Origin: Planctomycetota bacterium | GTDB taxonomy: Bacteria > Planctomycetota > Phycisphaerae > Phycisphaerales > UBA1924 | Assembly: GCA_014584315.1 (NCBI GenBank) | Contig: JACTNA010000016.1 | Coordinates: forward strand, 19,566-83,565 | DNA length: 64,000 nt | Direction of reading: 5' to 3' | Shown here: positions 1 through 64,000 of the stretch, piece by piece | Layout: each line of letters begins with the position of its first letter | Position numbering within the stretch: the stretch's first letter is position 1 | Notes under the pieces: model-generated | What the model was told of the DNA's origin: nothing | What the model saw: the letters and a program-made list of their open reading frames with translations, nothing else | The model's database searches: none | Made by a program: the position numbers and the translations under genes

Positions 1-3000
1 ACGAGGCGGCCGTCGTCGGCGGGGTCGTAGCCGGGGGGGGCGTTGGGCGGCGCGCCGCTGGAGCCGTCGCGGAAGTTGAGGAGGTTGGTGGGCACGCCGG
101 TGAAATCGCGCGGGTAGACGGCGAGGCGGTCGCGGTAGGCATAAAGGGTGGCGGCGACGTCGGAGGTCTCGTCGTGGCCGCTGCCCATCCACCACCACGA
201 CGATCCGCCGGCGGGGTCGGGCACGGCGGGGCTGAACATCGGGATCGCGCGGAGGACGGCCAAGGGAGCGGTGTTGACGTTGATGACGCCGAAGGTGCCG
301 ATGCTCGTCGAGCCGAATCGGCGGGGCATGGTGGTGAATCGGTCGAGGATGGTCATCGCCATCGGGACGCCGAGGCCCCAACGCTGGTCGGTGGTCGCGT
401 CGAAGAGGCCGTCGTCGTTGGCGTCGAAGAAGGGGACGAAGTCGTCGAGGACGAGTTGGGCGGCTTCGAGGGCGGGGCCGACCGCGATGCCGGCACCGGA
501 CTGGAAGGCGTTGTGGTAAAGATCGCCGGCGGGAGGGTTCTCGTAGTAGAGCGCGATCGCGACGGCCTCGGAGAGCGTGGTCCACTGTTCCTGCTCGTCG
601 GCGAGGGCGGGGTCGAAGGTGGGGCCGATGCCGAGGGGAAGCAGGAAGTCGGCGATGCGCATGCGCGAGACGCCGTTCGAATCCTCGAAGCGCTCGTTGT
701 CCAGGCTCGGAACCGCGTACAGGGGCGTCTCCCCGGGCTGCGAGCCGTCGAGGGTGCGGCCTGCGATGTTGGCGCCGATGAACTGGCCGCTCTTGTCGTC
801 CGGTCCCTGCCCGATGGTCGGGAGGACGGCCTGCCCCGCGGGTCCCGCCTGCTTGTTGAGGAGGCCGTCGAGAGTCTGGTCGGCCTTGGTGCCGGTGAAG
901 TCGCCGATGGTCAGTCGCGAGCCGGTGCCGTCGGTCTGGGTGGCGTTCTGGAGCGTGCCCTGCCACTTGGACTCGATGCAGTAGGCGGGGATGACGCTTC
1001 GGGGGGGGTCGGAAGTCGCGCCGCCGCGGGGGTCGTCCTTGCGCCGGATGGAGGCGTGGCGGGTGATGGAGAGGCCGCTGTTGTCGGGGCTTGCGGCGGG
1101 GTCGGGCGGCTCGGGGCCGCGCTGCGCGCTGGAGACGCCGCCCTGCTGGCCCGGCCCGTGTCCGGTGAGTTGGCGGTCGAGTGTGACGCCGCCCGGCGCC
1201 GGGTCGCGGAGACGATCGACGAGCACGCGAAGCGGCGCGGCGCTCGCCGTGCGCCAAAGCCGGAGGACACGGCGGCTCTCGTCCGTGCCGTTCTGGAGGT
1301 TGCGGAACGCGTTGCTGGTGTCGACGGTGCCGTTGCTGATGTCGGCGGGAGGGACGCGGATGGCGCTCGCGCCGAGTTGTGTGTCGAGCCAGTCCTGAAC
1401 GGTGGCTTCCTCGGTCGGGACGGGATTGCCGGTGATGTTGGCGATACGGGTTGCGATCTCGGTGATGCCGTTGCTGAGGCTGTAGAAGACCTGCGTCTCT
1501 CGCGGGTTGATGGTGACGCTCGTCGCGCCGCCGCCGAACGCGCCGCTGACGAGTTTGTAGTAGTCGTCGCCGTATTGGACATAGAAGGAGCCGCCGGACT
1601 CGGGCAGTGTGACCGCACGGTCGAAGGGGTTATGGACCTGGAAGGCGATGACTTCAAAGAGGAAGTCGGGGTTGCTCTCCTGCACGCGGCCATCGATGGA
1701 TGGATCGCGTGCGTAGACCTTGATCTGGCCGGTGCCGTCGCCGATGGTGCGCTCGCCGGTGTCGTCATCGCCGCCGAGCGCCCGTGGCGTGTCGGTGTAG
1801 ACGGCGAAGGAGGCGGCCTCGGTGAGGAAGGGCTGGGCCTCGATGCCGAAGACGTTGATCGCCTGCGAACTGACCGGCTCGCCCTGCGCGAGGCGCGAGT
1901 CGCCAAGGTCCAGCATTCCTTGTGCGTAGTTGCCGCTGACGTCGTCGATGATCTGCTGGCGGATGCCGGCATCGACGAGCAGGGTGCGCACCGAGGGCGT
2001 GTCGTCGTCGTCGTAGGCGTCGGCCTTGTTGACGGCCATGTGGGCGGCGATGCGGAGGGCGAGTTCCGGGCCGCGGTGGGCGTAGAAGAGGGTCGAGTAG
2101 CCGGAAGTTCCGGACCAGGCGGCGGAGAGGTGGGAGTACGGGAGGAGGGCGTCGGCGTAGTGCTGGAAGAGGGCGCCGACGACGGGGACGCCGCCGGGGA
2201 AGAGGTCTTCGGCGGCGGCACGGAGGTCGGTGGTGGTGATGGGTGTGTTCGGCGTGACGCCGAGGCGAGACATGATCGGGCGGGCCGCACTGATCGTGGT
2301 GATTCGGCGGCGCGGGTCGATCGAGGCGTGGACGAGGGCGTCGTCGTCGAGGAAGCCGTTGGGGCCGTCGTTGACGGCGTCGTTGTCGATGCCGCCGCGT
2401 TCGAGGGCGAGGGGTCGGTTGTCGCGCAGCGGGCTGTAGGGCTGTCCGCCGCTGAGGAAGCGGCCGCCGATGGCGGATTCGAGGCGCGAGCGCGTGGCGG
2501 GGTCGTTCACGCCGTTGTAGACGAGCAGTTCGTAGAGGTCGGCGAGGTTGAAGGGAGCGGCGATGGTGTGCATGGCGCCGGAGTCCTGCCCGGCGGCGTC
2601 GATGCCGAGGCCGGCGAAGTCGCGGTAGTACTCGGTGCGCGTGATGCCCCAGCCGGGCGTGCCGTTCCAGTTCGCGGGAGGGACGAGGCCGGCGAAGAGG
2701 GACTGGCGAAGGGCGTTGTAGCCGGAGCGGCCCATGTCGTACATGAAGACCGGGTCGTCGATGGAGGAGTAGTCGCCCGGCTGATTGGACTGCTTGGGTT
2801 GCTCGAGGCGGTCATAGGTGAGTTCGGAGCCGTAGTTCAGCGCGGCGTTCTCCATCGTGAGGAAGGCGAAGAGGTCGGCGTCCGATGGCGATGCGCCGAG
2901 CATGTTGGAGCGCGAGGGGGCGTCGGTGAGGTCGGTCGCGACGTTGACGTTGACGCGGCCGGAGAGGTCGATGGCGCGGGCGGCGATGAAGTAGCGGTAG

Positions 3001-3992
3001 CGGCGGTCGTTGAGGAACGAGCGCCAGAGTTCGGGCGTGTTCGGGTTGCGGGCCTCGACGAGCTCGAACCAGCGCGAGTCGAGGATGCCGTCGCCGTCGG
3101 CGTCGGCCCACTGGTAAAGTGGGAACCAGGCGTTGCTGAAGTTCTGGTGGGCGCCCGTCGGGTGACGCGGGACGCGGAATGCGGCGCGCTGGCGTGCGGT
3201 CCACTCGGCGGGGCGGTGGTTGAGCGAGTCGCTGGTCTGGGCCGTTCCGCCGAAGTCGAGAGCGTCCGTAGGGTTGGAGTTGGTCCCACCGTCCCAGAGG
3301 CGCAGGTCGCGGCGCATCTCCCAGGGCGTGGCCGCGAAGTTGCCGCCGGTGCGTCGGAGATTGAAGAGGTTGACGAAGGCGCCGTCCGGGGCGAAGTTCG
3401 AGATATGCGCCCAATCGACCTGTCGCTGGTACTCCTCGGTGGCGGCGTAGGTGTCGGCGTCGAAGTTGAGGAAGGTCGGTTCGCCGGCGGCGAGCCAGGG
3501 GTCGGTGCCGGAGCCGACGACGACGCCTCCGCTGAGCGTGATGAGGCCGGTCGGCGAAAAGCCCTGCGTGGTGATGGCCTCCATCGCGCCCGTGTTGGGG
3601 TTGGTGACGAAGTACGGCGAGGAGGGGTAGTCCCACGCTTCGCGGCGTTGGAGGGGCGCGCCGTTCTCGGCGTACTCGCCGGCGAAGAAAGTCGAGAAAA
3701 CGTCGCCCGCGATGACGCCCGCGATGTAGTCGCGGACCTGCTCGGGGACGGAGTGGCGTTCGTCGTTCTTGACGACGGCCGCGCTGATCTGGCGGTCGGA
3801 GCGCCCGATGGCGGCGTAAAGGATGGTGACGACGGCGAGCAGCGCGAGGACGCCGACGACCATGATGAGGAAGGAGCCTCGGCGCGACGGCCCCGCGCCT
3901 GCGGGCAGGCCGCTGATCGCCCTGAGCAGGCGTGCGAGCGAACGCCGACCCCCGCGGGAACGCTTCGTGCGGTTGTGCAGGTCGGTTGTCAT
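1..3992 (-). CDS. Giant GspK-like minor pseudopilin / secretion-pilus tip protein, 3' end cut by window edge (>1330 aa)
   Basis: Hand translation of the minus strand from ATG at 3990-3992 (GGGAG SD about 8 nt upstream) stays open to position 3. It reads MTTDLHNRTKRS...SFLIMVVGVLALLAVVTILYAAIG (N-terminal TM helix), YQWADADGDGILDSRWFEL (GspK-type acidic motif, about 3061-3118) and FGVINVNTAPLAVLRAIP (GspK/HhH-type motif, about 241-292). It is absent from the ORF track because no stop lies in the window. The + ORF 174..4109 is its antisense shadow. Confidence 0.8.
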   Translation of the reverse strand, partial: MTTDLHNRTKRSRGGRRSLARLLRAISGLPAGAGPSRRGSFLIMVVGVLALLAVVTILYAAIGRSDRQISAAVVKNDERHSVPEQVRDYIAGVIAGDVFSTFFAGEYAENGAPLQRREAWDYPSSPYFVTNPNTGAMEAITTQGFSPTGLITLSGGVVVGSGTDPWLAAGEPTFLNFDADTYAATEEYQRQVDWAHISNFAPDGAFVNLFNLRRTGGNFAATPWEMRRDLRLWDGGTNSNPTDALDFGGTAQTSDSLNHRPAEWTARQRAAFRVPRHPTGAHQNFSNAWFPLYQWADADGDGILDSRWFELVEARNPNTPELWRSFLNDRRYRYFIAARAIDLSGRVNVNVATDLTDAPSRSNMLGASPSDADLFAFLTMENAALNYGSELTYDRLEQPKQSNQPGDYSSIDDPVFMYDMGRSGYNALRQSLFAGLVPPANWNGTPGWGITRTEYYRDFAGLGIDAAGQDSGAMHTIAAPFNLADLYELLVYNGVNDPATRSRLESAIGGRFLSGGQPYSPLRDNRPLALERGGIDNDAVNDGPNGFLDDDALVHASIDPRRRITTISAARPIMSRLGVTPNTPITTTDLRAAAEDLFPGGVPVVGALFQHYADALLPYSHLSAAWSGTSGYSTLFYAHRGPELALRIAAHMAVNKADAYDDDDTPSVRTLLVDAGIRQQIIDDVSGNYAQGMLDLGDSRLAQGEPVSSQAINVFGIEAQPFLTEAASFAVYTDTPRALGGDDDTGERTIGDGTGQIKVYARDPSIDGRVQESNPDFLFEVIAFQVHNPFDRAVTLPESGGSFYVQYGDDYYKLVSGAFGGGATSVTINPRETQVFYSLSNGITEIATRIANITGNPVPTEEATVQDWLDTQLGASAIRVPPADISNGTVDTSNAFRNLQNGTDESRRVLRLWRTASAAPLRVLVDRLRDPAPGGVTLDRQLTGHGPGQQGGVSSAQRGPEPPDPAASPDNSGLSITRHASIRRKDDPRGGATSDPPRSVIPAYCIESKWQGTLQNATQTDGTGSRLTIGDFTGTKADQTLDGLLNKQAGPAGQAVLPTIGQGPDDKSGQFIGANIAGRTLDGSQPGETPLYAVPSLDNERFEDSNGVSRMRIADFLLPLGIGPTFDPALADEQEQWTTLSEAVAIALYYENPPAGDLYHNAFQSGAGIAVGPALEAAQLVLDDFVPFFDANDDGLFDATTDQRWGLGVPMAMTILDRFTTMPRRFGSTSIGTFGVINVNTAPLAVLRAIPMFSPAVPDPAGGSSWWWMGSGHDETSDVAATLYAYRDRLAVYPRDFTGVPTNLLNFRDGSSGAPPNAPPGYDPADDGRL

Positions 3993-4020
3993 CGGGAGTC
4001 TCCCGCCGCGTGGTCGCGGC

Positions 4021-5727
4021 TCAGAACGAGCGCCGCTCGGGCACTTCGAAGACGAACTGGTACGACTGCTCGACCGACGGGTCCTGCGCATCGGCGAGCG
4101 AGAGCGTGATGCGGATGAGTGTGGGCCATGCCCAGGGGATGGTCGGCGGTTCGTTGGCGGCGGCGGGCTGCCAGGTCGGGTCGAAGTAGCCGAAGTGGGC
4201 GTACTGCTCGACGGGGTACTGGCCGCCGCTCGGGATGGTGGCGTCGTAGATGGTGTTCGGGTACAGCTGGTAACTGCCCGTTGTGCCGTCGAGGCGGCGA
4301 TAGACGGTCGAATAGTCTCGTGGTGCGCCCGTGGCGGGATCGGTGGGGTAGGGCGCTGCGACGCGGTACTCGCGGCCGTCGTTGAAGGGGCCGTTGCTGG
4401 TGTTGGGGTCGCCGTCGGCGTCGACGAAACGTTCGAGGCCGTGCCAGATGAGTTCGCCGTGCCGGGGGCTGGTGTCGTCGTTGACGGTCTGGCCGAAGGA
4501 GAACTCGACGATGAACTCGGTGCAGCGGGGGACGAAGCCGTGGGCCGTGACGGCGCGCTGGTCGGCGAGTCGATAGGCGAGCACTTCCGGCGTCCAGCCC
4601 TGCTGGCCGGCGAGGGCGACGGTGTCGACGTACGCGGGCATGGAAGGCTCGACGCGGATGCGGTGGCCGCCCGCGGAGCCGGCGAACGAGTGGGACGGGA
4701 ACAACTCGCGGAGCCACGCGTGAACAAACTTGCGGTCGCCGAGGAGTGGATTGCCCGTCGGCGGCGATGCCTGGAATGAGCCGTCCAATGCGGCACCGGT
4801 GGCCGGGTCGAAGTCCGCGGGCGATGAGTTGAAGGGGAGGATGTCGGCGTCGCAGATGATCGTGCGGACTTCGGCAGGGTCGGTGGTGGCGATATCGACG
4901 ATGCCCGAGGCGAAGAGCGGGAGCAGGCCTTCGGCGTTGTTGCGGATGCGCGGGATGCTGGGCGAGTCGAACTGGGCGAGATGGCGGAAGAGGCTCGACG
5001 CCGCGGGCTGGGCGGCGATCTGGATGTCGCTGTCGAGCCACCGGGCGGGGGCGAGGCCGAACGGGTCCGGATTCGGCGGCCCTTGCTCCGCGCCGGTCGG
5101 CTGGATGAGCAGCGTGACGTGGCGGGCGAGCATCCACTCGGCGGCGAACTCGTTCGGTCCGTTGCGCGCGCCCAGCCGCCAGCGGTCGGCCGGATCGCCG
5201 GGGAAGCCGTGGTCGGTTTCGGGCGTGACGAAGGCGTTGATCTCCGACTGCGAGCCGTCGGCGTCGTAGCGGGCGCCGTGCCCGATGTAGATGCGGGCGT
5301 GGTCGCCCTTGGGGGAGCGCACCGGGTGCAGAGCGTCGCGGACGGAGGTGAACCGGCCGCGGGCGAGGAAGACGATCTCGTCGGCGCGGCGTGGGCGCGG
5401 GTTGAGGTCGGCGGGGTGGAGCGGGACCGAGTCGCCGGCGAGCGTGAGGTTGCCGTTGGCGTTCACGTCCACGTAGGCATGGCGGATGACGAGGAATCCG
5501 TCGCGGCTCATGGCGCGGAAGTCCTCGCGGAGTTGCTGCTCGATCTGGGCGGCGGCCTGGTTGAGGAGGCTGACGCGGCGGCCGCCGGTGACGGTGCGTC
5601 CGACGGACTCGAAGACCGCGGCGATGCCGACGGCGATGAGCGCGATCGCGCCGATGGCGACGAGGAGTTCGATGAGCGTAAAGCCGCGGCGGTCGCGATC
5701 GGCCCGGTTGTGCATGGCTCGCTCCAT
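4021..5727 (-). CDS. Oversized minor pseudopilin (prepilin-type N-terminal cleavage/methylation domain), 568 aa
   Basis: Internal ATG (5725-5727) of listed ORF 4021..6486. MERAMHNRADRDRRGFTLIELLVAIGAIALIAVGIAAVF is a G/FTLIEL prepilin motif plus hydrophobic helix. The 253 upstream codons of the listed ORF are Arg/Pro-rich and overlap the next gene. Confidence 0.85.
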   Translation of the reverse strand: MERAMHNRADRDRRGFTLIELLVAIGAIALIAVGIAAVFESVGRTVTGGRRVSLLNQAAAQIEQQLREDFRAMSRDGFLVIRHAYVDVNANGNLTLAGDSVPLHPADLNPRPRRADEIVFLARGRFTSVRDALHPVRSPKGDHARIYIGHGARYDADGSQSEINAFVTPETDHGFPGDPADRWRLGARNGPNEFAAEWMLARHVTLLIQPTGAEQGPPNPDPFGLAPARWLDSDIQIAAQPAASSLFRHLAQFDSPSIPRIRNNAEGLLPLFASGIVDIATTDPAEVRTIICDADILPFNSSPADFDPATGAALDGSFQASPPTGNPLLGDRKFVHAWLRELFPSHSFAGSAGGHRIRVEPSMPAYVDTVALAGQQGWTPEVLAYRLADQRAVTAHGFVPRCTEFIVEFSFGQTVNDDTSPRHGELIWHGLERFVDADGDPNTSNGPFNDGREYRVAAPYPTDPATGAPRDYSTVYRRLDGTTGSYQLYPNTIYDATIPSGGQYPVEQYAHFGYFDPTWQPAAANEPPTIPWAWPTLIRITLSLADAQDPSVEQSYQFVFEVPERRSF

Positions 5728-5735
5728 CACGCTCC

Positions 5736-6809
5736 TCACGGTTCGATCACGAACACGACGGGGTCCACGGGGGGGGCCTGGGGGACGAAGGTGATCGGGC
5801 TGAGGTCGGCCGGGGTGATCTCGCCGTCGCCGTCGAGGTCCAGAAGGACCGCGGGCACGGGCGGGTCGATGCGGATCGCCATCGGCAGCGTCGGGTTGAC
5901 GACGGTGGCGGAGACGACGCGGTAGACGTTGCCCTGAACATCCACGAACCGCTGGCCGGTCTTGCCCAGCATCTGCTCGTACTGACGGCGCTGCTGAGCG
6001 GGCATGGTGTCGCTCAGCGCGATCAGGTTTCGCTCGGTCTGCCCGACGCCGGGGTCGAGGAAGTCGGGGAAAAGTTCGGCGACGACGGGTTTGGAGTAGT
6101 TGCGGCGTCCGAGTTCGTTGAGGCCGTTGTTGGAGGGCGTGCCGTCGCGGCGTGCGCCGACGGGGGCGCGGCGATTGGGTTCCTTGAGCGAGTCGTCGGT
6201 GAGCGTGCGCGCGAGGGAGATGCGTCCAGCGCCCGGCTGCACGGGGAGGCGGATGCCCGGGTCGATGCGTCGGAGGAAGACCGCGACCATGAGGGCGTCG
6301 TCGGTCGGATCGTTGGGGTCGCCGCGCGGGATGCGCTTGCCGACGAAGTCCCAGACGAAACGGGGATCGACACCCTCGGTGTGGGGCGCGGGAAAGAGGC
6401 GCGAGCCGACGAAGATCTCGACGGCGCCGGAGCCGGTGCCGAGGGTGATCGTGCCGGTGGTGGCGTCGATGGGCGGCGGATTCCAACCTGCCCAGTCGCC
6501 CCAGGGGCCGTTGTAGGGGAGGCCGTTCTGCTGCGTGACGTTGGCGATCCAGTTGATCCAGCCGCCGACATACTCGTTGGAGTTGGTGTCGAAGCGGAGG
6601 AGGTCCGTTCTGGCGGTGAGTTCGGATTTGATGGAGTTCATCGCGCCAAGGCCGAGGGTGGTGTCCGAGGCGATGCGCTGCTCCCGGACGACGACGGGAA
6701 AGACCGCGCCGAGACCGAGCAGGCCGAGCGCGAGCACGAAGACGGCGATGAGCACCTCGACGAGCGAGAAGCCGAGCGCGGCGGATCGGATGGCGGTCGG
6801 TCGTTTCAC
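5736..6809 (-). CDS. Minor pseudopilin (prepilin-type N-terminal domain), 357 aa
   Basis: GTG start. MKRPTAIRSAALGFSLVEVLIAVFVLALGLLGLGAVF. GTGA start/stop overlap with the upstream gene at 6806-6809. Confidence 0.85.
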   Translation of the reverse strand: MKRPTAIRSAALGFSLVEVLIAVFVLALGLLGLGAVFPVVVREQRIASDTTLGLGAMNSIKSELTARTDLLRFDTNSNEYVGGWINWIANVTQQNGLPYNGPWGDWAGWNPPPIDATTGTITLGTGSGAVEIFVGSRLFPAPHTEGVDPRFVWDFVGKRIPRGDPNDPTDDALMVAVFLRRIDPGIRLPVQPGAGRISLARTLTDDSLKEPNRRAPVGARRDGTPSNNGLNELGRRNYSKPVVAELFPDFLDPGVGQTERNLIALSDTMPAQQRRQYEQMLGKTGQRFVDVQGNVYRVVSATVVNPTLPMAIRIDPPVPAVLLDLDGDGEITPADLSPITFVPQAPPVDPVVFVIEP

Positions 6810-7885
6810 CGGTCGGCTCCCCCGCCGGGAACCGGCGCGAGGGCGACTTCCTGCAGGCCGCCGCCGTAGCGCTGCACGACGAACGAACGGGCGAGGGCCT
6901 GGTCGTCGGCGGTCCAGACGCCGTCCTTGTTGGAATCGCCCTCGAGCCAGGCGTTGAGTTCTTCGGGCTCGACGAGGAATCCGGGCTGTCGGACGTACTC
7001 GGGCGTCTGCTTGTCGCGATAGAGCGAGCCGGTGAAGCGATCGGGCTGGAGGCGGAAGGTCGCGGCGAGTTCGCGTTCCTTGTAGAGGACGAGTTGCGGG
7101 ACGGTGCGGGCGAGGACGGTGTCGGAGGCCATATCGCCGAGCAGGCGCGTCACGTCGAGGCTCGGGGAGATCCGCTGGCGCTCGAGCAGGCCGCGCACGG
7201 TGGCGCGCGGGTCCTGCGCCGCGAGGAAGTTGTGGCTCTTGAACGGCTCGGCGTTGCGGAAGGCGGTGGAGGGCGAGGGCGCGAGGATGAGCGCCTCGCG
7301 TGTTTCGCCGAGCGCGAGCGCGCCGGTGCCTTGGCGGAAGCGGACCATGAACGTCTGGCGTTTACGACCTTCGTTGCTCTTGGTGGGATCGAAGAATGCG
7401 GTCTCGGGGAAGACCCAGTTCCGGTCGTCGTCGGCGTATCGGTCGCGGTGTCCGTTGTCGCGGTCGTACCACGGGCTGTCCGAGTTGGACTGCCCCGCGG
7501 CGCGAGGGGGCGCCAGCGCACGCACCATCCACCCCTGGGGGAGGCTGACCGGTTCGAGTTCGCGGACCGGGACGAACACGTCGCGCGGCACGGGCGTGCC
7601 GTCGCTCTCGTCGGGGATCGTGCCGACCATCTCGTACGCGGCGGCGTAGCAGCGTCCGCCCGGCTCGAAGAAGAAGACGACCGCGCCGTCGCCGTGATCG
7701 GAGCGGAGCGCGGCCTCGCGTCCGAGCGCAATGGCGACGCGCAGGCGCGTCTCGGCGAGCGAGCGGTTGGACGAATCCAGCAGCGCGCTGAAGGCGGGGA
7801 TGGAAATCGAGAGAAGCAGGACGATCACCGCCATGACGATGATGAGTTCGGTGAGGGTGAAGGAACGCTCAGGGCGGCGTGTCAT
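6806..7885 (-). CDS. Minor pseudopilin (prepilin-type N-terminal domain), 359 aa
   Basis: MTRRPERSFTLTELIIVMAVIVLLLSISIPAF. ATGA overlap with the upstream gene at 7882-7885. Confidence 0.85.
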   Translation of the reverse strand: MTRRPERSFTLTELIIVMAVIVLLLSISIPAFSALLDSSNRSLAETRLRVAIALGREAALRSDHGDGAVVFFFEPGGRCYAAAYEMVGTIPDESDGTPVPRDVFVPVRELEPVSLPQGWMVRALAPPRAAGQSNSDSPWYDRDNGHRDRYADDDRNWVFPETAFFDPTKSNEGRKRQTFMVRFRQGTGALALGETREALILAPSPSTAFRNAEPFKSHNFLAAQDPRATVRGLLERQRISPSLDVTRLLGDMASDTVLARTVPQLVLYKERELAATFRLQPDRFTGSLYRDKQTPEYVRQPGFLVEPEELNAWLEGDSNKDGVWTADDQALARSFVVQRYGGGLQEVALAPVPGGGADR

Positions 7886-8835
7886 TTGCTCACCTCCGCG
7901 ACGTTGTCGGCGCGCCCGGCCGTCTCGCGCTCCAGGTCGGTCCGGAAGGCGCGGCCGAGCGCCTGCTCGATGGCGTCGCCGGTTTCGGTCGGGATGTCCC
8001 CGAAGACGCGGTTCGGGCCGGCGGAGACGATGGCGTAGGCCGCGTTGCGGAACTCGGGGTTCGACAGGGCCGGCTCGTCATCGTCGGGCGCATCGTTCTC
8101 GGGCGCCCCGAGGATCTTGGGGACGTTGAGATCACGCAGTTCAACGATCTGGCCCATCTGCGAGCCGCTCGCGCGGCCCTGCTCCCATCGGTAGTAGCGG
8201 TACGGCGTGCCGAAGCGATCGACGAGCGAGACGCGACCCGCGGCGAGGTCCTCGGCGACGACGGTGCCCGCGCGTCCCGGGTCGTAGAGCGGCTGGGTGC
8301 GCTTGGAACTGCGGCGGATGAAGGAGCCGTCGGCGCGTGGGGCGGCGAATCCGGGGCCGACGACGCCGTCGGTCTCATCGCCGAGCGAGCCGAGGAGGTA
8401 GTAGGCGAGCGAGTATTCCGAGAATCGGTAGTCGCCGCTGCCGGCGGCGGTGCTGGAGGAGTCGATGCCGTCGCCGCGGAGATAGGCCATGTCGGCTTGG
8501 ATGGCGCGGTTGTAGACGCGTGGGTTGAACTTGCCGGGTTCGTCGGCATCGTCGGCGAGTGGGTCCTGCGAGTTGGGGAAGCCCGGGTAACGGGCGACGT
8601 TGCCGTCCTTGACGAGCGCGGGAAGGAAGCCGAAATCGGACCGGAACTGCTCGACGGCGATGCGGATGCCCACGACGTCCTGCTGCGAGGCGGTGGTCCG
8701 GGCGGTCTTCTGGACGTGGTTGAAGCCGACGAGGAGCAGGCCGATGAGGAGCGCGATGACGAGGAGCGTCACCAGCAGTTCCATGAGCGTGAAGCCGCGG
8801 CTTCGTGAGGTCTGGATGTGCGGGCCGTGGATCAC
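7882..8835 (-). CDS. GspG-like major pseudopilin, expanded (317 aa)
   Basis: GTG start with an AAGGA SD. SRGFTLMELLVTLLVIALLIGLLLVGF prepilin motif. C-terminal LVDRFGTPYRYY and YAIVSAGPNRVFGD resemble the GspG signature (DPWG.PY.Y ... S.G.DG..G). Confidence 0.8.
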   Translation of the reverse strand: MIHGPHIQTSRSRGFTLMELLVTLLVIALLIGLLLVGFNHVQKTARTTASQQDVVGIRIAVEQFRSDFGFLPALVKDGNVARYPGFPNSQDPLADDADEPGKFNPRVYNRAIQADMAYLRGDGIDSSSTAAGSGDYRFSEYSLAYYLLGSLGDETDGVVGPGFAAPRADGSFIRRSSKRTQPLYDPGRAGTVVAEDLAAGRVSLVDRFGTPYRYYRWEQGRASGSQMGQIVELRDLNVPKILGAPENDAPDDDEPALSNPEFRNAAYAIVSAGPNRVFGDIPTETGDAIEQALGRAFRTDLERETAGRADNVAEVSK

Positions 8836-8879
8836 GGTGGTTCCTTCCGCCGGGCGTCGCCGGCGCGAGGTGTTCGTGG

Positions 8880-10160
8880 TCAGACCGCGCCGCCCTGGAG
8901 CGACTCGATCATGGCGACGAGGGGCATGAACATGGCGACGACGATGGTGCCGACCATGACGCCCAGCACGACGACCATGAGGGGTTCGAGGAGGCTGACG
9001 AGCGAGGCGACGGCGACGTCGACCTCCTCGTCGTAGGTATCGGCGATCTTGAGGAGCATGGCGTCCATCTCGCCGGTCTCCTCGCCGACGTCGATCATGT
9101 TCACGACGATCGCGTCGCAGGTCTTGCTCTCGCGGAGCGGCCCGGCGAAACTCTCGCCCTCGCGGATCGAGTCGTGGACCTTGGCGAGCGCCTTCTCAAA
9201 GACGTAGTTGCCGGACGTCTCGCCGGTGATGGTGATGGCTTCGAGGATGGGCACGCCGGCCGAGATGAGCGTGCCCAGCGTGCGCGTGAAGCGAGCGATG
9301 ACCGTCTTGCGGATGAGTTTGCCGAGGACGGGCGTCCAGAGGAGGAGGATGTCCGTGGCGGCGCGGCCCGGGCCGGCCTTGCGGATGAGTTTCCAGAAGA
9401 TGAACGCGGCGAAGGGGAAGGCGACGATGAAGACCGCGCCGGGGACCATCTGGGTCGGGCTGGCGTTGCCGGCGACCCAGCGGCTGGTCTCGATGAGCCA
9501 GACGGTGATGCCCGGGAGTTTGACGCCGAAGTCGGTGAAGATCTCCTCGAACTTCGGGATGATGAACATCATGATGAAGGTGAGGATGATGATGGCGACG
9601 CTGACGACGACGACGGGGTAGACCATCGCGCCCTTGATGCGCCGCTTGAGTCGCTGGCTCTTCTCCATGAACTCGGCGAGGCGCTGGAGGATGACGTCGA
9701 GCACGCCGCCGATCTCGCCCGCGTTCACCATCTTGGTGTAGAGACGGTCGAAGGCGCGGGGGTGCTTGGCCATGGCCTCGCTGAGCGACGAGCCGCCCTC
9801 GACCTCCTCGCAGACGCCGAGGAGGGTGTTCTTGAGGGGGCCGGGCTTGGCCTGGGCCTCGAGGATCTGGAGCGAGCGGAGGAGGGGCAGGCCGGCGTCC
9901 TGGAGGGTGGACAACTGGCGGGTGAAGACGGTCAGTTGCTTGGCGGAGACGCGGCCGATGCCGAGGCTCTTCTTCTTCCGCTTGACGGTGGCCGCCTCGC
10001 CGGCGACGGCGGACTTGCGGACCTTCTGCTCGCGGACGGACGTGGGGAAGTACCCCTGGGCCTTGATGCGCTGGATGGCCTCGTCGCTGGTGCCGGCCTC
10101 GACGGTGCCCTTCTGCGGCTTGCCGGAGGCGTTGAGCGCTTCGTACGTGAATGTCGGCAT
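8880..10160 (-). CDS. gspF: Type II secretion / type IV pilus platform protein GspF/PilC family
   Basis: MPTFTYEALNASGKPQKGTVEAGTSDEAIQRIKAQGYFP, a typical GspF N-terminus. Two T2SSF-type repeats (TRQLSTLQDAGLPLLRSL / TRTLGTLISAGVPILEAI). Start chosen at the internal ATG 10158-10160; the listed ORF start at 10235 adds 25 Arg-rich residues. Confidence 0.9.
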   Translation of the reverse strand: MPTFTYEALNASGKPQKGTVEAGTSDEAIQRIKAQGYFPTSVREQKVRKSAVAGEAATVKRKKKSLGIGRVSAKQLTVFTRQLSTLQDAGLPLLRSLQILEAQAKPGPLKNTLLGVCEEVEGGSSLSEAMAKHPRAFDRLYTKMVNAGEIGGVLDVILQRLAEFMEKSQRLKRRIKGAMVYPVVVVSVAIIILTFIMMFIIPKFEEIFTDFGVKLPGITVWLIETSRWVAGNASPTQMVPGAVFIVAFPFAAFIFWKLIRKAGPGRAATDILLLWTPVLGKLIRKTVIARFTRTLGTLISAGVPILEAITITGETSGNYVFEKALAKVHDSIREGESFAGPLRESKTCDAIVVNMIDVGEETGEMDAMLLKIADTYDEEVDVAVASLVSLLEPLMVVVLGVMVGTIVVAMFMPLVAMIESLQGGAV

Positions 10161-10244
10161 GGGTGTCGCTCCGCTGGTCCGTCGTGTTCGTCGCCGCCGG
10201 GGACCGGCGGCGCGTGCGCGCTCCTCCGCGCGCACGCGGCCGCG

Positions 10245-11981
10245 TCAGTCCTCTTCGGCGATGGTCTCCCGCACCACCTCGTCGATCGTCGTCTGGCCCT
10301 CGTAAATAGCCAGGAGTCCCGCGTCGCGGAGCGAGCGCATCCCGCGTCGCTTCGCGTGGTCTCGCAGCACGCCGGTGCTCGCTTCCTGCATCACCAGTTC
10401 GCGCATCGCGTCGTCGATTTCCATGATTTCGAAGAGCGCCATCCGGCCCCGGTAGCCGGACTTGTGGCAGTTGTCGCACCCGCGCCCGCGGAAGAAGCGG
10501 CGGCCGCGGACGGTCTCCGGGGTCAGCGCGAGTTCCATCAGCTCCTCTTCCGCGGGGGTGTACTCCTCGCGGCACTTCGGGCAGATGGTCCGCACCAGCC
10601 GCTGCGCGACGATGCCTTCGAGGGTGGCCGTCAGGAGGAACGCCTCCAGCCCGAGGTCCACGAGACGGATGATCGAACTCGGGGCGTCGTTGGTGTGCAG
10701 GGTGGTCAGCACGAGGTGGCCCGTGAGCGACGCCTGCACGGCGATCTGGGCGGTCTCGAGGTCGCGGATCTCGCCGACGAGGATGATGTCCGGGTCCTGG
10801 CGGAGGAAACTGCGCAGGGCGCGGGCGAAGGTCAGCCCCACTTCCTCGTTCATCTGGCACTGGCACAGGCCGTCGATGTCGTACTCGACGGGGTCCTCGG
10901 CGGTCAGGATCTTGGTCTCGACGTCGTTGAGTTCGGCGAGCGCGGCGTAGAGGGTGGTGGTCTTGCCGGAGCCTGTGGGGCCGGTGACGATGACGATGCC
11001 GTTGGGCTTCTGGATGAGTTTGCGGAATCGGGCGAGGTCGTCCTCGCGGAAGCCGATGCGCTCGAGGCTGAGTTCGATGTTCGAGCGGTCGAGGACGCGC
11101 ATCACGACGCTCTCGCCCCACATCGTGGGGAGGACCGCGACGCGGAGGTCCACGGGGCTGCCGCCGACCATCAGTTCGATGCGCCCGTCCTGCGGGAGCC
11201 GGCGCTCGGCGATGTCCAAGTGCGACATGACCTTGATGCGGCTGGTGATCGCGGGGCCGAGGTGCTTGGGCGGCGGGACCATCTCGTACAAGACGCCGTC
11301 GATGCGGTAGCGCATCTTGAACTCGTTCTCGAACGGCTCGAAATGGATGTCCGAGGCACGGTCCTTGATGGCTTGCAGGAGCACGAGGTTGAGGAGTTTG
11401 ATGACCTGATTGTCCTCCGCCGCTTCGAGCACGGCGTCGAGGTCGATGGACGCCCCGCCCTTGTCGAGCGCCTTGAAGCGGTCGTCCGCGGCGAGGCCCG
11501 AGACCACGTCCATGACGGACTCGGTCTTGGAGTAGTGCTTCTGGATCAGGCTGTCGATGGCGGCCGAATCGGCGACCACCGCCTCGACGTTGAATCCCAT
11601 CAGGAGCCGGAGGTCGTCCACCGCCCGGAAGTTGTCCGGGCTTTTGAGGGCGATCTTCAGTCGCTTGCTCTTGGGGTTGAACTCGATGGGAACGACCTGG
11701 TAGGTCTGGGCGTTCTCCGAGGGGATTGCCGCGAGGGCTTCCTCGGGGATCTCGACCGAGGAGAGATCGACGTACGCCATGCCAGCCTGGCCGGCGAGGC
11801 CTTCCGCAACGTCCCGCTCGGAGCAGTAGCCGAGTTCGATCAGGAGTTGGCCGATTGGAACCCGGCGGGTCTTCTGGATGGCGAGGGCTTCGTGGACCTG
11901 CTCGCGTGTGACATGCCCGAGCTTGGTCAGGACTCGGCCGAGTTTGCGGCCCTTCAGTTCTGCCGGATCAATCACCGTCAC
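10245..11981 (-). CDS. gspE: GspE/PilB-family secretion ATPase with MshEN-type N-terminal domain
   Basis: GTG start with AGGAG 7-8 nt upstream. Walker A VTGPTGSGKTTTL. Tetra-Cys CPKC...CDNC. N-terminal KLGRVLTKLGHVTREQVHEALAIQ-KTRRV-PIGQLLIELGYCSERDVAEGLAGQ. Confidence 0.92.
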   Translation of the reverse strand: MTVIDPAELKGRKLGRVLTKLGHVTREQVHEALAIQKTRRVPIGQLLIELGYCSERDVAEGLAGQAGMAYVDLSSVEIPEEALAAIPSENAQTYQVVPIEFNPKSKRLKIALKSPDNFRAVDDLRLLMGFNVEAVVADSAAIDSLIQKHYSKTESVMDVVSGLAADDRFKALDKGGASIDLDAVLEAAEDNQVIKLLNLVLLQAIKDRASDIHFEPFENEFKMRYRIDGVLYEMVPPPKHLGPAITSRIKVMSHLDIAERRLPQDGRIELMVGGSPVDLRVAVLPTMWGESVVMRVLDRSNIELSLERIGFREDDLARFRKLIQKPNGIVIVTGPTGSGKTTTLYAALAELNDVETKILTAEDPVEYDIDGLCQCQMNEEVGLTFARALRSFLRQDPDIILVGEIRDLETAQIAVQASLTGHLVLTTLHTNDAPSSIIRLVDLGLEAFLLTATLEGIVAQRLVRTICPKCREEYTPAEEELMELALTPETVRGRRFFRGRGCDNCHKSGYRGRMALFEIMEIDDAMRELVMQEASTGVLRDHAKRRGMRSLRDAGLLAIYEGQTTIDEVVRETIAEED

Positions 11982-12177
11982 AGCACGGCTCCTGCGGATC
12001 GGAACGCCCCTGCGGGGTCATTCCCGATCGAATCCCTATTCGACACAATAACGGACCTGGATGCGACAGAACAAGCGAGATTGGCCCGCCTGTTCATTGC
12101 GACTCGTTGGTTTCTGAACACAGTGTTCGGCGACAGACCGAGTGAAGACTCCTAACACATTGCTATCGAACGTTGGT

Positions 12178-13296
12178 TCACTCGTTGCCGTCGTACTCAG
12201 TGTCCCACTCGGTGCGGCCGACGGTGCGGCCGAGGCGGTGGACCTTGTCGCGGAGATCCCCGGGGTTCTTGGACTTGTCGATCATCTCCTCGGCGGAGAT
12301 GATGCCCTTGGAATAGAGCGACCAGAGGTGGTCGTCGAGGAGTTGCATGCCGAACTTCTTGCCGGTCTGGATCATGGAGTCGATGCGGAAGGTCTTGGCG
12401 TCGCGGATGAGGTTCGAGATGGCCGGTGTAACCACCAGGAACTCGTAAGCGGCGACGCGGCCCGGGGTGTCGATACGGGCGAGGAGTTGCTGGCTCAGGA
12501 TCGCGATCATGGCGGTCGAGAGCTGGACACGGACCTGGTTCTGCTGGGAGACGGGGAAGGCGTCGACGACGCGGTCGATGGTCTTGGCCGCCCCGTTGGT
12601 GTGGAGGGTGGCGAAGACCAGGTGGCCGGTCTCGGCGGCGCGGATGGCGGCCTCGATGGTCTCGAGGTCGCGCATCTCGCCGACGAGGATGACGTCGGGG
12701 TCGGACCGGAGGACGCGGCGGAGGGCCTCGGCGAAACTGGGGACGTCATTGCCGACTTCGCGCTGGTTGACGATGGAGGTCTTGTGGCCGTGGTAGTACT
12801 CGATGGGGTCTTCCATCGTGACGATGTGGCGGTCGAGGTTGGTGTTGACGTAGTCGATCATCGTGGCGAGCGAGGTGGTCTTGCCTGAGCCGGTCGGGCC
12901 GGTCACGAGGAAGAGGCCCTGCGGGCGTCGGATGAGTTCCATGACGATGGGGGGCAGGCCGATCTGCTCGAAACTGAGGAGTCTGTTGGGGATCTGGCGG
13001 AGGACGATGGCGATGTCGCCCTTCTGGCGGAAGACGGAGACGCGGAATCGAGCCGCGTCGCCGTAGGCGAAGCCGAAGTCCGTTCCGCCGACTTCCTGGA
13101 GTTCCTGCTGGTTGCGCTCGGGGGTGATGGACTTCATCAGTCCGACCATGTCGTCGGAGTCGAGGACCTTGGTCTGGAGGTTGCGCAGGTGGCCGTGGAG
13201 ACGGATGGTGGGCGTTCGGTTGACGGTGAGGTGAAGGTCGCTTGCGCCGGTGCGGACGACGGTGTCGAGCAGCCGGTCGATCTGCATGGTGGACAT
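12178..13296 (-). CDS. pilT: Twitching-motility retraction ATPase PilT family
   Basis: MSTMQIDRLLDTVVRTGASDLHLTVNRTPTIRLHG..., Walker A GPTGSGKTTSL, AIRAAETGHLVFATLHTN. Start at ATG 13294-13296; the listed start at 13356 would overlap the upstream gene. Confidence 0.9.
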   Translation of the reverse strand: MSTMQIDRLLDTVVRTGASDLHLTVNRTPTIRLHGHLRNLQTKVLDSDDMVGLMKSITPERNQQELQEVGGTDFGFAYGDAARFRVSVFRQKGDIAIVLRQIPNRLLSFEQIGLPPIVMELIRRPQGLFLVTGPTGSGKTTSLATMIDYVNTNLDRHIVTMEDPIEYYHGHKTSIVNQREVGNDVPSFAEALRRVLRSDPDVILVGEMRDLETIEAAIRAAETGHLVFATLHTNGAAKTIDRVVDAFPVSQQNQVRVQLSTAMIAILSQQLLARIDTPGRVAAYEFLVVTPAISNLIRDAKTFRIDSMIQTGKKFGMQLLDDHLWSLYSKGIISAEEMIDKSKNPGDLRDKVHRLGRTVGRTEWDTEYDGNE

Positions 13297-13339
13297 CGGA
13301 ACGCTCCATCCGGCCGCCTCGTGCGGAGACGGCGGGTGA

Positions 13340-15082
13340 TCATGCCTGTTCGTCAACGACCTGTGCGACGCGGGCGATTTCGTCCATCGTCGTCACGCCG
13401 GCGAGGATTTTGAGGCGCCCGTCGCCGACGAGCGGGCGCATCCCGGCGGCGAGCGCCGCGCGGCGGAGGTCCGCGAGGGACGCGCCCTTGAACGCCATGT
13501 CGCGGATCTGCGAGTTCATGGACATCATCTCGAAGATGGCCTTTCGCCCTCGGAATCCCGTGTTGACGCAGTGCTCGCAGCCGACGGCCTTGTAGGCCTT
13601 GCCGAGCGCTTCCTCGGCCTTGAGGCCGACGAGACGGAGGAACTTGGGGTCGAGATCCTCCGGCTCTGCGAGTTTCTTGCACTTGGAGCAGAGGATACGG
13701 ATGAGGCGCTGGGCCATGATGGCCTGGATCGACGACGCCACAAGGAACGGCTTGATGCCCATGTCGACGAGGCGGGTGATGGCGGAGGGCGCGTCGTTGG
13801 TGTGCAGCGTGGAGAAGACGAGGTGTCCGGTGAGGGCGGCCTGGATGGCGATCTCGCCGACTTCGCGGTCTCGGATCTCGCCGACGAGGATGACGTTCGG
13901 CGCCTGGCGGAGCATGGAGCGGAGGATCGCCGAGAACGTCAGGCCGATGCCCTCGCGGACCTGGCATTGGTTGATGCCGTCGAAGTTGTACTCGACGGGG
14001 TCCTCGGCGGTGATGATCTTCTTGTCGGGCCGGTTGAGGACGTCGAGGGCCGAGTAGAGGGTGGTGGTCTTGCCGGAGCCGGTCGGCCCGGTGACGAGGA
14101 AGATGCCGTTGGGTCGCCGGATGATGCGGTTGAAGACGGCGAGGTTGTCGGCCTCGAAGCCGAGGTTTTCGAGTCCGATGCGGACCGAGTCGGGGCGGAG
14201 AATACGGAGGACGACGGACTCGCCGTGGTAGGCCGGACACGCGGAGACGCGGAAGTCGATCATGTGCTCATCGACGGGGAGTTTGATGCGGCCGTCCTGG
14301 GGGACTCGGCGTTCGGCGATGTTCATGCCGGCCATGAGTTTGGTGCGGCTGAGCAGGGCGTTCTGCATGCGCTTGGGCAGGTTGTCGCGTTCGATGCAGA
14401 CGCCGTCGATGCGGTAGCGCAGGCGGACGCGGTCGGCCATCGGCTCGATGTGGACGTCCGAGGCCCGCATCTTGACGGCCTCGGTGAGCATGCGGTTGCA
14501 GAGTTTGACGATCGGGGCATCGTCGGCGGCGACGTCGATGGACTTGTCGACGGAGCGGTCCACCGATCGGTCGATGGTGCGGTCGATGGAGTCGGTGACG
14601 AGGGACTCGCCGGGCTTCGGCTCTGCGGTGAGCGAGGCGGACGGGATGCCTCCGCCCGCGCCCTCGATGAACCGCCGGATCTGCGAGCGCGACGCGAGCC
14701 TGGGCTCGACCTCGACGTTGAGTCGGAAGCGGAGCATGTCGAGGAGTTCGAGGTCCATCGGGTCATGGATGACGAGTTGGAGGCGCCCGTTGGACTTGCC
14801 GATCGGCAGGATGAGGTGCTTGCGGACGAGGTCGTCGGGCACGAGTTTCAGGTCGACCTTGTCTCCGACGCCGTTGGCGGAGAGATCGACGAACTCCATG
14901 CCGAACTGGTTGGCGAGGGCCTTGGCGACCTGCTCTTCCTTGGCGAATCCGAGTTCGACGAGGGTCTCGCCGAGGCGTTTTCCGGCGCCGCGCGCCACCC
15001 CCACCGCCTGCTCGACATGTTCGGGGGAGGTCACGCCCCAGCCGACCAAGATCTCACCGAGTTTCTTCCGCGATCGTGCCAT
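13340..15082 (-). CDS. Second GspE/PilB-family assembly ATPase with MshEN-type N-terminal domain
   Basis: MARSRKKLGEILVGWGVTSPEHVEQAVGVA-RGAGK-RLGETLVELGFAKEEQVAKALANQ. Walker A VTGPTGSGKTTTL. CSKC...CEHC tetra-Cys motif. Confidence 0.9.
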   Translation of the reverse strand: MARSRKKLGEILVGWGVTSPEHVEQAVGVARGAGKRLGETLVELGFAKEEQVAKALANQFGMEFVDLSANGVGDKVDLKLVPDDLVRKHLILPIGKSNGRLQLVIHDPMDLELLDMLRFRLNVEVEPRLASRSQIRRFIEGAGGGIPSASLTAEPKPGESLVTDSIDRTIDRSVDRSVDKSIDVAADDAPIVKLCNRMLTEAVKMRASDVHIEPMADRVRLRYRIDGVCIERDNLPKRMQNALLSRTKLMAGMNIAERRVPQDGRIKLPVDEHMIDFRVSACPAYHGESVVLRILRPDSVRIGLENLGFEADNLAVFNRIIRRPNGIFLVTGPTGSGKTTTLYSALDVLNRPDKKIITAEDPVEYNFDGINQCQVREGIGLTFSAILRSMLRQAPNVILVGEIRDREVGEIAIQAALTGHLVFSTLHTNDAPSAITRLVDMGIKPFLVASSIQAIMAQRLIRILCSKCKKLAEPEDLDPKFLRLVGLKAEEALGKAYKAVGCEHCVNTGFRGRKAIFEMMSMNSQIRDMAFKGASLADLRRAALAAGMRPLVGDGRLKILAGVTTMDEIARVAQVVDEQA

Positions 15083-15340
15083 GACCCGAACGTTTCCCTT
15101 CGGCCGCGCCGCCTGGTGGAGCGGTCACCGGATCGTAGCGTGCGGCCGGGGCGTCGTGGCGGACGCTCCCCGGACACAGCCCCTTTCCTGAGGATCGCGC
15201 ACTCGGCGTTCGGTCCTGAACCGGCCGATGCCAGCGCACGAGCGCGGCGATCGCCCCGCCTATGCTGGCACGTCGGCGTGATCCATACGCTCGGCGAGGC
15301 CGGGTGTTCCGCCGACGACCCGCCCCGCAGGACGCGAACC

Positions 15341-16027
15341 GTGCCCCAGTCCGAGGCCAACCCCGCCGCCGGGCGGCATCTGCTGATCACCGCCGGCCCG
15401 ACCCACGAGCCGATCGACGCGGTCCGGTTCATCGGCAACCGCTCGTCGGGTCGTCTCGGGATCGCGCTGGCGGATGAGGCGGCGGGACGGGGGTGGCGCG
15501 TGACGCTGCTGCTCGGTCCGACGCACCTGGCTCCGAGCGAGGCCGGCGTACGCACGCTGCGCTACCGCACGACGGCGGACCTGGCGGGGCTGCTCGAGCG
15601 GGAGCAGCCCGGGTGCGACGTGCTGGTGATGGCCGCGGCGGTGGCGGACTATCGGCCCCTGACGACGCGGGACATGCTCGCGGGGAAACTGCGGCGTGAG
15701 AACCGGGCGATGGTCATCGAACTTGAACCAACGCCGGACCTGCTCGCCGCGTGCTCAACGCGTCGCCGGGCGGGGCAGGTTTTGATCGGGTTTGCGTTGG
15801 AGCCTGAGGCGGAGTTGCTGGATTCGGCGCGTCGGAAACTTGAGCGCAAGGGTGTGGACGCGATCGTTGCGAATCCGCTCGAAACCATGGAATCACCGGA
15901 AATCCGGGCGATCGTCGTGCTGCGCGGCGGGGTCGAGCGGGATGCCGGTTCGGCGATGGCGAAGGCGAAGTTTGCGGGGTGGCTGATGGACCTTGTCGAG
16001 GAGTTGGCCGATGCCGCAGCGTCGTGA
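15341..16027 (+). CDS. coaB: Phosphopantothenate-cysteine ligase (stand-alone CoaB domain)
   Basis: The C-terminal part of listed ORF 13571..16027 reads HLLITAGPTHEPIDAVRFIGNRSSGRLGIALADEA...VLVMAAAVADYRP, the CoaB signature. In-frame GTG at 15341 chosen as start; GTG at 15278 is also possible. The rest of the 818-aa ORF is antisense shadow of the ATPase gene. Confidence 0.75.
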   Translation: MPQSEANPAAGRHLLITAGPTHEPIDAVRFIGNRSSGRLGIALADEAAGRGWRVTLLLGPTHLAPSEAGVRTLRYRTTADLAGLLEREQPGCDVLVMAAAVADYRPLTTRDMLAGKLRRENRAMVIELEPTPDLLAACSTRRRAGQVLIGFALEPEAELLDSARRKLERKGVDAIVANPLETMESPEIRAIVVLRGGVERDAGSAMAKAKFAGWLMDLVEELADAAAS

Positions 16028-17732
16028 GCCGACGGATCGACGCCCGGCGTTTCGCGGCCCGGCGCCTGGGGGTCGGGCGCAGCGCGGGGCGCGGCCGGAC
16101 CGGGCGGGTCCGGAGCGGGGTCGGCCGATGCGCCCCGTGGGTCGGCCCACGGTGATCCACGAAGACGAGCACCTGATCGTGGTGAGCAAGCCGTCCGGGA
16201 TGGCGCCGCTGCCAAGCCGATCGGGAACGCCGGGTCCGCCAGCGGGTGCGACGCTGATCGGGTGGCTCCGGCGGTCGATCTCGGGGAGCGAGGCTCGGGG
16301 ACTCAGGCTCGTGTACTCGCCGGAGAACGAGGCGTCCGGGCTGGCGGTCTTTGCGAGATCGGAGCAGATCGCCGAATCGGTGAAGGCTGAGTTCACCAGT
16401 CGCAAGGCGGACCGGCTTGCGTACGCGCTGGTGCTCGGTGAAATGAAGGCGGGCGAGGGGGCCGGGGGCGGCACGATCCAGACGCAGTTGCGGCGCGATC
16501 GCGACGGGCTGTGGCACAGCATCCGGACGGACGAGTTTTCGGGGCCGCGGGCCGCGCCGGGGCCGCGGCGTGGCCCGCCGCGAGCGGCGGCCTCGGCGCG
16601 GACGCACTACCGGCTGGTGCGGGCGGCGAACGGGCTGAGCCTGGTGCGGTTGCGCCTGGAGACGGACAGGCCGCACCAGGCGCGGGTCCATCTCGCGGAA
16701 CTGGGCCACCCGATCGTGGGCGACCGGCTGTACGGCCGTCCCGAGCCTGGCGGTCGGCGGACGATCGATCGTCTCGGCCTGCACATCGCGGAGTTGTCGT
16801 TCACGCACCCAAGAACGAAGCAGTCGGTTCGCTACAGCAGCCCGCTCCCGCCCGAGTTCCGGCGGGCGGTCGGCGATGAGAGCGCGGGCGAGCAGGGGCG
16901 TGGCGTCCTCGACTCCGCGGCGGGCTGGGAGGACGTGGCGGAGTGGTACGACGAGTTGATCGCCGAGCGCGGGAGCGATCACTACGAGCGCGTGATCCTG
17001 CCCGGCTCCCTCGGGCTGCTCGGGTGTGAGACCGGGTGGCGGGTGCTGGACGTGGCGTGCGGGCAAGGCGTGCTGTCGAGGCTGCTGAACGAGCGCGGAG
17101 TGCGCACGGTCGGGGTCGATGCTTCGCAAAGGTTGATCGAGGCGGCGACGGCCCGGTCGGGACCATTGGGTGAGTTCCTGGTTGGCGATGCCAGGGAACT
17201 GCCGGGGATGATCGAGGCTCTGGGCGGACCGGCGTCGTTCGATGCGGCGGCGTGCGTCATGGCCCTGATGAACATCGACCCGGTGGAGCCGGTGTTGCGA
17301 GGGTGCGCGAGGTTGTTGAAGCCGGGGGCGCCGCTGGTCGTCGTGGTGCTGCATCCGGCGTTTCGAGCGCCGGGGCGGACGTCGTGGGGTTGGGAGCGGG
17401 GGCCGGACGGAACCGACAGGCAGTTTCGCCGGGTCGACGCCTACCTGTCGCTGGAACGGCGCGACATCGTGATGAACCCGGGGGGTCGGGCCGCGGGTGC
17501 GAATGCGGTTACGACGGCGACGTATCTGCGGCCGTTGGGGTGGTATGTGGCGCGTCTTGCCGACGCGGGGTTCGCGATCGACGCGGTCGAGGAGTGGGTG
17601 AGCCGGCGCGTGAGCCAACCGGGGCCGCGGGCGGGGGAAGAGAACCGGGCGAGGGGCGAGATCCCGTTGTTTCTTGCGGTGAGGGCGCGTGCTCGCGGCG
17701 ACGCGGGAGCGCATGAGACGACGGGCGGCTGA
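15993..17732 (+). CDS. RluA-family pseudouridine-synthase-like domain fused to class I SAM-dependent methyltransferase
   Basis: N-terminal half has VIHEDEHLIVVSKPSGM and TDRPHQARVHLAELGHPIVGDRLYG (RluA motifs). C-terminal half has RVLDVACGQGVLSRLL...GVDAS (SAM motif I). Alternative starts at 16011 and 16128 (ATG). Confidence 0.8.
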   Translation: MSRSWPMPQRREPTDRRPAFRGPAPGGRAQRGARPDRAGPERGRPMRPVGRPTVIHEDEHLIVVSKPSGMAPLPSRSGTPGPPAGATLIGWLRRSISGSEARGLRLVYSPENEASGLAVFARSEQIAESVKAEFTSRKADRLAYALVLGEMKAGEGAGGGTIQTQLRRDRDGLWHSIRTDEFSGPRAAPGPRRGPPRAAASARTHYRLVRAANGLSLVRLRLETDRPHQARVHLAELGHPIVGDRLYGRPEPGGRRTIDRLGLHIAELSFTHPRTKQSVRYSSPLPPEFRRAVGDESAGEQGRGVLDSAAGWEDVAEWYDELIAERGSDHYERVILPGSLGLLGCETGWRVLDVACGQGVLSRLLNERGVRTVGVDASQRLIEAATARSGPLGEFLVGDARELPGMIEALGGPASFDAAACVMALMNIDPVEPVLRGCARLLKPGAPLVVVVLHPAFRAPGRTSWGWERGPDGTDRQFRRVDAYLSLERRDIVMNPGGRAAGANAVTTATYLRPLGWYVARLADAGFAIDAVEEWVSRRVSQPGPRAGEENRARGEIPLFLAVRARARGDAGAHETTGG

Positions 17733-17755
17733 ATCGGCCGAGCTAGGATTGAGCG

Positions 17756-19321
17756 ATGAACGAGCGAGAAGTCGTAACGGGTGCGTTAAAGGCGCTGTTG
17801 AGTGCGTTCGCCGATGCGTTGGAGTCGGATGCCGAGTTGCGGCAGGCGGCGCGGCGCGTAGCGGGCCTGCTTGTTGAACCGGCGGCGGCTGAGCCGACGG
17901 CAGCCCCGACGCGGAGCGAGCCGCAGTCTCCGGAACCGAAGCCGGTTGTGCAGGTTGTGCAGCCGAAGGAGCCGATCCGCGGGCCGAAGCAAGTGCTCGA
18001 GTTTCGGATCGGGGACTCGAATCCTGTGGAGACGGTATTGCAGGGGAGCACGGTTCACGCGGTAAGGGCGATCGACCGTCCGGAGCCTGCCCCGGCGGCG
18101 TTGCAACCGCCCGCGCCGCGGGGGGCTGCGGCGACGACGGCTGACCTGCCGGACCTCGAACTGGTGCGTCGGTCGGCGTCGCTCAAGGCGCAGGCGTGCG
18201 CTGCGCCGCCCGGCGCGGCCACGGATCGGCTGATGTCCCAGATCGACCGTGTGCGAGACTCGGGCGCGACGCCGGCGGACTTGTGGATGTTCGATCCGAA
18301 GCGGCGCAGCCCGGAGCGTCTCGCGCTGGGTGCGTCGGCGTACGACGCGCTGGCCGTCGCGGCGGAACTCGGGCGTGCGCTCGACAAGGCCGGGCGCATC
18401 CGTCCGGGCGGCGACCTGGAGCGCCACTTCGCCCTGATGGCGCAGGCGCAGTCTGCGGTCCGGCCGTTCGTGGACGAGCACCGGGGCGAGGTGGACACGG
18501 ACCAGTTGGCGATGTTCCGGTGGTTGCGGACCCTCACGTCGGAGGAGCGTTGCGGCGTGCTGGTCGAGCGGTACATGCGGCGCGACGACGTGGCGGACCC
18601 GGCGGAGTCGGGCGAGGTCAAGGCTGCTCTCAAGGCCGAACTGGCGTCGCTGGAGTCGTCGCTGAAGGTGCAGAAGATTCTCGACAACCTGGCGTACAAA
18701 GCGGAGCGGGTGGCGGCCGAGGCGCAGCCCGACACCGACGAGGTGCGTCGGATGGATGAGTTGGTGCGTGAGGTCGTCGCGCTCGGGGTGCGGACGAACG
18801 AGGGGCGGCTGACCCGGGCGCTCGCGCCCGCCGCGACCACGCTCGACCCGGGGGACGGGGCGTCGCCCGAGTTCGCGGAGGCGCTCGTGCACGCGCGCAA
18901 GCGTGCGGGGTCGGCTTCGCAGCCCGAGGACGCCGAAGAGGACGCGCGGCTGGAACCGGCGGTCGCCGAGGCGGCCGATCTGTTGCGGAGCCGACGGGTG
19001 ACGCGGATGGCGATCGCCGGGGGCGTCGACTATCCGGCGCAACGGCAACGGCTCGAGCGTGACTTCGGGCTTGAGGAGGTTGTGCGGGTCGAGGCGCAGG
19101 CGGACAAGTCGAACGCGGACCTCGGCTCGCGGATCGCGGCGGCACGGCCTGACCTGGTGCTGGTCACGCGCTGGCTGAGCCACTCGCAGACGGACGCGGT
19201 GGTGGAGTCGTGCCGTTCGCGGGGGCTGCCGTGCGTGCGGCTGCCGTATGAGTCGGGGCTTGGCTCGGTGCGCGTGGCGGCGGCGATCCTGGAGCAGTTC
19301 GGGCCGGTGGCGGCGCGCTGA
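17756..19321 (+). CDS. Hypothetical protein with DUF2325-like C-terminal domain
   Basis: ATG with AGGA 8 nt upstream and high GC3. C-terminus RMAIAGGVDYPAQRQRLERDFG...DLVLVTRWLSHSQTDAVVESCRSRGLPCVRLP matches my memory of the DUF2325 pattern. The 548-aa minus ORF 17786..19432 is Arg-rich shadow. Confidence 0.7.
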   Translation: MNEREVVTGALKALLSAFADALESDAELRQAARRVAGLLVEPAAAEPTAAPTRSEPQSPEPKPVVQVVQPKEPIRGPKQVLEFRIGDSNPVETVLQGSTVHAVRAIDRPEPAPAALQPPAPRGAAATTADLPDLELVRRSASLKAQACAAPPGAATDRLMSQIDRVRDSGATPADLWMFDPKRRSPERLALGASAYDALAVAAELGRALDKAGRIRPGGDLERHFALMAQAQSAVRPFVDEHRGEVDTDQLAMFRWLRTLTSEERCGVLVERYMRRDDVADPAESGEVKAALKAELASLESSLKVQKILDNLAYKAERVAAEAQPDTDEVRRMDELVREVVALGVRTNEGRLTRALAPAATTLDPGDGASPEFAEALVHARKRAGSASQPEDAEEDARLEPAVAEAADLLRSRRVTRMAIAGGVDYPAQRQRLERDFGLEEVVRVEAQADKSNADLGSRIAAARPDLVLVTRWLSHSQTDAVVESCRSRGLPCVRLPYESGLGSVRVAAAILEQFGPVAAR

Positions 19322-19530
19322 ATCAGCCCGCGATCGCGCACGATTCACTCCCGAACAAAGGCCTATAGACCCGATTGTGACGTCGACCTCGCGGCAAGAA
19401 ACTTGTCGGAATCTCCAGTTTCGCGCGGACACGGGGTGTCGTAAGGCGTTAGGGTGGCCCTTCCGGCTGCGGGACTGCGGGGGAGTGTCCTCAGAGCGTG
19501 GCTGGGCTTCTCCGTTCGAAAGGACCCGCC

Positions 19531-22500
19531 ATGCGACCGACCGGCCCGATGTTCGAGAGTCTCGAGAACCGGAAACTCCTCGCGTCGATCGTGGTGGACA
19601 CGCTCGCGGACAACATCGATCTGGACGGCAAGATATCGCTGCGGGAGGCGCTCACAGCGGCCAACACCGACGCGGCCTTCGGCGACGCGCCGGCGGGGAG
19701 CCTGATCGACCAGATCTACTTCGACGCGTCGATCGCGGGCGGCACGATCGTGCTGCAACTCGGAGAACTCTCGATCACGGACGGCCTGTTCCTGTTCGGG
19801 ATGACGCCGGAGGTTGTGAACGCGAACATCACGATCGACGGGAACAACGCGTCGCGCATCTTCAGCATCAACGACGGTGACGACAACACGCATCAGAACG
19901 TCACGATCACGGACCTGACGCTCACGCGGGGCGCGGCGGCCCACTCCGGCGGGGCGATCCAGAGCCGCGAGACGCTCAGCCTTTTCCGGAGCGTCCTGGC
20001 GGACAACACGGCGGTCGTGTCCGGCGGGGCGATCTCGCATCAGCACTCGAGCCTCACGATCACCGACAGCCGGATCTCGGGGAACACCGCCGGCAACGTG
20101 GACGGGAATCACCGGGGCGGAGGGGTGCAGTACACTTCGACCGTCGGCTCGCTCACGATCACGAACACGGTGATCCGCGACAACACCGCGTTCAGCGGAG
20201 GCGGGTTGCATTCGAGCGGGACCACCGGGGTCACGATCACGGGGAGCGAGATCAGCGGCAACTCCGCGAATCTGGCCGGCGGGATCGCGATGTTCACGCC
20301 CGGCGGCGCGAAACTGATCCAGAACTCGACGATCTCCGGCAACAGTTCGGCCGGGTTCGGCAGCGGCATCCACTTCGACGGCAACGATCAGGATCCTTCG
20401 ACCGTCACGATCGCGAACTCGACGTTCACCGCGAACGTGGCGGACACCAACAACAACGCGGGCAATCCGTTCTCCAACGGCGCGATCTGGCTGAGCAACA
20501 ACGCAAACCTCGTCCTGCACAGCACGATCGTCGCGGGCAACACGCGCACGCCGGACAACCCCATCCCGTCCGACCTGCACGCCTTCTTCGGCGGGACGAT
20601 CGACGCGGACGGCTCGATGAACAACCTGATCGGGGACCCGGACTCGGCGGGCGGGCTGGTCAACGGCGTAAACGGGAACCTGGTCGGCGTCGATGCGCTG
20701 CTCGGGCCGCTTTCCGATCACAACGGCCTGACGCGGACGCACGCTCTGCTGGCGGGCAGCCCGGCGATCGACGCAGGGTCGAACACGCAGACGCTGACGA
20801 CCGACCAGCGCGGGCTCCTTTTCTCGCGCGAGTTCGGAGGGGCGCCGGACATCGGGGCGTTCGAGCGGCAGAAACTGAGCCTCAACGTCGATACGGCGTC
20901 CATGGAGGCGAACAACGACTTCTCGCCGGGCAACCTCTCGCTCCGGGAAGCGGTGACGCTCGCGAACAAGAACCCCGGTACGGACGAGATCGGCTTCGAC
21001 GCGTCGATCCATGGCGGTTCGCTCGTGCTCGGCGGGAGCGACCTGTCGTTCACGGACCCGGTTGACATTGTCGGTCCCGGTCCGGACCGGCTCACGATCG
21101 ACGGAGGAGGCGCATCGGGGGTCTTCAGCATCCCCGGGGACGCGGGCGGGGGGGCGTCCTCGATCTCCGGGCTTACGATCACCGGGGGGAACGCCGCACA
21201 GGGCGGCGGCATCTTCAACACCGGCGAACTCACGCTCACGAACACACGCATCGACAGCAACACGGCCGGACAGGGCGGGGGCATCTACAACAGCGGCACA
21301 CTTTCTCTGCTCGGCACAACCGTCTCGAACAACACCGCGGACGGTGAGGGCGGGGGCATCGAGAACGACGGCGGTACGGTCTCCATCACGAACTCGACGA
21401 TCTCCGGCAACACCGCGGGATCGGCCGGTGGTGGCGTGGACAACTTCGGCGGCTTGCTGACCGTGACCACCAGCACATTCTCCAACAACACCACCCAGGG
21501 CAGCGGCGGGGCCGTCTGGACCGACACGACCCTCACGATCCGGAACTCCACCATCAGTGGGAACTCCGCGGGCGACTTCGGCGGCGGCGTCGGCATGTTC
21601 GGCGGCACGGTGGACATCTCCAACTCGACCATCGCCTCCAACCGCGCCAACACGAACGGCATCGACGGCTTCGGCGTGGGCGGCGGGATCGACGTCGGCG
21701 GCGCGCAGGGCGACGGCGTCCTCACCATTCACAGCACCATCGTCGCCGACAACACCTTCGGTGCGACCAGCAGCCCGACGCCCAACGACATCACGCTCAC
21801 GAACGGTGGCACGATCGCCCCCGCTTCCGCCAACAACCTGGTCGGCGACGCGGCGACGGCGGGCGGCCTGGTCAACGGCGAGAACGGGAACCTCGTCGGT
21901 GCGAGCGCCGGGCTCCTCGCCCTCGCCGACAACGGCGGCGCGACGCAGACCCACGCGCTCGACACAACCAGCGCGGCGATCAACGCCGGATCGAACCCGG
22001 ACTCGCTCACGACGGACCAGCGCGGCAAGAGCCGCGTTCGGAACGGGGCGCCGGACATCGGCGCGTTCGAGAGCGGCAGCCCGACCATCGCCTCGCTGAC
22101 CACCTCGATCGTGGCCGGCGAATGGTTCCGCGGCGACGCCGTCACGCTCACGGCCAACGGCGTCGAGGACGAGGACGGCACCCCGCAGTCCGTCGCGTTC
22201 TACTTCGACGCGAACGGGAACGGGGTTCCGGACGACGACGAGATCATCGGCCAGGACACGGACGCCGCGGGCGGGTTCACGATCGTCGTCCCCGGCTCGG
22301 TGACGCTCGGCTGGACGAGCACGTCGAGGTTGTTCGCGATCGCTGTGGGCGTGTTCGCCCAGTCGAGCGAGGCCGCGAGCGATGAAGTCGCGACGCCGTA
22401 CTCTGTGAACGCCGCCCAGGGCGCGGTGGCACGGAGCGCGTCGGACGCCGGCGACCGGCACTGGGTGGCCTTCCGCAACGATCGCAACGGAGTGACGGTC

Positions 22501-23553
22501 TTCTTCGAAGGCTCATGGAACGCGGTGGACCCGATGGAGCAGGCCGGGACCGCCGCCGCGCTCGTGAGCGATCCGGTCGTCTGGTTCGATGCCGGCGACG
22601 GGACGGTGAACGTGGCGGCCGCGACGGTGAACGGCCTGATCGTCTTCACCCGGTCGGCGGCGGGCGAGTGGACGCAGGTCAATCTTTCGGTGTCGTTCTT
22701 CTCGCCCGGGCAGGGGAACGGCGCGTACAACGCCGGCGACTCGTTCTCCAAACTGGTCCAGTTCACGAGCAACGCGGGGATCGTGGTCGTCGCGGGCGTT
22801 CACGACGCGACCGGGCGCATCCTGAGTTTCATGCTCTCCGCGCCCGTCGAGTCGAGCCGGCTGTGGTCGTTCCGCGACATCTCGACCGAACTGAACAACC
22901 AGGGGATGGGGACGCCCGCGCTGAGCGAGATGATCGCGTACGTGACGGCGTGGGACGCCTGGAACCTCGCGGGCATCGACGCCGACGGCAACATCCAGTC
23001 GATCTGGGTCTTCCCGGAACTCTTCTCGCAGTGGCGCCGGGACAACCTCTCGGCCATCACCGGGGCCGCTCCGATCGCCGGGCAGTTGACGGTGACGCTC
23101 ACGACCTGGCAGGGGATCAACCTGGCGGGCGTGAACGCGGCGGGCGACCTGGTGGTGACGTGGTGGGTGCCGCAGTTCGGCGGCAACTGGGAGAACAACA
23201 ACCTTACCACCGAGACGGACGGTGCAAGCAAACTGGCCGCGGGCCGCGTCACCGGGTACGTCACGCCGTGGGGCGGGATCAACTACGCGGGCCTGCGCGG
23301 GGACGGCGAGGTCGTGGTGTACTGGTGGGTGCCGGGGTTCACGGGGTGGCTCGTGGATGCGCTGACGGAGGACATCTCGGCGAGCCAGCCGAGGCCGGTC
23401 GGGACCTTGACGAGCCACGGGTCCGACGCCGGGACGCTGAGCATCCAGGGCGTGAGCGAGAACGAGGAGGTCGTGCGGCTGTATTGGAAGGTGCCGCCGG
23501 CGCCCGACGCCTGGACGCTGGAGAACCTGACGGACGAGGCCGTCCGCACCTGA
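19531..23553 (+). CDS. Giant secreted parallel beta-helix protein (GGxGGAI pectate-lyase/Pmp-type repeats, two choice-of-anchor-Q-like modules, C-terminal Trp-rich repeat domain)
   Basis: ATG 19531 with GAAAGGA SD. MRPTGPMFESLENRKLLA N-terminal motif. Repeated SGGAI/GGGI...N(T/S) beta-helix turns. L.DNGG.T.TH.L...S.AI.AGSN...TTDQRG......APDIGAFE occurs twice (about 20698-20865 and 21913-22071). Seven W-rich blades in 22453-23550. Confidence 0.85.
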   Translation: MRPTGPMFESLENRKLLASIVVDTLADNIDLDGKISLREALTAANTDAAFGDAPAGSLIDQIYFDASIAGGTIVLQLGELSITDGLFLFGMTPEVVNANITIDGNNASRIFSINDGDDNTHQNVTITDLTLTRGAAAHSGGAIQSRETLSLFRSVLADNTAVVSGGAISHQHSSLTITDSRISGNTAGNVDGNHRGGGVQYTSTVGSLTITNTVIRDNTAFSGGGLHSSGTTGVTITGSEISGNSANLAGGIAMFTPGGAKLIQNSTISGNSSAGFGSGIHFDGNDQDPSTVTIANSTFTANVADTNNNAGNPFSNGAIWLSNNANLVLHSTIVAGNTRTPDNPIPSDLHAFFGGTIDADGSMNNLIGDPDSAGGLVNGVNGNLVGVDALLGPLSDHNGLTRTHALLAGSPAIDAGSNTQTLTTDQRGLLFSREFGGAPDIGAFERQKLSLNVDTASMEANNDFSPGNLSLREAVTLANKNPGTDEIGFDASIHGGSLVLGGSDLSFTDPVDIVGPGPDRLTIDGGGASGVFSIPGDAGGGASSISGLTITGGNAAQGGGIFNTGELTLTNTRIDSNTAGQGGGIYNSGTLSLLGTTVSNNTADGEGGGIENDGGTVSITNSTISGNTAGSAGGGVDNFGGLLTVTTSTFSNNTTQGSGGAVWTDTTLTIRNSTISGNSAGDFGGGVGMFGGTVDISNSTIASNRANTNGIDGFGVGGGIDVGGAQGDGVLTIHSTIVADNTFGATSSPTPNDITLTNGGTIAPASANNLVGDAATAGGLVNGENGNLVGASAGLLALADNGGATQTHALDTTSAAINAGSNPDSLTTDQRGKSRVRNGAPDIGAFESGSPTIASLTTSIVAGEWFRGDAVTLTANGVEDEDGTPQSVAFYFDANGNGVPDDDEIIGQDTDAAGGFTIVVPGSVTLGWTSTSRLFAIAVGVFAQSSEAASDEVATPYSVNAAQGAVARSASDAGDRHWVAFRNDRNGVTVFFEGSWNAVDPMEQAGTAAALVSDPVVWFDAGDGTVNVAAATVNGLIVFTRSAAGEWTQVNLSVSFFSPGQGNGAYNAGDSFSKLVQFTSNAGIVVVAGVHDATGRILSFMLSAPVESSRLWSFRDISTELNNQGMGTPALSEMIAYVTAWDAWNLAGIDADGNIQSIWVFPELFSQWRRDNLSAITGAAPIAGQLTVTLTTWQGINLAGVNAAGDLVVTWWVPQFGGNWENNNLTTETDGASKLAAGRVTGYVTPWGGINYAGLRGDGEVVVYWWVPGFTGWLVDALTEDISASQPRPVGTLTSHGSDAGTLSIQGVSENEEVVRLYWKVPPAPDAWTLENLTDEAVRT

Positions 23554-23563
23554 GCGGGTGCGG

Positions 23564-23569
23564 TACAAT
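23564..23569 (+). promoter_or_regulatory. Possible -10 element (TACAAT) for the tRNA gene
   Basis: TACAAT lies 12 nt upstream of tRNA position 1. I found no convincing -35. Confidence 0.25.
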
Positions 23570-23581
23570 CACGCCTGCCCC

Positions 23582-23654
23582 GCGGGCGTAGCTCAGTTGG
23601 TAGAGCGTCAGCCTTCCAAGCTGAATGTCGAGGGTTCGAGTCCCTTCGCCCGCT
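23582..23654 (+). tRNA. tRNA-Gly (anticodon UCC)
   Basis: Hand-folded cloverleaf. Acceptor GCGGGCG/CGCCCGC, D arm GCTC-AGTTGGTA-GAGC, anticodon arm TCAGC-CTTCCAA-GCTGA (UCC), variable ATGTC, T arm GAGGG-TTCGAGT-CCCTT, discriminator T. CCA is not encoded. Confidence 0.92.
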
Positions 23655-23660
23655 TTCGAG

Positions 23661-23699
23661 ACCGCCGCCGTCCAGAGTGGATGGCGGCGGTTTTCGTTT
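23661..23699 (+). terminator. Rho-independent terminator after tRNA-Gly
   Basis: 14-bp stem ACCGCCGCCGTCCA / TGGATGGCGGCGGT (one G-U pair), 3-nt loop GAG, followed by TTTCGTTT. Confidence 0.8.
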
Positions 23700-23945
23700 G
23701 CCGATGCCCGCGGCTCGCGATGTGTGCCTGCCATGCCGCCCACGCCCTGGCCCCGGCGCTCGACGAAGCGGAGGAAGCACACACCTGGACGGCCGGCGGA
23801 AGAGCCGCGCGAGATCGGGAGAATCCGTCTGGTCGGAGGGTTCCGGGCCGCGCGTGCAGGTCACGCGGGAACAGCGGCGGGCGGGTCAGGGCGCGACGCG
23901 CGGGCCTGTGCCGCGCATCGCGCCCCGGCGCGCCCTACGCCCGCG

Positions 23946-24886
23946 TCAATCGGTCTTGCGGCCCTCCGGTTCGACTCCGCCGTCCGTGCGCTGCGGCATG
24001 TACCGCCCCTTGGCCCGCCACGCCTCGTCGATGATTCGGAGGTACCGCAGCGGATCGGCCTCCACCTTCGGGTGGCACATGGCGCAGCAGAATCGCAGCA
24101 GGCGACCGGCGACGACCAACTCCGACGGCTCGCCCATCGACCCGAGTTCGCCGCCCGCCACGATGCAGGTGGTCAGCGGGTAGTCCTTCCGTTGCGCGTC
24201 CGCCGCCGCCGTGTCGATTTTCTTCAGGAACGAGCGTGGATCCGCGCGGAACTCCTTCTCGCAACTCTTGCAGCACAGGCGCACCAGCCGATTGTTGAAC
24301 ACGATCTCCGTCGCGGCGTCTCTGCCGTCTTCCTTCAGCGGCTCGTCCGACACGACGCACGTGTCCAGCGGGTAGAACGGGCGCTGGTCTTTGGCCATCG
24401 CCTCGTCGATCTTCTTCCAGGCCGCCGCCCGATCGGCCTCGAACCGGTCGATGCAGCCCGCGCAGCAGAATCGCACCTCGCGCCCGTCGTAGCGCTTGAC
24501 GACAGGCTCGCCCATGGAACCGAGTTTCCGGCCCGAGATCGGGCACGTCGCGAGCGTGTACAGGTCGGTCCACGGTTCGGCGTTGCGCCCGGCTTCCTGC
24601 GCCGGTTTCGCCTCGGGCTGCCGGCCGTGGAGTTCCTGCCCCGGCTCCTTTCGCGCCCTGGCGAGCGTGACGAACTCGTCCTTGCGGGCTTCGTCCCACT
24701 CAAGGAACTGCTCCCCGCACCCGGGGCAGCACAGCCCGATCGTGGCTCCCTTGTACTCGACGGTGCCGGCGGACGCGACGATCGGCTCCTTCCCGATCGG
24801 GCACATCGCGTTGACCGGCGCGGTCTGACCCGGCGCGGCACGGCCGAACGTAGCGGCGAACACGGCGGCAAGCACCCAGACGCACT

Positions 24887-24890
<4 letters not shown>
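23946..24890 (-). CDS. Secreted protein built of four TRASH/YHS-like Cys repeats (putative periplasmic metal-binding partner of the Cus system), 314 aa
   Basis: Internal ATG 24888-24890 of listed ORF 23946..25397 (GGAGG SD; ATGA overlap with the cusA stop). Signal peptide MKCVWVLAAVFAATFGRA. Four repeats of C-x(20-25)-[LF]CC-x2-C-x3-F/V. Confidence 0.8.
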
Positions 24891-28698
<3,808 letters not shown>

Positions 28699-28702
<4 letters not shown>

Positions 28703-30675
28703 GGCTCGCCCTCCCCGTGCGGCAGCGGCGCGAAACGCTCGCGAATCTCGCCGCACCGCAGCATCGACGCGCCGAAGTACGGATTGGCGATCGTTTCAGT
28801 GCGCTGCAGCCAGTCCGCGCCCCGGTTATCGAACGCCATCGGACAGTGCGCCAGGGTCCAGGTCTCCGCGCCCAGATGCCCGAATCGGCGCGCCAGATCG
28901 ATCGCCCCTTCGCTCATCCGCAGGAACCGCTCGCGGGCGTCTTCGAGCGAGTCGGCGCGGCCCGGCTGTCGGAGGCTCGCCGCGGCCCGACGCCACGCCC
29001 CCAGCGGCTCGCCCACCAGCCCGGCCTCCTGCACGCGCTCGATCGCACGCGCCACGTCCGCCTCCGCCCGGATGAACCCCTCCAGGTCGTCCGCCGCCAG
29101 CGAGGCCTGCGCATCGAGGTACGACGCGTACACCGGCTTAAGCCCGAAGAGGAACAGGTCGGGCGTGCGCTCGCGCGCCGGCTCATCCGCACCCTCGCTC
29201 TCGGGCGACATCATGCTCGGCTTGGCCGCGATCTGCATCGCGCTGTCGATCCGGAACGAGCCGCTCGCCACGACGGACTCGCCTTCGCGGAGACCCTCGC
29301 GGACGGTGTAGAACCCGCCCGCACGCGGCCCGAGCACGACTTCGCGACCCTCGAAGGTCGGTTGCTCGGCGCCGTCGATCCGCACATACACGACGGAACG
29401 CGTCCCGGTGAACAGCACCGCCGAGCGCGGGATGACGAGCGGCGGCGTCGCCGCGGCCGGGTCGCCCACCACGCCGAGAGATTCGGCGGGCACGAGGTCC
29501 ATCCCGCACACGTCGCACCGCCCCGGGCCGTCCTTCACCACGGTCGGGTGCATCGGGCTGACCCATCGCCCCGCGAGTTCGTCGCCGAGGACCGCTCCGT
29601 CGGCGGTGACGCGCGGGCGCACGATCGCCGACGCGAACATGCCCGGCTTGAGCCGGCGATCGGTGTTGTCCACGGCGACGCGGACGGTGGCCGTCCGGGT
29701 GGTGTCTTTGACGACCGGCTCGATGAACGAGACGCGCCCTTCGAACGCATCGCCCGGGTGGGCCTCGACCGTGAAGCGCACCACCTGTCCCCAGCGCAGC
29801 AACGGGAGTTGCGACTCGTACGCCTCCAGGTCCAGCCACAGGCGTGAGAGGTCCGCGACGGTCGCGAGCGGCGCGCCGATGGTGACGTAGTCCCCCTCCC
29901 GCACGGCGAGGTTCGTGACGATGCCGCCGATCGGGGCGAACACCGTGAGGCGATCCGACGCGAACTCGCCGCTCTCGACCGCTGCCACCTGCTCTGGGGT
30001 GAGGCCGAACAGCCGCAGTTTCTCTCGCGATGCGCGCAGCGTGTCCTCGGTCGCGCGCCGAATCAGGTCGCTCGCCGCGCCCGTGCCGTCGGCCGCCGCC
30101 CTCGCCTGCCGCAGTTCCTCGAACGCGGCGAGCAGTTCCGGGCTGTAGATCTCCGCGAGGTGGTCCCCGCGGTTCACGGGCACGCCGAGGTAGTTCACGA
30201 ACAGGCGGTCGATCCGGCCCGGGAAGTACGCCGTCAGCCTTGCGACCGATGTCTCGTCGTAGGTCACCTTGCCGTACAAGCGGACCTCCGCGACCGGGAA
30301 GAACCGCCGAACCGCCACGGTTTCGACCCGGCTCAGGGCGGCAGCGTCCGCGCTGAACGTGATCCGTCGCTCCCCGCCCTCGCCTCCGTCGTCGTCCGCG
30401 ACCGGGATGAGATCCATGAAGCAGATGGGGCACTTCGCCTTCGGGTCCGGCAGGCGGACCTGGGGGTGCATCGAGCACGTGTACATGCGCACCGGCCCGT
30501 CATCGGCGCGCTCGGGCGCGACCGCCGCCGAGTCGGTGCGCGGCTCCGGTTCGGGCAGCCCCAGCCGATACCCGCCCGCGAACGCCGCCACGATCAGCAC
30601 GACGGCCACGCCCGCGCTCGCGCGTCGCCACACCCACGCCGCCGCGGCCCGTGCCTTGCCGATGAGTCGAGTCAC
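28699..30675 (-). CDS. cusB: Efflux RND periplasmic adaptor, CusB family, with two Cys-rich heavy-metal-binding motifs and a DUF3347-like C-terminal domain
   Basis: GTG start. YTCSMHPQVRLPDPKAKCPICFMDLIP (30400-30486) and WVSPMHPTVVKDGPGRCDVCGMDLVP (29485-29565). MFP beta-barrel/lipoyl core. C-terminus ...AHCPMAFDNRGADWLQRTETIANPYFGASMLRCGE (DUF3347-like). Confidence 0.88.
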
Positions 30676-32051
30676 GGCTCATCCTCCGTCGGTTCGTCGG
30701 CCGGATCGGTCGGGATGGCCGTCCCGACCAGCCGGTTGAGTTTCGCGAGCGCGATGGCGCGGTCGGCCCGCGCGCGCTCGGCCGACATGGCGAACTCCAG
30801 CAGTGTCCGCTCGGTGTCGAGCAGGTCCAGGAAACTCGTGTCGCCCGCCCGGAATCCGACCAGTGACGCGCGGAGCGACTCCTCCGCCTTCGGGATGAGC
30901 GTCCGCTCGTACAGCCCGACCCGCCTGTGCGCGTCCGTGTGCTCGAACCACGCCCTCGACACTTCCGCCGAGACGCGGTTCGCCTGCCCCTCACGCTCGT
31001 GGGAGATGGCGAGGCGTCGGGCCATCGCCTCCCGAACGGCGGCGTCGTACTTCTCTCGCCAGAGTGGGATGGTCATGCCGACGCGGAGCGTGACAGGATC
31101 GCCGTCGAGGCCGCCTCCCATCTCGTTCTCAAGGATGGTGTACTCGACGCCCGCGCCGAATCCGGGCAGGCCCTCCAGACGAGCGACGCCTTCGAGCCGA
31201 CGCTGCTCCTCGACCCGCTCGTCGAGCGCGAGCAGGTCGGCGTTCGCCCAGCGCGCCACGCCCGCAAGCCCCGCCGCACTCTCGCGAACCACGCGCCCGG
31301 GGAGCCGGCCGATGGCCCCGACCTCGGAGTCCGTGGGGCGGTTGAGCGCGGCGTTCAACTCAGCCACGAGCGCGGGGCGCGAAGCGAGCAGCGCCGCGAG
31401 CCGGTCCTCCAACTCGCCGAGTTCGACCTGCGCCCGGATCAACTCGGGATGCGAGCCCGTGCCCACCCGATACCTCGCGCGGATCACCTGTTCGAGCGAC
31501 GCGAGCAGGTCGAGTTTCTCCCGAGTGATCCCGATCGCCGCGTCCAGGAACGCCGTCTCGTGGACCGCGATCGTGACCCGCTCCGCGACGGCGAGCCTCG
31601 CCGACTCGAACTCGCGCCAGGCCGACACCGCCCCGCGCGCGGCCGCCGCCTCGCGTCGCTTCAGCGTGCCCGGCCACGGGAACTCCTGCATCGCCCCGAT
31701 CATCGCCTCGTCGCTGCGGAAGTCGTACTCGAAATCGGCGCGCGGGTCGGGGAGCGCGCGCACCTGCGGAAGGCGCTCCGCAGCTGCACGCCACGCCTGA
31801 TATGCGCGCTCCACCTCGGGGCTGTGAAACAACGCGTACCGCACGAAATCCTCCGGCGAGTCTGCCCCGCCGAGCGTGGGCGGTGCGTCCGCACCCACGG
31901 GGCGGTACGCCGACGCGGGTACGGCCTCACTCCCCGGCGGGCGCGTGCGTTCCCCGGGGTGACGGCGCGCGCGGGGCGGGTCGAGCGGCGAGGCGCACGC
32001 CGTCAGCAGCAGCGCCGTCGCAACGCCGAACGCGATGCATCGCGGTGCCAT
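30672..32051 (-). CDS. Outer-membrane efflux factor (TolC/CusC family lipoprotein)
   Basis: ATG 32049-32051 with AGGAG SD. Lipobox MAPRCIAFGVATALLLTAC. Two OEP-type helical repeats. GTGA overlap with the cusB start. Confidence 0.85.
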   Translation of the reverse strand: MAPRCIAFGVATALLLTACASPLDPPRARRHPGERTRPPGSEAVPASAYRPVGADAPPTLGGADSPEDFVRYALFHSPEVERAYQAWRAAAERLPQVRALPDPRADFEYDFRSDEAMIGAMQEFPWPGTLKRREAAAARGAVSAWREFESARLAVAERVTIAVHETAFLDAAIGITREKLDLLASLEQVIRARYRVGTGSHPELIRAQVELGELEDRLAALLASRPALVAELNAALNRPTDSEVGAIGRLPGRVVRESAAGLAGVARWANADLLALDERVEEQRRLEGVARLEGLPGFGAGVEYTILENEMGGGLDGDPVTLRVGMTIPLWREKYDAAVREAMARRLAISHEREGQANRVSAEVSRAWFEHTDAHRRVGLYERTLIPKAEESLRASLVGFRAGDTSFLDLLDTERTLLEFAMSAERARADRAIALAKLNRLVGTAIPTDPADEPTEDEP

Positions 32052-32159
32052 GGCAGGCTCCTGGACACGGAAAGATCGGGGTGGAGAATCGATGGTCAAC
32101 GATCACGCAGCGACGGGCGCGCCGCCACGAGCGCGCAGTGCTCCTGTCGGAGCGCTCCG

Positions 32160-32585
32160 CTACGTTCGCCAGACCCCCAGGAGGGCCTGCACGCCGTTGT
32201 GCCCCAGACGCTCCACGAGGGAACGCCCGATCGGCACACCGAACCGCGCCGCCACGCTGGACCGTTCCGCGTCCCGGACCACCACCGGACGCTGCGACGG
32301 CACGGCCGACCACTGGTCACGCTCCGGCGCGGGCCGCGGCGCTGGCGCGGGCTGTACCGGCTCGCGCGTCGGGTGAGCGACGCATTGGCACGGCCCGCCG
32401 CTCCGCCGGCAGTAGATCGTCTCGACGCTCTCTCCGCAGCACGAGACCTGCACGACGACCTCATGGCAGAGCGCGTCGCTCTCGCAACCCCCCCCGGTGC
32501 CCGGCAGCCCGCGGGTGACGCCGACCGCGGGCGAGAGACCCGCGAGTACCAGCGCCATCATGGCCAGCCATCGAGTCATGTTCAT
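32160..32585 (-). CDS. Small secreted Cys-rich protein (141 aa), first gene of the metal-efflux block
   Basis: Internal ATG 32583-32585 of ORF 32160..32807. Signal peptide MNMTRWLAMMALVLAGLSPAVG. Then GGGCESDALCHEVVVQVSCCGESVETIYCRRSGGPCQCVAHP (7 Cys, 2 His in 40 aa). Confidence 0.55.
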   Translation of the reverse strand: MNMTRWLAMMALVLAGLSPAVGVTRGLPGTGGGCESDALCHEVVVQVSCCGESVETIYCRRSGGPCQCVAHPTREPVQPAPAPRPAPERDQWSAVPSQRPVVVRDAERSSVAARFGVPIGRSLVERLGHNGVQALLGVWRT

Positions 32586-32712
32586 CCAGTCTATCGACCC
32601 GGCTGAGTCCCGGCAATAGCGGTACATCCGGCCTGTCCGTAGGTTGCCGCGCCGCCGGTTGCGGTTGCGGCCGCGGCGACTTCGCCGGGTGAGACGTGCC
32701 CCGACCCGCCAT

Positions 32713-34095
32713 TCAGCCGGATCGGCGCGCGGAGAGGCGTCGTTCCGCCCGGCCGACGGCGAGAAACGTGGCCGCCGAGCACGCCAGCGACGCCATGAAG
32801 GGGGCATCGATGGGCAGCAGGTAGTTGAAGACGATCGCGCTGGCGAGACCGACGGCGAGTGTGGCGACGGCCGCCCACAGGCCGCCGAACCCGGTGAGCA
32901 GGCCCATGACGCCGACGACGGCGATGCCGGCGGTGCCGAAGGAATCGCTCTGCATCACGAGGTCAAGGATGCTCGTGCCGCGGAGGGCGATGAGGCAGCA
33001 GGCGACGCCCGAGAGCACGACGACCACGCGTGCGGCGAGGAGCCTGCGGCGCTGGGTCATCATGCGCGCTGGGAGCAGGTCGTTCGAGACCAGCGCGCCG
33101 ATGGCGAGGATGGTGGAATCGACGGTCGAGAGCATCGCGGAGACCAGCGCGCCGACGAACACGACATACGCGACGGGATGGAGCAGTTCGCGGGCAGCGA
33201 CGGGGATGAACGAGTCCTGGGCCTCCTCGGAGAGGTCCAGTCCGAGGTGCGCGCCGAGCAGCCCGATGACGACGGGCACCGCGCCGAAGACGAGGTACAT
33301 GCCGCCGCCCATGAGCGCGGCGTTACGGGCGACAGCGGGCGTTCGGCAGGCGAGGACGCGCGAGGCGGTCTCCTGGACGATCAGCGCGCCGATGACGGGA
33401 ACGAGCCACGTATCGAGACGTGTCCAGATCGACTCGCCGGGCGGGACGAGCGCGAGTTGGCTCGGCTCGATCACCGCGGCGGCCTCGGAGGGGCCGCCGA
33501 ATCGCATGACCAGCGCGACCGCCATCGCGAGCACGCCGACGAGCACGATGGCGCCTTGCACGGCGTCGGTGATGACGTCGCCGAGCAGGCCGCCGAGGAG
33601 CGTGTAGGTGATGACGAGCGTGGCGGCGACGATGATGGCTCCGTCGACCGCGAGGGGCGTTTCGAAGGCGAGGACGTGCCCAAAAGCCTTGATCTGGGCC
33701 GCTCCCCAGATGAGCGAGGTCGGGATCATCACGAGAGCGGCGAGTCGTTCTGCGCCGGCGCCGTAGCGTGTGCGGAAGACCTCGGCGAGGGTTGCGCCGC
33801 CTGTCCTGCGCATGCGGGCGGCGAAGAAGAGGCCGAGGAGCAGGAGGCAGACGCCGTACCCGAGCGGGTCGGCCCTCCCGCCGGACAACCCATCGGCGGC
33901 GATGGAGGCGGACGCGCCCATGATGCTCTCGGCGGCGAACCAGGTGGCGAAGATCGAAAAGCCCGCGAGGCCGACGCCGAGGCGGCGGCCGGCGACGAGG
34001 TAGTCGTCGCCCGTGGCAACGCGACGCGAGGCCCAGACCCCGATGCCGAGTTGAACCGCGACAAAGGCGAGGATCGCCAGGGAGACGAGCGTCAT
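32713..34095 (-). CDS. Sodium:solute symporter (SSS) family transporter
   Basis: MTLVSLAILAFVAVQLGIGVWASRRVATGDDYLVAGRRLG...FATWFAAESIMG, a typical SSF N-terminus. Polytopic, 460 aa. Confidence 0.88.
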   Translation of the reverse strand: MTLVSLAILAFVAVQLGIGVWASRRVATGDDYLVAGRRLGVGLAGFSIFATWFAAESIMGASASIAADGLSGGRADPLGYGVCLLLLGLFFAARMRRTGGATLAEVFRTRYGAGAERLAALVMIPTSLIWGAAQIKAFGHVLAFETPLAVDGAIIVAATLVITYTLLGGLLGDVITDAVQGAIVLVGVLAMAVALVMRFGGPSEAAAVIEPSQLALVPPGESIWTRLDTWLVPVIGALIVQETASRVLACRTPAVARNAALMGGGMYLVFGAVPVVIGLLGAHLGLDLSEEAQDSFIPVAARELLHPVAYVVFVGALVSAMLSTVDSTILAIGALVSNDLLPARMMTQRRRLLAARVVVVLSGVACCLIALRGTSILDLVMQSDSFGTAGIAVVGVMGLLTGFGGLWAAVATLAVGLASAIVFNYLLPIDAPFMASLACSAATFLAVGRAERRLSARRSG

Positions 34096-34146
34096 AGGGC
34101 GCCGAGTATACGGTCCGGGAGTGCGGTGCGAGCCGCGCGCGGGCGG

Positions 34147-34186
34147 GAACGAAACGCCCCGCGTGCGGCGAGCCGGACGCGGGGCG
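34147..34186 (-). terminator. Rho-independent terminator downstream of the DUF1579 gene
   Basis: Perfect 10-bp stem CGCCCCGCGT (34155-34164) / ACGCGGGGCG (34177-34186) with a 12-nt loop. On the minus strand the stem is followed by TTTCGTT (34147-34154). Confidence 0.6.
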
Positions 34187-34233
34187 GCGTGCGATCGGGG
34201 TGCGTGAGGCGCCGGGGCGCGGAATCGACAGGC

Positions 34234-34923
34234 TCAGCGGGCCGAGCCGGAGATCGTGCGCGGGGCGGCGGCGGGGGCGCGGGTGTAGGCGATCTCCATC
34301 ATCTTGAACTCCTTGCCGGAGACGGGATCAGGCCCGAACATCTCGAGGGTCATGGAGTCCTTGCCGGTGCGGCGCTCGACCTCACGCATGATGGTGGGCT
34401 TCTTGGTGATCGGGCAGTTGTAGATGTACTTCCAGTTGAGCGTCTTGCCGTCCGAGTCCAGTTCGCCGCTTCCGGTCATCATGCCGGTGCCGAAGTTGTC
34501 GATCCAGGTTCCCTGGAACTTCTGCGAGACGTTGTCGAATCCGGCGATGCCGAAACCGTTGAACGCGCCCATGCCGGGCATCTCGCCGGTGGTCTCGCTC
34601 TTGACGAACCGCCCGTCCATGATCGAGGTGATGGTGGTGGTGCAGGTGCTCACGGCAGGTTCGGTGCCGGGCGCCATCCACATGGAGACCTTGCCGGTCC
34701 AGGTGCCGACGCCCTCCACGAGGTACTCGTGCATCTTGCCGGGCGTGGCGGCCTCGATGCAGGCCTGCATATCGGCCTCGCTCATCCCGCCGGGAACTGC
34801 CTGCTCGGGCTGCGCGGACGGCTTGATCGCCGCGGGCTTGCCGTTCTGCGTCGCCTGGCCGAGCGCGAACGAACACGACACCGCGATCACGCCGACGACC
34901 GTCACAAGTGACTTCGCGTTCAT
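34234..34923 (-). CDS. Secreted DUF1579-family protein
   Basis: GGAGG SD. Signal peptide MNAKSLVTVVGVIAVSCSFALG. HEYLVEGVGTWTGKVSMWM...MDGRFV...FGIAGFDNVSQKFQGTWIDN matches my memory of the DUF1579 pattern. Confidence 0.75.
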   Translation of the reverse strand: MNAKSLVTVVGVIAVSCSFALGQATQNGKPAAIKPSAQPEQAVPGGMSEADMQACIEAATPGKMHEYLVEGVGTWTGKVSMWMAPGTEPAVSTCTTTITSIMDGRFVKSETTGEMPGMGAFNGFGIAGFDNVSQKFQGTWIDNFGTGMMTGSGELDSDGKTLNWKYIYNCPITKKPTIMREVERRTGKDSMTLEMFGPDPVSGKEFKMMEIAYTRAPAAAPRTISGSAR

Positions 34924-35092
34924 CTGAACCTCCGGAACGAATGCTGTGTGGCGCGGCCGTCAACCCAACGCGGGTGCGGACGCCGTGGCATCAGGATAGC
35001 ACGACGAACCACGCCGGGTCGATCCCCAGAGGACCGCGGAATCGCCACGGTCGGTGTGCGTTCGCGGCTGACGATCGACGAACAGGCCGTGG

Positions 35093-38062
35093 CTAGGGGC
35101 AGCCGGCGGACCATGCGTTCAGGAAGGCGATGAAGTCGATGGTGTTGACGGTCCCGTCGCGGTTGAAGTCCGCCAGCGGGTCCGCGACGACGAATGCGTT
35201 GAGGAAGGTGACGACGTCAATGGTGTTGATGACCAGGTCGCCGTTGACGTCGGGGCTGCCGGGGCCGCCGGGGTGCGTGCCCGAGTCGGCCGGGTCGGTG
35301 CAGACGTCGAGTTCGTCGCGGTCGAGCCAGCCGTCGCGGTCGCGATCGATGCCGAGACGTGCGGCGGAGCCCGCGACGACGACGGTGAAGGTGATCTCCC
35401 CGCCTCCGGGCTGCGTGAAGGCCACGATGTCGCTCGTGGTGTGCTGTTGAACCGCACGATCGGACTGGAAGGCGCCCGCGCCGAGGTAGTGCCAGCCGCG
35501 CTGTTCGCCGGCGACGCGTCCTTTGGCGATCATGCCGATGCGGGGCGAGGCGTCCGAGAGCGCGAGCAGTTGTGTCAGGCGAATGATGGCGTTGCCGTCC
35601 CCGGGATCGGCGACGGTCACCTGCATGCCGACGGCGGCGTGCGTGTCGAGGCTCGGCGGGCCGGGCGGGACGAGCATGTTGTTGTTCGAGCCGGGCGGGA
35701 GGTCCGAGCCTGAGAGACAGAGCATGAAGGCGACGAGGTTGGCGATCTCCTGGTCGTTCTGCACGTTGAACGCCGGCTCGGCGATGAAGCGGGCGATGGA
35801 GTCGATGCTCCCGTCGTGCAGATACCCGAAGCCCGCGAGGCTCTCGGTCTGGGTCATCTCCATGCCGACTTTTTCGTGGAGGTTGCGCAGGTGGGGAATC
35901 TTGGTGGAACGGTTGGTGGTGCCGTCCACCGAGACGAGCGCGAGATGGCGTTCGCCGAGGGGTCCGGGCGGGATCTGCACGAACTGGTTGCCCTGCCACG
36001 TGACGTCCGGCCCCGCGCCGGTGGGGAGTGTGTGGCACGTCACGCAGGCGAACGCGCCCTGGTCGAGGCGGCGCGCGGTGGAGCGGTAGAGGTCGCGTCC
36101 GGCGACGGCGTTGCCGTTCGGCAGGGGCTGGCCGGCGGGCGCGAACCGGCCCGGCGTGTAGTGGCCCGGGAGCGGCAGGTTCGTCGGCAGCGTGTTGTCG
36201 GCGTTGCGGAAGGGATTGGGCGGGAACTGGACGGTCGCGAGGAAGTCCTCGAAGTCCTGCATCTGCTGCGGGGTCAGGGGCGCGTCCGCGCCGTTCAGCC
36301 CGACGAAGGCGGGGTTGAACTGCTCGATGCCGTCGCGGTCGCCGCGCCAGTGGTGCGGTTCGAGGCCGATGATGTGCTGGAGCGTCTGGGTCGTCATCGG
36401 CCCCTTCATCGGGTGGTGCGGGAGGAAGGGCAGCGGCGTGGTGGGCGGCGCAAGGCCGGTGATGCCCGCGCCGAGATTACGGTTCGTCAGCGGGTCGAGT
36501 TGGCCGGCGGGGTTGCCGAGGTCCCACGCGAGACGGTCGAGGCGCGCGTCGACGTGGCACGACGCGCACGAGGCCTGCCCGAGGCCGCTCGTGGCGTGCG
36601 TGTCGTAGAGGTGGACGCGACCGCGTCGAACGACGGGGGGGGTGGGATCGAAGAAGGGGACGCGGAGCAGCTCCGACTCCGCGACGAGGTCGACGACCGA
36701 GACCGTGCCCTCGAAGCGGTTGAGCACGTAGAGCACGCCGCGCGATTCGTCGATGGCGAGGCCGGCCGGACCCGCGCCGACGGGGATGGTCTCGGTCAGG
36801 CCCGCGCGGTTGCCGGCGGGGTCGATGACGATCAGGTTGTTCGAGCCCATGCCCGCGACATAGCCGAGCGAGCCGTCCGCGCGCCACACGATCGCGCGTG
36901 GATCGCCGATGGAGCGGACGCGCTCGACCATCGGGATGCGGTTCGTGGAGTAGTCCAGGTGCGGGTTGAGGTCGACGATCCACGGGTCGTCGGGCGCGGC
37001 CGGATCGACCAGGGCGGCGTGAACGCGGACGAACCGCCCGGCGACGTTCGGCTCGAACCGGACCTCGTTGATGGCGTCGGTGCCGATGACCGTGACAAGC
37101 CCGGTGGCCGGGTTCACGCCGACCGCCATGCACGCGTTCATCAGCCGACGGACGTACGACACCGAGAGTGAGTTCGCATCGATCACGGCGAGATCACGGT
37201 CGGGAACGTCCCAGCCGACCGGCCTGCCGGAGAGCGCGGCGGACGAGCCGGAGACGAAGTCGGTCCAGTCCGCCCCGTTGTCGTCGAGCCATCGGCCTTG
37301 GTCGTCCTTCTTGACGATGAGGCCAACGCCGGGGGGCGGCGGAAGGTTCGGGTTCAGGGGCGGCTCGAACCCGTTGCCCGAGTTCGGCGGCGGGTTCAGG
37401 CCTGCGTACGGGCCGCCCGGGTGATTCACGACGTTGGGCGGGAAGTTGATCGTTGTCTGGACTTCGATGCCGCCGCCGAGGAGGGTTGAGCCGTTGCCTG
37501 ACTCGAAGACGGCGACGTAGACCGTCGAGCCGTCGGGGCTGACGGCCATCGCACGCGGGTCCTCGCCGAGGATCGGCAGTTGCGCGAGTGGAGCGGAGGG
37601 ATTGGCGGGGTCGAAGACCTGCACGACGTTGACCTGCGAGCACGTCACGAACGCCCGCAGCGGCTGCCCCGCGAAGACCACGTCGTACGGCTCGTCGTCG
37701 GTGTCGATCGTGCGGACGACGGTCATGGTGTTGAGATCGACGATGCTGATGGAGTCGGAGACGTGGTTGACGACCCAGGCCTCGTCGGCAGTACGGGCGC
37801 GCACGGTGACAGGGTCGATGCCAACGGGGACGGAGCCGATCCAGGAAGGAGCCGGGCCGGTCGCGTCGAAGACCTCCAGCCGGGCGTCGGGGGTGTTGAC
37901 CACCAGGAGGAGCGAGCCATCGGGAGTGAGTTCGAGCGGGTGGCAGGGCGGGTTCTCCCAGTTGGGGAACCACGGGATGGCGCGGTCGGCCATCTGGCCG
38001 CACGACACGGATGCCACCACCCCCACTACCGCGGCACGCACAACGGTCCACACGATCGACAT
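35093..38062 (-). CDS. Secreted YVTN beta-propeller / di-heme cytochrome c peroxidase-like / GC-type dockerin-tail protein (989 aa)
   Basis: Internal ATG 38060-38062 (signal peptide MSIVWTVVRAAVVGVVASVSCG). YVTN-like repeats (DPRAMAVSPDGSTVYVA, GAGPAGLAIDESRGVLYVLN). Two CxxCH motifs (CASCH, CVTCH). C-terminus DVNGDLVINTIDVVTFLNAF...DFNRDGTVNTIDFIAFLNAWSAGCP. Confidence 0.85.
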   Translation of the reverse strand: MSIVWTVVRAAVVGVVASVSCGQMADRAIPWFPNWENPPCHPLELTPDGSLLLVVNTPDARLEVFDATGPAPSWIGSVPVGIDPVTVRARTADEAWVVNHVSDSISIVDLNTMTVVRTIDTDDEPYDVVFAGQPLRAFVTCSQVNVVQVFDPANPSAPLAQLPILGEDPRAMAVSPDGSTVYVAVFESGNGSTLLGGGIEVQTTINFPPNVVNHPGGPYAGLNPPPNSGNGFEPPLNPNLPPPPGVGLIVKKDDQGRWLDDNGADWTDFVSGSSAALSGRPVGWDVPDRDLAVIDANSLSVSYVRRLMNACMAVGVNPATGLVTVIGTDAINEVRFEPNVAGRFVRVHAALVDPAAPDDPWIVDLNPHLDYSTNRIPMVERVRSIGDPRAIVWRADGSLGYVAGMGSNNLIVIDPAGNRAGLTETIPVGAGPAGLAIDESRGVLYVLNRFEGTVSVVDLVAESELLRVPFFDPTPPVVRRGRVHLYDTHATSGLGQASCASCHVDARLDRLAWDLGNPAGQLDPLTNRNLGAGITGLAPPTTPLPFLPHHPMKGPMTTQTLQHIIGLEPHHWRGDRDGIEQFNPAFVGLNGADAPLTPQQMQDFEDFLATVQFPPNPFRNADNTLPTNLPLPGHYTPGRFAPAGQPLPNGNAVAGRDLYRSTARRLDQGAFACVTCHTLPTGAGPDVTWQGNQFVQIPPGPLGERHLALVSVDGTTNRSTKIPHLRNLHEKVGMEMTQTESLAGFGYLHDGSIDSIARFIAEPAFNVQNDQEIANLVAFMLCLSGSDLPPGSNNNMLVPPGPPSLDTHAAVGMQVTVADPGDGNAIIRLTQLLALSDASPRIGMIAKGRVAGEQRGWHYLGAGAFQSDRAVQQHTTSDIVAFTQPGGGEITFTVVVAGSAARLGIDRDRDGWLDRDELDVCTDPADSGTHPGGPGSPDVNGDLVINTIDVVTFLNAFVVADPLADFNRDGTVNTIDFIAFLNAWSAGCP

Positions 38063-38201
38063 CGCTTTCGCCCTCCGAAGACCGAACAGACCGCCCGAAC
38101 GCGGGCGGGGGCCCACACAATAACGCACCAAGGCGGCGGCGCATACATCGGTGCCCGAGAATTGGGAACACGAAGGATGTCGGCTCTGGTAGGCTGAGCG
38201 C

Positions 38202-38525
38202 ATGACCGACGACCCCGCCCCCATTGCCCCGGTCCGGGTTCTTCAGTTGTACTTCCGGGTTCGTCCGCCGTGGAAACTGGCGGCGGACGGGGTGCTGTGC
38301 TTCGTCGCCTACGGCGTGTTCTCGCACCTGTGGGTCGCGTTCTCCGACGCGGCCACGTTCGACGACCGGGCGAGGCCGTCGGCGAATCTGCTCGCCGCGC
38401 TGACCAGGCGGGCGACGGTGATGCAGTCGATCGCCAGTGTGATCTATTACCTCGGCCCCGCGCTGTTCTTGTGGGCGGGCGTGCGGCTGATCGCTGAAGC
38501 GCTGCGGCCTCGCGAGTCGGACTGA
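38202..38525 (+). CDS. Small membrane protein, hypothetical (107 aa)
   Basis: ATG start and high GC3. Two hydrophobic segments (GVLCFVAYGVFSHLWVAF; IASVIYYLGPALFLWAGV). Confidence 0.5.
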   Translation: MTDDPAPIAPVRVLQLYFRVRPPWKLAADGVLCFVAYGVFSHLWVAFSDAATFDDRARPSANLLAALTRRATVMQSIASVIYYLGPALFLWAGVRLIAEALRPRESD

Positions 38526-38537
38526 TCCGCTTGGCGG

Positions 38538-39263
38538 CTATGGGCGGCAGCAGCAGGCCCCGGCCCCTTCGTCGCGGCCGAGTCGCTCGCGGACGCGCGG
38601 GAAGAGGATGTTGTTCTCCTTGTGGACGTGGCGGTGCATGTCGGCTTCAAGCGTGCGGAGACCTTCGAGCAAGGCGCGGAAGGTGCCGCAGGCGTCCATC
38701 GGGACAGCGTAGCCGTTCGTGAGTTCGCGCATGCGCTCGAGGGCGCGGCCGGCGTCGTCGTGTTCCTGCTCCATCACGGCGATCGGCGCGCCGATGCCGC
38801 GGATGGTCTGACCGGCTTCGACGGCGCGGATCGCGGGGAAGAGGATCTGCTCTTCCTTCATCATGTGGGCGTTGAGTTCGGCGGCGAAGGACTTGAAGAC
38901 GTCGGCGACTTCGTGCATCTCGGGTCGGCGATCGCCGTGGGCCTTCACGACACGATCGATTCGCCCGGCAAGCGCGGGCAACTCGCGTCGCAGGTACTCG
39001 TGGTGGGTGGCCTCGATGTGGTCGCAGAGGTCGCTGAGGGTCGCGGTCCTCCAGTCGCGCTCTTCGGCGGTAGGTTCAGAGGCCGCCTGCTCCAGGTCGG
39101 CGAGTACCTCGTCCAGGTCGAGGCCCTTGCGCTCGACGGCCTCCTCGAGCGTCTTGCGGCCGCCGCAGCAGTAGTCGATGCCGAATCCTTCGAGCGCGGT
39201 GGCGACGGCGGGGAAGCGGGCGACGATCTCGCCCACGGTCATGGTTTGGTTGACGGTGCTCAT
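38538..39263 (-). CDS. ytfE: Iron-sulfur cluster repair di-iron protein (RIC/YtfE/ScdA family)
   Basis: ATG 39261-39263 with AGGAGG SD. MTVGEIVARFPAVATALEGFGIDYCCGGRKTLEEA (ScdA_N motif). Hemerythrin-like H/E motifs (IEATHHEYLRREL, MEQEHDDAG, HVHKENNILFP). Confidence 0.88.
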   Translation of the reverse strand: MSTVNQTMTVGEIVARFPAVATALEGFGIDYCCGGRKTLEEAVERKGLDLDEVLADLEQAASEPTAEERDWRTATLSDLCDHIEATHHEYLRRELPALAGRIDRVVKAHGDRRPEMHEVADVFKSFAAELNAHMMKEEQILFPAIRAVEAGQTIRGIGAPIAVMEQEHDDAGRALERMRELTNGYAVPMDACGTFRALLEGLRTLEADMHRHVHKENNILFPRVRERLGRDEGAGACCCRP

Positions 39264-39366
39264 GCGGCCTCCTTGGTGCTGGAGAATACTGTATAATCGG
39301 ATACGCAACTCGTCAATAGAGCCGGGCTGAGTATCGCGGAAGCCGTTCGGTCGGTATCCTGTTCGG
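39264..39366. promoter_or_regulatory. Divergent ytfE/recQ intergenic region with promoter-like TATAAT
   Basis: Locally AT-richer stretch GGAGAATACTGTATAATCGGATACGC. TATAAT at 39292-39297 on the + strand, about 70 nt upstream of the recQ start. ATACTGTAT is a 9-nt palindrome. Confidence 0.3.
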
Positions 39367-41682
39367 GTGATGACGACGCGGAACGCGACATCTGACCTGC
39401 CCCCGGCACTGCACAAGGCCGTTCGGGACGTGTGGGGGTTCGACACGCTGCGACCGTTGCAGGCGGAGGCGGTTGCGGCCGCGCTGGCCGGGCGTGACGC
39501 CTTGATCGTGCTGCCGACCGGGGGCGGGAAGAGCCTGTGCTTTCAGGCGCCGCCGCTGGTGACAGGCTCACTGACGGTGGTGGTGAGTCCGCTGATCTCG
39601 CTGATGAAGGACCAGGTGGACGCCTTGCGGCTCAATGGATACGCGGCGGCGTGCCTGCACTCGGGGTGTACGGCGGAGGAAGCGCGGACGGCGCGCGAGG
39701 CCGCTTCGGAAGGACGGCTTCGGCTGCTGTACCTTGCGCCCGAGCGTCTGCTCTCGGAGGGGTTTATCGAGTGGCTGCGGTGCGTTCGACAGCCGAACGG
39801 GAAAGCGGGGGTCGGCGCGTTCGCGATCGACGAAGCCCATTGCATCAGCCATTGGGGGCACGACTTTCGGCCGGAGTATCGGCGGTTGGCGGGGCTTCGT
39901 CGGTGGTTCCCGGACGCGTGCATCCACGCGCTGACTGCGACGGCGACGCCTCGCGTTCGAGAGGACATCGTTGCTCAACTTGGCCTGCGCGATGCCACCG
40001 TGCTCGTGGGCACATTCGACAGGCCGAACCTGGTGTACCGGATCGTGCCGCGCGTGAACCGGGAGGAGCAGATCGCGGGTGCTGTCGAGAGGCACCGCGG
40101 GGAGGCGGTGATCGTCTACTGCATCAGCCGGCGCGATACGGAGGATGTCGCGGGGGCGCTCCGCTCGCGGGGCGTCAAGGCGGAGGCCTACCACGCGGGC
40201 TTGGACGCGACCTCGCGGCGGCGCGTTCAGGACCGGTTCAGCCGCGAACGGATCGACGTCGTGGTGGCGACGGTGGCGTTCGGGATGGGGATCGACCGGT
40301 CGAACGTGCGTTGCGTGCTGCACGCGGCGATGCCGAAGTCGGTCGAGGCGTACCAGCAAGAGACGGGTCGTGCGGGACGGGACGGCCTCGAGGCGGAGTG
40401 CATCATGCTCTTCTCGGGGGCGGATACGGCCCGTTGGGCGAGGCTGCTCGAGAAGAGCGCGGCGGAGTCGGGCACGGCGGTCGAGGTCACGCAGGCACAG
40501 TTCCGGCTGCTTGACGAGATGCACCGGCTGTGCGCGGGGATGAAGTGCCGCCATCGCGCACTCTCGGAGCACTTCGGGCAGGCCTACCCGTTCCCCAACT
40601 GCAACGCCTGCGACGTGTGCCTGAACGAGATCGGCGCGGTCGATGACGCGACGACGATCGCGCGGAAGATCGTGTCGTGCGTGGCGAGGATCGTGCAGCG
40701 GTCGGGGTTCGGATTCGGGGCGGCCCATCTCGTGGACGTGCTTCGCGGCTCGCACGCCGGGCGCATCGTCCAGCGGGGCCACGATCAACTGAGCACGTTC
40801 GGGCTCCTTCGCGACGTGCCGCGGCCGACGCTGATGAGTTACGTGAACCAGTTGGTGGATCAGGGGCTGCTGGACCGCGACGACAGCGGGTACGGCACGC
40901 TGACGCTCAACGAGGCGTCGCGGGCGCTGCTGCGGGGTGAGCGGACGGTCTCCCTGCTGCGGCCGCAGGAACCGGCGACGACGCGCGAGCCGCGCGAGGA
41001 GATCGTGCTGTCGCCGGAGGAAGCCGGCCTGTTCGAGTCGCTGCGGGACCTGCGGCGCACACTCGCGGACGATCGCGGCGTGCCGCCCTACGTGGTGTTC
41101 GCGGACTCGACCCTGCGCGAACTCGCGGCGGTCCGGCCCGGGACGATGGGGGCGCTGCTCGGCGTGCGCGGGATCGGCGAGCGGAAGGCGGAGGAGTTCG
41201 GCGGGGTGTTCATCGCGCACATCAGGGAGTGGAGCGAGACGCACGGTCTGCCGCTGGATGCCAGGGCGAGGAGGCGCTCGGCGCCCGTGCAAGAGACCGC
41301 GAAGCCGCTCAGCCACAACCGGCGCGTGGCGTTCGATCGCTTCGGGCATGGGGACTCCGTCGAGGCGGTGGCGGCTTCGCTGGGGTTGTCGCCGCGGACG
41401 GTCGAGCAGTACCTGGTCGAGTGGATCGTGGCGTCCGCACCGGGAGAAGTTTCGGCTTGGGTTCCTCCGGAGGTCTACGAGCGGATCGCTGTCGCGGCGC
41501 GGGAGTGCGGGTTTGACCGCCTCAAGCCGATCTTCGATTCCCTTGGCGGTGAGGTGCCCTACGGCCAGATACGGGCGGTCGTCGCGCACTTGCGCGTCCG
41601 CGGATCGAGCGGGGACATGGAGGCACGGCCCGTCGAGATCGTGACGCGCGGCTTGGACTCAGCGAGTTCAGCGCGCCGATGA
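39367..41682 (+). CDS. recQ: ATP-dependent DNA helicase RecQ with HRDC and extra C-terminal HTH-like domain
   Basis: FGFDTLRPLQAEAV, LPTGGGKSLCFQ (Walker A), DEAHCISHWGHDFRPEY (DEAH), RecQ Zn motif C...CNACDVC, HRDC (LRDLRRTLADDRGVPPYVVFADSTLRELA). GTG 39367 is directly followed by ATG 39370. Confidence 0.93.
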   Translation: MMTTRNATSDLPPALHKAVRDVWGFDTLRPLQAEAVAAALAGRDALIVLPTGGGKSLCFQAPPLVTGSLTVVVSPLISLMKDQVDALRLNGYAAACLHSGCTAEEARTAREAASEGRLRLLYLAPERLLSEGFIEWLRCVRQPNGKAGVGAFAIDEAHCISHWGHDFRPEYRRLAGLRRWFPDACIHALTATATPRVREDIVAQLGLRDATVLVGTFDRPNLVYRIVPRVNREEQIAGAVERHRGEAVIVYCISRRDTEDVAGALRSRGVKAEAYHAGLDATSRRRVQDRFSRERIDVVVATVAFGMGIDRSNVRCVLHAAMPKSVEAYQQETGRAGRDGLEAECIMLFSGADTARWARLLEKSAAESGTAVEVTQAQFRLLDEMHRLCAGMKCRHRALSEHFGQAYPFPNCNACDVCLNEIGAVDDATTIARKIVSCVARIVQRSGFGFGAAHLVDVLRGSHAGRIVQRGHDQLSTFGLLRDVPRPTLMSYVNQLVDQGLLDRDDSGYGTLTLNEASRALLRGERTVSLLRPQEPATTREPREEIVLSPEEAGLFESLRDLRRTLADDRGVPPYVVFADSTLRELAAVRPGTMGALLGVRGIGERKAEEFGGVFIAHIREWSETHGLPLDARARRRSAPVQETAKPLSHNRRVAFDRFGHGDSVEAVAASLGLSPRTVEQYLVEWIVASAPGEVSAWVPPEVYERIAVAARECGFDRLKPIFDSLGGEVPYGQIRAVVAHLRVRGSSGDMEARPVEIVTRGLDSASSARR

Positions 41683-41689
41683 TGCGGCC

Positions 41690-42001
41690 ATGGCGAGGCG
41701 GCGAGCAAGGCGGACCCCGTGGCTCGCGATCGGCGTGATGCTGCTGATCGCCGCGGTCGGCGTCGGCGCGGTCGAGACCACCCGCGGTCTGAACCGGCTG
41801 GAACGGACGGTCGGCGGAGTCGTCGTCTACGCCGGCTACACGAAGTTCGTTCGGGCGTTGGAGCGGTCGCCGTGGACGCTGACGCTGGCGGCCGCGGGTG
41901 TTGCCGCCCTCGTGGTCGGGCTTGCCGGGCGTGCGGGTGCGCCGATGCGCAAAGGCCGGCGACGGAACCCGAGGCGAACGCACCGCACGCGCGGGCGGTG
42001 A
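41690..42001 (+). CDS. Small two-TM membrane protein, hypothetical
   Basis: MARRRARRTPWLAIGVMLLIAAVGVGAV ... WTLTLAAAGVAALVVGLAG, with basic termini. Confidence 0.45.
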   Translation: MARRRARRTPWLAIGVMLLIAAVGVGAVETTRGLNRLERTVGGVVVYAGYTKFVRALERSPWTLTLAAAGVAALVVGLAGRAGAPMRKGRRRNPRRTHRTRGR

Positions 42002-42061
42002 TCGGGGGATCGGTCGGCCGGGTCGGCCGGTGGCGCCGATCGCCTGATTGGCTGGGGAGAA

Positions 42062-42084
42062 GGCACAGGCGGGACGCCTGTGCC
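42062..42084. terminator. Hairpin between convergent genes (possible bidirectional terminator)
   Basis: Perfect 10-bp stem GGCACAGGCG / CGCCTGTGCC with a 3-nt loop GGA. Only weak T-richness flanks it (TTCTCC on the minus strand). Confidence 0.4.
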
Positions 42085-42112
42085 ACCGTTGCCCGGGCAA
42101 TACAGGCCCAGG

Positions 42113-43168
42113 TCAGGCAATGACCGTCCCGTCAACCCCCCAGAACCTCGCCCAGTTTCCCCAGGCGAAGGCGTGGATCTCGTCGTCGGTCCACCCTTGG
42201 GCGGCGAGAGCGTCGGCGATGCGGGGGAGGTCCGCGGGCGACTCGATGCCACGCGGCAGGTCGTGGGCAGTGAGTCCGCCGTCCATATCCGAGCCGAGCG
42301 CGACGCCGCGGGGGTGGCCCATGACGTTGCGGACATGCTGGATGTGGGCGACGAGGTCGTCGATCGACGGCCGGTCGTCGGGATCGGTGCGGTCGATGCC
42401 CTGCTTGATGAAGTTGCGGACGAGGTTGACGCCGACGATCCCGCCGCGGCGCCCGATCTCGCGGATGGTCTCGTCGTCGAGGTGGCGTTGCCAGTCCTTG
42501 TTGTCGCGGCCGCCGAGCAGGGCGCGGCAGTTCGAATGAGAGGCGATGACGGGGCGGTCGGTGAACGCGAGCAGTTCGTCGGTGGCGCGCTGCGAGAGGT
42601 GGGTGAGATCGTGGACGACGCCGAGGGCATCCATGGCGTGGGCGAGTTCGCGCCCGAGGTCGGAGAGGCCGAGGTCGGTGCCGTTGCCGCCCGCGTAGCG
42701 CGACCCGCGCCACCAGGCCATGCCGATGGCGATGACGCCTCGCTCGGCCCACCAGGGGAGTTCGTCGGGTGTGGTGATCGGGTCGGCGCACTCCATGAGG
42801 ATGCCGAGGAGGAGGCTTGGGGCGTGGGGCTTGGGGCCAGGGGGCTGGGGCGTGATGAGAGAGATCGTGCCGGCGTCGCGCCAGGCGTGGTAGACGGCGA
42901 GTTGTCGGCAGCCCGCCCGGTGAGCGCACTGAGCGTCGCCGACGGGGTAGGACCAGGGGCCTGGCTTGGATTCGGCGGCGACGGCCTCGGTGAAAATGGT
43001 ACCGAGGCAGGCCCGGACGCCGCCCTCGCGGAGGGAAGGCAGGGTGACGGCCGCGGGGAGGAGGCTGCCGCCGCATGAATCGAGCGGGGCGTGCAAGTCG
43101 CGGCCGAGTTCCACCAAATAGGCAAGGTCGAGGTGCCCGTCGAACCACGCCAGGGGAGCAGCAGCCAC
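42113..43168 (-). CDS. Membrane dipeptidase (peptidase M19 family)
   Basis: WFDGHLDLA, VIASHSNCRAL and ALGSDMDGG are M19 zinc-ligand motifs. Start set at in-frame GTG 43166-43168 (MAAAPLAWFDGH), giving 351 aa. The listed start at 43399 would cover the divergent promoter and RBS. Confidence 0.82.
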   Translation of the reverse strand: MAAAPLAWFDGHLDLAYLVELGRDLHAPLDSCGGSLLPAAVTLPSLREGGVRACLGTIFTEAVAAESKPGPWSYPVGDAQCAHRAGCRQLAVYHAWRDAGTISLITPQPPGPKPHAPSLLLGILMECADPITTPDELPWWAERGVIAIGMAWWRGSRYAGGNGTDLGLSDLGRELAHAMDALGVVHDLTHLSQRATDELLAFTDRPVIASHSNCRALLGGRDNKDWQRHLDDETIREIGRRGGIVGVNLVRNFIKQGIDRTDPDDRPSIDDLVAHIQHVRNVMGHPRGVALGSDMDGGLTAHDLPRGIESPADLPRIADALAAQGWTDDEIHAFAWGNWARFWGVDGTVIA

Positions 43169-43251
43169 GGGTTCACGGTAGCACGGGGCGAGGGCGTCGT
43201 CGGGGTGGGTGGGGTACCGTACTGCACAACGATCCAAGGGAGGCCGGCGCG

Positions 43252-43971
43252 ATGCATCTCTCACGAACCCCCCACCGTCGCGGGCTGGTGAAGATCGGCT
43301 GCGCTGCCCTGCTCGTGATCGTCGTCCTGGCGATGGCGGCCGGCTTCTGGGTCGCGTTGAGTTGGCGCGGGTGGGCGGCGCAGGCCTCGCGCCAGACATT
43401 CGCCGCGCTCATCGAGAAGACCGGGCTTCCCGACGAGCAGAAGCAGGGCATGATCGCGCATGTCGATGCGCTCACGGCGGAGTTCGAGGCGGGCACGGTG
43501 TCGCTGCAGGACATGGCGGCGGTGGTCGAGCAGGTCTCGCGCAGCCCGATCATTCCCGCGGCGGTGGTCGCGGCGATGCACGAGGGGTACATTCGTCCGT
43601 CCGCGCTCTCGGACGAGGAGAAGGTCGAGGCAAGCGTCATTCTCCGGCGATTCGCGCGCGGCGTGTACGAGAAGTCGATTCCCGAGAGCGCGATCGGGCC
43701 GACGCTGGAGCCGATCAGTGCCCCGCGCGGGGACTCGAACGTCTCCGTCGGCACGGGCGGGGCGGACTACCACCTCAAGGACCCGAAGAGCGTGACCCCC
43801 GATGAACTCCGGGCGTTCATCGCCAACGCCAAGGCGAAGGCGGACGAGGCGGGCGTGCCGGAGGAGGTTGCGGAGGTGGACTTCGCGGCGGAACTCGGGC
43901 GGGCCATCGATGCCGCGCTGGGAAGGGAGCGGCCGACGACCGACGAGGCCGAGCCGTCCGGGGGCGATTGA
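43252..43971 (+). CDS. Membrane-anchored hypothetical protein (239 aa)
   Basis: ATG 43252 with GGGAGG SD. MHLSRTPHRRGLVKIGCAALLVIVVLAMAAGFWVAL signal anchor. Acidic C-terminus. Confidence 0.6.
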   Translation: MHLSRTPHRRGLVKIGCAALLVIVVLAMAAGFWVALSWRGWAAQASRQTFAALIEKTGLPDEQKQGMIAHVDALTAEFEAGTVSLQDMAAVVEQVSRSPIIPAAVVAAMHEGYIRPSALSDEEKVEASVILRRFARGVYEKSIPESAIGPTLEPISAPRGDSNVSVGTGGADYHLKDPKSVTPDELRAFIANAKAKADEAGVPEEVAEVDFAAELGRAIDAALGRERPTTDEAEPSGGD

Positions 43972-43994
43972 CCGCGGTTCGACCCACCCGAGCC

Positions 43995-44657
43995 TCACGC
44001 ATCGATGGATGTGAGGCGCGAGCCGACGAGAATCTCCGCCGCGGTCTTGGCGATGACCTCGTCCTGTGTGACTCCGGGCGCGAGTTCTTCGAGGACGAAC
44101 CGCCTTTTGTCGTAGTCCATCCGGAGGACGCACAGGTCGGAGATGACCATGTCCACGCACCGGCGGCCGGTGAGGGGGAGCGTGCATTCGCGGAGGATCT
44201 TGCTCTCGCCCTTTTTGTTGCAGTGCTCCATCATGACGATGACTCGGCGGACGCCGGCGACGAGGTCCATCGCGCCGCCCATGCCCTTGACCATCTTGCC
44301 CGGGATCATCCAGTTGGCGATGTCGCCCTCCTGGCTGATCTCCATGGCGCCGAGGATGCACATGTCCACGTGCCCGCCGCGGATCATGGCGAAGGAGTCG
44401 GCGGAGGAGAAGGAACTGGCCCCGACGCGGGCGGTGATGGTCTGCTTGCCGGCGTTGATGAGATCGGCGTCCACCTCGGCCTCGGTCGGAAAGGGACCGA
44501 TGCCGAGCAGGCCGTTCTCGGATTGGAGCCAGACGTCCACGCCGGCTGGGATGTGGTTGGCGACGAGCGTGGGCATGCCGATGCCCAGGTTCACGATGTA
44601 GCCGTCGCGGAGTTCGCGGGCGGCCCGGGCGGCGATCTGGTCGCGGGTCAGGGGCAT
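43995..44657 (-). CDS. scoB: 3-oxoacid / acyl CoA-transferase, subunit B
   Basis: [34 protein letters not shown]...[10 protein letters not shown]...GGAMDLV. Start at ATG 44655-44657. Confidence 0.88.
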
Positions 44658-44795
44658 GAGGGGGAGTTTACAGCGGGACGGTGGACCATGGACAGCGGAC
44701 ACTCGGATCGTGGGTGGGAGGGGACGAGGTGCAACGGCGACCGACGACGTGCCGGCACTGCCGTCAGAGAGCCGACGGGGGAGGCACGACGGGGG

Positions 44796-45098
44796 TCAAT
44801 GCGGGGGGCGGGTGTTGAGGCGGTCGAGCCTCGAGGTAGACCGGGCATGACGGGCGCGGATTCGGGCTGCGATCAGCATGATTGAACCAGTGAGAAGCAC
44901 GGGCACACCCGCGGCCCCGATGAGGACACCTCGGAGCATGGCGGGGATGACCGCCTCTTCGCGGCCCTCGGGCTGGCCGAGAGGGTCGGCCATGATGTCC
45001 GAGTAGAGGGAGCCGAGTTCGCGGAGGGCGGTGCCGATGCCGACAAGGACAATCCCTCCCCCGATGAGCAGCAGCAACCAGGCGAGCGTCCGCTTCAC
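44796..45098 (-). CDS. Small two-TM membrane protein, hypothetical (100 aa)
   Basis: In-frame GTG 45096-45098. KRTLAWLLLLIGGGIVLVGIGTAL ... GVLIGAAGVPVLLTGSIMLIAA. The N-terminal part of the listed ORF is Pro/Ser-rich junk. Confidence 0.45.
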   Translation of the reverse strand: MKRTLAWLLLLIGGGIVLVGIGTALRELGSLYSDIMADPLGQPEGREEAVIPAMLRGVLIGAAGVPVLLTGSIMLIAARIRARHARSTSRLDRLNTRPPH

Positions 45099-45289
45099 GG
45101 GCGGATGGTAGAGGAGCCGGTCAGACGGGCAACCCTGATCCGGGAGGAGGGGGCTTGCGTTCGAGGGGGGGCTTCGTGTAGAGTGTGGCGGTTGGTCACG
45201 GAGGGGCGTGCTTCCCTGGTTTGGACGACGGGAGCCGCTGTTTGGGTACGAAGCGTGGCGGAACATGTTCGCTGCTGGCCAGCCGCGCG

Positions 45290-45949
45290 GTGTGCTCGCG
45301 GGCGTTTTCGCTTGTCGAGTTGATGGTCGTGATCGGGATCGTGACGATCCTGGCGGGGCTGATGATGCCCGCGCTGGCGGGGTCGATCTCGCAGAGTCGC
45401 CTGACGCGCGACATGGCGCTGCTCCGCTCGCACGCGGCGACGGTGGCGATGTACTGCACGGACTACGACGGGGTGTACCCGCTGGCGAACGCGGACCCGT
45501 GGTTTGCGGCGCAGTCGTGGGGCGAGGCGGTGCTCAAGGCGGGGCACTTCAAGTCGGAGAGCGAGATCGACCCGGACGTGCACCGGCGCGGCAAGTACCC
45601 GTCGATCGCGCTCTCGATGTGCATGGTCTATGACGCCGCGTTGATGCGGCCGGGCCACACGGTGCCGATCGAGCAGCAGAGAACGAGCGCGGTGCGGATG
45701 GAGCAGGTGCTGTTCCCGTCGTCGAAGGGGCTGCTGTTCAAGGTGCACAACGGCAATCCGAACCCGAGCGACGGCGGCGTTCAGTTCTGCTGCATCGAGC
45801 CGTGGGTGTTTCCCGTGTCAATGGCGGACGGCTCGGCAAAGGCCGGCAACTACTTGGACTTCAACGGCGGTCTTCCACCCTACATCGAAAACGAGATCGG
45901 GATGCCCGTGTACTCGACATGGTTCGGCGTGAGAGGAATGGACCGTTAG
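45290..45949 (+). CDS. Prepilin-type N-terminal cleavage/methylation domain protein (pseudopilin-like, DUF1559-like)
   Basis: In-frame GTG 45290 gives MCSRAFSLVELMVVIGIVTILAGLMMPALAGSISQSR. C-terminal FPVSMADGSA resembles the DGS end motif of planctomycete pseudopilin-like proteins. The start is uncertain. Confidence 0.7.
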   Translation: MCSRAFSLVELMVVIGIVTILAGLMMPALAGSISQSRLTRDMALLRSHAATVAMYCTDYDGVYPLANADPWFAAQSWGEAVLKAGHFKSESEIDPDVHRRGKYPSIALSMCMVYDAALMRPGHTVPIEQQRTSAVRMEQVLFPSSKGLLFKVHNGNPNPSDGGVQFCCIEPWVFPVSMADGSAKAGNYLDFNGGLPPYIENEIGMPVYSTWFGVRGMDR

Positions 45950-45977
45950 CCCAGCAACGGGCAGAGAGGGACGAAAG

Positions 45978-46427
45978 ATGAAGGCATTACTTCGGGTGAT
46001 GACGACGGCAAGTGCCGTGTTGTTCGGCATCGGCATGATGGCACAGGTTGCCCCGGTCTGTTGCCGTTACTTCTACGAATGGCCGCCCGAACTGCAGGGC
46101 CCGGAAGGTCCCTGCTCTGGAGACATGGCGCTCGTGTGTGAAACGGGGTCGAACAATGCGCCGCCGGAAGACCCGCTTTCCGAGATTCGACGCCCGGGAT
46201 GGCGTCCGGCTGAGTGCTGCGCGTACGTTCTCGGCGGTGGCGGCGTCTTCATTCGAAGCGCCTGTGACGAGCCTCCGACTCCCGATTCGATCTTCATCGG
46301 GCAACTCCCCGACGGCACCTGCTGCTGGGCGCATGTTCCCATCTCCCATCACCAGGAGTGCTACGATCAATCGTTCGGCGTAATGAAGTGCGTGAACTCG
46401 TGCGGGGAGAATCAAAGCGAGAACTGA
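45978..46427 (+). CDS. Secreted 12-cysteine protein (149 aa), hypothetical
   Basis: ATG with GAGAGGGA SD. Signal-like MKALLRVMTTASAVLFGIGMMAQVAP. 12 Cys including three CC pairs (VCC, ECC, TCC). GC is lower than in the surroundings. Confidence 0.6.
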   Translation: MKALLRVMTTASAVLFGIGMMAQVAPVCCRYFYEWPPELQGPEGPCSGDMALVCETGSNNAPPEDPLSEIRRPGWRPAECCAYVLGGGGVFIRSACDEPPTPDSIFIGQLPDGTCCWAHVPISHHQECYDQSFGVMKCVNSCGENQSEN

Positions 46428-46431
46428 AGGG

Positions 46432-47400
46432 ATGCTCAAACTCGTATCACCGTCGACCAACCGACTCATGGTGTTGTCGTCCATTGCTCTGACGATGCTT
46501 GTTCTCGCATCGGTATCGGGAGCCCGGCAACCCCTCCAAGCGGCAGTCTCTGAGAACAATCTCCGAGAGTTCCTCTCGCTCATCGACTCGACGCTGCCCG
46601 AGAGAGGGAGTCTCGTGGCGGTCTATGAGCCGGCATCGACGACCTCGTACGGAAGGTACACCGTCGGCTTCGATGCGGCGTCGGGCGCGTGGTTCATCGC
46701 TTCATGGAAGTCGTCGATTGGGCGCTCGCCGGATGGTGTGTCGTACAAATCGGATTCCAGAGGCGATACACTTCAGGATTGGCCTGGAGGAGGCACCGTC
46801 GGACCCATAGCGGTCGCCGATTACTTCCCCTTTGCCTATCTCGCGTTCTTTCGAGAGCAACCCACTGCGATCACGTCGCTCTCCCGAACACCCTCAGGTG
46901 GCTGGGTCGTCAGGTACGTCCAACCCGGGCTGGAAGGGATGCCCGAGAACGTGGTCGAGATAGACCCTGACGGGCTTCCCATTCGACGATGGAGAGAAGA
47001 TCCCAAGGATCGCCGTGAGTCGGTCTTCGACTACGCAGACACCTCTCCCGCCGGTTTCCCGATCGTGCGAGGCTGGGGCGCTTCGCCAATTCCACAGGTG
47101 ACCGGCCCTACCCTGGCTCACGTCGAGTTCCACAAGAGCGGCAACCTCGCCCTGTTCGACCGAGTGTCGGTTCACAGCACGGAGATTGATAATCGGGCCA
47201 TCGTTCAAACGAGACGCCAAGCGAACATCGCCGGCTTCTCTCGCAACGAGGATGGCACGTGGAACCCGCCGGACCGCACGAAGGTCAAACCCTACTCGGG
47301 GGACGACCTGCGGGCGTACCGCTGGCCGCTCGTGCTGGCGGGTGTGACGCTTGTTGCGCTGGCGGGGTACGAGATCGTCCGTCGCCGGCGGGGCGCGTGA
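46432..47400 (+). CDS. Secreted protein with C-terminal TM anchor, hypothetical (322 aa)
   Basis: N-terminal MVLSSIALTMLVLASVSGA. C-terminal WPLVLAGVTLVALAGYEIVRRRRGA. Starts 4 nt after the upstream stop. Confidence 0.6.
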   Translation: MLKLVSPSTNRLMVLSSIALTMLVLASVSGARQPLQAAVSENNLREFLSLIDSTLPERGSLVAVYEPASTTSYGRYTVGFDAASGAWFIASWKSSIGRSPDGVSYKSDSRGDTLQDWPGGGTVGPIAVADYFPFAYLAFFREQPTAITSLSRTPSGGWVVRYVQPGLEGMPENVVEIDPDGLPIRRWREDPKDRRESVFDYADTSPAGFPIVRGWGASPIPQVTGPTLAHVEFHKSGNLALFDRVSVHSTEIDNRAIVQTRRQANIAGFSRNEDGTWNPPDRTKVKPYSGDDLRAYRWPLVLAGVTLVALAGYEIVRRRRGA

Positions 47401-47412
47401 GGGATTGACGCC

Positions 47413-47901
47413 GTGACCGACTTCTCTCGCGTGCGCACGACAGGAGCGGGAGTGCTGGTCGCGGCCGGCGCGGTCGTCTTTCTCGTCTCGGGGTTCCGGC
47501 ACTTCGCGGAGATGCGACATTTCTCCGACCTGCTCATCAAGCACGATCTGGTCCCCGAGGCGATCGCGGGCGCAACGGCGTGGGGCGTCTCGGGCGCGGA
47601 GGTTGTCGTCGGGGTCGTCGCGGCATGGTGCCTCGTGACCGACCGCGGTGGACGGATCGCGCTCGGCGCGCTCGCCGTGGCCTCGCTCATGGGGGCGATG
47701 GCGGTCTACGCGACCGCCCTCGTCTTCTGGCCGCCGCCTACGCCCGTCCCCTGCGGGTGCGGCGTCGGCGCGAGCCTGCCCGTCGAGGACTGGACGCCGA
47801 TCGCCATGCGCAACGGTCTGCTGACGGCTGTCATGGCCGCGGCGGCGTTCGTGGCGAATCTGGGACGGCGCGGTGGGAGCGGAACGCCTGCATCGGCGTG
47901 A
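47413..47901 (+). CDS. MauE/DoxX-like redox-associated membrane protein
   Basis: GTG start. Four hydrophobic helices and PVPCGCGVG (MauE-family CGC motif). Confidence 0.6.
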   Translation: MTDFSRVRTTGAGVLVAAGAVVFLVSGFRHFAEMRHFSDLLIKHDLVPEAIAGATAWGVSGAEVVVGVVAAWCLVTDRGGRIALGALAVASLMGAMAVYATALVFWPPPTPVPCGCGVGASLPVEDWTPIAMRNGLLTAVMAAAAFVANLGRRGGSGTPASA

Positions 47902-47923
47902 CCGGAGGTTCGGTCGTGGGGCT

Positions 47924-48625
47924 TCAGTTCATTTCGAAGTAGCGCGGCGCGATCAGCCGAAGCACGCCCTCGCTCAGGAAGTCGGTGACACTCCAGCCGA
48001 TGGTCCAGAGCACGCCTCCGCCGTAGAAGAAGACCATGGCGAAGAGGATCAGCCCGACGACCGGAGCGTTGCCGTGCGAAATGAGCCGGTCATAGGGTGC
48101 GTAGACGTTGGCGAGGATGCGCGATCCGTCGAGGGGCGGGATCGGCAGGAGGTTGAGGACGACCAGAACCGCGTTCAAGCCGCAGCCGAGCATCAGGAAC
48201 GTCTGCACGTTGTCGTAGAGCGTGATGGAGCCGAGGGAGATGCTGTCGCTCGTCCATCCGCCCGCGAGGGCGATCCACAGCCCGAGCGCCGTGCCGCAGA
48301 CGAGCGAGAGGCCGACGTTCATCGCCGGCCCGGCGGCGGACACGATCAGGTCGTCCCGGCGCCCCCGGAAGCGGCTGGGGTTCACGGGCATCGCGCCCCA
48401 CGCGATGCCGAACAGGAAGAACGCGATCAGGCCCGGCGTCCCGATGTGGACGGCCGGGTTCCAGGTCATGTGGCCGAGTTCGATCGGCGTGCGGTCGCCG
48501 CAGCGGATGGCGGCCCAGCCGTGGCCGAGTTCGTGCAGGGTGATCGAGAAGACGAGCCAGAAGACCCACGAGACGAGATAGACGGGGCTGTGCTGCCAAG
48601 CGTCGGCGAGCCACCAACCGTCCAT
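47924..48625 (-). CDS. Site-2 protease family (M50) membrane metalloprotease
   Basis: ITLHELGHGWAA (HExxH) and NLLPIPPLDGSRI (LDG motif). Polytopic. Confidence 0.88.
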   Translation of the reverse strand: MDGWWLADAWQHSPVYLVSWVFWLVFSITLHELGHGWAAIRCGDRTPIELGHMTWNPAVHIGTPGLIAFFLFGIAWGAMPVNPSRFRGRRDDLIVSAAGPAMNVGLSLVCGTALGLWIALAGGWTSDSISLGSITLYDNVQTFLMLGCGLNAVLVVLNLLPIPPLDGSRILANVYAPYDRLISHGNAPVVGLILFAMVFFYGGGVLWTIGWSVTDFLSEGVLRLIAPRYFEMN

Positions 48626-48736
48626 GCCCCGTCCTCCACGCTTGGGCGTCTTCGGGTCGCCGGCGGAAGCCGTCGGCTCCGAGCATCAACCGGGATGGTT
48701 CCTCCACCACGGGCGAAGGTGGGTGGGCGACCGCGT

Positions 48737-49114
48737 TCAGGAGGCGCGTGCCGGCTGGGCCTGGGTGGCATTCTCAGCGGTCTGGACCAGCCCGTCGAAC
48801 GCCTTCGGCTCGTCGATGGCGAGTTGGCTGAGCATCTTGCGGTTGAGCGTGATGCCGGCGAGGCGCAGGCCGTTCATGAACCGGCTGTAGCGCGTGCCTC
48901 GCATCCGGCAGGCGGCGGTGATGCGCGTGATCCAGAGCGAACGGATGTCGCGTTTGCGAGCGCGGCGGTCACGGTAGGCGTAGACGCCGGCGCGGCGGAC
49001 GGCGTCGCGGGCGAGGTAGAAGTGGTTCTTGCGGGTGCCGTAGTACCCCCGCGCCTGGCGGAAGATGCGCTTGCGTGCGCGGTTGCGGGCTGCGCCCTTG
49101 GTTGCGCGTGGCAT
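48737..49114 (-). CDS. rplT: 50S ribosomal protein L20
   Basis: MPRATKGAARNRARKRIFRQARGYYGTRKNHFYLARDAVRRAGVYAYRDRRARKRDIRSLWITRI. Confidence 0.95.
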   Translation of the reverse strand: MPRATKGAARNRARKRIFRQARGYYGTRKNHFYLARDAVRRAGVYAYRDRRARKRDIRSLWITRITAACRMRGTRYSRFMNGLRLAGITLNRKMLSQLAIDEPKAFDGLVQTAENATQAQPARAS

Positions 49115-49213
49115 CGGTCGTCTCCTTCGCGTCCGACGGGGCAGCCGACTGCGGCTGGCTTCGGCCCGGCGGGCATCGTCTGCGGGGCGTTCATCGCCCC
49201 GTGGTTCGCGTCG

Positions 49214-49504
49214 TCACTCCTTCGCGGCTGCCTCGGCCTTCGCGGCGGCGCGCTGCTCGGGCGAGGGCGATCGCCGGATTGCGCTGCGGGGCTGGTTGCG
49301 CCCACGGAGACGGCGGAAGAGCAGTTTCTCGAGGCGCTTGGCGTCGGGGCCGGCCATGTAGCGGTCCTTGCGGAGTTGGCGCAGCCGCTTGCCGCTCTTG
49401 CCCGAGGAGAGGTGCTTGTGGTAGGCGGAGCGGTGGCGGGCCTTGCCCGTCTTCGAGATTCTGATCCGCTTCAGCAGGCCCTTGTGGCTCTTGTTTTTCG
49501 GCAT
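49214..49504 (-). CDS. rpmI: 50S ribosomal protein L35 (with about 30-aa C-terminal extension)
   Basis: Internal ATG 49502-49504 of ORF 49214..49762. MPKNKSHKGLLKRIRISKTGKARHRSAYHKHLSSGKSGKRLRQLR. Confidence 0.9.
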   Translation of the reverse strand: MPKNKSHKGLLKRIRISKTGKARHRSAYHKHLSSGKSGKRLRQLRKDRYMAGPDAKRLEKLLFRRLRGRNQPRSAIRRSPSPEQRAAAKAEAAAKE

Positions 49505-49617
49505 GGGACCGCGCTCCAGCCCCCAGCACCGGCCTCTCGGGGGGGCGGGAAGGCTAGGCCGATGGGGCGGATGCTGCAAGTGCCACGGGCTGGCCCGCGG
49601 GCGGGAAGGCCCCGGGA

Positions 49618-50808
49618 TCACGGGCCGACGAAGGCGTCGTCGGGGCCGTCGGGCAGTTCCCGCCCGGTCAGTCGGCCGCCGGACAACTGGTGGAGCACCC
49701 GCTCGAGCGACCTGGGGAGCCAGATGTTGTCGCCGTTGGGGAGGACGGGGCTGGCGTGCCACTCGGTCGCCCCGTCGTTGAAGAGCAGGTGCTGGCCTCG
49801 CCCGCCGTGGTTCGGCGTCGAGGCTTCGGGGTTCACCCGCTCGCCGCGGACGGCCCTCTGCACGACGGGGGATCGATCGGCCATGACGAGGACGCGGGTC
49901 CGATCGAGCCAGCGCGGCGTCTGGGGTCCGGAGATGACGCGGTAGGAGTACGACACCTCGTCGAGCGTCCGCCAGTCACGGTCTTCGGGGCTTGCGGGCA
50001 CGGTGGGTGCGTTCGGGTTGCCGGGGCAGGCGAGGCTTGAGAGCGAAAGGTACTTCTCGCGGGCGAGGGTGTAGAGGTTCGCGGAGTTGGAGCGGTCGGG
50101 GCCTTTGCCGACGTTCCACCAGGTGCCCCCTCCGTAGGAAGCGGTGACCATCGGGAGTGCGTTCTGGTTGAGGCTGGCGTAACCGCTCATGGCGTTGGCC
50201 GCGCCGTGCAGGTTGGCGGCGCAGGCGATGCGGCGGGCCTGATCTCGGACGGACGACAGGACGGGCCAGAGCACGGACGCGCCGATGAGCAGCACGGCGG
50301 CCACGGAGGCAACGTCGGCGAAACGGACGCGGCGCCGCGCGGCCCGCTCGAAGGCAAGGCTCTCGGCGTCGCGGTCGATCGTCGCCTGCACGAGGGCGAG
50401 CGTGCGATCGACGAGCGCCTCGCGGTCGCCAGCGTCGCAATGGCAGACGGCGTCCGCGAGCGCGCGGTGGCGTTCGGCCCTCGCCCGCATCGCCTGGGGG
50501 ACGAGCGAAGGATCGCCGTCGGCCTCGAGCCAGGCGTCGAGGGCCGCGGCATCGTCGGCGCAGAGGTGCGGCTCCAGGCCGAGCGCGTGTGCGAGCGTGT
50601 CCTCGACCAGCCTTGCGGATCCTGCGATCCCGGCATCGCGCAGGGGGTCGAGCAGCGCGACGATCCGTTCGGCGCGCCCCCGATGTTCGTCGGCGACCGC
50701 TTCAAGGTCGAATCCTGCATCCACGAGCGCGTCCAGCGCGGCGGCGTCCGCGGCGCTCAACGCCGGAGCGTGTTCACCATCGGCCGAGGCGTTTCGCGCG
50801 TCCTTCAC
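49618..50808 (-). CDS. Anti-sigma factor candidate with pseudopilin/DUF1559-like periplasmic domain
   Basis: GTG 50806-50808 forms a GTGA overlap with the ECF sigma stop. Single TM VASVAAVLLIGASVLWPVL, followed by SSVRDQARRIACAANLHGAANAMSGYASLNQNALP and C-terminal NHGGRGQHLLFNDGATEW (H-X10-DG). Confidence 0.75.
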   Translation of the reverse strand: MKDARNASADGEHAPALSAADAAALDALVDAGFDLEAVADEHRGRAERIVALLDPLRDAGIAGSARLVEDTLAHALGLEPHLCADDAAALDAWLEADGDPSLVPQAMRARAERHRALADAVCHCDAGDREALVDRTLALVQATIDRDAESLAFERAARRRVRFADVASVAAVLLIGASVLWPVLSSVRDQARRIACAANLHGAANAMSGYASLNQNALPMVTASYGGGTWWNVGKGPDRSNSANLYTLAREKYLSLSSLACPGNPNAPTVPASPEDRDWRTLDEVSYSYRVISGPQTPRWLDRTRVLVMADRSPVVQRAVRGERVNPEASTPNHGGRGQHLLFNDGATEWHASPVLPNGDNIWLPRSLERVLHQLSGGRLTGRELPDGPDDAFVGP

Positions 50809-51413
50809 CGGTCGTCCCCGTTCTGCGAAGCCTTCCACTTTCGGGCGAACGCGGCCACGGCGGCGTGCAGGCGCGACTTGACGGTGCCGAGCGGGATGCC
50901 GAGGTCGTCGGCGATCTGGGCGTAACTGAGCCGCTGGAAGTAGGCCAAGAGCAGGATCTCCCGCAGCGGCAGGGGCAGGTCGTCGAGGGCACGCTGCACC
51001 AGCCTGTCGCGTTCGCTCGCGTCGGCGGCGGCGTCCGGAGCGGGCACGTCGATCTCCATCAGATCGACGAACTGAACCCCCCCGCGCTCTTCACCGCCCC
51101 CCGCCCTTCCGACGGGGGCCGACAGTTCCATCTCCTGCCGGCGTCCCTTCCTACGCAGGTAGTCGCGGGCCTTGTTCGCGGCGATCGTGAATAACCAGGG
51201 ACGGAACCGCCGATCCACGTCGAACGAGTCGGCGGAGAGGTGAATCTGGAGAAAGGTCTCCTGGAAAACGTCGTCCGCGGCGGCCCGGTCGCCGGTCAGG
51301 CGGATCAGAAACCGGAGCAGGTCGTCGTGGTGGCGTTCGATGAGGGTCCGAAAGGCGTCCGACTCGCCCGTGCGGTAGGCCTCGACCAGTTGCTCATCGG
51401 TTCTGGGGTCCAA
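50805..51413 (-). CDS. ECF-type RNA polymerase sigma-70 factor
   Basis: TTG start. Region 2 DVFQETFLQIHLSADSFD..FRPWLFTIAANKARDYLRRK. Region 4 LSYAQIADDLGIPLGTVKSRLH. Confidence 0.88.
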   Translation of the reverse strand: MDPRTDEQLVEAYRTGESDAFRTLIERHHDDLLRFLIRLTGDRAAADDVFQETFLQIHLSADSFDVDRRFRPWLFTIAANKARDYLRRKGRRQEMELSAPVGRAGGGEERGGVQFVDLMEIDVPAPDAAADASERDRLVQRALDDLPLPLREILLLAYFQRLSYAQIADDLGIPLGTVKSRLHAAVAAFARKWKASQNGDDR

Positions 51414-51536
51414 TACGGCGTCGCTCCCCGGTGGTTCACCCGCGTCCGCGGCCCCTGCGGCCGTTTCGGATGCGCACGGGCAGTCTACGACGGGGGCGCG
51501 GAGCCTGATCGCCCGATTCCGACCGGCACCATCCGT

Positions 51537-51845
51537 TCAGACGACTTCGCCGACGGTACGGGCGAACCGGACCCCGGTCTCCGGCCCGAACCGCTCCGCG
51601 CCTTCGGCCCGGAGCGCGGGGGCGTGGTTGGCGAGGTAGTCGTCGAGGGCCTGCCGGGTGGGGAACACATAGCGCGTCTCGACGCGGATGGGGTCGGGCG
51701 GGTCGGTGACCCGGACGATCATCGCGCTGTGTGCCCCGGCGGCGACGACCGCGTCCACATGGCCGTCGCGGAGCCAGTCGAGATAGCGTTCGGCCGTCGG
51801 GCGGTCCGGGAGCGTCGCGGTTACGGTGTAGACGATGGCGGACAT
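51537..51845 (-). CDS. DUF4286-family protein
   Basis: MSAIVYTVTATLPDRPTAERYLDWLRDGHVDAVVAAG...YVFPTRQALDDYLANHAPALRAEG. Confidence 0.7.
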   Translation of the reverse strand: MSAIVYTVTATLPDRPTAERYLDWLRDGHVDAVVAAGAHSAMIVRVTDPPDPIRVETRYVFPTRQALDDYLANHAPALRAEGAERFGPETGVRFARTVGEVV

Positions 51846-51924
51846 GCCCCGAGCCTACCGCTCCCGGCCGCCGGACGGCGGCGAGGGGGCAATTCGGTCG
51901 GGCCTGGGGCGTTCTGCGGACGGC

Positions 51925-52548
51925 ATGCCACCCGCCTTGGAGCGAAGCGACCCGGCGACGGGCGTCGCCCCTGACGACGGGCGGCTGGCCGAGGTTCTGG
52001 CCGCGGCTTCACGCGGCGATGGGGACGCCTGGCGCGAGATCGTGGACCTGTACGCCAGGCGAGTGTTCGCGCTGGTCCACAGCCGGTGTCGTCGGCCCGA
52101 TCTGGCCGAGGAGGTCACGCAATCCGTGTTCGCCACAGTCGCCGCCAAACTCTCCCGAGGGGGGTACACCGAGCGGGGCCGCTTCGAGTCGTGGCTCTTC
52201 CGCGTGGCGATGAACCGCGCGCGTGACGAGATGCGCCGGCTGGCCCGGCAGGCGACGCCGACGGACCCGTCGGCGGTTGCGGCGGCCGTGGACCGCGCGC
52301 GGGAGAACGGGGAACGGACGAGCGACGACGGCTCGCTCGATGCGCTGCGGCGTGCGATGTCGAGCCTTCCCGCGGCCGACCGGGAGGTGGTCGAGTTGCG
52401 GCACCACGGCGGGCTGAGTTTCAGGCAGATCGCGGACCTCGTCGGCGAGCCGATGGGCACGCTGCTGGCCCGCCACCACCGGGCGTTGCGGAAGCTGCGG
52501 TCGATGATCGAACGCGATGCACCCGCGGACGAGGAGCAGACTCGATGA
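51925..52548 (+). CDS. ECF-type RNA polymerase sigma-70 factor
   Basis: ATG 51925; the listed start at 51835 would overlap the divergent gene. GDGDAWREIVDLYARRVFALV, FESWLFRVAMNRARDEMRR, LSFRQIADLVGEPMGTLLARHHRALRKLR. Confidence 0.85.
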   Translation: MPPALERSDPATGVAPDDGRLAEVLAAASRGDGDAWREIVDLYARRVFALVHSRCRRPDLAEEVTQSVFATVAAKLSRGGYTERGRFESWLFRVAMNRARDEMRRLARQATPTDPSAVAAAVDRARENGERTSDDGSLDALRRAMSSLPAADREVVELRHHGGLSFRQIADLVGEPMGTLLARHHRALRKLRSMIERDAPADEEQTR

Positions 52549-52964
52549 ACGCGCACGACAACAACGAGTTCGCCGGGATCGAGACCGCGCTCGACCGACT
52601 CGCGGAGTCGGATCGGGCGGCCGCGCCGGCGTCGCTCGAGTCGAACGTCTACCGTGCCTCGCGGGCGTCGCTCCGTTCGGGCGGGTGTGCGCGGGTTCGG
52701 ATCGGATGGGGACTGGGGGTTCGGCTCGCCGCGGCCGCGGTGCTGCTGGCGGGGACGATCGGCGTCATCTCGACACTGAACCGAGCGGGCCCGCAGCCCA
52801 CGCCGACGGCGAACGTGACGGCGGCGGCATTCGAGTCGTGGCTGGCGCTGGACGATCTGTTCGACGACGGGTTCGGGACGCGGCTGGGCGTGGTTTCGAC
52901 CGATGCCGACCGGCTCGCGCAGCCGGATTCGGATGACTGGGACGACCTGGAGGACGCTCTGTGA
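52545..52964 (+). CDS. Putative anti-sigma factor / membrane protein (139 aa)
   Basis: ATGA overlap with the sigma stop. Central TM GLGVRLAAAAVLLAGTIGVI. Acidic C-terminus. Confidence 0.6.
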   Translation: MNAHDNNEFAGIETALDRLAESDRAAAPASLESNVYRASRASLRSGGCARVRIGWGLGVRLAAAAVLLAGTIGVISTLNRAGPQPTPTANVTAAAFESWLALDDLFDDGFGTRLGVVSTDADRLAQPDSDDWDDLEDAL

Positions 52965-53782
52965 TGCGACACCGTGCTGCCACATTGCTGATCGTGATCG
53001 CGGGAGCGGCGCTTCCGGCGAGCGCCCAGCCGGATCGCCCGGCGCGCGAGGACCGGCCCGTGATGCGTCAGGCGGACCGCGAGGCGATGCGAGAGAGGCT
53101 TCAGCGTCGGCTTGACGAAACGCGTCATTTGGAGCAACGGCTCCTGGCGGCGCTGGACGCGCTGGACCGGGGCGAGGAACCGCCGGCGGTCGCCGAGCCG
53201 GGCGGGCCGATGCGCGGGGAGTGGCAGCGCGGACGCCCGTTCGAGCAGGAGCAACCGGCGGGCGGGGCGCCCCCCCCCGCGACGGACGAGGAAGTGATGG
53301 CGTTCCTGGACTCGGCCGCGCCGCCGATCGCTCGCAGGCTGCGTGAGGTGCGCGAAGCCGAGCCGTGGGTGGTCGAGCGGACGGTGCGACGGCTGGCGGG
53401 GCGGGTGGCGGAGATCCGTGTCGCCCGCGAGCACGATCCCGCGCTGGCGGACCTGATGGTCGCCGAGACGCGGAGCGGGCTGCTCGTGGCCGATGCGTTG
53501 CGCGACGTGCACCGCGCCGTGCTGGGCGGTGGCGACGAGGGCGCGTTGCGGGCGGCGTCGGCGTCGCTTCGGGGAGCGCTCGAAGCGCAGTTCGACGCGC
53601 GCATCGAGCGGCGCGAGCACGAGATCGTGTCGCTGGGCCGGCGCATCGAGGAGCTGCGGGCGGAACTCACGCGGCAGCACGCGGAGCGCGAGGCGTTCAT
53701 CGACCGCGCGGTCGAGCAGGCCGTCGAGCGCGCGAAGCGGTCGTCCTCGCGTCCCGACGAGCCTCGCGGCGGACGGCGCTGA
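52961..53782 (+). CDS. Secreted helical (coiled-coil-like) protein, third gene of the ECF module
   Basis: GTGATG start overlapping the upstream stop. Signal peptide MMRHRAATLLIVIAGAALPASA. Arg/Glu/Ala-rich helical remainder. Confidence 0.6.
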   Translation: MMRHRAATLLIVIAGAALPASAQPDRPAREDRPVMRQADREAMRERLQRRLDETRHLEQRLLAALDALDRGEEPPAVAEPGGPMRGEWQRGRPFEQEQPAGGAPPPATDEEVMAFLDSAAPPIARRLREVREAEPWVVERTVRRLAGRVAEIRVAREHDPALADLMVAETRSGLLVADALRDVHRAVLGGGDEGALRAASASLRGALEAQFDARIERREHEIVSLGRRIEELRAELTRQHAEREAFIDRAVEQAVERAKRSSSRPDEPRGGRR

Positions 53783-53791
53783 GACGCGCCG

Positions 53792-54187
53792 TCACGACAC
53801 GACCGATCCAGGCGCGACCTCCGCCGACGGGGTCAGCACGACGACCCGCTTCGATTCGCCTTCGCCCTGCTCGCTCGCCGCCAGGAGCATGCCGCGCGAC
53901 TCCTCGCCGCGGATGGTGCGCGGGGCGAGGTTGGCCACGATCACGATGTGACGCCCGACGAGGTCCTCCGGCTTGTAGTGCTCGCGGATGCCGGCGCAGA
54001 TCTGCCGCGGCGTGCCGCTGCCGTCGTCGACCTGGAGTTTCAGAAGGCGGTCGGCGTTCGGGTGCGGCTCGGCCGTCACGACGCGGGCGACGCGCAGGTC
54101 GAGGCGGGCGAAATCCTCGAAGGTGATGGTGGGCTTGGCGGGCGATGCCTGAGTCGTGTCGGCGGCAGGCGCGGGCGTGTCGGACAT
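53792..54187 (-). CDS. tRNA-binding domain protein (CsaA/Trbp111/MetG C-terminal-like)
   Basis: FEDFARLDLRVARVVTAEPHPNADRLLKLQVDDGSGTPRQICAGIREHYKPEDLVGRHIVIVANLAPRTIRGEESRGMLLAA. Confidence 0.88.
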   Translation of the reverse strand: MSDTPAPAADTTQASPAKPTITFEDFARLDLRVARVVTAEPHPNADRLLKLQVDDGSGTPRQICAGIREHYKPEDLVGRHIVIVANLAPRTIRGEESRGMLLAASEQGEGESKRVVVLTPSAEVAPGSVVS

Positions 54188-54256
54188 CGGGAGTCTCCCT
54201 TCGCGTCGCGGGCGCGATCAGGCCCGGTCGCGTGCGAGTGTAGCCAGCGAGTCCCG

Positions 54257-55150
54257 CTACTCCTCCGGGCCGGGCCTTACCCAAGCGCCGCCACGCCACA
54301 GACTTCGGTCGGGATCGACGCCGAGCGAGGCGGCGAAGGTCTCGGGGTCGAGGTCGCGGAGCGGCGCGCCGCCGTCCACGGCGAGTTGTGCCGCCCATGA
54401 GCGGTGAACGCCCTCGAGCAGGCGCGATTCGAGCCGCAACTGGTCGATGAGTTCGGCGGCGGACATCTGCGGGCCGGGATCCCCGCGGCAGGTGGCGCAG
54501 AGTCGGTAACTGGGCGGGTCGGTGCCGGGCACGAACACGGCCCGCTCGTTGCGGCACTCCGGGCAGGGCCAGGCGTCGGCGTATCGCTCGGTGTTCCAGA
54601 GGACGCTGCCAGCGCCGGCGAGTCCGACCAGCCTCCCGTAACGCTCGAGCGCCTCGCGGACGCCCGGCCTGCGCAACAGTTCCCGGGCGCGGATGCCCTG
54701 CCCGGCGCGTGCCTCGCCCATCGCCTCGGCGGCCGCGAGCGCGATCTCGGATCGGAGGGCTTCGTCGCGGCCGCGCATCCACTCGGGCGCGGCGTAGCGT
54801 CGATCGAGGCGGCTTGCCATCGCCGAGAGCCAGCGCTGCTCGGACTCCACTCGGGCGATCGCGGCCAACCCGACGCACGCGCTCGCGCCAACCCCGGCCG
54901 ACCAGTTGTGCCGGCGATCGTGCTCGAAGGCGAGGGCGTAGAGCGTGCGCGCCAGTTCGATCTGGACGGGATCGTCGGCCTCGTAGGCAACTTCCTCCGC
55001 GAGCATCAGGTAGCCGCGCGGGTCGGAGGGTGTGAGTGCGGCGAGGCGCTCTTCGAGGCGCGGAACCGTGAGCGTCGTGAGCGTGCTCGGTTGATCCGGC
55101 TGAGCCAGAGCGACGGCGACGCCAAGGACGGCCGCGTCGAGGATGCTCAT
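54257..55150 (-). CDS. Secreted hypothetical protein with CPxC...CxxC zinc-ribbon-like motif (297 aa), last gene of the ExbBD-associated operon
   Basis: Internal ATG 55148-55150 (ATGA overlap with the upstream stop). MSILDAAVLGVAVALAQP signal-like N-terminus. WPCPECRNERAVFVPGTDPPSYRLCATCRG (54488-54565). Confidence 0.65.
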   Translation of the reverse strand: MSILDAAVLGVAVALAQPDQPSTLTTLTVPRLEERLAALTPSDPRGYLMLAEEVAYEADDPVQIELARTLYALAFEHDRRHNWSAGVGASACVGLAAIARVESEQRWLSAMASRLDRRYAAPEWMRGRDEALRSEIALAAAEAMGEARAGQGIRARELLRRPGVREALERYGRLVGLAGAGSVLWNTERYADAWPCPECRNERAVFVPGTDPPSYRLCATCRGDPGPQMSAAELIDQLRLESRLLEGVHRSWAAQLAVDGGAPLRDLDPETFAASLGVDPDRSLWRGGAWVRPGPEE

Positions 55151-58020
55151 GGGAGTTCCTCCCCGAAACGGATCGCCCAGAGTCGGGCGATCGCGAGTTC
55201 CGTCGCGGCGATCTGGTGGAGCACGTGGGTTGCGGTCCGTCGCGTGCCCGCCAGTTCGGAGAGCACGCCGGCGGCGTCGGCTGCGCGCTCGGGACGCTCG
55301 ACCGCGATCACGGCCGAGAGGAGCTCGGCGACGGCGAGCTGCTCGACGGCGAACCGCTGGACGGGGCCGCCCGCGACGGCGAGCCTCGCGGTGCGGCGGC
55401 GTTCGATCTCTTCGGCGCGCACCACGCCGGAGCGGCCTGCGGAAAGATCCGCGGCGAGTTGCTGCCACTGGGCGCGGAGTCGGGCCGCGCTCTCGTCGGC
55501 GGCGGCGGGCGTGCCATCGGCGGAGGATGGCGCGAGGGACGAGGAGGCCATGCCCGCGTAGGTTTCCGCGAGCAGCGGAGCGAGGCGGTCGACGCGCCCC
55601 ACCTCTCCTTCGGCGGCGAGCAGTTCCATCAGACGCTCGACCAGCACGCGCCGGGTCTTGAGTTTCCAGTCCGGATCGCGGACGGACACCACGCTCGTGC
55701 CCGTCATCTGTGCCACGAGTTCCGCGTTCTGGATCGTGCGGGGCATCGTGGGCGCCTGTTCGAGGAGGCCCTTGAGGGCCGAGGCGTTCATACGGAGCGC
55801 GAGCAGGGCGTCTCGGGCGGCCTGGCGGACCTGCGCGGGCGAGCCTCGCACGGCCTCCTGCGCCAGCACCTCGCCGCTGATGGGGTCGAGGATCGAGCCA
55901 CCGCCCAGTTCGCGGAGGAGGGCGACGCGGGCATCGGCGTCGCGCTGGGCCGAGGCGTACCGCACGGCCCATGCTCCGTCGTAGCGTCCCGGCGCGACGA
56001 CGGCCTGATCGCCGACGCTGCCGCGGACGGTTTCCATCGCGTCCTTGACGGGCGCATCGAGCCTGTCGATGAGCAGGGCGGCGGCGTCGAGTCCGCCCGA
56101 CCAGCGCAGCGAAGCGGCGGCGTTCAGCCGGGCCGCGAGCACGGCGCGGGCGAGATGATCGGTCGGCGTGCGGTCGTCGTGCGCATCGCGCTCGACGCGG
56201 CGCAGTTGCTGGAGCCACGAGTCGGCGAGGTCGTCGCGCTGGGCGGCGGTCGGCAGGCCCCACGCCGTCTCGTACCTGTTCCGCAGGTCGCGCCGCTGCG
56301 CGTCGATCGACCGGGCGGGCAGCGACATGAGCGGGTCGACGCCTTCGGCGTTCGATCTCGTCGCGAGCGCGGTCGTGATGACGTGCAGATCGGCGTTCGA
56401 GACGCGCGGATTGCCGAAGGCCTGAACGAGCCACGTTCGCGACCGATCGCCCCGCCGCCACGTGAGGGCGAGGGTGAGTTCGACCATCGCGTCGGCGATC
56501 GCGGGGTCAACGTCCGGCTCCGGCCCCGCGAGGGTGATCGCGTCGAGGCCGGCGAGCAACAACTCGATCCGGCGGGCCTGCTGCTCCGGCGCGGCGGCGT
56601 CGACCGCGCGGACCCACCGCCGCCAACGCTCGAGTTCCGTGTCGCGGTCGGGACGATCGCCCAGCACGAACCGCCGGGGCAGCAGACCGAGCGCGGCGAC
56701 CGCGCCGGCGTCGAAGGTGCGCCCCGCGGCCGGGCCTGCGCCCCCGATCGCCTGACGGAGCGCATCCTCAATGACTCGCGACACCACGGCGGACAACCCG
56801 CTCTCCCCGCTCAACCGCACGAGCGTGCCGGCCGACCAGACCGCCGGCCACACGCCGTCCGCGTCCGGGGCCGCGCCTCCGTGCATCGCCACCGAGCCGG
56901 CGGCGACCACTTCCGCAGCGGCGGAGGCGATGAGCGGGACGGCGGACGCGCTGTGCATGAACTCGACCACCGAGTTGGTGGCCGCTCGCTGGCGATCGGG
57001 CGCGAGCAGGCACCAGTGGGCCGCAACATCCAGCGCTGACGAACGGAAGAGGGCGAGCGCCTCGCCGGGGTCGAGCGCGAGGCCATCGACCGCGGCGTCG
57101 AGACCGCGCAGCGCGGCGTTCAGTTCGGATGCGGACGGGGCGCCCGTCGGGCGCGGCCGGGCGTCGCTCGTCACGCTCGGTCTCAACGGGAACGGCTCGA
57201 CTCGTGCAGGCTCCGCGGACGCCCGTGCGGGCGGCGGCGGGGGAGGCGGGTCCGGCGGCGTGCGCGGCACGGTCAGCAGGATGGCGGCGAGCGATCCGAG
57301 CACGGCCAGCGCGACGAACCCGCCAATGAGGACGAACACACCGCGACGGAGCAACCGTTTCGCCGGGTCGTCCTCCTCGGGCCGGACCATCTCTGGCGGG
57401 CGGGGATCGGCGGGCCGCGGAGGCTCGTCGGCGAGCGGTTTCGGCAGGCCCGCAAGCCGAACGGGAACAGGCGGCGAGTCGGCGCGAAGCGCGGGCACGG
57501 GCGCGGGACGCGGCACGGCCCGAGCGCTCGCGGCGCCGCGGCTGCTGAGCCGACGCAGCGCACCGACGATTTCGTCGGGCGACGCGTCGCGAGCGCGGGC
57601 CAGGAGCATCAGGCGGTGCAATGACCCCCGGTTCCACCCGCCGTAGCGTGCGAGCGTGAGCAGCGCATCGTGTTCGAGGAGGACGCCGCGTCCGGCCTCC
57701 GAGGTCGGCGCGGCGAGCGCGGCCTGCTGCGCGGCGGCCTCGCCCCCCCACCGCCGCGCGAGGTGCACGCGAACAGCGGGGTCGAGCAGTTGGGCCGCGG
57801 CGGCGTGGAGCGCGAGGCGCACTTCGTCTGCTTCGGGCGTCTCGCTCTGGTGGTGGGCGGCGAGCGCGACGAGGCGGCGCTCCAGAGCCGCGATGACGGC
57901 CGAGTCGTCGGCCACGCCCGGCCTCAGCCCGAGCAGCGCGAACGGACCGCCGCGGGCCGAATCCTCGCCGAGGAAGCGGGCGATGAGCGAAGCGCCGGCG
58001 GGGTGCGGCATCGCGCTCAT
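55147..58020 (-). CDS. 957-aa bitopic membrane protein with TonB/TolA-like TM plus poly-Pro spacer, hypothetical
   Basis: Internal ATG 58018-58020 (ATGA overlap with the upstream stop). About 225-aa cytoplasmic part with the J-domain-like PFALLGLRPGVADDSAVIAALERRLVALAAHH. TM GVFVLIGGFVALAVLGSLAAILLTV followed by PRTPPDPPPPPPPARA (57223-57342). About 690-aa helical periplasmic part. Confidence 0.7.
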   Translation of the reverse strand: MSAMPHPAGASLIARFLGEDSARGGPFALLGLRPGVADDSAVIAALERRLVALAAHHQSETPEADEVRLALHAAAAQLLDPAVRVHLARRWGGEAAAQQAALAAPTSEAGRGVLLEHDALLTLARYGGWNRGSLHRLMLLARARDASPDEIVGALRRLSSRGAASARAVPRPAPVPALRADSPPVPVRLAGLPKPLADEPPRPADPRPPEMVRPEEDDPAKRLLRRGVFVLIGGFVALAVLGSLAAILLTVPRTPPDPPPPPPPARASAEPARVEPFPLRPSVTSDARPRPTGAPSASELNAALRGLDAAVDGLALDPGEALALFRSSALDVAAHWCLLAPDRQRAATNSVVEFMHSASAVPLIASAAAEVVAAGSVAMHGGAAPDADGVWPAVWSAGTLVRLSGESGLSAVVSRVIEDALRQAIGGAGPAAGRTFDAGAVAALGLLPRRFVLGDRPDRDTELERWRRWVRAVDAAAPEQQARRIELLLAGLDAITLAGPEPDVDPAIADAMVELTLALTWRRGDRSRTWLVQAFGNPRVSNADLHVITTALATRSNAEGVDPLMSLPARSIDAQRRDLRNRYETAWGLPTAAQRDDLADSWLQQLRRVERDAHDDRTPTDHLARAVLAARLNAAASLRWSGGLDAAALLIDRLDAPVKDAMETVRGSVGDQAVVAPGRYDGAWAVRYASAQRDADARVALLRELGGGSILDPISGEVLAQEAVRGSPAQVRQAARDALLALRMNASALKGLLEQAPTMPRTIQNAELVAQMTGTSVVSVRDPDWKLKTRRVLVERLMELLAAEGEVGRVDRLAPLLAETYAGMASSSLAPSSADGTPAAADESAARLRAQWQQLAADLSAGRSGVVRAEEIERRRTARLAVAGGPVQRFAVEQLAVAELLSAVIAVERPERAADAAGVLSELAGTRRTATHVLHQIAATELAIARLWAIRFGEELP

Positions 58021-60719
58021 GGCGACCCCTTCCCGTCGGTGGTCGGCGTCGGCGCGGGAGGCAGTGCGGCGTCGAGTTCGCGCAGTTTCGCGCCCCACGG
58101 CTCGGGGCCGAACTGCGGGAAGAGCGTCTTGTGCTGGTCCAGCACGATGCGGGCGCGGGGGGCATCGGTCGCGGCGAGCAGGCGGAGGGACTCGCAGCGT
58201 GCCTCGAACCACTCGTCGCTGCCCTGGGCGAGGCCGGCGAGCAGCGTGCGCCAGCCTTCCAGCGCGGCTTCGGCGTCGCCCGCTTCCTCGCTCAGGCGCG
58301 AGTAGCGGCGCAACGAGCGTGCGGTGTGCCTACCGAGATCGATCAGGCGTGCGTCGAGACGCAGGGCGGCGTCGCGAGCGGCCTCGTCGCGCTCCAGCCG
58401 CCAGAGCGCGTCGGCGGCGTCCGCGATCGCCTCGACGAGCGACGAGACCTGCTGGTTGGAGATCGACGACTCGATCGGCTCGAATCCCGCGAGAATGCGC
58501 GATCCGAAGCGCACGACTTCCCGCGCCGCGTAGGCGTCGTCGGGATTGGCCCGGCGCTGCTCGAGCGCGACCCGGTACACGAGGCGGTCGGCGGCCTCGG
58601 CGAAGCGGCCCCCGATCTCCTGGAGTCGGCGCGAGGCGGCGTCGATCCTGGGACGGTCGCGGTGAACCAGCGCGATCTGGAGTCTGCGGTACTCGATCTC
58701 CTCCTCCAGGGCGTCGAGATTGAGGCCGAGATAGGCACGGACCTCCTCCAACGTGGTCAACGCGCGCTCGGCGCGGCGCACGTCGGGCGCGGCGGCGGAC
58801 ATCAGCACGTCGAGCAACTGCCGGACGCGGAGCACGATGAAATCGGCGGCCTCGCCCGCTTCGACCGGCGTGCCGTTCATCACGGTCCATCGGTCGCGCT
58901 CGATCAACTCCTCGGCGACGGCGGCGAACCGCGCGGCCATCGCCCCGCGATCGGCGGGACGGGCGACGCGGCACTGCGTGTAGAGCAACCTCGCCGCGTG
59001 CCGACGGGCCGTGTCGTAGAGCGCGGACTCTCGCGGCACGGCGAGCAGCACCTCGATGGCCTCGGCGTCGTCGATCAAACCTCCCTCGACGCGGCGCAGA
59101 AGGAGCCTCGCGGCGCGCTCGGTCCTCGGGAACGACTGGAGGAACACGCCGGCAAGGCGGTCGCGCCGCGGGACGAGCGACAGCCGCCCCCCCTCGACGG
59201 CCCGATCGAGCGCGACGATGGCGTACCAGAGCGCTTCCTGGCGATCGTCCTCGCTCGGCGCGAGCGAGGCCGCGACCTCGTAGGCGTCCGCCGCCGGCTC
59301 CGGCTCCCCCGCGTAATAGAGCGACAGTCCGCGGAGCAGCGCGGCTCGCGCTCGTTCCTTCGGGAACTTGCTCGCGTCCTGAGCGTCCACGCCGAGCAGG
59401 AGCGCACGGGCGGCCTCGCGGTAGCGATTCGCGACGGCCTCGTCGGCGGTCGGGGCCTCGCCGTCCTCGCCGGCCTTGGCGTGGTTCTCGCGGGCTCGCT
59501 CGTAGGCGCGCAGGCCGCGCACGAACTGGACGATGAACCCCTCGTTGCCGATGGGCGCGGTGCCGTAGCGTCCGACGAGGTCGATCACGTGGCCGACCTC
59601 GCCGCGCGCGACGAGGTCGCCGAGCGCCGTCTGGGCGAGCGTCTCCAGGAGGCGGTCACGCCCGGCGAGACCGCGTGCCTTGGGATCGTCGAGCGCTTCG
59701 AGCACGACGACGGCGAGCAGTCTGGCGTCGGCGGTTTCGAGGCGCGTCTCGCTCGCGTCCCCGCCGCGCCGAGCGCGGGCGATCATCAGGTCGAGGTCCG
59801 CCCAGCGGCGGGCGGCGCCGAGGACCGCGATGCGTCGCGTGAAGAGTTGCCTGCGGACGGACTCGGGCACCTCCGGCGATTCGACGAGCACGTCGAGCCA
59901 GCGCACGGCCTCGACGTCCTTGCCCTGCACCGAGGCCGCGAGCGCAACGCCCATCGCGGCGCGGGCGACGTGCTCGAAGCGCAGGAGCGGCGCGGGCAGG
60001 CGCTCGACGGTCGGCTCGCGGTTGCCGGGTGCGTTCAGGAGCCAGCCGAAGTCCCGCTTCGCCTGTTCGGCGAGGCGCACGTCGCCGCTGACAAGGGCGA
60101 GGTAGTAGCGCGACCAGCCGGCGTAGTACATGGCGAGCGATCGGAGCCGGCGCGCGTCCGCGAGTTGCTCCTTGACGGCCTGCGGGTCGGGGTCGCTGCC
60201 CCGCGACTCGCGGCGTTCGAGCGACTCGACGCGCCGATGGACCTTCGTGCCGGCGTCCTCGAAGATCGGCAGCACCGAGCGCAGCACGCGCTCCGCCTCG
60301 CTTCGCTCCTCGGGGCCGGCGATGCGGAGCCGGTGCAGTTCGGCGAGTTCCTCGCCCTTGAGGTACGACGCCTTGGCGAGATTGATGCGGAGCTCGAAGG
60401 ACTCCGAGTCCGGCACCTTGAGCAACAGTTCACGGCTGAGCGCCTCGGCACGAGCTCGCTGCTCGGGTGTGGCCGCATCGGTGAGCAAACGCACGTAGAG
60501 GGTCCCGAGGCGCTCGGCGATGGCGATCCGCTCGTCGCCGAGCGTCGAGTCGAGACGCTCCTGCAGGCGGGCGGCGAGCAGGTCGGTCAGCCCGCGATCG
60601 GCGAGATAGCGCTCGACGGCGTCCTCGCCCGCCGATTCGGGCTGCGCCGCGGCCACGCCCGCGACGAGCGCGAGGAACGCGAGGAGGACCGCGAGGATGG
60701 CGTCAGTTCGCCGGCACAT
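58017..60719 (-). CDS. 900-aa secreted helical-repeat (TPR-like by composition) protein, hypothetical
   Basis: Internal ATG 60717-60719. Signal peptide MCRRTDAILAVLLAFLALVAGVAAA. Long Ala/Leu/Arg/Glu-rich helical repeats (e.g. RSLAMYYAGWSRYYLAL, RGLSLYYAGEPEPAADAY). The listed N-terminal extension is Ser/Pro junk. Confidence 0.7.
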   Translation of the reverse strand: MCRRTDAILAVLLAFLALVAGVAAAQPESAGEDAVERYLADRGLTDLLAARLQERLDSTLGDERIAIAERLGTLYVRLLTDAATPEQRARAEALSRELLLKVPDSESFELRINLAKASYLKGEELAELHRLRIAGPEERSEAERVLRSVLPIFEDAGTKVHRRVESLERRESRGSDPDPQAVKEQLADARRLRSLAMYYAGWSRYYLALVSGDVRLAEQAKRDFGWLLNAPGNREPTVERLPAPLLRFEHVARAAMGVALAASVQGKDVEAVRWLDVLVESPEVPESVRRQLFTRRIAVLGAARRWADLDLMIARARRGGDASETRLETADARLLAVVVLEALDDPKARGLAGRDRLLETLAQTALGDLVARGEVGHVIDLVGRYGTAPIGNEGFIVQFVRGLRAYERARENHAKAGEDGEAPTADEAVANRYREAARALLLGVDAQDASKFPKERARAALLRGLSLYYAGEPEPAADAYEVAASLAPSEDDRQEALWYAIVALDRAVEGGRLSLVPRRDRLAGVFLQSFPRTERAARLLLRRVEGGLIDDAEAIEVLLAVPRESALYDTARRHAARLLYTQCRVARPADRGAMAARFAAVAEELIERDRWTVMNGTPVEAGEAADFIVLRVRQLLDVLMSAAAPDVRRAERALTTLEEVRAYLGLNLDALEEEIEYRRLQIALVHRDRPRIDAASRRLQEIGGRFAEAADRLVYRVALEQRRANPDDAYAAREVVRFGSRILAGFEPIESSISNQQVSSLVEAIADAADALWRLERDEAARDAALRLDARLIDLGRHTARSLRRYSRLSEEAGDAEAALEGWRTLLAGLAQGSDEWFEARCESLRLLAATDAPRARIVLDQHKTLFPQFGPEPWGAKLRELDAALPPAPTPTTDGKGSP

Positions 60720-61119
60720 ACGTCCGCTTCGTGAAGCCCGCGTCAACGCCGGCCTGGAGCGCCACCGCCGCGGCGTCCCAGGGCACGTCGCCGGAGACCC
60801 GGATGAAGACGCCGCCGTCCTTGGGCAGTTCGCGCAGGACGGCGACGAGTTGGCCGCGCTCGGTGAGCACGTGCTGGCCGATGCGGAAGACCGGGGCCGT
60901 CCCGGCCATCTCGACGCGGACGATCTGGGGTTGGAGGTCCGCGGCCGCTCCGCCGCGGCGTTCAGCGGCGAGCGCGCTGCCGACCTGGGACTCGCGCTTG
61001 GTGAAGGTCGTGGTGACCATGAAGAAGATGAGGAGGAGGAAGACAACGTCGATCATGGTGGTCATGGGCAGCCGCCCGATCTCCTCGCCTTCGCGCTCTG
61101 TGGGTCTCGTGAGTCTCAC
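60703..61119 (-). CDS. Biopolymer transport protein ExbD/TolR family (copy 2)
   Basis: GTG start (GTGA overlap). PMTTMIDVVFLLLIFFMVTTTF is the ExbD TM signature. Confidence 0.88.
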   Translation of the reverse strand: MRLTRPTEREGEEIGRLPMTTMIDVVFLLLIFFMVTTTFTKRESQVGSALAAERRGGAAADLQPQIVRVEMAGTAPVFRIGQHVLTERGQLVAVLRELPKDGGVFIRVSGDVPWDAAAVALQAGVDAGFTKRTYVPAN

Positions 61120-61550
61120 GGGGGCCCTCCCGGAACGTCGGCGGTGCCGACCTGCCAGCGTCGCACGCCGAGGGCCGCGAGCCGATCCACCAGATCATTG
61201 ACCGTCGCGGCACGGGCGGCGCGGTCGGCGCGGATGAGCAGCTCGACGGCCGCGGCGTCGCCGCCCCGCTTGGCGATCTCGGCCTGGAGCGTGCGGACCG
61301 CGCCGTCGAGCGAGACCGGCTCGTTCGCGATGAGGATCGTTCCGTCGCGGCGGACGTCCACGACGACCAGGCCGGAAGCGACGGCGGCGTTCTTCTCGCC
61401 CGGCTGTTCCGGCAGGTCAATGGGCGAACGGATGAGTTGCGAAAACTGGGAAGTGAAAAGAAAGAAGATGATGAGTTGCAGCACCACGTCGATCATGGGC
61501 GTCAGATCGAAGCCTCGCTGCTTGCGTCCTGTCCGGGGCGACAGGTTCAT
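61116..61550 (-). CDS. Biopolymer transport protein ExbD/TolR family (copy 1)
   Basis: Internal ATG 61548-61550 (ATGA overlap). GFDLTPMIDVVLQLIIFFLFTSQF. Confidence 0.88.
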   Translation of the reverse strand: MNLSPRTGRKQRGFDLTPMIDVVLQLIIFFLFTSQFSQLIRSPIDLPEQPGEKNAAVASGLVVVDVRRDGTILIANEPVSLDGAVRTLQAEIAKRGGDAAAVELLIRADRAARAATVNDLVDRLAALGVRRWQVGTADVPGGPP

Positions 61551-62308
61551 GCCGTGCCGACTCCGGTGCGTGGGCGCGGGGCGGGCTTGGCGGCTGGCTG
61601 TGTCGCTCCGGGCGCGGATGCTCCGGCGCTCTCGAGGTGCGAGGCGAGATCGTCGATGGTGCGTCCGATCTCCTGAGCCATGGCGTCGATCCGGTTGCGG
61701 AGCCAGGCGTAGGCGGCGGTGCACGGGATCGCGACGATGAGGCCCATGACGGTGGTGATGAGCGCGACGGAGATGTCGCCCGCGAGCTCATCCGGCCGCG
61801 CGACGCCCTCGCTGGTGCTGAGGGTATCGAACGCGCCGACCATGCCCACCACGGTGCCCAGCAGCCCGAGCATCGGCGCGACCGTGGCGATCAGCCCGAT
61901 GGATTCGGTCGACCGCTGGAGTTTCGACACCTCCTGCTGGCCGGCTTCCTCGAGCGCGGAGCGCAGTTCGAGGAATCCGAAGGCCGAGCGGCGGCATCGG
62001 AGCAATGCCGCCCCGAACACGCGCGTGAGGAACGAGCCGTTCTCCTCGGCGGTGCAGTAGGCGATCGTGCCCTCCGTGTCGCTGGCCCGCAGCATCTCGT
62101 GCAGGCGGGCGACGTGAACGGCCGGGGCGAGGTGCTTCATGCGAAGGCGGACCACCTGCGCGATGATGAGCACCACCGCGACGAACGAGAGGGCGATGAT
62201 CAGGAAACCGACCTGCCGCCCCTGCGAGATGTAGTCCAACAGCGACTTGTCGGCCGCGGCGTCCTGGGCGAGCGTGAACAGGCCGGGCACGAGCGTGGAG
62301 TGGGTCAT
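61547..62308 (-). CDS. MotA/TolQ/ExbB proton-channel family protein
   Basis: Internal ATG 62306-62308 (ATGA overlap). IGLIATVAPMLGLLGTVVGMVGAF and DISVALITTVMGLIVAIPCTAAYAWL. Confidence 0.9.
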   Translation of the reverse strand: MTHSTLVPGLFTLAQDAAADKSLLDYISQGRQVGFLIIALSFVAVVLIIAQVVRLRMKHLAPAVHVARLHEMLRASDTEGTIAYCTAEENGSFLTRVFGAALLRCRRSAFGFLELRSALEEAGQQEVSKLQRSTESIGLIATVAPMLGLLGTVVGMVGAFDTLSTSEGVARPDELAGDISVALITTVMGLIVAIPCTAAYAWLRNRIDAMAQEIGRTIDDLASHLESAGASAPGATQPAAKPAPRPRTGVGTA

Positions 62309-63447
62309 CGTCGAACGGTCTCCGTTGGAAGGGGGTCGGCCGCGGCCTGCTCGCGGGGCGCCTCGCCGTGGCGGCGGATGGCGTCCCAGTCGCAGGCGGG
62401 ATGCCCGGCGAATCGGGTGAGGAGTTCGGCGCGAAGCCTCGACGCCCCGCCCGCGTCGCCCAGCGATTCGAGGGCGACCGCGGCGTCCGCGAGGGCGATG
62501 CCCGCGAGGTAGGGCAACTCGCGTTCGAACGAGGCGGGGACGGTGAGGAGTTCGATCACGCCCAACCGGCGCGCCGAGTCGTCCGGTTCCATGAGCAGCG
62601 AGCGACCCACGCCGAGCCGCGCCCACGCCTGCTGCCATGACGGTGCGCTCGGGTCCAAGAACGGCGCGAGCGACGCTCGCGCGGCGGCGCGGGCCGCGGT
62701 GTCGGTCGCTGTCGTTGCGGTGACGATGTGCAGGACGAACTCGACCCCCGGCTCGCGCGAGGTGACGGCCGGCATCTCGGCTTCGACGCGCGACGCTGCG
62801 CGTGCCGCGTGCAGATACAGGGCGGCGTATGCCTCGGCACGGGTGGAGTACGGCGCGCGTGCGGTGAGGGAACCGCCGGTCGCCAGAACGCGGACCGCCG
62901 GGCCTGGCACCCACAACGGGGGCAGGTCGGCGACGAGGCCGGTCTCCGCGTCGACGACGGATCCGAGTGCCGTGTCGGCGCGGACGGCGGGCGTGCCGCT
63001 CGACTCCCGGGCGCGGAGCCAGGTGATCCACGGCGCGACGGCGAGAGACTGTGCGCTGCGTGCGAGGCGGCACCGCAACAGGCCGAAGGCGATGCGCTCG
63101 CCCGTGGGGCCGCGGTTGTCGTGCATCGACTCGAAGAGTTCCTCGAACAGCGGCTCCGCGCCGGGGACGTCGCCCCGTTCGAGTCTGGCCCTCGCTCTCC
63201 AGGCCCGTTCCGCCATCGGCATGTAGGCCTCGGCGATGGCGGCGTGCTCCCCGCGCACGGCGAGCACCGTGTCCCACGGCACGACAACCGGGGAGGCGCC
63301 GCCGTCGCGAACCGCGATGCCGTCCGACGAGACGGCGACGATGACGCCGGGGGGCAGCGTCGCTCGCCCGCGCAGGGTCAGGATCGGCTCGTCGGCGCGT
63401 GCGGCGGCGGTGAGGGCGATCGCGGCGATGCAGCCGAGGCGGATCAC
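62305..63447 (-). CDS. Secreted hypothetical protein (380 aa)
   Basis: Signal peptide MIRLGCIAAIALTAAARA. ATGA overlaps on both sides. I recognise no motif. Confidence 0.65.
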   Translation of the reverse strand: MIRLGCIAAIALTAAARADEPILTLRGRATLPPGVIVAVSSDGIAVRDGGASPVVVPWDTVLAVRGEHAAIAEAYMPMAERAWRARARLERGDVPGAEPLFEELFESMHDNRGPTGERIAFGLLRCRLARSAQSLAVAPWITWLRARESSGTPAVRADTALGSVVDAETGLVADLPPLWVPGPAVRVLATGGSLTARAPYSTRAEAYAALYLHAARAASRVEAEMPAVTSREPGVEFVLHIVTATTATDTAARAAARASLAPFLDPSAPSWQQAWARLGVGRSLLMEPDDSARRLGVIELLTVPASFERELPYLAGIALADAAVALESLGDAGGASRLRAELLTRFAGHPACDWDAIRRHGEAPREQAAADPLPTETVRR

Positions 63448-64000
63448 GGCCCACCCCCCGCGACGAAGGTGTAGGTGCCGCCGGACTCGCGCGCGATGCG
63501 CCGCATGAGCGGCTCGGCGTCGCGCGAGACGAAGCAGATGCAGTGGATGGGGACGCGATGCTCGGCGTTGAGGCGCTCGATCTCGCCCGCGACCTGTTCC
63601 GGAAACTCGCCGTCGGTCATGAAGAAGATGGCGTCCGGCCGCGGGCGCAACTGGAAGGCCAGGTGGAAGGCCGGTCCGGGATTGGTGCCCCCGCCGGACT
63701 GGATGGCCATGATCTCTCGGCGCGACGACCGCTTGTTTCGCTCGTTGGCCTGGAGCCAGCGGACCTCTTCTCCGAGCGGGGTCGCGCTGGTGGAGAACGT
63801 GATGGGGAGGTAGTGGGCGTTCTCGAGCAGGCCGTCGATGGACTTGGCCAGTTCGTCGCGGAGGCGTTCGATCTTGCCGCCGAAGCTCATCGAGCCGGAG
63901 ATGTCCACGATATAGACGAATCGCGAGCCTGTGGCCTCCGCGCCGAAGAAGCCGGCACCCCCCGCGCCTCCGCCGCCCTCGCCCATGCCCGGCCCGCTGC
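63444..64000 (-). CDS. von Willebrand factor type A (VWA) domain protein, 5' end probably beyond the window
   Basis: MIDAS residues FVYIVDISGSM, GGGTNPGPAF, IFFMTDGE. The frame is still open at 64000, so the listed ATG at 63986 (within a Gly-rich stretch) need not be the true start. Confidence 0.8.
   Translation of the reverse strand, partial: SGPGMGEGGGGAGGAGFFGAEATGSRFVYIVDISGSMSFGGKIERLRDELAKSIDGLLENAHYLPITFSTSATPLGEEVRWLQANERNKRSSRREIMAIQSGGGTNPGPAFHLAFQLRPRPDAIFFMTDGEFPEQVAGEIERLNAEHRVPIHCICFVSRDAEPLMRRIARESGGTYTFVAGGGP

Follow-up and report, generated by a model that had tools for sequence, protein, structure and literature searches.

A conserved, apparently undescribed four-gene cassette of Phycisphaerae-type planctomycetes sets a MauE-family membrane protein beside three exported proteins

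The present study concerns four adjacent genes within a 64,000-nucleotide stretch of planctomycete DNA (hereafter the window). Judged from their sequences, these genes look like a conserved envelope operon of Phycisphaerae-type planctomycetes, apparently undescribed so far. The reading that we favor, and to which we give somewhat better than even weight, is that this conserved envelope operon yields a MauE-type oxidase along with exported proteins that depend on it for their disulfides. The features of the locus are as follows.

44796-45098, minus strand: gene for a 100-aa membrane protein, upstream neighbor of gene 1
45099-45289, no strand assigned: divergent intergenic region between the 100-aa membrane-protein gene and gene 1
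45290-45949 (ORF from 45185), plus strand: gene 1, type IV pilin-like (pseudopilin-like) protein, 219 aa
45978-46427, plus strand: gene 2, exported Cys-rich all-beta protein, 149 aa
46432-47400, plus strand: gene 3, Cys-free protein of predicted LolA-like fold with a C-terminal membrane anchor, 322 aa
47413-47901, plus strand: gene 4, MauE-family four-helix membrane protein, 162 aa
47905-47925, plus strand: weak terminator-like hairpin

Genes 1 to 4 lie on one strand with spacings of 28, 4, and 12 nt, and on this point the ORF coordinates agree with the first-pass annotation of this DNA. In related cassettes, the gaps range from −35 to +79 nt and include several 4-nt overlaps. A scan found no promoter-like site inside the operon, and the promoter and leader presumably lie within 45099-45289. 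The DNA of this region is 75 to 89% identical to four orthologous loci, which is the level of the flanking coding DNA; the scan gave no sigma-70 consensus site there. An RNA element in this conserved leader was rejected for lack of an Rfam match and for a predicted fold no better than that of shuffled sequences (z = −1.3). The hairpin, which sits right after gene 4 and ahead of a convergent M50 peptidase gene, is a match from pattern scanning, with three G-C pairs among its seven, and does not in itself speak for a function. An anti-phage defence role was also considered and dropped, as PADLOC gave no match.

The four genes travel together. By hmmsearch, the order 1-2-3-4 is kept in lineages L011 (where MauE is a contig-end fragment reading CGG), L013/L014, L018/L019, and L017, and L012, which begins at gene 2, has genes 2 to 4. 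The succession of a pilin-like protein, a Cys-rich protein, a protein of ~300 aa, and MauE holds in all readable contexts, with frequent 4-nt overlaps and at least three unrelated sets of flanking genes. A CoA-transferase gene and M50/L20 genes flank the cassette in the window, and an S10 peptidase gene and a RecA gene with one for a 921-aa protein are the flanks in L013 and L018. MauE follows gene 3 in seven of the eight lineages that have downstream DNA, a total that includes the frameshifted L015 copy and the fragment in L011; L016 carries genes 1 to 3 and no MauE on a 4.8-kb contig. A scan of GTDB genomes with gene 3 gave only three loci, all of one clade. A metagenome scan with the gene 1 alignment picked up the generic pilin motif, and the 80 unrelated loci that it returned serve as a negative control only: none has a homologue of gene 2, 3, or 4. 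Thus, the co-occurrence that the first-pass annotation had put forward as a check is borne out, with four tightly packed genes in the same order under differing flanks.

Gene 4 matches the Pfam MauE family (PF07291) with 53.7 bits against a gathering cut-off of 27 (E = 3.4e-14; profile positions 9 to 127 of 128), and the initial MauE assignment thereby passes the HMM test. Precomputed matches to PF07291 also fall on the fourth gene in L002, L003, L005, L012, L013, L017, and L018. Hydropathy gives four transmembrane (TM) segments at residues 10-28, 58-76, 87-105, and 130-148, and the CGC of the motif VPCGCGVG, at residues 114-116 (47752-47760), falls in the TM3-TM4 loop. As both termini and the TM2-TM3 loop are rich in Arg, the positive-inside rule would place the CGC loop in the periplasm. 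The CGC and the Glu of TM2 (Glu63) are invariant in all complete cassette MauE sequences. A recent preprint has shown that two MauE homologues rescue E. coli ΔdsbB and that CXC is the active site of DsbB-like MauE, either Cys being essential; it predicts quinone binding and lists Phe-Gly after CXC, a TM1 Lys, and a TM2 Glu as conserved features (bioRxiv 10.64898/2026.03.05.709764). Gene 4 shares the four helices, the CGC in the TM3-TM4 loop, and the TM2 Glu with these proteins and with the MauE of mau clusters, but departs from the features listed there in having G-V-G for F-G after CXC and Arg for Lys in TM1. Both positions vary among the cassettes. The end of TM1 has Arg29 in the window clade and Lys in L011, L012, L013, L017, and L018, and the CGC is followed by G-V-G in the window clade, L-F-G in L012, and G-F in L017.

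MauE was first defined through maturation of the 12-Cys light chain of methylamine dehydrogenase (MADH). As in mau clusters, the MauE protein here shares one operon with a small exported protein of 10 to 12 Cys (gene 2). The cassette differs from mau clusters in what accompanies MauE: a pilin-like protein, a Cys-rich protein of new fold, and a protein of LolA-like fold. MauA, MauB, MauD, and MauG gave no match in genes 1 to 3 and were not found among neighbors within ~7 kb in four genomes. Furthermore, no thioredoxin-fold partner of the DsbA or MauD type is present in the cassette or within ~7 kb; genes 1 to 3 have no thioredoxin-type Pfam match, the cassette has no such CXXC, and no modifying enzyme is encoded in it.

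The gene 2 protein has an N-terminal signal sequence and 12 Cys, including CC pairs at residues 28-29, 80-81, and 115-116; the description of it as a 149-aa secreted protein with 12 Cys and three CC pairs was correct. A word-indexed protein search under-reported its relatives (2 matches), and a full HMMER search was needed. The profile search then found 50 clusters (E<1e-3) among 1.84 billion representatives, nearly all of 108 to 165 aa. Across relatives 25 to 73% identical to the window protein, nine Cys are invariant and one is near-invariant. The family core is one of 10 Cys, with C81/C128 as a lineage-specific extra pair; the N-terminal CC is invariant, and no Trp is. Of 37 relatives, 36 have an even number of Cys. 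The C81/C128 pair is complete in all six relatives that have either residue and missing altogether from the other 31 (6/6 and 31/31), and a second extra pair occurs at alignment columns 105 and 116-123. The even counts and the paired gain and loss of the extra Cys indicate that the gene 2 Cys form disulfides, five in the core and six in the window lineage. The AlphaFold2 model is all-beta with a pLDDT of 88.5. It has no structural match in the PDB (best E 0.03, TM 0.31) or BFVD.

Gene 1 bears the marks of a type IV pilin or type II secretion pseudopilin. Its N-terminus in the window reads SRA/FSLVELMVV (the slash separating positions −1 and +1), where residue +5 is Glu, and continues into a hydrophobic alpha-1 helix. 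A single TM segment spans residues 8-26. With the GTG at 45290 as start, the leader ahead of A/FSLVEL is 5 aa long. Its orthologues, 70 to 88% identical, begin at a GTG 15 nt farther upstream, a codon that is CTG in the window. The Pfam N_methyl model scores gene 1 at 21.9 to 22.4 bits against a cut-off of 21.2 and matches 8 of 8 family members, which upholds the earlier pseudopilin-like call, and the gene 1 profile matches the N-terminal helix (residues 1-58) of solved type IV pilins with E 2e-6. Gene 1 thus has in common with both groups its short leader, the Phe and Glu at +1 and +5, and an alpha-1 helix that aligns with solved pilins. Gene 1 differs from them by the Ala at −1 where Gly is usual (in the window and four relatives), by a C-terminal domain of ~150 aa for which no family match was found, and by its distance from assembly genes, the cluster of T2SSE, T2SSF, and pseudopilin genes (5736-15082) lying 30 kb away. 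DUF1559 (PF07596) gave no match at E<=1 in any of the eight members. Kinship with a nearby 406-aa anti-sigma-like protein was also considered, and the similarity was not significant. The C-terminal domain contains four Cys, among them a vicinal FCC. The CC is kept in all lineages but L016 and L015, and in three lineages this pair makes up all the Cys of the mature protein.

The gene 3 protein begins with a signal sequence. Its LolA-like domain, a predicted open beta-barrel, covers roughly residues 40-235 (46549-47136); beyond it come a long helix, a C-terminal TM helix at residues 298-316 (47323-47379), and the tail RRRRGA. Neither this protein nor most of its orthologues contain any Cys. No match was found in Pfam (nine members searched), NCBIfam, or PDB sequences. 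The fold is predicted from the AlphaFold2 model (pLDDT 78.6), for which Foldseek returned LolA (8cgm, 8chx, 1iwl), LolB, DUF1329 (4z48), and RseB with E from 1.9e-5 to 1e-2; target-normalised TM scores were 0.43 to 0.52 for LolA/LolB/DUF1329 and 0.22 to 0.27 for RseB. Gene 3 would thus have the open antiparallel beta-barrel with lid helix of the LolA/LolB/RseB/DUF1329 superfamily, and it differs from that superfamily in having no sequence-family match and in being tethered by a C-terminal TM helix and an Arg-rich tail, where the superfamily members are soluble carriers or lipoproteins. Both the LolA-like fold and the absence of Cys had been overlooked in the first-pass annotation. The final ~70 residues are nearly invariant and the remainder is 46 to 68% identical. 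Synonymous changes are present in the C-terminal stretch, and therefore the constraint acts on the protein.

Considering these features together, the gene 4 protein may act as a DsbB-like oxidase whose periplasmic CGC loop is re-oxidised by membrane quinone and passes disulfides outward. Its main client would be gene 2, a small all-beta protein with five core disulfides (six in the window lineage), and a second is probably gene 1, the pilin-like protein, through its vicinal CC. Gene 3, Cys-free and with a LolA-like fold that has a hydrophobic cavity, could serve as an anchored scaffold or holder, retaining these proteins at the membrane beside MauE. The end product is probably a disulfide-rigidified complex, periplasmic or pilus-associated, in which the proteins of genes 2 and 3 would be the exposed, fast-evolving parts. 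This agrees with the original suggestion of an oxidative-folding module, as MauE homologues can replace DsbB via CXC and the gene 2 Cys behave as disulfide partners. Thioether or other crosslinks, for which the cassette has no modifying enzyme, delivery by the pilin-like protein, and the dedication of MauE to this one operon, all proposed along with it, are at most tentative. Pilus assembly depends on oxidative folding by DsbB-DsbA and VKOR-type systems: type IV pilins have a C-terminal disulfide, and Gram-positive pilins require MdbA/VKOR. The cassette resembles these systems in that a quinone-linked membrane oxidase would give disulfides to pilin-type and other exported proteins. It differs in that the oxidase is of the MauE family and is encoded within the operon of its clients, from which a soluble carrier is absent.

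A competing explanation is that gene 4 is a general housekeeping equivalent of DsbB that oxidises a DsbA-like carrier encoded elsewhere. Genes 1 to 3 would then be a separate envelope or pilus module that uses many disulfides, and the adjacency would reflect shared regulation or history. Several observations that weaken the idea of a co-made oxidase speak for it. MauE is described as a generalist that normally works via thioredoxin-fold proteins (bioRxiv 10.64898/2026.03.05.709764), and no such partner is encoded in the cassette or its ~7-kb surroundings. Gene 4 is 83 to 85% identical to its orthologues where genes 2 and 3 of the same genomes are 46 to 73% identical, and its GC and GC3 are native; being conserved and codon-native like its housekeeping neighbors, it fits a general enzyme. 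The L016 triad with no adjacent MauE and the G-V-G and TM1 Arg of gene 4 also weaken the co-made oxidase. On the other hand, MauE stays right behind gene 3, often with a 4-nt overlap, despite unrelated flanks. Besides, a search with the window MauE (word-indexed and hence prone to under-report) gave eight relatives, all at least 70% identical and only of the cassette type, and tblastn of the cassette MauE against plasmids gave nothing usable as a plasmid-borne MauE. Since only cassette-type relatives were found, this MauE appears to be a distinct subfamily that travels with the cassette. We therefore regard a purely general oxidase as possible, though on the unlikely side; if it were so, the cassette would be an ordinary, though unannotated, envelope operon.

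Within the favored reading of an oxidase made with its clients, the missing thioredoxin-fold carrier allows a bolder version, which we consider improbable. MauE might oxidise its operon partners directly, as presented by gene 3, or the N-terminal CC of gene 2 and the CC of gene 1 might form a new kind of disulfide relay, or a covalent link by which a cystine-stapled cap would be fastened to a pilin-like stalk. If true, either version would mean a hitherto undescribed disulfide pathway or pilus architecture, made from two protein families (genes 2 and 3) that lack known relatives.

It is very doubtful that the module handles a lipid or hydrophobic ligand, with gene 3 carrying lipid, lipoprotein, or quinone, the MauE/DoxX-clan protein as its quinone-binding membrane partner, and gene 2 binding a metal or ligand. 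The LolA/LolB/DUF1329 fold usually encloses acyl chains, and the predicted quinone binding of MauE would suit such a role. However, the invariant CGC is a thiol-redox site, the paired gain and loss of Cys in gene 2 points to disulfides rather than metal sites, and the membrane tether makes gene 3 ill-suited to shuttle.

The base composition of the locus raised the question of foreign origin. The hand counts of GC in three 60-nt lines at 46441-46620 (53%, 60%, and 65%) were exact on recount (53.3, 60.0, and 65.0%). Over 45290-47901, GC amounts to 0.644, compared with a mean of 0.699 (sd 0.022) for the window; only 1.8% of non-overlapping segments of equal size reach so low a value. The dip is confined to genes 2 and 3: 45978-47400 has a GC of 0.616 against 0.699 ± 0.024, below all non-overlapping stretches of the same length in the window, of which the lowest, at 11210, has 0.625. 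Gene 1 has a GC of 0.650 and gene 4 of 0.718, so the description of a low-GC four-gene cluster stands for genes 2 and 3 and fails for gene 4. Similarly, GC3 is 0.72 in genes 2 and 3, the lowest among the 45 called ORFs (others 0.77 to 0.95), and 0.86 in gene 4. These values would fit a horizontally acquired island. In contrast to that explanation, the cassette has the same neighbors in genomes whose gene 3 is 46 to 80% identical, the orthologues at this site share the low GC3 of genes 2 and 3, and gene 2 again has the lowest GC3 in the distant cassettes L013 and L015. Furthermore, genes 1 and 4 are native in composition, and Pfam annotation of the flanks shows no mobile-element or tRNA genes. 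The GC dip is therefore an old property of two fast-evolving genes and no recent import. Of the two origins first suggested, the foreign one is rejected by the orthologous position and the shared GC3 dip, and we give it hardly any credence; relaxed codon use is explained by the fast evolution of the proteins of genes 2 and 3.

Least credible of all is that gene 2 is a cofactor-bearing or crosslinked small subunit matured by MauE, comparable to the MADH light chain, with its 12 Cys and tryptophan-derived quinone, or to a crosslinked peptide of ribosomal origin. The first definition of MauE by maturation of a 12-Cys light chain and the equal count of 12 Cys here favor it, but gene 2 has no Pfam, NCBIfam, or PDB sequence match (MADH light chain included, so that homology was rejected), the cassettes and their surroundings contain neither MauB, MauG, or MauD nor a radical-SAM or any other modifying enzyme, the family has a core of 10 Cys instead of 12 and no invariant Trp, and the model is a 120-residue beta protein that matches no solved structure, including that of the MADH light chain.

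MauE has only recently been proposed as the second most common disulfide-forming enzyme of bacteria, and the envelope biology of Phycisphaerae is almost unstudied. The cassette adds a distinct MauE subfamily in a translationally coupled operon with an apparent heavy client (five to six disulfides in ~120 residues) and with no thioredoxin-fold intermediary. Genes 2 and 3 stand for two exported families without sequence-family match, and gene 1 for a new pilin-like subfamily. The cassette offers a compact, testable system in which to ask if MauE acts directly or via a new kind of partner.

The cassette consists of four genes on the + strand, encoding in order a pilin-like protein, a Cys-rich protein, a LolA-like protein and a MauE homologue.

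Genes of the cassette, with GC content and amino-acid identity to orthologues
45290-45949, + strand: gene 1, pilin-like protein; open frame extends back to 45185; GC 0.650; identity 70-88%
45978-46427, + strand: gene 2, Cys-rich protein; identity 48-73%
46432-47400, + strand: gene 3, LolA-like protein; identity 46-68%
47413-47901, + strand: gene 4, MauE; GC 0.718; identity 83-85%
45978-47400, + strand: genes 2 and 3 together; GC 0.616
45290-47901, + strand: whole span; GC 0.644

The intergenic gaps are 28, 4, and 12 nt, and a purine-rich GAGGGA- or AAGGGA-like stretch can be read from the sequence 5′ of each of genes 2-4. A pattern scan revealed no sigma-70-like site inside the cluster, and only a weak hairpin lies 3′ of gene 4. 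Judged by this layout, the genes are arranged as one operon. The divergent intergenic region 5′ of gene 1 (45099-45289), which may hold regulatory sites, is 75-89% identical to four orthologous loci; this conservation, with long invariant runs, equals that of the flanking coding DNA. The region matched no Rfam family and gave no significant fold.

Within the close clade, the co-occurrence of the four genes is inseparable from general synteny, and a word-indexed protein search returned just two relatives for gene 2. When 1.84 billion representatives were searched in full with HMMER, 50 gene 2 clusters had E<1e-3, nearly all of 108-165 aa. The exceptions were two short fragments and a 954-aa repeat protein, the latter put aside as a false positive. 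We read the contexts of eight distant gene 2 members, several of them on short contigs, and confirmed the homology of their partners with HMMs built from the close orthologues. The distant loci L013/L014 and L018/L019 carry all four genes in identical order, with S10 peptidase and RecA before them; L013 and L014 continue with a 921-aa protein and RNase HII, and the downstream gene of L018/L019 is cut by the contig end. L017 and L011 also have all four genes in order, the L011 MauE being reduced to a fragment by the contig end. Genes 2-4 are present in L012, which begins with gene 2, and the contig of L010 ends within gene 3. In L015 (contig coverage 1.8x), the MauE homologue that follows gene 3 is divided over two frames (2233-2600) and gene 3 is seemingly extended to 359 aa, an assembly error and a pseudogene being indistinguishable here. 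L016 has genes 1-3 and then a convergent unrelated gene, with no MauE anywhere on its 4.8 kb, a single metagenomic contig in which a sequence error is possible. The constant core is genes 1-3, and MauE is present in seven of the eight readable lineages (including the split L015 copy and the L011 fragment). Furthermore, 4-nt overlaps are frequent at the cassette junctions, and none of 80 metagenomic loci with generic pilin-like genes, used as a control, held a homologue of gene 2, 3, or 4. The first-pass annotation had grouped the four genes from the window alone and had named a lack of co-conservation as grounds for rejecting the grouping; since they keep the same order in distant cassettes under different flanks, these grounds fall away and the cassette is a real unit.

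The earlier assignment of gene 4 to MauE is borne out by its match to Pfam MauE. By hydropathy it has four TM segments; the loop joining TM3 and TM4 contains CGC (residues 114-116) and would be periplasmic from the charge distribution. Every complete cassette MauE sequence has the CGC and a TM2 Glu; the TM1 Lys of the distant cassettes becomes Arg in the window's clade, and the CXC of gene 4 is followed by G-V-G in place of the usual F-G. The L011 fragment (2290-2703) reads CGG, i.e., P-C-G-G against P/S/G-C-G-C in all others, and its contig ends soon after; on this single metagenomic contig, the CGG stems from a sequencing error or from a variant without the second active-site Cys. P0015, a MauE orthologue 83% identical to gene 4, bears the NCBI label 'Leptolyngbya sp. 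PLA2'. Its sequence and cluster mates are of Phycisphaerae type, and the label probably reflects a mis-binned or mis-named MAG. According to a recent preprint report, E. coli ΔdsbB regains motility and alkaline phosphatase activity when given MauE from two phyla, each Cys of the CXC is essential, and a quinone is predicted between the helices, near the conserved Lys and Glu (bioRxiv 10.64898/2026.03.05.709764, March 2026). In the same report, MauE is much more widespread than methylamine dehydrogenase, and the authors view it as a generalist oxidising a thioredoxin-fold carrier. Gene 4 is probably disulfide-generating because its defining CXC sits in the right loop, and most likely it would act at the periplasmic face.

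Gene 2 would be the obvious consumer of these disulfides, with five to six of them in ~120 residues. Its signal sequence is followed almost directly by an invariant CC. Among 37 relatives, with 25-73% identity to the window protein, nine Cys never vary and a tenth hardly does; not counting the signal sequence, 36 of the 37 have an even number of Cys. C81 and C128, which raise the count from 10 to 12 in the window's lineage, are both present in six sequences and both absent in 31, with zero exceptions; a second optional pair (alignment columns 105 and 116-123) is likewise gained or lost together. Such paired gain and loss marks disulfide partners, which these Cys would be, and would not be expected of metal ligands or free thiols. 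The AlphaFold2 model from the family alignment is confidently all-β (pLDDT 88.5; residues 27-142 mostly >95). Foldseek found no credible match to it in PDB (best E 0.03, TM 0.31) or BFVD, and profile searches were empty in PDB sequences, Pfam, and NCBIfam.

Gene 1 is, by its N-terminus only, a type IV pilin-like protein. Pfam N_methyl matches 8/8 family members, the family profile aligns to residues 1-58 of solved pilins (E 2e-6), and the conserved motif is (R/K)x(A/G)↓F(S/T)L(V/I)EL, with Glu at +5. A Pfam search with the family members gave no match for the C-terminal domain. A pilus or secretion role is possible; the window also encodes a T2SS/type IV pilus-like set (5736-15082), with no link found between it and gene 1. 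The vicinal CC, probably a second consumer of disulfides, occurs in all lineages except L016 and L015, and is the only Cys of the mature protein in L011, L013, and L018. In L016 (2391-4441) alone, no MauE gene follows gene 3, and in L016 alone a complete gene 1 has zero Cys, the vicinal CC being replaced; the L016 gene 2 keeps 10 Cys. This single case hints that the gene 1 CC and MauE go together.

Gene 3 starts with a signal sequence, and RRRRGA follows a TM helix at its C-terminus. It matched no sequence family in Pfam or NCBIfam; its model (pLDDT 78.6) matches LolA, LolB, DUF1329, and RseB, with E down to 1.9e-5. On this prediction it folds like LolA proteins without being part of a LolA sequence family. 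In the close clade, the LolA-like domain diverges, and the final ~70 residues hardly vary. Since synonymous differences occur in this tail, the constraint is on the protein; it may thus touch a conserved partner, for example gene 1 or gene 4. Most orthologues contain zero Cys; being Cys-free, gene 3 cannot join thiol chemistry, and is better read from its model as a membrane-tethered holder or scaffold.

We lean somewhat towards a MauE that preferentially serves the products of its own operon, as its adjacency and overlap persist under unrelated flanks and its subfamily is distinct. That it is instead a general oxidase of the cell, in one operon with a heavy disulfide user, seems to us less likely; in favour of this rival are a gene 4 that is housekeeping-like in conservation and composition, a missing carrier, and genes 1-3 occurring without MauE in L016. 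The two readings are not mutually exclusive.

The first-pass annotation had also suggested a foreign origin or relaxed codon bias. Its three hand GC counts (53.3, 60.0, and 65.0%) were exact on recount, in a window of ~70% GC (mean 0.699, sd 0.022-0.024). Genes 2 and 3 together fall below all non-overlapping equal-length stretches of the window, and their GC3 (0.72) is the lowest among 45 called ORFs. Low GC is not unique to the cassette, since the second-lowest stretch (11210-12632, around the end of a T2SSE ATPase gene and a PilT-like gene) is at 0.625. The close relatives of the window are metagenome-assembled Phycisphaerales and Phycisphaeraceae genomes. Among the long assemblies with the cassette are GCA_039794165.1, GCA_023384195.1, and the 3.47-Mb and 2.52-Mb contigs of P0014 and P0015. 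The cassette lies between M19 peptidase, CoA-transferase subunit B, and a 100-aa membrane protein on one side and M50 peptidase, L20, L35, and ECF sigma genes on the other; the same neighbours flank orthologous cassettes in genomes with gene 3 only 46-80% identical. GC3 is reduced in gene 3 of all these syntenic orthologues and in gene 2 of most, and gene 2 has the lowest GC3 of its cassette in the distant L013 and L015. By amino-acid identity, genes 2 and 3 evolve far faster than their neighbours (90-94% for the M50 peptidase). With orthologues at the same site, a dip that recurs in them, and this fast evolution, the low GC is no sign of recent import; relaxed codon use in two fast-evolving genes would be the simpler reading. 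The first-pass interpretation is partly supported: the module and the oxidative-folding idea stand, and foreign origin falls. Its crosslinking and pseudopilin-assisted delivery are hypotheses.

Other loci of the window
3-4796: 1598-aa ORF adjoining the next gene set; no Pfam match
5736-15082, - strand: T2SS/type IV pilus-like set with three pseudopilin-like genes that carry N_methyl, of 357 aa (score slightly under the Pfam cut-off), 359 aa, and 317 aa (the 357- and 317-aa proteins were checked and lack Cys), the platform protein T2SSF, and three T2SSE ATPases, two with MshEN domains and one shorter and PilT-like
34234-38224, - strand: 1043-aa exported protein with two CxxCH haem-binding motifs (CASCH, CVTCH), weak beta-propeller matches, and a dockerin/EF-hand-like tail; adjoined by a DUF1579 protein (229 aa)
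49618-51413, - strand: ECF sigma factor gene overlapping the downstream gene of a 406-aa protein (no Pfam match; probably its anti-sigma factor); pair kept in all syntenic relatives; no link to the cassette found
~51835-52548: second ECF sigma gene

As proposed here, the cassette would work like a mau-type MauE with its client and like DsbB-dependent pilin folding. It is no mau cluster, as MauA, MauB, MauD, and MauG are all absent, and it is without a DsbA-type carrier. The pieces of the mechanism are already known; their combination is undescribed, as are the three partner families encoded by genes 1-3. The cassette thereby lends itself to a clean test of the route from MauE to its substrates.

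What the first reader, a model, noticed from the sequence alone, without database searches (positions are those of the whole stretch)
54257..64000. Candidate undescribed PMF-driven envelope machine: VWA / secreted protein / ExbB / ExbD / ExbD / giant helical-repeat protein / TonB-TolA-like giant / Zn-ribbon protein
At least eight same-strand genes are fused by start/stop overlaps. These are ATGA at 63444-63447, 62305-62308, 61547-61550, 58017-58020 and 55147-55150, GTGA at 61116-61119, and a 17-nt overlap at 60703-60719. That implies one translationally coupled complex, and the first gene continues beyond the window. The core is one MotA/TolQ/ExbB channel and two distinct ExbD/TolR proteins. 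I see no TonB C-terminal domain, TonB-dependent receptor, TolB, Pal or OmpA-like peptidoglycan-binding motif. The partners are a VWA (MIDAS-containing) protein, a 380-aa secreted protein, a 900-aa secreted helical-repeat protein, a 957-aa bitopic protein with a poly-Pro spacer, and a 297-aa secreted Cys4 protein. The 1 TolQ-like plus 2 TolR-like stoichiometry, with Pro-rich bitopic and large TPR-like proteins, recalls Tol-Pal and the Myxococcus Agl-Glt/Nfs machines. The accessory proteins show no motif I can assign, and a VWA component is not part of those systems.
Basis: partly seen in the sequence, partly recalled or inferred. Interest (0 to 1): 0.85.

Follow-up and report, generated by a model that had tools for sequence, protein, structure and literature searches.

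The report
vWA force-transducer operon, Phycisphaerae eight-gene variant
This is a conserved eight-gene operon of Phycisphaerales (Planctomycetota) that joins a proton-driven TolQ/ExbB-TolR/ExbD motor to a membrane-anchored von Willebrand-A protein acting in place of TonB/TolA; that core was described by computer analysis in 2025, but three large partner proteins here are undescribed and the function is unknown.

Summary
Eight same-strand genes with start/stop overlaps lie at 54257-64000 on the minus strand, all with GC3 of 0.84-0.91. The first gene (335 aa) starts about 450 nt beyond the window, after divergent pyrH-frr, so the operon has exactly eight genes.

The order is conserved in 45 of 52 Phycisphaerales loci with enough flank, down to 27-30% identity.

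The TonB/TolA-like component is not the 957-aa protein. It is the VWA protein: its transmembrane helix carries S-x3-H (His in 59/59, Ser in 56/59), followed by a conserved strand, a linker and a VWA domain with an intact MIDAS site. The motor residues are invariant.

This matches the "vWA motor-driven force transducers" (TPR + tolQ-like + two different tolR-like genes + anchored vWA) proposed in silico in Mol Biol Evol 2025 (PMC12204202). No phenotype is known for that class.

Three things look new:
- a 900-aa TPR-like secreted protein;
- a 957-aa bitopic protein with a highly conserved cytoplasmic domain and a periplasmic ARM/HEAT solenoid;
- a secreted Cys4 zinc-ribbon protein.

All three are restricted to Phycisphaerae and match no Pfam or PDB entry. 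Verdict: a new variant of a recently proposed kind, of moderate to high interest.

The parts
63444..64000 (-). P1, C-terminal 184 aa of a 335-aa anchored vWA force transducer. The gene continues about 450 nt beyond the window. Layout: cytoplasmic tail, TM helix with S53-x3-H57-x6-A64, conserved strand V[ED]FAVMT[ED]xEL, acidic/Pro linker, Gly-rich stretch, VWA domain.
   Evidence: Pfam VWA_3 1.7e-8, and VWA_3 in 37/39 family members. Full length from L002:7858-8865. H57 in 59/59, S53 in 56/59, A64 in 49/59. hhalign to the Tichowtungia vWA transducer: probability 93.6%.
63891..63905 (-). MIDAS D-x-S-x-S (D183-I-S185-G-S187) of P1. Together with T256 and D280 it gives a complete metal-ion-dependent adhesion site.
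   Evidence: D183, S185, S187, T256 and D280 are invariant in 39 sequences.
62305..63447 (-). P2, 380 aa. Signal peptide, a small N-terminal beta domain and a weakly TPR-like helical domain.
   Evidence: No Pfam hit for the window protein. Weak recurrent TPR hits in the family (TPR_14 in 8/39). Alignment A3. No PDB match.
61547..62308 (-). P3, 253 aa. TolQ/ExbB-like proton-channel subunit, the presumed pentamer of a 5:2 motor.
   Evidence: PF01618 4.9e-29. The best NCBIfam hit is TolQ at 79 bits, below its 221-bit cut-off. T152, T186 and P195 are invariant in 59/59.
61116..61550 (-). P4, 144 aa. First TolR/ExbD-like subunit. The proton-binding Asp is D21 (61488-61490).
   Evidence: PF02472 7.6e-18. 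D21 in 59/59 ungapped. The family HMM prefers the first TolR of a Kiritimatiellota-type locus (72 vs 51 bits).
60703..61119 (-). P5, 138 aa. Second, different TolR/ExbD-like subunit. The proton-binding Asp is D24 (61048-61050).
   Evidence: PF02472 2.9e-13. D24 in 60/60. Similar to P4 only over 35 aa of the TM region. The HMM prefers the second TolR of the Kiritimatiellota-type locus (53 vs 40 bits).
58017..60719 (-). P6, 900 aa. Secreted, all-helical, TPR-like protein.
   Evidence: Signal peptide by inspection. TPR_6 in 11/40 members and other weak TPR hits. The profile matches consensus TPR proteins in PDB at E 4e-6, positions 784-841. Present in every related locus.
55147..58020 (-). P7, 957 aa, bitopic. 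Cytoplasmic helical domain (12-163), disordered stretch, TM helix 219-250 (57271-57366), Pro-rich linker, periplasmic alpha-solenoid 297-951.
   Evidence: AF2 mean pLDDT 86.5. Best Foldseek matches are beta-catenin and importins, E about 2e-3. No Pfam hit in 34 members. 991 representatives at 50% identity.
57778..57840 (-). Most conserved stretch of the operon's unknown proteins: TPEADEVRLALHAAAAQLLDP (P7 residues 61-81), in the cytoplasmic domain.
   Evidence: Nine positions are invariant across the 34-sequence alignment A1 (six in the 120-sequence A6) and most of the rest are conserved at 90% or more. Weak J-domain-like register: hhalign probability 40-49% and a PDB DnaJ hit at E=2.
54257..55150 (-). 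P8, 297 aa. Secreted: TPR-like helical hairpins (23-193), a Cys4 beta-hairpin W-P-C196-P-E-C199 ... C218-x-T-C221-x-G-N-P-G (54488-54565), and a C-terminal part.
   Evidence: AF2 mean pLDDT 86.4. No Foldseek match in PDB, best E 0.25. Cys positions invariant or nearly so. Weak zinc-ribbon Pfam hits in the family.
53792..54187 (-). tRNA_bind (CsaA/Trbp111-like) gene, 70 nt downstream on the same strand. A conserved neighbour, probably not part of the machine.
   Evidence: PF01588 1.3e-32. Present downstream in most related loci.

Best explanation
The operon encodes a proton-motive-force-driven envelope machine of the 'vWA force transducer' class.

Proposed working model:
- P3 forms the TolQ/ExbB-like channel, presumably a pentamer.
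- P4 and P5 form a heterodimeric TolR/ExbD-like plug.
- P1 docks on the outside of the motor through its transmembrane helix (S53-x3-H57), as TonB and TolA do.
- P1 reaches across the periplasm with an acidic/Pro-rich linker. It uses a MIDAS-containing VWA head, instead of a TonB/TolA C-terminal domain, to grip an acidic residue of a partner and pull on it.
- The four helical-repeat proteins are the partners or scaffold: secreted P2, P6 and P8, and the inner-membrane-anchored P7.
- P7 additionally places a very conserved domain in the cytoplasm.

Shown by sequence and models: domain identities, conserved motor and MIDAS residues, the S-x3-H helix, topology, operon conservation, and homology of the motor and vWA parts to the published class.

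Inferred: the 5:2 stoichiometry, the P4/P5 heterodimer, physical association of P2 and P6-P8, and any force transduction.

The physiological role is unknown. The operon is present in one copy at every related locus retrieved and sits next to pyrH-frr. Planctomycetes are reported to lack Pal. I therefore favour a housekeeping envelope role (outer-membrane/cell-wall coupling or division-linked remodelling) over nutrient uptake or motility.
For: - Pfam: VWA_3, MotA_ExbB and ExbD twice.
- Motor residues invariant: ExbB-like T152, T186 and P195; ExbD-like D21 (P4) and D24 (P5).
- P1 TM helix: H57 in 59/59, S53 in 56/59, A64 in 49/59. A conserved post-TM strand V[ED]FAVMT. An intact MIDAS (D183, S185, S187, T256, D280 invariant).
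- The P1 profile matches the Tichowtungia transducer with hhalign probability 93.6%, and a Kiritimatiellota-type vWA at 43 bits.
- That protein shares S-x3-H-x6-A (sequence).
- P4 and P5 match the first and second TolR of that locus respectively.
- Gene order is conserved in 45/52 loci with mostly overlapping junctions. It also holds in the most distant P8 relatives.
- The paper's supplement, citing Witwinowski et al. 2022, lists Planctomycetes as lacking pal.
Against: - No experiment exists for any member of the class. PMC12204202 states that no deletion phenotypes are reported.
- Only S and H of the SHLS motif are conserved. The Leu and second Ser are not.
- The 'motor box' of P1 is inferred from a conserved motif, not from a model.
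- P2 shows no detectable similarity to the partial TPR protein of the Kiritimatiellota-type locus.
- A subclade (L036, L037, L039-L042, L076, L077) keeps P1-P2-P6-P7-P8 but has no motor genes in the operon. The accessory proteins can therefore be encoded apart from the motor.
- No outer-membrane component (beta-barrel or lipoprotein) is encoded in the operon, so what is pulled is unknown.
- Export of P2, P6 and P8 rests on inspection of their N-termini and a crude hydrophobic-run count, in which about two thirds to three quarters of homologues score.
Confidence: 0.7

Rival explanations
1. A gliding or adhesion machine of the Myxococcus Agl-Glt type. A TolQ + 2 TolR motor would move a complex of TPR proteins and present a VWA adhesin to the surface.
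For: - One TolQ-like and two different TolR-like proteins, as in AglRQS (my knowledge of that system).
- Several TPR-like proteins and a VWA domain are present.
- PMC12204202 itself speculates on a gliding role for vWA transducers.
Against: - The VWA domain here is anchored in the inner membrane by a TonB/TolA-type helix. It is not an outer-membrane lipoprotein like CglB.
- No TonB_C-type GltG/J-like protein, no outer-membrane beta-barrel and no lipoprotein is seen in the operon.
- The operon sits in one copy next to housekeeping genes at every related locus retrieved.
- Gliding is not known for Phycisphaerae (my knowledge).
Confidence: 0.1
2. A Bat-like (Bacteroides aerotolerance-type) set of membrane-anchored VWA and TPR proteins that merely sits beside an ordinary ExbB-ExbD module.
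For: - A TM-anchored VWA protein plus TPR-like proteins.
- A MoxR-type AAA ATPase gene lies about 5 kb upstream on the source contig.
- In one subclade the VWA/TPR genes occur without the motor genes.
Against: - No BatA N-terminal domain, no DUF58 and no MoxR gene inside the operon.
- The conserved S-x3-H helix and the interleaved, overlapping gene order (P1-P2-motor-P6-P7-P8) tie the VWA protein to the motor.
- The subclade without motor genes still keeps S-x3-H.
Confidence: 0.06
3. A TonB-type energiser for outer-membrane import, with the VWA protein acting as an unusual TonB that opens TonB-dependent transporters or another uptake pore.
For: - An ExbB/ExbD-type motor and a TonB-like TM helix.
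- The class was found in a species lacking discernible TolA and TonB.
Against: - No TonB_C domain in any of the eight proteins or their families.
- No TonB-dependent receptor among the window ORFs scanned.
- The best NCBIfam similarity of P3 and P4 is to TolQ and TolR, not ExbB and ExbD.
- A VWA/MIDAS head does not bind by beta-strand addition to a TonB box (general knowledge).
Confidence: 0.07
4. The genes are neighbours without forming one machine. The ExbB-ExbD module and the large helical proteins would have unrelated functions.
For: The motor genes are absent from the operon in one subclade. No direct interaction evidence exists.
Against: - Overlapping start/stop codons at nearly every junction.
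- The order is kept at 27-35% identity of P7 and in the most distant P8 relatives.
Confidence: 0.05

Closest known systems
vWA motor-driven force transducers with a TolQ-like and two TolR-like proteins and a TPR gene (PMC12204202, Mol Biol Evol 2025; seed locus Tichowtungia aerotolerans, Kiritimatiellota)
   Same: - An inner-membrane-anchored vWA protein whose TM helix carries S-x3-H (and A at H+7 in both).
- A Gly-rich stretch and an FFG motif before the VWA domain, with hhalign probability 93.6%.
- One TolQ-like and two different TolR-like genes, with first-to-first and second-to-second best matches.
- An adjacent TPR-like gene.
- PVC superphylum.
- Function unknown.

   Different: - One vWA gene here, placed first, against two in tandem placed last.
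- The MIDAS is intact and invariant here, but degenerate in the Tichowtungia protein (LDANK) and the related metagenomic protein (IDAQK).
- The VWA protein is 335 aa against about 475 aa.
- P2 shows no detectable similarity to the partial TPR protein of the related locus.
- Three more conserved genes (P6, P7, P8) are fused to the operon here. They are not mentioned in the paper.
Tol-Pal system (TolQ-TolR-TolA-TolB-Pal-CpoB)
   Same: - A PMF-driven TolQ/TolR-type motor, for which TolQ and TolR are the best NCBIfam similarities.
- A transducer with an S-x3-H helix.
- A TPR protein in the set (CpoB-type TPR_6 hits in P6 are weak).
- A housekeeping-like genomic setting.
   Different: - No TolA C-terminal domain, TolB beta-propeller or Pal/OmpA-like domain.
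- Two different TolR-like proteins instead of one.
- A VWA head.
- Scores are far below the TolQ/TolR equivalog cut-offs.
TonB-ExbB-ExbD
   Same: Motor family and the S-x3-H motor-docking helix.
   Different: No TonB_C domain, no TonB-dependent transporter nearby, two ExbD-like proteins, and four large helical-repeat partners.
Myxococcus Agl-Glt gliding complex
   Same: A TolQ + 2 TolR stoichiometry of genes, many TPR proteins and a VWA protein in the system.
   Different: The VWA protein is anchored in the inner membrane and carries the motor-docking helix. No outer-membrane barrels or lipoproteins. No TonB_C-type proteins.
Bat (BatA-E) VWA/TPR aerotolerance operon
   Same: Membrane-anchored VWA plus TPR proteins.
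   Different: No BatA N-terminal domain, MoxR or DUF58 in the operon. The motor genes are interleaved with the VWA and TPR-like genes.

Membership tests
vWA motor-driven force transducer system (PMC12204202) | N-terminal TM helix with the TonB/TolA-type SHLS motif, in particular the essential His | tested here: met
   S53 in 56/59 and H57 in 59/59. The distal Leu and Ser of SHLS are not conserved. A64 at H+7 is conserved in 49/59 and is also Ala in the Tichowtungia transducer.
vWA motor-driven force transducer system (PMC12204202) | Disordered or Pro-rich linker with a short beta-strand 'motor box' after the TM helix | tested here: inconclusive
   A conserved V[ED]FAVMT[ED]xEL motif lies 17 residues after the helix (A87 in 56/59), followed by an acidic/Pro linker of about 60 aa. 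No structure model of P1 was made.
vWA motor-driven force transducer system (PMC12204202) | C-terminal vWA domain in place of the TonB/TolA C-terminal domain, homologous to the seed family | tested here: met
   VWA_3 in 37/39 members. hhalign against Tichowtungia transducer 2: probability 93.6%, E 2e-7. HMM against a related metagenomic vWA: 43 bits.
vWA motor-driven force transducer system (PMC12204202) | [quoted passage not shown] | tested here: met
   P3, P4 and P5 are adjacent and overlapping. P4 and P5 match the first and second TolR of locus L081 respectively.
vWA motor-driven force transducer system (PMC12204202) | Co-occurring TPR gene | tested here: inconclusive
   P2 and P6 are TPR-like only by weak recurrent hits. 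P2 shows no similarity to the partial TPR protein of L081.
TonB system | TonB C-terminal domain (PF03544) on the transducer, and a TonB-dependent receptor partner | tested here: not met
   No TonB_C hit in any protein or family scan. No receptor among the window ORFs scanned. The whole genome was not searched.
Tol-Pal system | TolA C-terminal domain, TolB beta-propeller and Pal (OmpA-like lipoprotein) in or near the cluster | tested here: not met
   None found. One of 34 P7 members gave TolA_C at E=0.16, which is noise. TolQ and TolR equivalog scores are far below cut-off (79 vs 221 bits and 45 vs 127 bits). Planctomycetes are reported to lack pal.
Bat aerotolerance operon | BatA N-terminal domain on the VWA protein, with MoxR ATPase and DUF58 genes in the operon | tested here: not met
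   No such hits in P1 or its family. The operon holds no AAA or DUF58 gene.
Zorya and other MotAB-based defence systems | ZorA/ZorB-type proteins with ZorC/D or other effectors | tested here: not met
   PADLOC gave only a weak generic MotA-domain hit of P3 to ZorA (E 0.002) and nothing for the other seven proteins.
J-domain proteins (for the P7 cytoplasmic domain) | J-domain fold with an HPD loop between helices II and III | tested here: inconclusive
A PDB DnaJ hit has E=2. No Pfam DnaJ hit in 34 members. H56 is invariant in the N-terminal alignment A8 and at least 90% conserved in A1 and A6; the family consensus reads HP, but the Asp of HPD is not conserved.
Agl-Glt gliding machinery | Glt outer-membrane barrels and lipoproteins, TonB_C-type GltG/J, and the CglB outer-membrane VWA adhesin | not tested
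   Only the absence of TonB_C, and of any Pfam-recognisable outer-membrane domain in the operon proteins, was seen.

The most novel reading that the evidence does not exclude
The eight proteins form a Phycisphaerae-specific trans-envelope machine. It would do the job of Tol-Pal (outer-membrane/cell-wall coupling and constriction during division) in a lineage reported to lack Pal. By my own knowledge the lineage also lacks FtsZ. The PMF-driven vWA transducer would pull on a periplasmic TPR/ARM scaffold. The conserved cytoplasmic domain of P7 would link that scaffold to a cytoplasmic partner, giving a cytoplasm-to-outer-membrane connection not seen in Ton or Tol systems.
Probability: 0.2. Interest if true: 0.8.

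Novelty: new variant of a known kind. Interest (0 to 1): 0.55.

Why it matters
Only two force-transducing partners of ExbB/TolQ-type motors are understood: TonB for import and TolA for outer-membrane stabilisation. A third, vWA-headed class was proposed in 2025 purely from genomes, with no partner or phenotype.

This operon offers the richest version of that class seen here:
- an intact, invariant MIDAS site, which predicts metal-dependent gripping of an acidic ligand;
- four co-translated, conserved candidate partners;
- one partner that reaches into the cytoplasm.

It is found in Phycisphaerales, which are planctomycetes. Their envelope organisation and division machinery are open questions, and they are reported to lack Pal. 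The operon therefore gives concrete, testable candidates for what a vWA transducer pulls on. It may also show how these bacteria couple their membranes. If the function turns out to be ordinary, it still adds three sizeable protein families; for P7 alone about 990 representatives at 50% identity have no annotation.

Tried and rejected
Rejected. Its TM helix is not conserved. There is no TonB_C or TolA_C. The periplasmic domain is an ARM/HEAT-like solenoid.
- **Profile searches of the P7, P7 N-domain, P8, P6 and P2 families against PDB sequences.** Nothing significant except consensus TPR for P6.
- **Foldseek of the P8 and P7 models against PDB.** No match for P8 (best E 0.25). Only generic solenoids for P7.
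- **J-domain idea for the P7 N-domain.** Only a weak lead.
- **DnaJ-type CxxCxGxG for P8.** Only 2/37 members at E 0.003, and generic zinc-ribbon hits otherwise.
- **Defence system.** PADLOC negative.
- **Looking outside Phycisphaerae.** The word-indexed protein searches and the genome scan returned only Phycisphaerae or unclassified Planctomycetota records, apart from one MAG labelled Leptolyngbya sp. PLA1. The exhaustive representative search carries no taxonomy. The lineage restriction of P6-P8 is therefore likely but not proven.
- **The reference Tichowtungia-type locus.** Only a 4.5-kb metagenomic contig could be fetched. I could not see whether P6-P8-like genes follow there.
- **P2 against that locus's partial TPR protein.** No similarity.
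Full report
**1. The observation**

On the minus strand of 54257-64000 there are eight consecutive reading frames. All have GC3 of 0.84-0.91, against 0.46-0.60 at codon position 2. That is the signature of real genes in this 70% G+C sequence.

- ATGA at 62305, 61547, 58017 and 55147.
- GTGA at 61116.
- A 17-nt overlap at 60703-60719.
- One correction: 63444-63447 is GTGA, not ATGA.

Pfam finds VWA_3 in the first protein, MotA_ExbB in the third and ExbD in the fourth and fifth. Pfam and NCBIfam find nothing in the other four.

**2. Extension and organism**

The exact ExbB-like protein is on record on many contigs, including NCBI GCA_023384195.1 JAHDXJ010000014.1. That contig shows the following:
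- The VWA gene is 335 aa and is the first gene.
- It is preceded by divergently transcribed pyrH and frr.
- The set is therefore complete at eight genes, here called P1 to P8.
- A tRNA_bind gene follows 70 nt downstream, and then genes on the other strand.

Homologues of P7, P1 and P8 all come from Phycisphaerales, Phycisphaeraceae, Phycisphaerae or unclassified Planctomycetota MAGs, with one exception: a single MAG labelled Leptolyngbya sp. PLA1. They are annotated 'hypothetical' or 'VWA domain-containing'.

A scan of one genome per GTDB species with the P7 profile returned 71 loci with the same taxonomy.

**3. Conservation**

I ran tblastn of all eight proteins on these loci and extracted the ORFs.
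- The order P1-P2-P3-P4-P5-P6-P7-P8 holds in 45 of 52 loci with enough flank, down to 27-30% identity of P7.
- Most junctions overlap. Start codons in those loci were chosen by a heuristic.
- The most distant P8 relatives (30-32% identity) sit in the same operon beside pyrH.
- One subclade (L036, L037, L039-L042, L076, L077) has P1-P2 directly followed by P6-P7-P8, with no motor genes in the locus.
- The P7 family has 991 representatives at 50% identity with E of 1e-3 or better, 735 of them at 1e-30 or better. All of the best 150 that had also turned up in the annotated search carry no Pfam domain there, and none of the 34 members scanned matches a Pfam family.

**4. Which protein is the TonB/TolA analogue**

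That does not hold.
- The P7 membrane helix is not conserved in sequence.
- No member has TonB_C or a credible TolA_C hit.
- Its AF2 model (pLDDT 86.5) shows, in order: a cytoplasmic helical domain, a disordered segment, one TM helix, a Pro-rich disordered segment, and a 650-residue alpha-solenoid. The solenoid's best PDB neighbours are beta-catenin and importins.

P1 fits the role instead.
- It has a short cytoplasmic tail and a TM helix with S53-x3-H57. His is present in 59/59 sequences and Ser in 56/59, including the subclade without motor genes.
- A conserved strand-like motif, V[ED]FAVMT[ED]xEL, follows the helix.
- Next come an acidic/Pro linker and a Gly-rich stretch.
- The VWA domain has invariant MIDAS residues: D183, S185, S187, T256 and D280.

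S-x3-H is the motor-docking motif of TonB and TolA (PMC12204202).

**5. The motor**

- P3 keeps the TolQ/ExbB Thr and Pro positions (T152, T186, P195) in 59/59 sequences.
- P4 and P5 each keep the proton-binding Asp (D21 and D24) in all sequences.
- P4 and P5 resemble each other only over 35 residues of the TM region. They are two different TolR/ExbD-like proteins.
- NCBIfam similarity is highest to TolQ and TolR but far below the equivalog cut-offs.

**6. Literature**

A full-text search found one directly relevant paper, 'Origin and Evolution of Bacterial Periplasmic Force Transducers' (Mol Biol Evol 2025, PMC12204202). [quoted passage not shown]
- Inner-membrane-tethered proteins with an SHLS-type TM helix, a disordered linker with a motor box, and a vWA C-terminal domain.
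- Found in Proteobacteria, Planctomycetes, Verrucomicrobia, Bacteroidetes and Rhodothermaeota.
- AF3 models dock the helix on the motor via the conserved His.
- Function unknown, with no phenotypes reported.

The paper's supplement gives the Tichowtungia aerotolerans transducer sequences. Citing Witwinowski et al. (2022), it notes that Planctomycetes lack pal. No other paper in the library treats vWA transducers or this Phycisphaerae operon.

**7. Direct comparison with that class**

I transcribed Tichowtungia transducer 2 from the supplement table; one row is a residue short.
- The P1 family profile aligns to it with hhalign probability 93.6% (E 2e-7). The aligned region covers the Gly-rich stretch, the FFG motif and the first half of the VWA domain.
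- It also has S-x3-H-x6-A.
- Its MIDAS is degenerate (LDANK).

A metagenome scan with that sequence fetched a 4.5-kb contig (L081) with the order TPR-like gene, tolQ, tolR, tolR, vWA, vWA.
- My family HMMs score its TolQ at 149 bits and its vWA at 43 bits.
- P4 prefers the first TolR (72 vs 51 bits). P5 prefers the second (53 vs 40 bits). This suggests the TolR duplication is shared.
- P2 has no detectable similarity to the partial TPR protein there.
- The contig is too short to show whether P6-P8-like genes exist there.

**8. The four unknown proteins**

- **P2.** It has a signal peptide, a small beta domain and weak, recurrent TPR signals.
- **P6.** It has a signal peptide and weak, recurrent TPR signals. 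Its profile matches consensus TPR proteins at E 4e-6.
- **P7, cytoplasmic domain.** This is the best-conserved part of the protein. TPEADEVRLALHAAAAQLLDP is almost invariant across the 120-sequence alignment. It aligns in register with J domains (LLG, HP, LxDP..R). The Asp of HPD is not conserved.
- **P8.** AF2 gives pLDDT 86.4. It has TPR-like hairpins, a beta-hairpin carrying WPCPEC...CxTCxGNPG, and a C-terminal part. It has no Foldseek match in PDB and only weak zinc-ribbon hits.
- **Localisation.** That P2, P6 and P8 are exported is inferred from their N-termini. In a crude hydrophobic-run count, about two thirds to three quarters of homologues score.

**9. Other readings tested**

- **Bat-type operon.** There is no BatA N-domain and no MoxR or DUF58 gene in the operon.
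- **TonB uptake system.** There is no TonB_C and no receptor among the window ORFs scanned.
- **Tol-Pal.** There is no TolB, Pal or TolA_C.
- **Defence system.** PADLOC is negative.
- **Agl-Glt-like gliding.** It shares the 1 TolQ + 2 TolR pattern, TPR proteins and a VWA domain. Here, however, the VWA protein is the inner-membrane transducer, and no outer-membrane components are encoded.

**10. Most likely mechanism**

A TolQ/ExbB-like channel with a P4/P5 plug converts proton flow into movement of P1, which is docked by its S-x3-H helix. The P1 VWA head uses its MIDAS metal to hold an acidic residue of a partner. The co-translated helical-repeat proteins P2, P6, P8 and the periplasmic solenoid of P7 are the obvious candidates. 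P7 adds a conserved cytoplasmic domain.

- Shown: the residues, the domain layout, the homologies and the conservation.
- Inferred: the stoichiometry, the contacts and the force transduction.
- Physiological role: unknown. I favour a housekeeping envelope function because the operon is present in one copy at every related locus retrieved, sits beside pyrH-frr, and Pal is reported absent from Planctomycetes.

**11. Verdict**

It is a PMF-driven machine, but the transducer was misidentified, and the core was proposed in silico in 2025.
- The eight-gene Phycisphaerae architecture is not described in that paper. It differs in three ways: three extra conserved proteins, a single transducer gene, and an intact MIDAS.
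- I rate it a new variant of a known (recently proposed, experimentally untested) kind, with interest 0.55.

Noticed in passing
L036, L037, L039, L040, L041, L042, L076, L077 (related loci): A Phycisphaerales subclade keeps P1-P2 directly followed by P6-P7-P8 but has no ExbB/ExbD genes anywhere in the fetched locus. P1 still has S-x3-H there. The motor must be encoded elsewhere or shared.
   Followed up: partly
window 53792-54187 (-): A tRNA_bind (CsaA/Trbp111-like) gene lies 70 nt downstream of P8 on the same strand. It is conserved in that position in most related loci. Whether it is co-transcribed is unknown.
   Followed up: partly
window 50805-51413 (-) and 51835-53782 (+): Two ECF-type sigma factor genes lie here. 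The second is followed by two small ORFs without Pfam hits (139 aa and 273 aa) and is convergent with the operon. A similar sigma + two-ORF set recurs downstream in several related loci (L001, L005, L006).
   Followed up: no
window 19498-23553 (+): A 1351-aa ORF with strong coding signal (GC3 0.92) and no Pfam hit, followed immediately (about 30 nt downstream) by the only tRNA gene of the window (tRNA-Gly at 23582-23654).
   Followed up: no
window 24887-32099 (-): A Cus-like heavy-metal RND efflux operon: an outer-membrane factor (OEP), a membrane-fusion protein with HMBD metal-binding repeats, and an AcrB-family pump. It shows the organism has an outer membrane.
   Followed up: no
window 10245-15082 (-): Two paralogous T2SSE/MshEN secretion or pilus ATPases (578 and 580 aa) with a gene between them. 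A pseudopilin-like ORF with an N_methyl motif lies at 45185-45949.
   Followed up: no
L002:1927-2853 (source contig, about 5 kb upstream of P1, beyond the window): A MoxR-type AAA ATPase gene next to a zf-CDGSH gene. It is not in the operon, but worth noting because MoxR proteins often partner VWA proteins.
   Followed up: no
window 61547-62308 (-): The exact 253-aa ExbB-like protein is indexed in 208 blocks of the public assembly collection. This organism, or very close strains, is therefore sampled in many sequencing runs.
   Followed up: no
window 47873-49945 (+) and 49618-50838 (-): Two long overlapping ORFs (690 and 406 aa) without Pfam hits. Which one is the real gene was not resolved.
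   Followed up: no

Follow-up and report, generated by a model that had tools for sequence, protein, structure and literature searches.

A bitopic membrane protein with a J-domain-like head, a candidate trans-membrane adaptor in a vWA/TolQR-type operon of Phycisphaerales

The force transducers TonB and TolA have an N-terminal transmembrane (TM) helix with an SHLS motif, of which the His above all is conserved, and vWA force transducers were predicted as a class in 2025 (Williams-Jones et al., Mol Biol Evol, PMC12204202, drawn on here and below in part). The Agl-Glt gliding machine of Myxococcus xanthus, as set out in parts of a second article (PMC11761067), includes two bitopic proteins, GltG and GltJ, with large cytoplasmic heads; their TM helices occupy residues 330-348 and 385-405. 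GltJ connects a platform in the cytoplasm with a TPR protein in the periplasm, and no binding to the motor is predicted for it there (PMC11761067). We analyzed a window of 64,000 nt, the whole stretch of DNA considered here, from a Planctomycetota bacterium (Phycisphaerales, UBA1924; GCA_014584315.1, contig JACTNA010000016.1, positions 19,566-83,565 of the forward strand). It contains an operon that encodes, in order, a vWA protein, a 380-aa secreted protein, ExbB, ExbD, ExbD, an 893-aa secreted helical protein, a 957-aa protein that is our subject, and a 297-aa secreted protein with four cysteines (orfZ):

63444..64000, minus strand: C-terminal part of a TM-anchored vWA protein of 316 aa (Pfam VWA_3), cut by the window end
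62305..63447, minus strand: 380-aa secreted protein with a signal-peptide-like N-terminus, conserved in the loci; frame from codon-position GC
61547..62308, minus strand: ExbB/TolQ-like protein, 253 aa (Pfam MotA_ExbB, E 4.9e-29)
61116..61550, minus strand: ExbD/TolR-like protein 1, 144 aa (Pfam ExbD, E 2.1e-17)
60703..61119, minus strand: ExbD/TolR-like protein 2, 138 aa (Pfam ExbD, E 2.9e-13)
58017..60698, minus strand: 893-aa secreted helical-repeat protein, the 'TPR' gene of such loci, with a signal-peptide-like N-terminus; translationally coupled to the 957-aa gene
55147..58020, minus strand: gene of the 957-aa bitopic inner-membrane protein, from ORF, translation and GC3
54257..55150, minus strand: orfZ, 297 aa, secreted; frame from GC3 and translation; translationally coupled to the 957-aa gene

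The full vWA gene was read from the genome beyond the window. A 635-aa ORF lying over the ExbB/TolQ-like gene was rejected as a high-GC artefact.

The 957-aa protein is a real, conserved membrane protein of Phycisphaerales. Its gene has a GC3 of 0.84, with codon-position GC as in a real gene, and both of its junctions are ATGA overlaps, the ATG with the upstream stop and its own stop with the ATG of the next gene. Homologues share the same start Met, which is kept in at least 90% of 64 of them; a longer GTG ORF reaching 58212 is superfluous. We found 138 homologues, and a profile search with the family collected 1012 representative proteins (50% identity clusters) at E≤0.001, 748 of them at E≤1e-30. 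Neither Pfam nor NCBIfam gave a family match (Pfam, E≤1). The ORF, GC3, conserved start and 1012 clusters bear out the gene at 55147..58020 that had been called in the original prediction.

Gene order across the loci shows which neighbors accompany this protein. The 893-aa gene, whose product has no Pfam TPR match at E≤1, adjoins it in 80/80 loci, and orfZ is present in 69 of the 70 that reach past the 957-aa gene. Where upstream DNA is available (72 loci), ExbB-ExbD-ExbD comes immediately upstream in 63; one further locus has ExbD-ExbD on a contig that ends before ExbB, and the motor genes are absent from the operon in the remaining 8/72. The linkage to ExbB/ExbD is present in the gene order, and because eight operons lack the motor genes, the tie to the motor is looser than that to the 893-aa protein and orfZ. 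The orfZ product has four conserved cysteines in the family alignment (C196, C199, C218 and C221), and its homologues occur in 69 loci, many of them with classic signal peptides. Neither orfZ nor the 380-aa secreted protein has a Pfam or NCBIfam match.

The locus contains the published parts of a vWA system, namely a TM-anchored vWA protein with S-x3-H, a TolQ-like protein, two different TolR-like proteins and a large helical gene, although its gene order differs from that given for the PVC group in the part of the article drawn on (PMC12204202). The main text of that article does not mention the 957-aa protein, orfZ or the 380-aa secreted protein, nor do the terms DnaJ, J-domain, solenoid or Phycisphaer- occur in it, and its supplement text does not link the three proteins to vWA loci. 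Within the scope of these texts, the 957-aa protein is an extra gene of a vWA locus and not a described member (PMC12204202). The operon also resembles Agl-Glt, which in the parts of its description used here shares a TolQR-like motor with two different TolR-like subunits, large periplasmic TPR proteins and a vWA protein (PMC11761067).

Hydropathy, the structural model and Pro content divide the 957-aa protein into the following parts, the last of which overlaps the one before it:

57736..57993, minus strand: predicted J-like domain, residues about 10-95 (pLDDT >90; Foldseek, VIA-align and hhalign)
57520..57699, minus strand: second cytoplasmic helical subdomain, residues 108-167 (model helices 110-164)
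57364..57519, minus strand: disordered cytoplasmic linker, residues 168-219 (pLDDT <50 at 162-219; low conservation)
57268..57342, minus strand: single TM helix, residues 227-251 (hydropathy maximum 2.56; model helix 220-249)
57133..57267, minus strand: Pro-rich disordered periplasmic linker, residues 252-296 (low pLDDT, Pro content)
55150..57132, minus strand: periplasmic all-alpha repeat (solenoid-like) domain, residues 297-957 (about 33 helices, no strand)
55213..55977, minus strand: predicted orfZ-binding surface, residues 682-936 (complex-model interface list)

The TM helix, GVFVLIGGFVALAVLGSLAAILLTV, is the sole strongly hydrophobic segment and is found in 64/64 homologues. Directly after it, from residue 252 (57267 downwards), comes PRTPPDPPPPPPPARASAEP, the start of a linker with pLDDT of about 43-51 over most of 252-296 (below 50 at 251-253 and 265-286). 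Averaged over 64 homologues, the first 60 residues C-terminal to the TM helix are 20% Pro (range 8-42%) versus 6.9% for the full-length protein; at least 90% of homologues keep P271 and P276, and the linker also holds a short conserved P...P / [LV]FP element. In the periplasmic domain pLDDT is mostly above 90, and residues 297-951, all helical, average 84.3; its structural matches are only generic HEAT/ARM or designed-repeat proteins. The second cytoplasmic subdomain likewise has only generic three-helix or winged-helix-like matches (VIA-align, Z 5-6.5), and it carries a conserved GGW (127-129) in which G128 and W129 are invariant in the family alignment.

An N-in, C-out topology is supported by three observations. 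The N-terminus lacks a signal peptide, the predicted partner of the C-terminal domain comes from a family that bears signal peptides (orfZ, below), and K+R in the 15 residues flanking the TM helix averages 2.31 before it versus 1.14 after it (64 homologues), with an excess before the helix in 44/64, fewer in 7 and a tie in 13. These results uphold the layout and favor the orientation in the original prediction, a cytoplasmic head of about 225 residues, one TM helix, a Pro-rich spacer and a helical part in the periplasm. The stretch 57223-57342, read as TM helix plus spacer, contains the helix (227-251, 57268-57342) and the first 15 residues of the linker. C-terminal to the helix there are 706 residues, of which 297-951 are modelled as helical and 252-296 form the disordered linker.

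The protein had been taken for a TonB/TolA analogue, a reading that the evidence does not support. It shares with TonB and TolA a gene next to exbB/exbD and a TM helix that leads into a Pro-rich spacer in the periplasm, a likeness that holds up at 20% Pro against 6.9% overall. The TM helix in TonB and TolA, however, is N-terminal with SHLS, whereas here it is internal, starting at residue 227 after 226 residues, and does not keep the SHLS/His motif. The conserved His/Ser expected in it proved missing: His occurs in 1/64 homologues, and across the 64 the helix has no conserved column or motif and no S-x3-H. TonB and TolA end in a small globular domain of the TonB_C fold, which binds by strand addition; the 957-aa protein has instead a large all-alpha C-terminus with no TonB_C (PF03544) match at E≤1 in Pfam, as had been foreseen, and a scan of the genome (97% complete) found no TonB_C, Plug or TonB-dependent barrel. 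It is the upstream vWA protein that bears the TonB hallmarks: its TM helix contains His in 53/53 homologues and S-x3-H in 51/53, and a conserved strand-like segment follows the helix. Because these features fit the published class, the transducer role appears already filled, and the vWA protein is, on its sequence features, the likely TonB-like force transducer of the operon.

The 957-aa protein might still be a second transducer, energized by ExbB/ExbD in parallel to the vWA protein, with a TM helix that binds the motor non-canonically and a linker and solenoid that carry force outwards. We consider this improbable. The TM helix and Pro-rich linker (20% Pro), the conserved P...P / [LV]FP element within it, the operon linkage to ExbB/ExbD in 64/72 loci and a genome lacking TonB_C all speak for it, and there are known motor systems that include two bitopic proteins, such as Agl-Glt with its GltG and GltJ (PMC11761067, in part), while the PMC12204202 supplement describes, in the portion drawn on, a Tichowtungia locus with two transducers. 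Yet besides the near-absence of a TM His (1/64) and of any conserved TM residue, the AF2 model shows in residues 250-296 no secondary structure, and so no strand like the 'motor box' predicted in the disordered region after the TM helix of TonB/TolA transducers, although the low pLDDT there (mostly about 43-51) leaves room for one. In place of a small globular head the protein ends in a helical repeat of 650 aa, and all the motor-binding hallmarks are carried by the vWA protein. For GltJ, which comes closest among analogues with a cytoplasmic head, no binding to its own motor is predicted in the parts of the article used (PMC11761067).

GltG and GltJ offer a better parallel. The earlier statement that TonB and TolA have no cytoplasmic domain of this size is too strong if taken for all TonB-like proteins, given the TM helices of GltG and GltJ at 330-348 and 385-405, and both share with the 957-aa protein a large cytoplasmic head, a single TM helix and, in the periplasm, a long disordered stretch (PMC11761067, in part). 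Their heads, however, are FHA or ZnR plus GYF domains whereas the head here is J-like, and their C-termini are small and TonB-CTD-like whereas this one is a 650-aa helical repeat, which limits the analogy to architecture (same parts of PMC11761067). A comparison of the 957-aa protein with GltG and GltJ found no sequence similarity. By this analogy, a GltJ-like trans-membrane adaptor is the best reading of the protein, one that we would put at about an even chance of being right.

What distinguishes the head is its fold, for which structural models support a J-domain-like assignment. In a Foldseek search with the N-domain model nearly all matches, including the top ones, were J-domains, at weak E-values (0.15-3), among them 2och (rmsd 2.8 over 62 columns, TMt 0.70) and 5nro_B (TMt 0.75). 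VIA-align, run against 48,161 chains, placed J-type domains at all of ranks 1-15 with Z 7.0-8.0, a range common for small helical domains; these alignments cover 63-82 residues within model residues 1-147, mostly 24-95, at rmsd 2.4-8.5 Å (2.4-3.8 in 12/15). An hhalign comparison with 22 canonical J-domains gave E 4.6e-4 over 68 columns at a probability of only 33%, in the correct register, with the family's His aligned to that of HPD. HHQ (57847-57855) occupies the HPD position in the loop that joins helices II and III, and helix III follows as ADEVRLALH (57805-57831). With two independent fold searches ranking J-domains top (residues 24-93) and HHQ in the place of HPD, the J-domain-like N-terminus without HPD that had been read from the sequence is corroborated.

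A J-fold on a membrane-anchored protein raises a second possibility, that the protein is a co-chaperone of the DjlA/Sec63 kind whose head recruits DnaK for making or repairing envelope proteins, its periplasmic domain only selecting site or client and the motor uninvolved. The fold found by Foldseek and VIA-align fits this, as do two Hsp70 genes in the genome and the HPD position itself: among 190 family members that have the helix III motif, H comes first in 184, and E or Q predominates in third place. D is third in just 6, one of them a true HPD, and in none of the 64 aligned homologues, which makes Hsp70 stimulation doubtful. The 184/190 members without that D are not the only difficulty. 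Pfam DnaJ matched 0/57 N-domains of the family at E≤1, and a PF00226 scan of the genome found four other genes and not this one. The strongest conservation in the head is in helix III rather than in helix II and HPD. In some lineages, homologues have dropped the J-like domain and retain the TM helix, Pro-rich linker, solenoid and position in the operon, and one of these, a distant homologue, also retains the second cytoplasmic subdomain (108-167); judged from these sequences, the J-like domain is therefore an add-on to the rest of the protein. Together with the tight synteny with vWA and motor genes, this leaves the co-chaperone with a small chance of being correct.

Known J-proteins at membranes show the same mixture of likeness and difference. 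ARC6/ZipN and Pam16/Tim16 share a J-fold with degenerate HPD on a membrane-anchored protein, and the structural matches of the head include 2guz_B, chain B in the entry for a Tim14-Tim16 complex (VIA-align, Z 6.1). ARC6 has a further domain on the far side of the membrane. These proteins, however, act in organelle division or protein import and are not known to act with a TolQR-type motor, and they have no sequence relation to the 957-aa family. DjlA-type J-proteins also anchor a J-type domain to the inner membrane on its cytoplasmic side; DjlA itself carries a genuine HPD and an N-terminal TM helix and is not known to have a large domain in the periplasm.

On the periplasmic side, modelling supports the binding of orfZ by the C-terminal third of the 957-aa protein. 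A complex model of residues 297-957 with orfZ 20-297 reached an ipSAE, the model's own confidence, of 0.70, against 0.00 for the best of three controls. That score mark is reached by 116/157 solved complexes and 2/215 mismatched pairs, counts that are only rough because our own alignments were used for the complex model. Between runs at least 88% of contacts agree, with orfZ pLDDT at least 79. Conserved columns are enriched at the predicted interface on both sides, with an odds ratio of 3.2 (p 4e-4) for the 957-aa protein and 2.8 (p 1e-3) for orfZ.

That the protein signals across the membrane, as an anti-sigma-like protein or sensor reporting the state of the periplasmic complex to nearby ECF sigma factors, is very improbable: the two ECF sigma genes (50805-51413, minus strand, and 51835-52548, plus strand) are found 2.6-4.3 kb downstream, with synteny kept in many loci, but a tRNA-binding-domain gene and another gene intervene, and the head is J-like in fold with no anti-sigma domain match in Pfam, Foldseek or VIA-align.

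We therefore return to the adaptor. The vWA operon would encode an envelope machine of a class predicted to be proton-driven, and with about equal weight for and against, we regard the 957-aa protein as a bitopic adaptor of this Phycisphaerales vWA/TolQR-type machine and not its TonB-like arm. The ExbB/ExbD/ExbD motor would couple to the upstream vWA protein through the TonB-type S-x3-H motif of its TM helix. The long periplasmic helical domain of the 957-aa protein would be a docking platform whose C-terminal third, as modelled, may hold the secreted Cys4 protein orfZ, while the rest of it probably engages the 893-aa helical protein; the Pro-rich linker would give this platform its reach into the periplasm. 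On the other side of the membrane, the J-like domain, with HP[E/Q] for HPD and a strongly conserved helix III, may tie the periplasmic assembly to a cytoplasmic partner, most plausibly an Hsp70. As a trans-membrane adaptor of this kind, the 957-aa protein may be linked to motor activity and would work like GltJ and GltG of the Myxococcus Agl-Glt system, to which it has no homology.

The 957-residue protein is encoded in a minus-strand operon with the order vWA protein, 380-aa secreted protein, ExbB (253 aa), ExbD (144 aa), ExbD (138 aa), 893-aa protein (secreted and helical), 957-residue protein and orfZ, a 297-aa secreted protein with four cysteines. The window has a G+C content of about 72% and therefore contains numerous spurious ORFs, and we read gene frames from the GC content of codon positions (GC3). 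The frame of the 957-residue protein is the coding one (GC3 0.84), its Met start falls at the same position as that of its homologues, and ATGA overlaps at both ends join its own ATG to the upstream stop and its own stop to the downstream ATG. An apparent 635-aa ExbB, greatly extended at its N-terminus (61547-63454, minus strand), proved to be a high-G+C artefact in which GC3 shows two frames, and an ORF at 54277-54990, a candidate for the downstream gene, is in the wrong frame by the same measure; the real gene there is orfZ. The coordinates are as follows:

63444-64000, minus strand: vWA protein gene, cut by the window end; the 316-aa product has a TM helix, a linker and a vWA domain
62305-63447, minus strand: 380-aa secreted protein (GC3 frame analysis)
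61547-62308, minus strand: ExbB, 253 aa (GC3 frame analysis; ATGA overlap with the 380-aa gene)
55147-58020, minus strand: 957-residue protein (ORF, codon-position GC, homologue starts)
54257-55150, minus strand: orfZ

We followed this arrangement through 80 loci from species-level genomes labelled Phycisphaerae, Planctomycetota or, once, Planctomycetaceae. The 893-aa protein adjoins the 957-residue protein in 80/80, and orfZ was found in 69 of the 70 loci that reach beyond the latter. Of the 72 loci whose sequence extends upstream, 63 have ExbB-ExbD-ExbD immediately upstream; one further locus has both ExbDs, and its sequence ends before ExbB. In 8/72 the 380-aa gene is joined directly to the 893-aa gene, with the motor genes absent between them. 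Five genomes among these eight were searched and all five carry an ExbB gene elsewhere; tblastn found ExbD-like matches in three of these loci, each time beside that ExbB. On these counts, the protein is tied more tightly to the 893-aa protein and orfZ than to the motor genes.

Further genes lie nearby. A 131-aa tRNA-binding-domain protein (Pfam tRNA_bind; 53792-54187, minus strand) follows orfZ in most related loci; among NCBIfam models it clears the cut-off of the MetG C-terminal domain model and falls short of that of CsaA. A pair of ECF sigma genes, one on each strand and with a DUF4286 gene between them (50805-52548), is syntenic with the operon in many related loci. Between these, a 343-aa ORF (52649-53680, minus strand) has no Pfam or NCBIfam match and tblastn matches only in the three closest loci; its gene model is uncertain because GC3 suggests an internal frame change. 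Just upstream of the vWA gene is a gene for a 647-aa S49 (SppA-like) peptidase, at 40-1983 of the related locus L001 and, in the bacterium's own genome, at 85603-87558 of contig C6, past the window end.

The original prediction gave the protein a head, a single TM segment, a Pro-rich spacer and a helical periplasmic part. Hydropathy identifies one TM segment (residues 227-251), and an AlphaFold2 model built from an alignment of 64 homologues (mean pLDDT 84.3) contains these parts:

residues 12-164: helical N-terminal region
residues 162-219: disordered stretch
residues 220-249: TM helix
residues 250-296: disordered Pro-rich stretch
residues 297-951: about 33 helices and zero strands

Because both agree with it, we consider the predicted layout correct. 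The proposed orientation, with a cytoplasmic head and a periplasmic C-terminal part, is also supported. The protein has no signal peptide, its head has a fold type familiar from cytoplasmic co-chaperones, and its C-terminal domain has a secreted protein as its predicted partner. Among the 64 homologues, the 15 residues before the TM helix hold on average 2.31 K+R vs 1.14 in those after it (higher before in 44, lower in 7, equal in 13), a positive-inside bias present in the K+R count only, as net charge is unbiased (-0.23 vs +0.06). An N-in, C-out topology is the best reading. Pfam and NCBIfam scans of the protein and its parts gave zero matches, an ESM Atlas look-alike search gave no usable match, and no paralogue was found in the bacterium's own genome.

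The family comprises 1012 representative clusters at E ≤ 0.001. In a sample of the phylum the protein occurs in at least 6 of 301 genomes, those found all belonging to one taxonomic family; this figure is a floor because the first look was stricter. A sample of the class, searched with the head, gave at least 7 of 151. Among the matches listed in the sampled genomes are only the window's own family and one diverged sister-family member. The homologue in the latter (locus L131, 8849-12658, genome G014) lies between vWA-like and orfZ-like genes and lacks the J-like domain, retaining a GGW subdomain, the TM helix, the Pro-rich linker and the solenoid. Its linker is rich in Pro and Thr and far longer, in a locus of 76% G+C where the ORF map is uncertain. 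The homologue at another related locus, L132, has no recognisable head whatever. These two cases imply that TM helix, linker and solenoid form the core of the protein and that the head is an addition to it.

The N-terminus had been described as J-domain-like in layout, lacking HPD, and structural comparison supports this. Pfam DnaJ is absent from the protein, and none of 57 aligned family heads matches it at E ≤ 1. We modelled residues 1-170 separately (pLDDT 85.5). Foldseek against the PDB returned a list made up nearly entirely of J-domains, but with weak E-values (0.15 and worse); matches include 2ctp (TMt 0.67), 2och (rmsd 2.8 Å over 62 columns) and 5nro_B, the DnaJ J-domain bound to DnaK (TMt 0.75). 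VIA-align, which is independent of Foldseek, placed J-type domains at ranks 1-15 among 48,161 chains (Z 7.0-8.0 over 63-82 residues), all within residues 1-147 of the head model and mostly within 24-95; a Z of 7-8 is common among small helical domains, and what counts as evidence is how uniform the list is. Profile-profile alignment of the head family with 22 canonical J-domains from related genomes (E 4.6e-4, probability 33%, 68 columns) aligns a conserved histidine of the family with the His of HPD. The window protein reads HHQ at this position. Of the 190 family proteins that carry the helix III motif, 184 have H as first residue here and 6 have D as third, one of these six with a true HPD; the commonest forms are HPE (60), HPQ (33) and HAE (23).

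Helix III (ADEVRLALH, residues 64-72) has the highest conservation within the entire protein. Its apparent invariance in A2, our alignment of family members from genome loci, is partly circular because those loci were retrieved with that peptide; across 231 family proteins, 150 contain the exact motif and 190 a loose form of it. A second head subdomain (residues 108-167) carries the conserved GGW and matches only generic three-helix folds in VIA-align. The only match to the N-terminal domain in a PDB sequence profile search was a short one to the TAF9 histone fold (E 0.14), and we took it as chance. The head does not form a family of small proteins in its own right: the 16 short stand-alone matches are probably gene fragments, since at least 3 are labelled partial and several come from contigs no longer than about 1 kb.

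We compared the protein with the TonB/TolA features listed in the text of Williams-Jones et al. 2025 (PMC12204202), having been led to expect an analogue of these transducers. The Pro-rich domain II is present, with 20% proline vs 6.9% overall. The TM helix, however, is internal rather than N-terminal and lacks the SHLS/His feature: the conserved His expected to contact ExbB/TolQ occurs in 1 of 64 homologues, and no TM column is conserved. No strand 'motor box' is modelled after the helix, in a region of low model confidence where P271, P276 and an [LV]FP element are conserved. Neither Pfam nor the all-helical model revealed a TonB_C-type C-terminal head.

The TonB-like place in the operon is instead taken by the vWA protein, because its TM helix has S-x3-H in 51 of 53 homologues and the His in 53/53. 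A conserved hydrophobic, strand-like segment, seen by eye in the aligned homologues, follows this helix. TM-anchored vWA proteins with an SHLS motif adjoin tolQ-like, two tolR-like and TPR genes in PVC bacteria, according to the text of PMC12204202. No TonB_C, Plug or TonB-dependent barrel was found in the bacterium's own genome (97% complete), so its ExbB/ExbD motor does not feed classical TonB-dependent transport. The same genome has a second TolQ/ExbB-like gene with no ExbD alongside (C6:104908-105645, about 21 kb past the window end), a possible member of the 'TolQ plus trans-pore-helix vWA' class of PMC12204202; a lone ExbD gene on another contig (C1:49272-49637); and a third MotA/ExbB-family gene (contig C16) that resembles flagellar MotA.

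The search for a specific relative of the periplasmic domain failed. Two fold searches with the full-length model returned only generic helical repeats (AP2, importins, beta-catenin, Nup170, designed repeat proteins; TM-scores about 0.1), with the highest Z, 16, for a designed helical barrel only. We call the domain solenoid-like on this basis; the missing relative does not mean that the fold is new. Its neighbour orfZ has four conserved cysteines and, in many homologues, a classic signal peptide. The n-region of the window copy lacks a basic residue, in contrast to many homologues, and the pattern CPEC...C-x-T-C in a secreted protein is compatible with either a zinc ribbon or two disulfides. 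A model of residues 297-957 with mature orfZ (20-297) scored 0.70, and the best of 3 controls 0.00; in the reference sets, 116/157 solved complexes and 2/215 mismatched pairs reach the score mark (rough counts, own alignments used). Runs share at least 88% of contacts, with orfZ pLDDT at least 79. The modelled interface joins residues 682-936 to orfZ residues 102-277 and is enriched in conserved columns (at least 80% identical) on both sides: 18/61 vs 70/600 elsewhere in the 957-residue protein (p 4e-4) and 24/60 vs 42/218 in orfZ (p 1e-3). The modelling supports binding of orfZ by the solenoid. We know of no complex resembling it.

The closest working analogues are GltJ and GltG of the Myxococcus Agl-Glt machinery, bitopic proteins with large cytoplasmic heads (PMC11761067). 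The motor of that system is TolQR-like and has two different TolR-like subunits, and large periplasmic TPR proteins and a vWA protein are further components. A structural model there has GltJ joining a cytoplasmic platform to a periplasmic TPR protein and not binding the motor. By this analogy, the 957-residue protein is most likely a trans-membrane adaptor of the vWA/ExbB/ExbD machine. Its solenoid would hold orfZ, and probably also the 893-aa protein, in the periplasm, and its J-like head would link this assembly to a cytoplasmic partner. As the sole operon product with its own folded cytoplasmic domain, it is the most likely point of cytoplasmic connection or control. Hsp70 would be the obvious candidate partner, given the fold, the retained His, the E or Q at the D position and the two Hsp70 genes in the genome; that nearly all members have lost the Asp speaks against a co-chaperone cycle of the classical kind. 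A bolder proposal, which we regard as improbable, is that Phycisphaerales have an Agl-Glt-like trans-envelope machine with two inputs of energy, a proton-driven ExbB/ExbD motor that works on the vWA arm and an ATPase recruited by the J-like head. This cytoplasmic ATPase may be of the Hsp70 type or another actin-fold protein, and may act across the membrane on the periplasmic platform of solenoid, orfZ and 893-aa protein.

The vWA/TolQR system itself is already known from one computational paper (PMC12204202). Its searchable text does not describe the 957-residue protein, orfZ or the 380-aa protein, three partners that constantly go together in one Phycisphaerales lineage. The main text makes no mention of DnaJ, J-domain, solenoid or Phycisphaer, Figure 4a lying outside this check, and J-domain/dnaJ mentions in the supplement text refer to flanking genes of proteobacterial tol loci. 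Full-text literature on vWA/TolQ transducers, bacterial J-like TM proteins and Phycisphaerae ExbD yielded no paper on the family. We rate the protein as a probable adaptor subunit, not described before, in a motor system of the Ton/Tol/Agl type.

The prediction of vWA/TolQR systems dates only from 2025 and no function is known for them, and a full parts list is the first step to testing them. These bacteria have no TonB and no TonB-dependent receptors, and outside the operon they carry just a single TolQ-like gene with no ExbD and a single lone ExbD, so that the role of the operon's motor is a question that bears on their cell envelope. A J-fold domain that has kept the His and lost the Asp, on one chain with a large periplasmic domain, is a useful case for the roles of bacterial J-like domains. 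Were the two-input proposal true, a cytoplasmic chaperone cycle would regulate or energise an assembly beyond the inner membrane.
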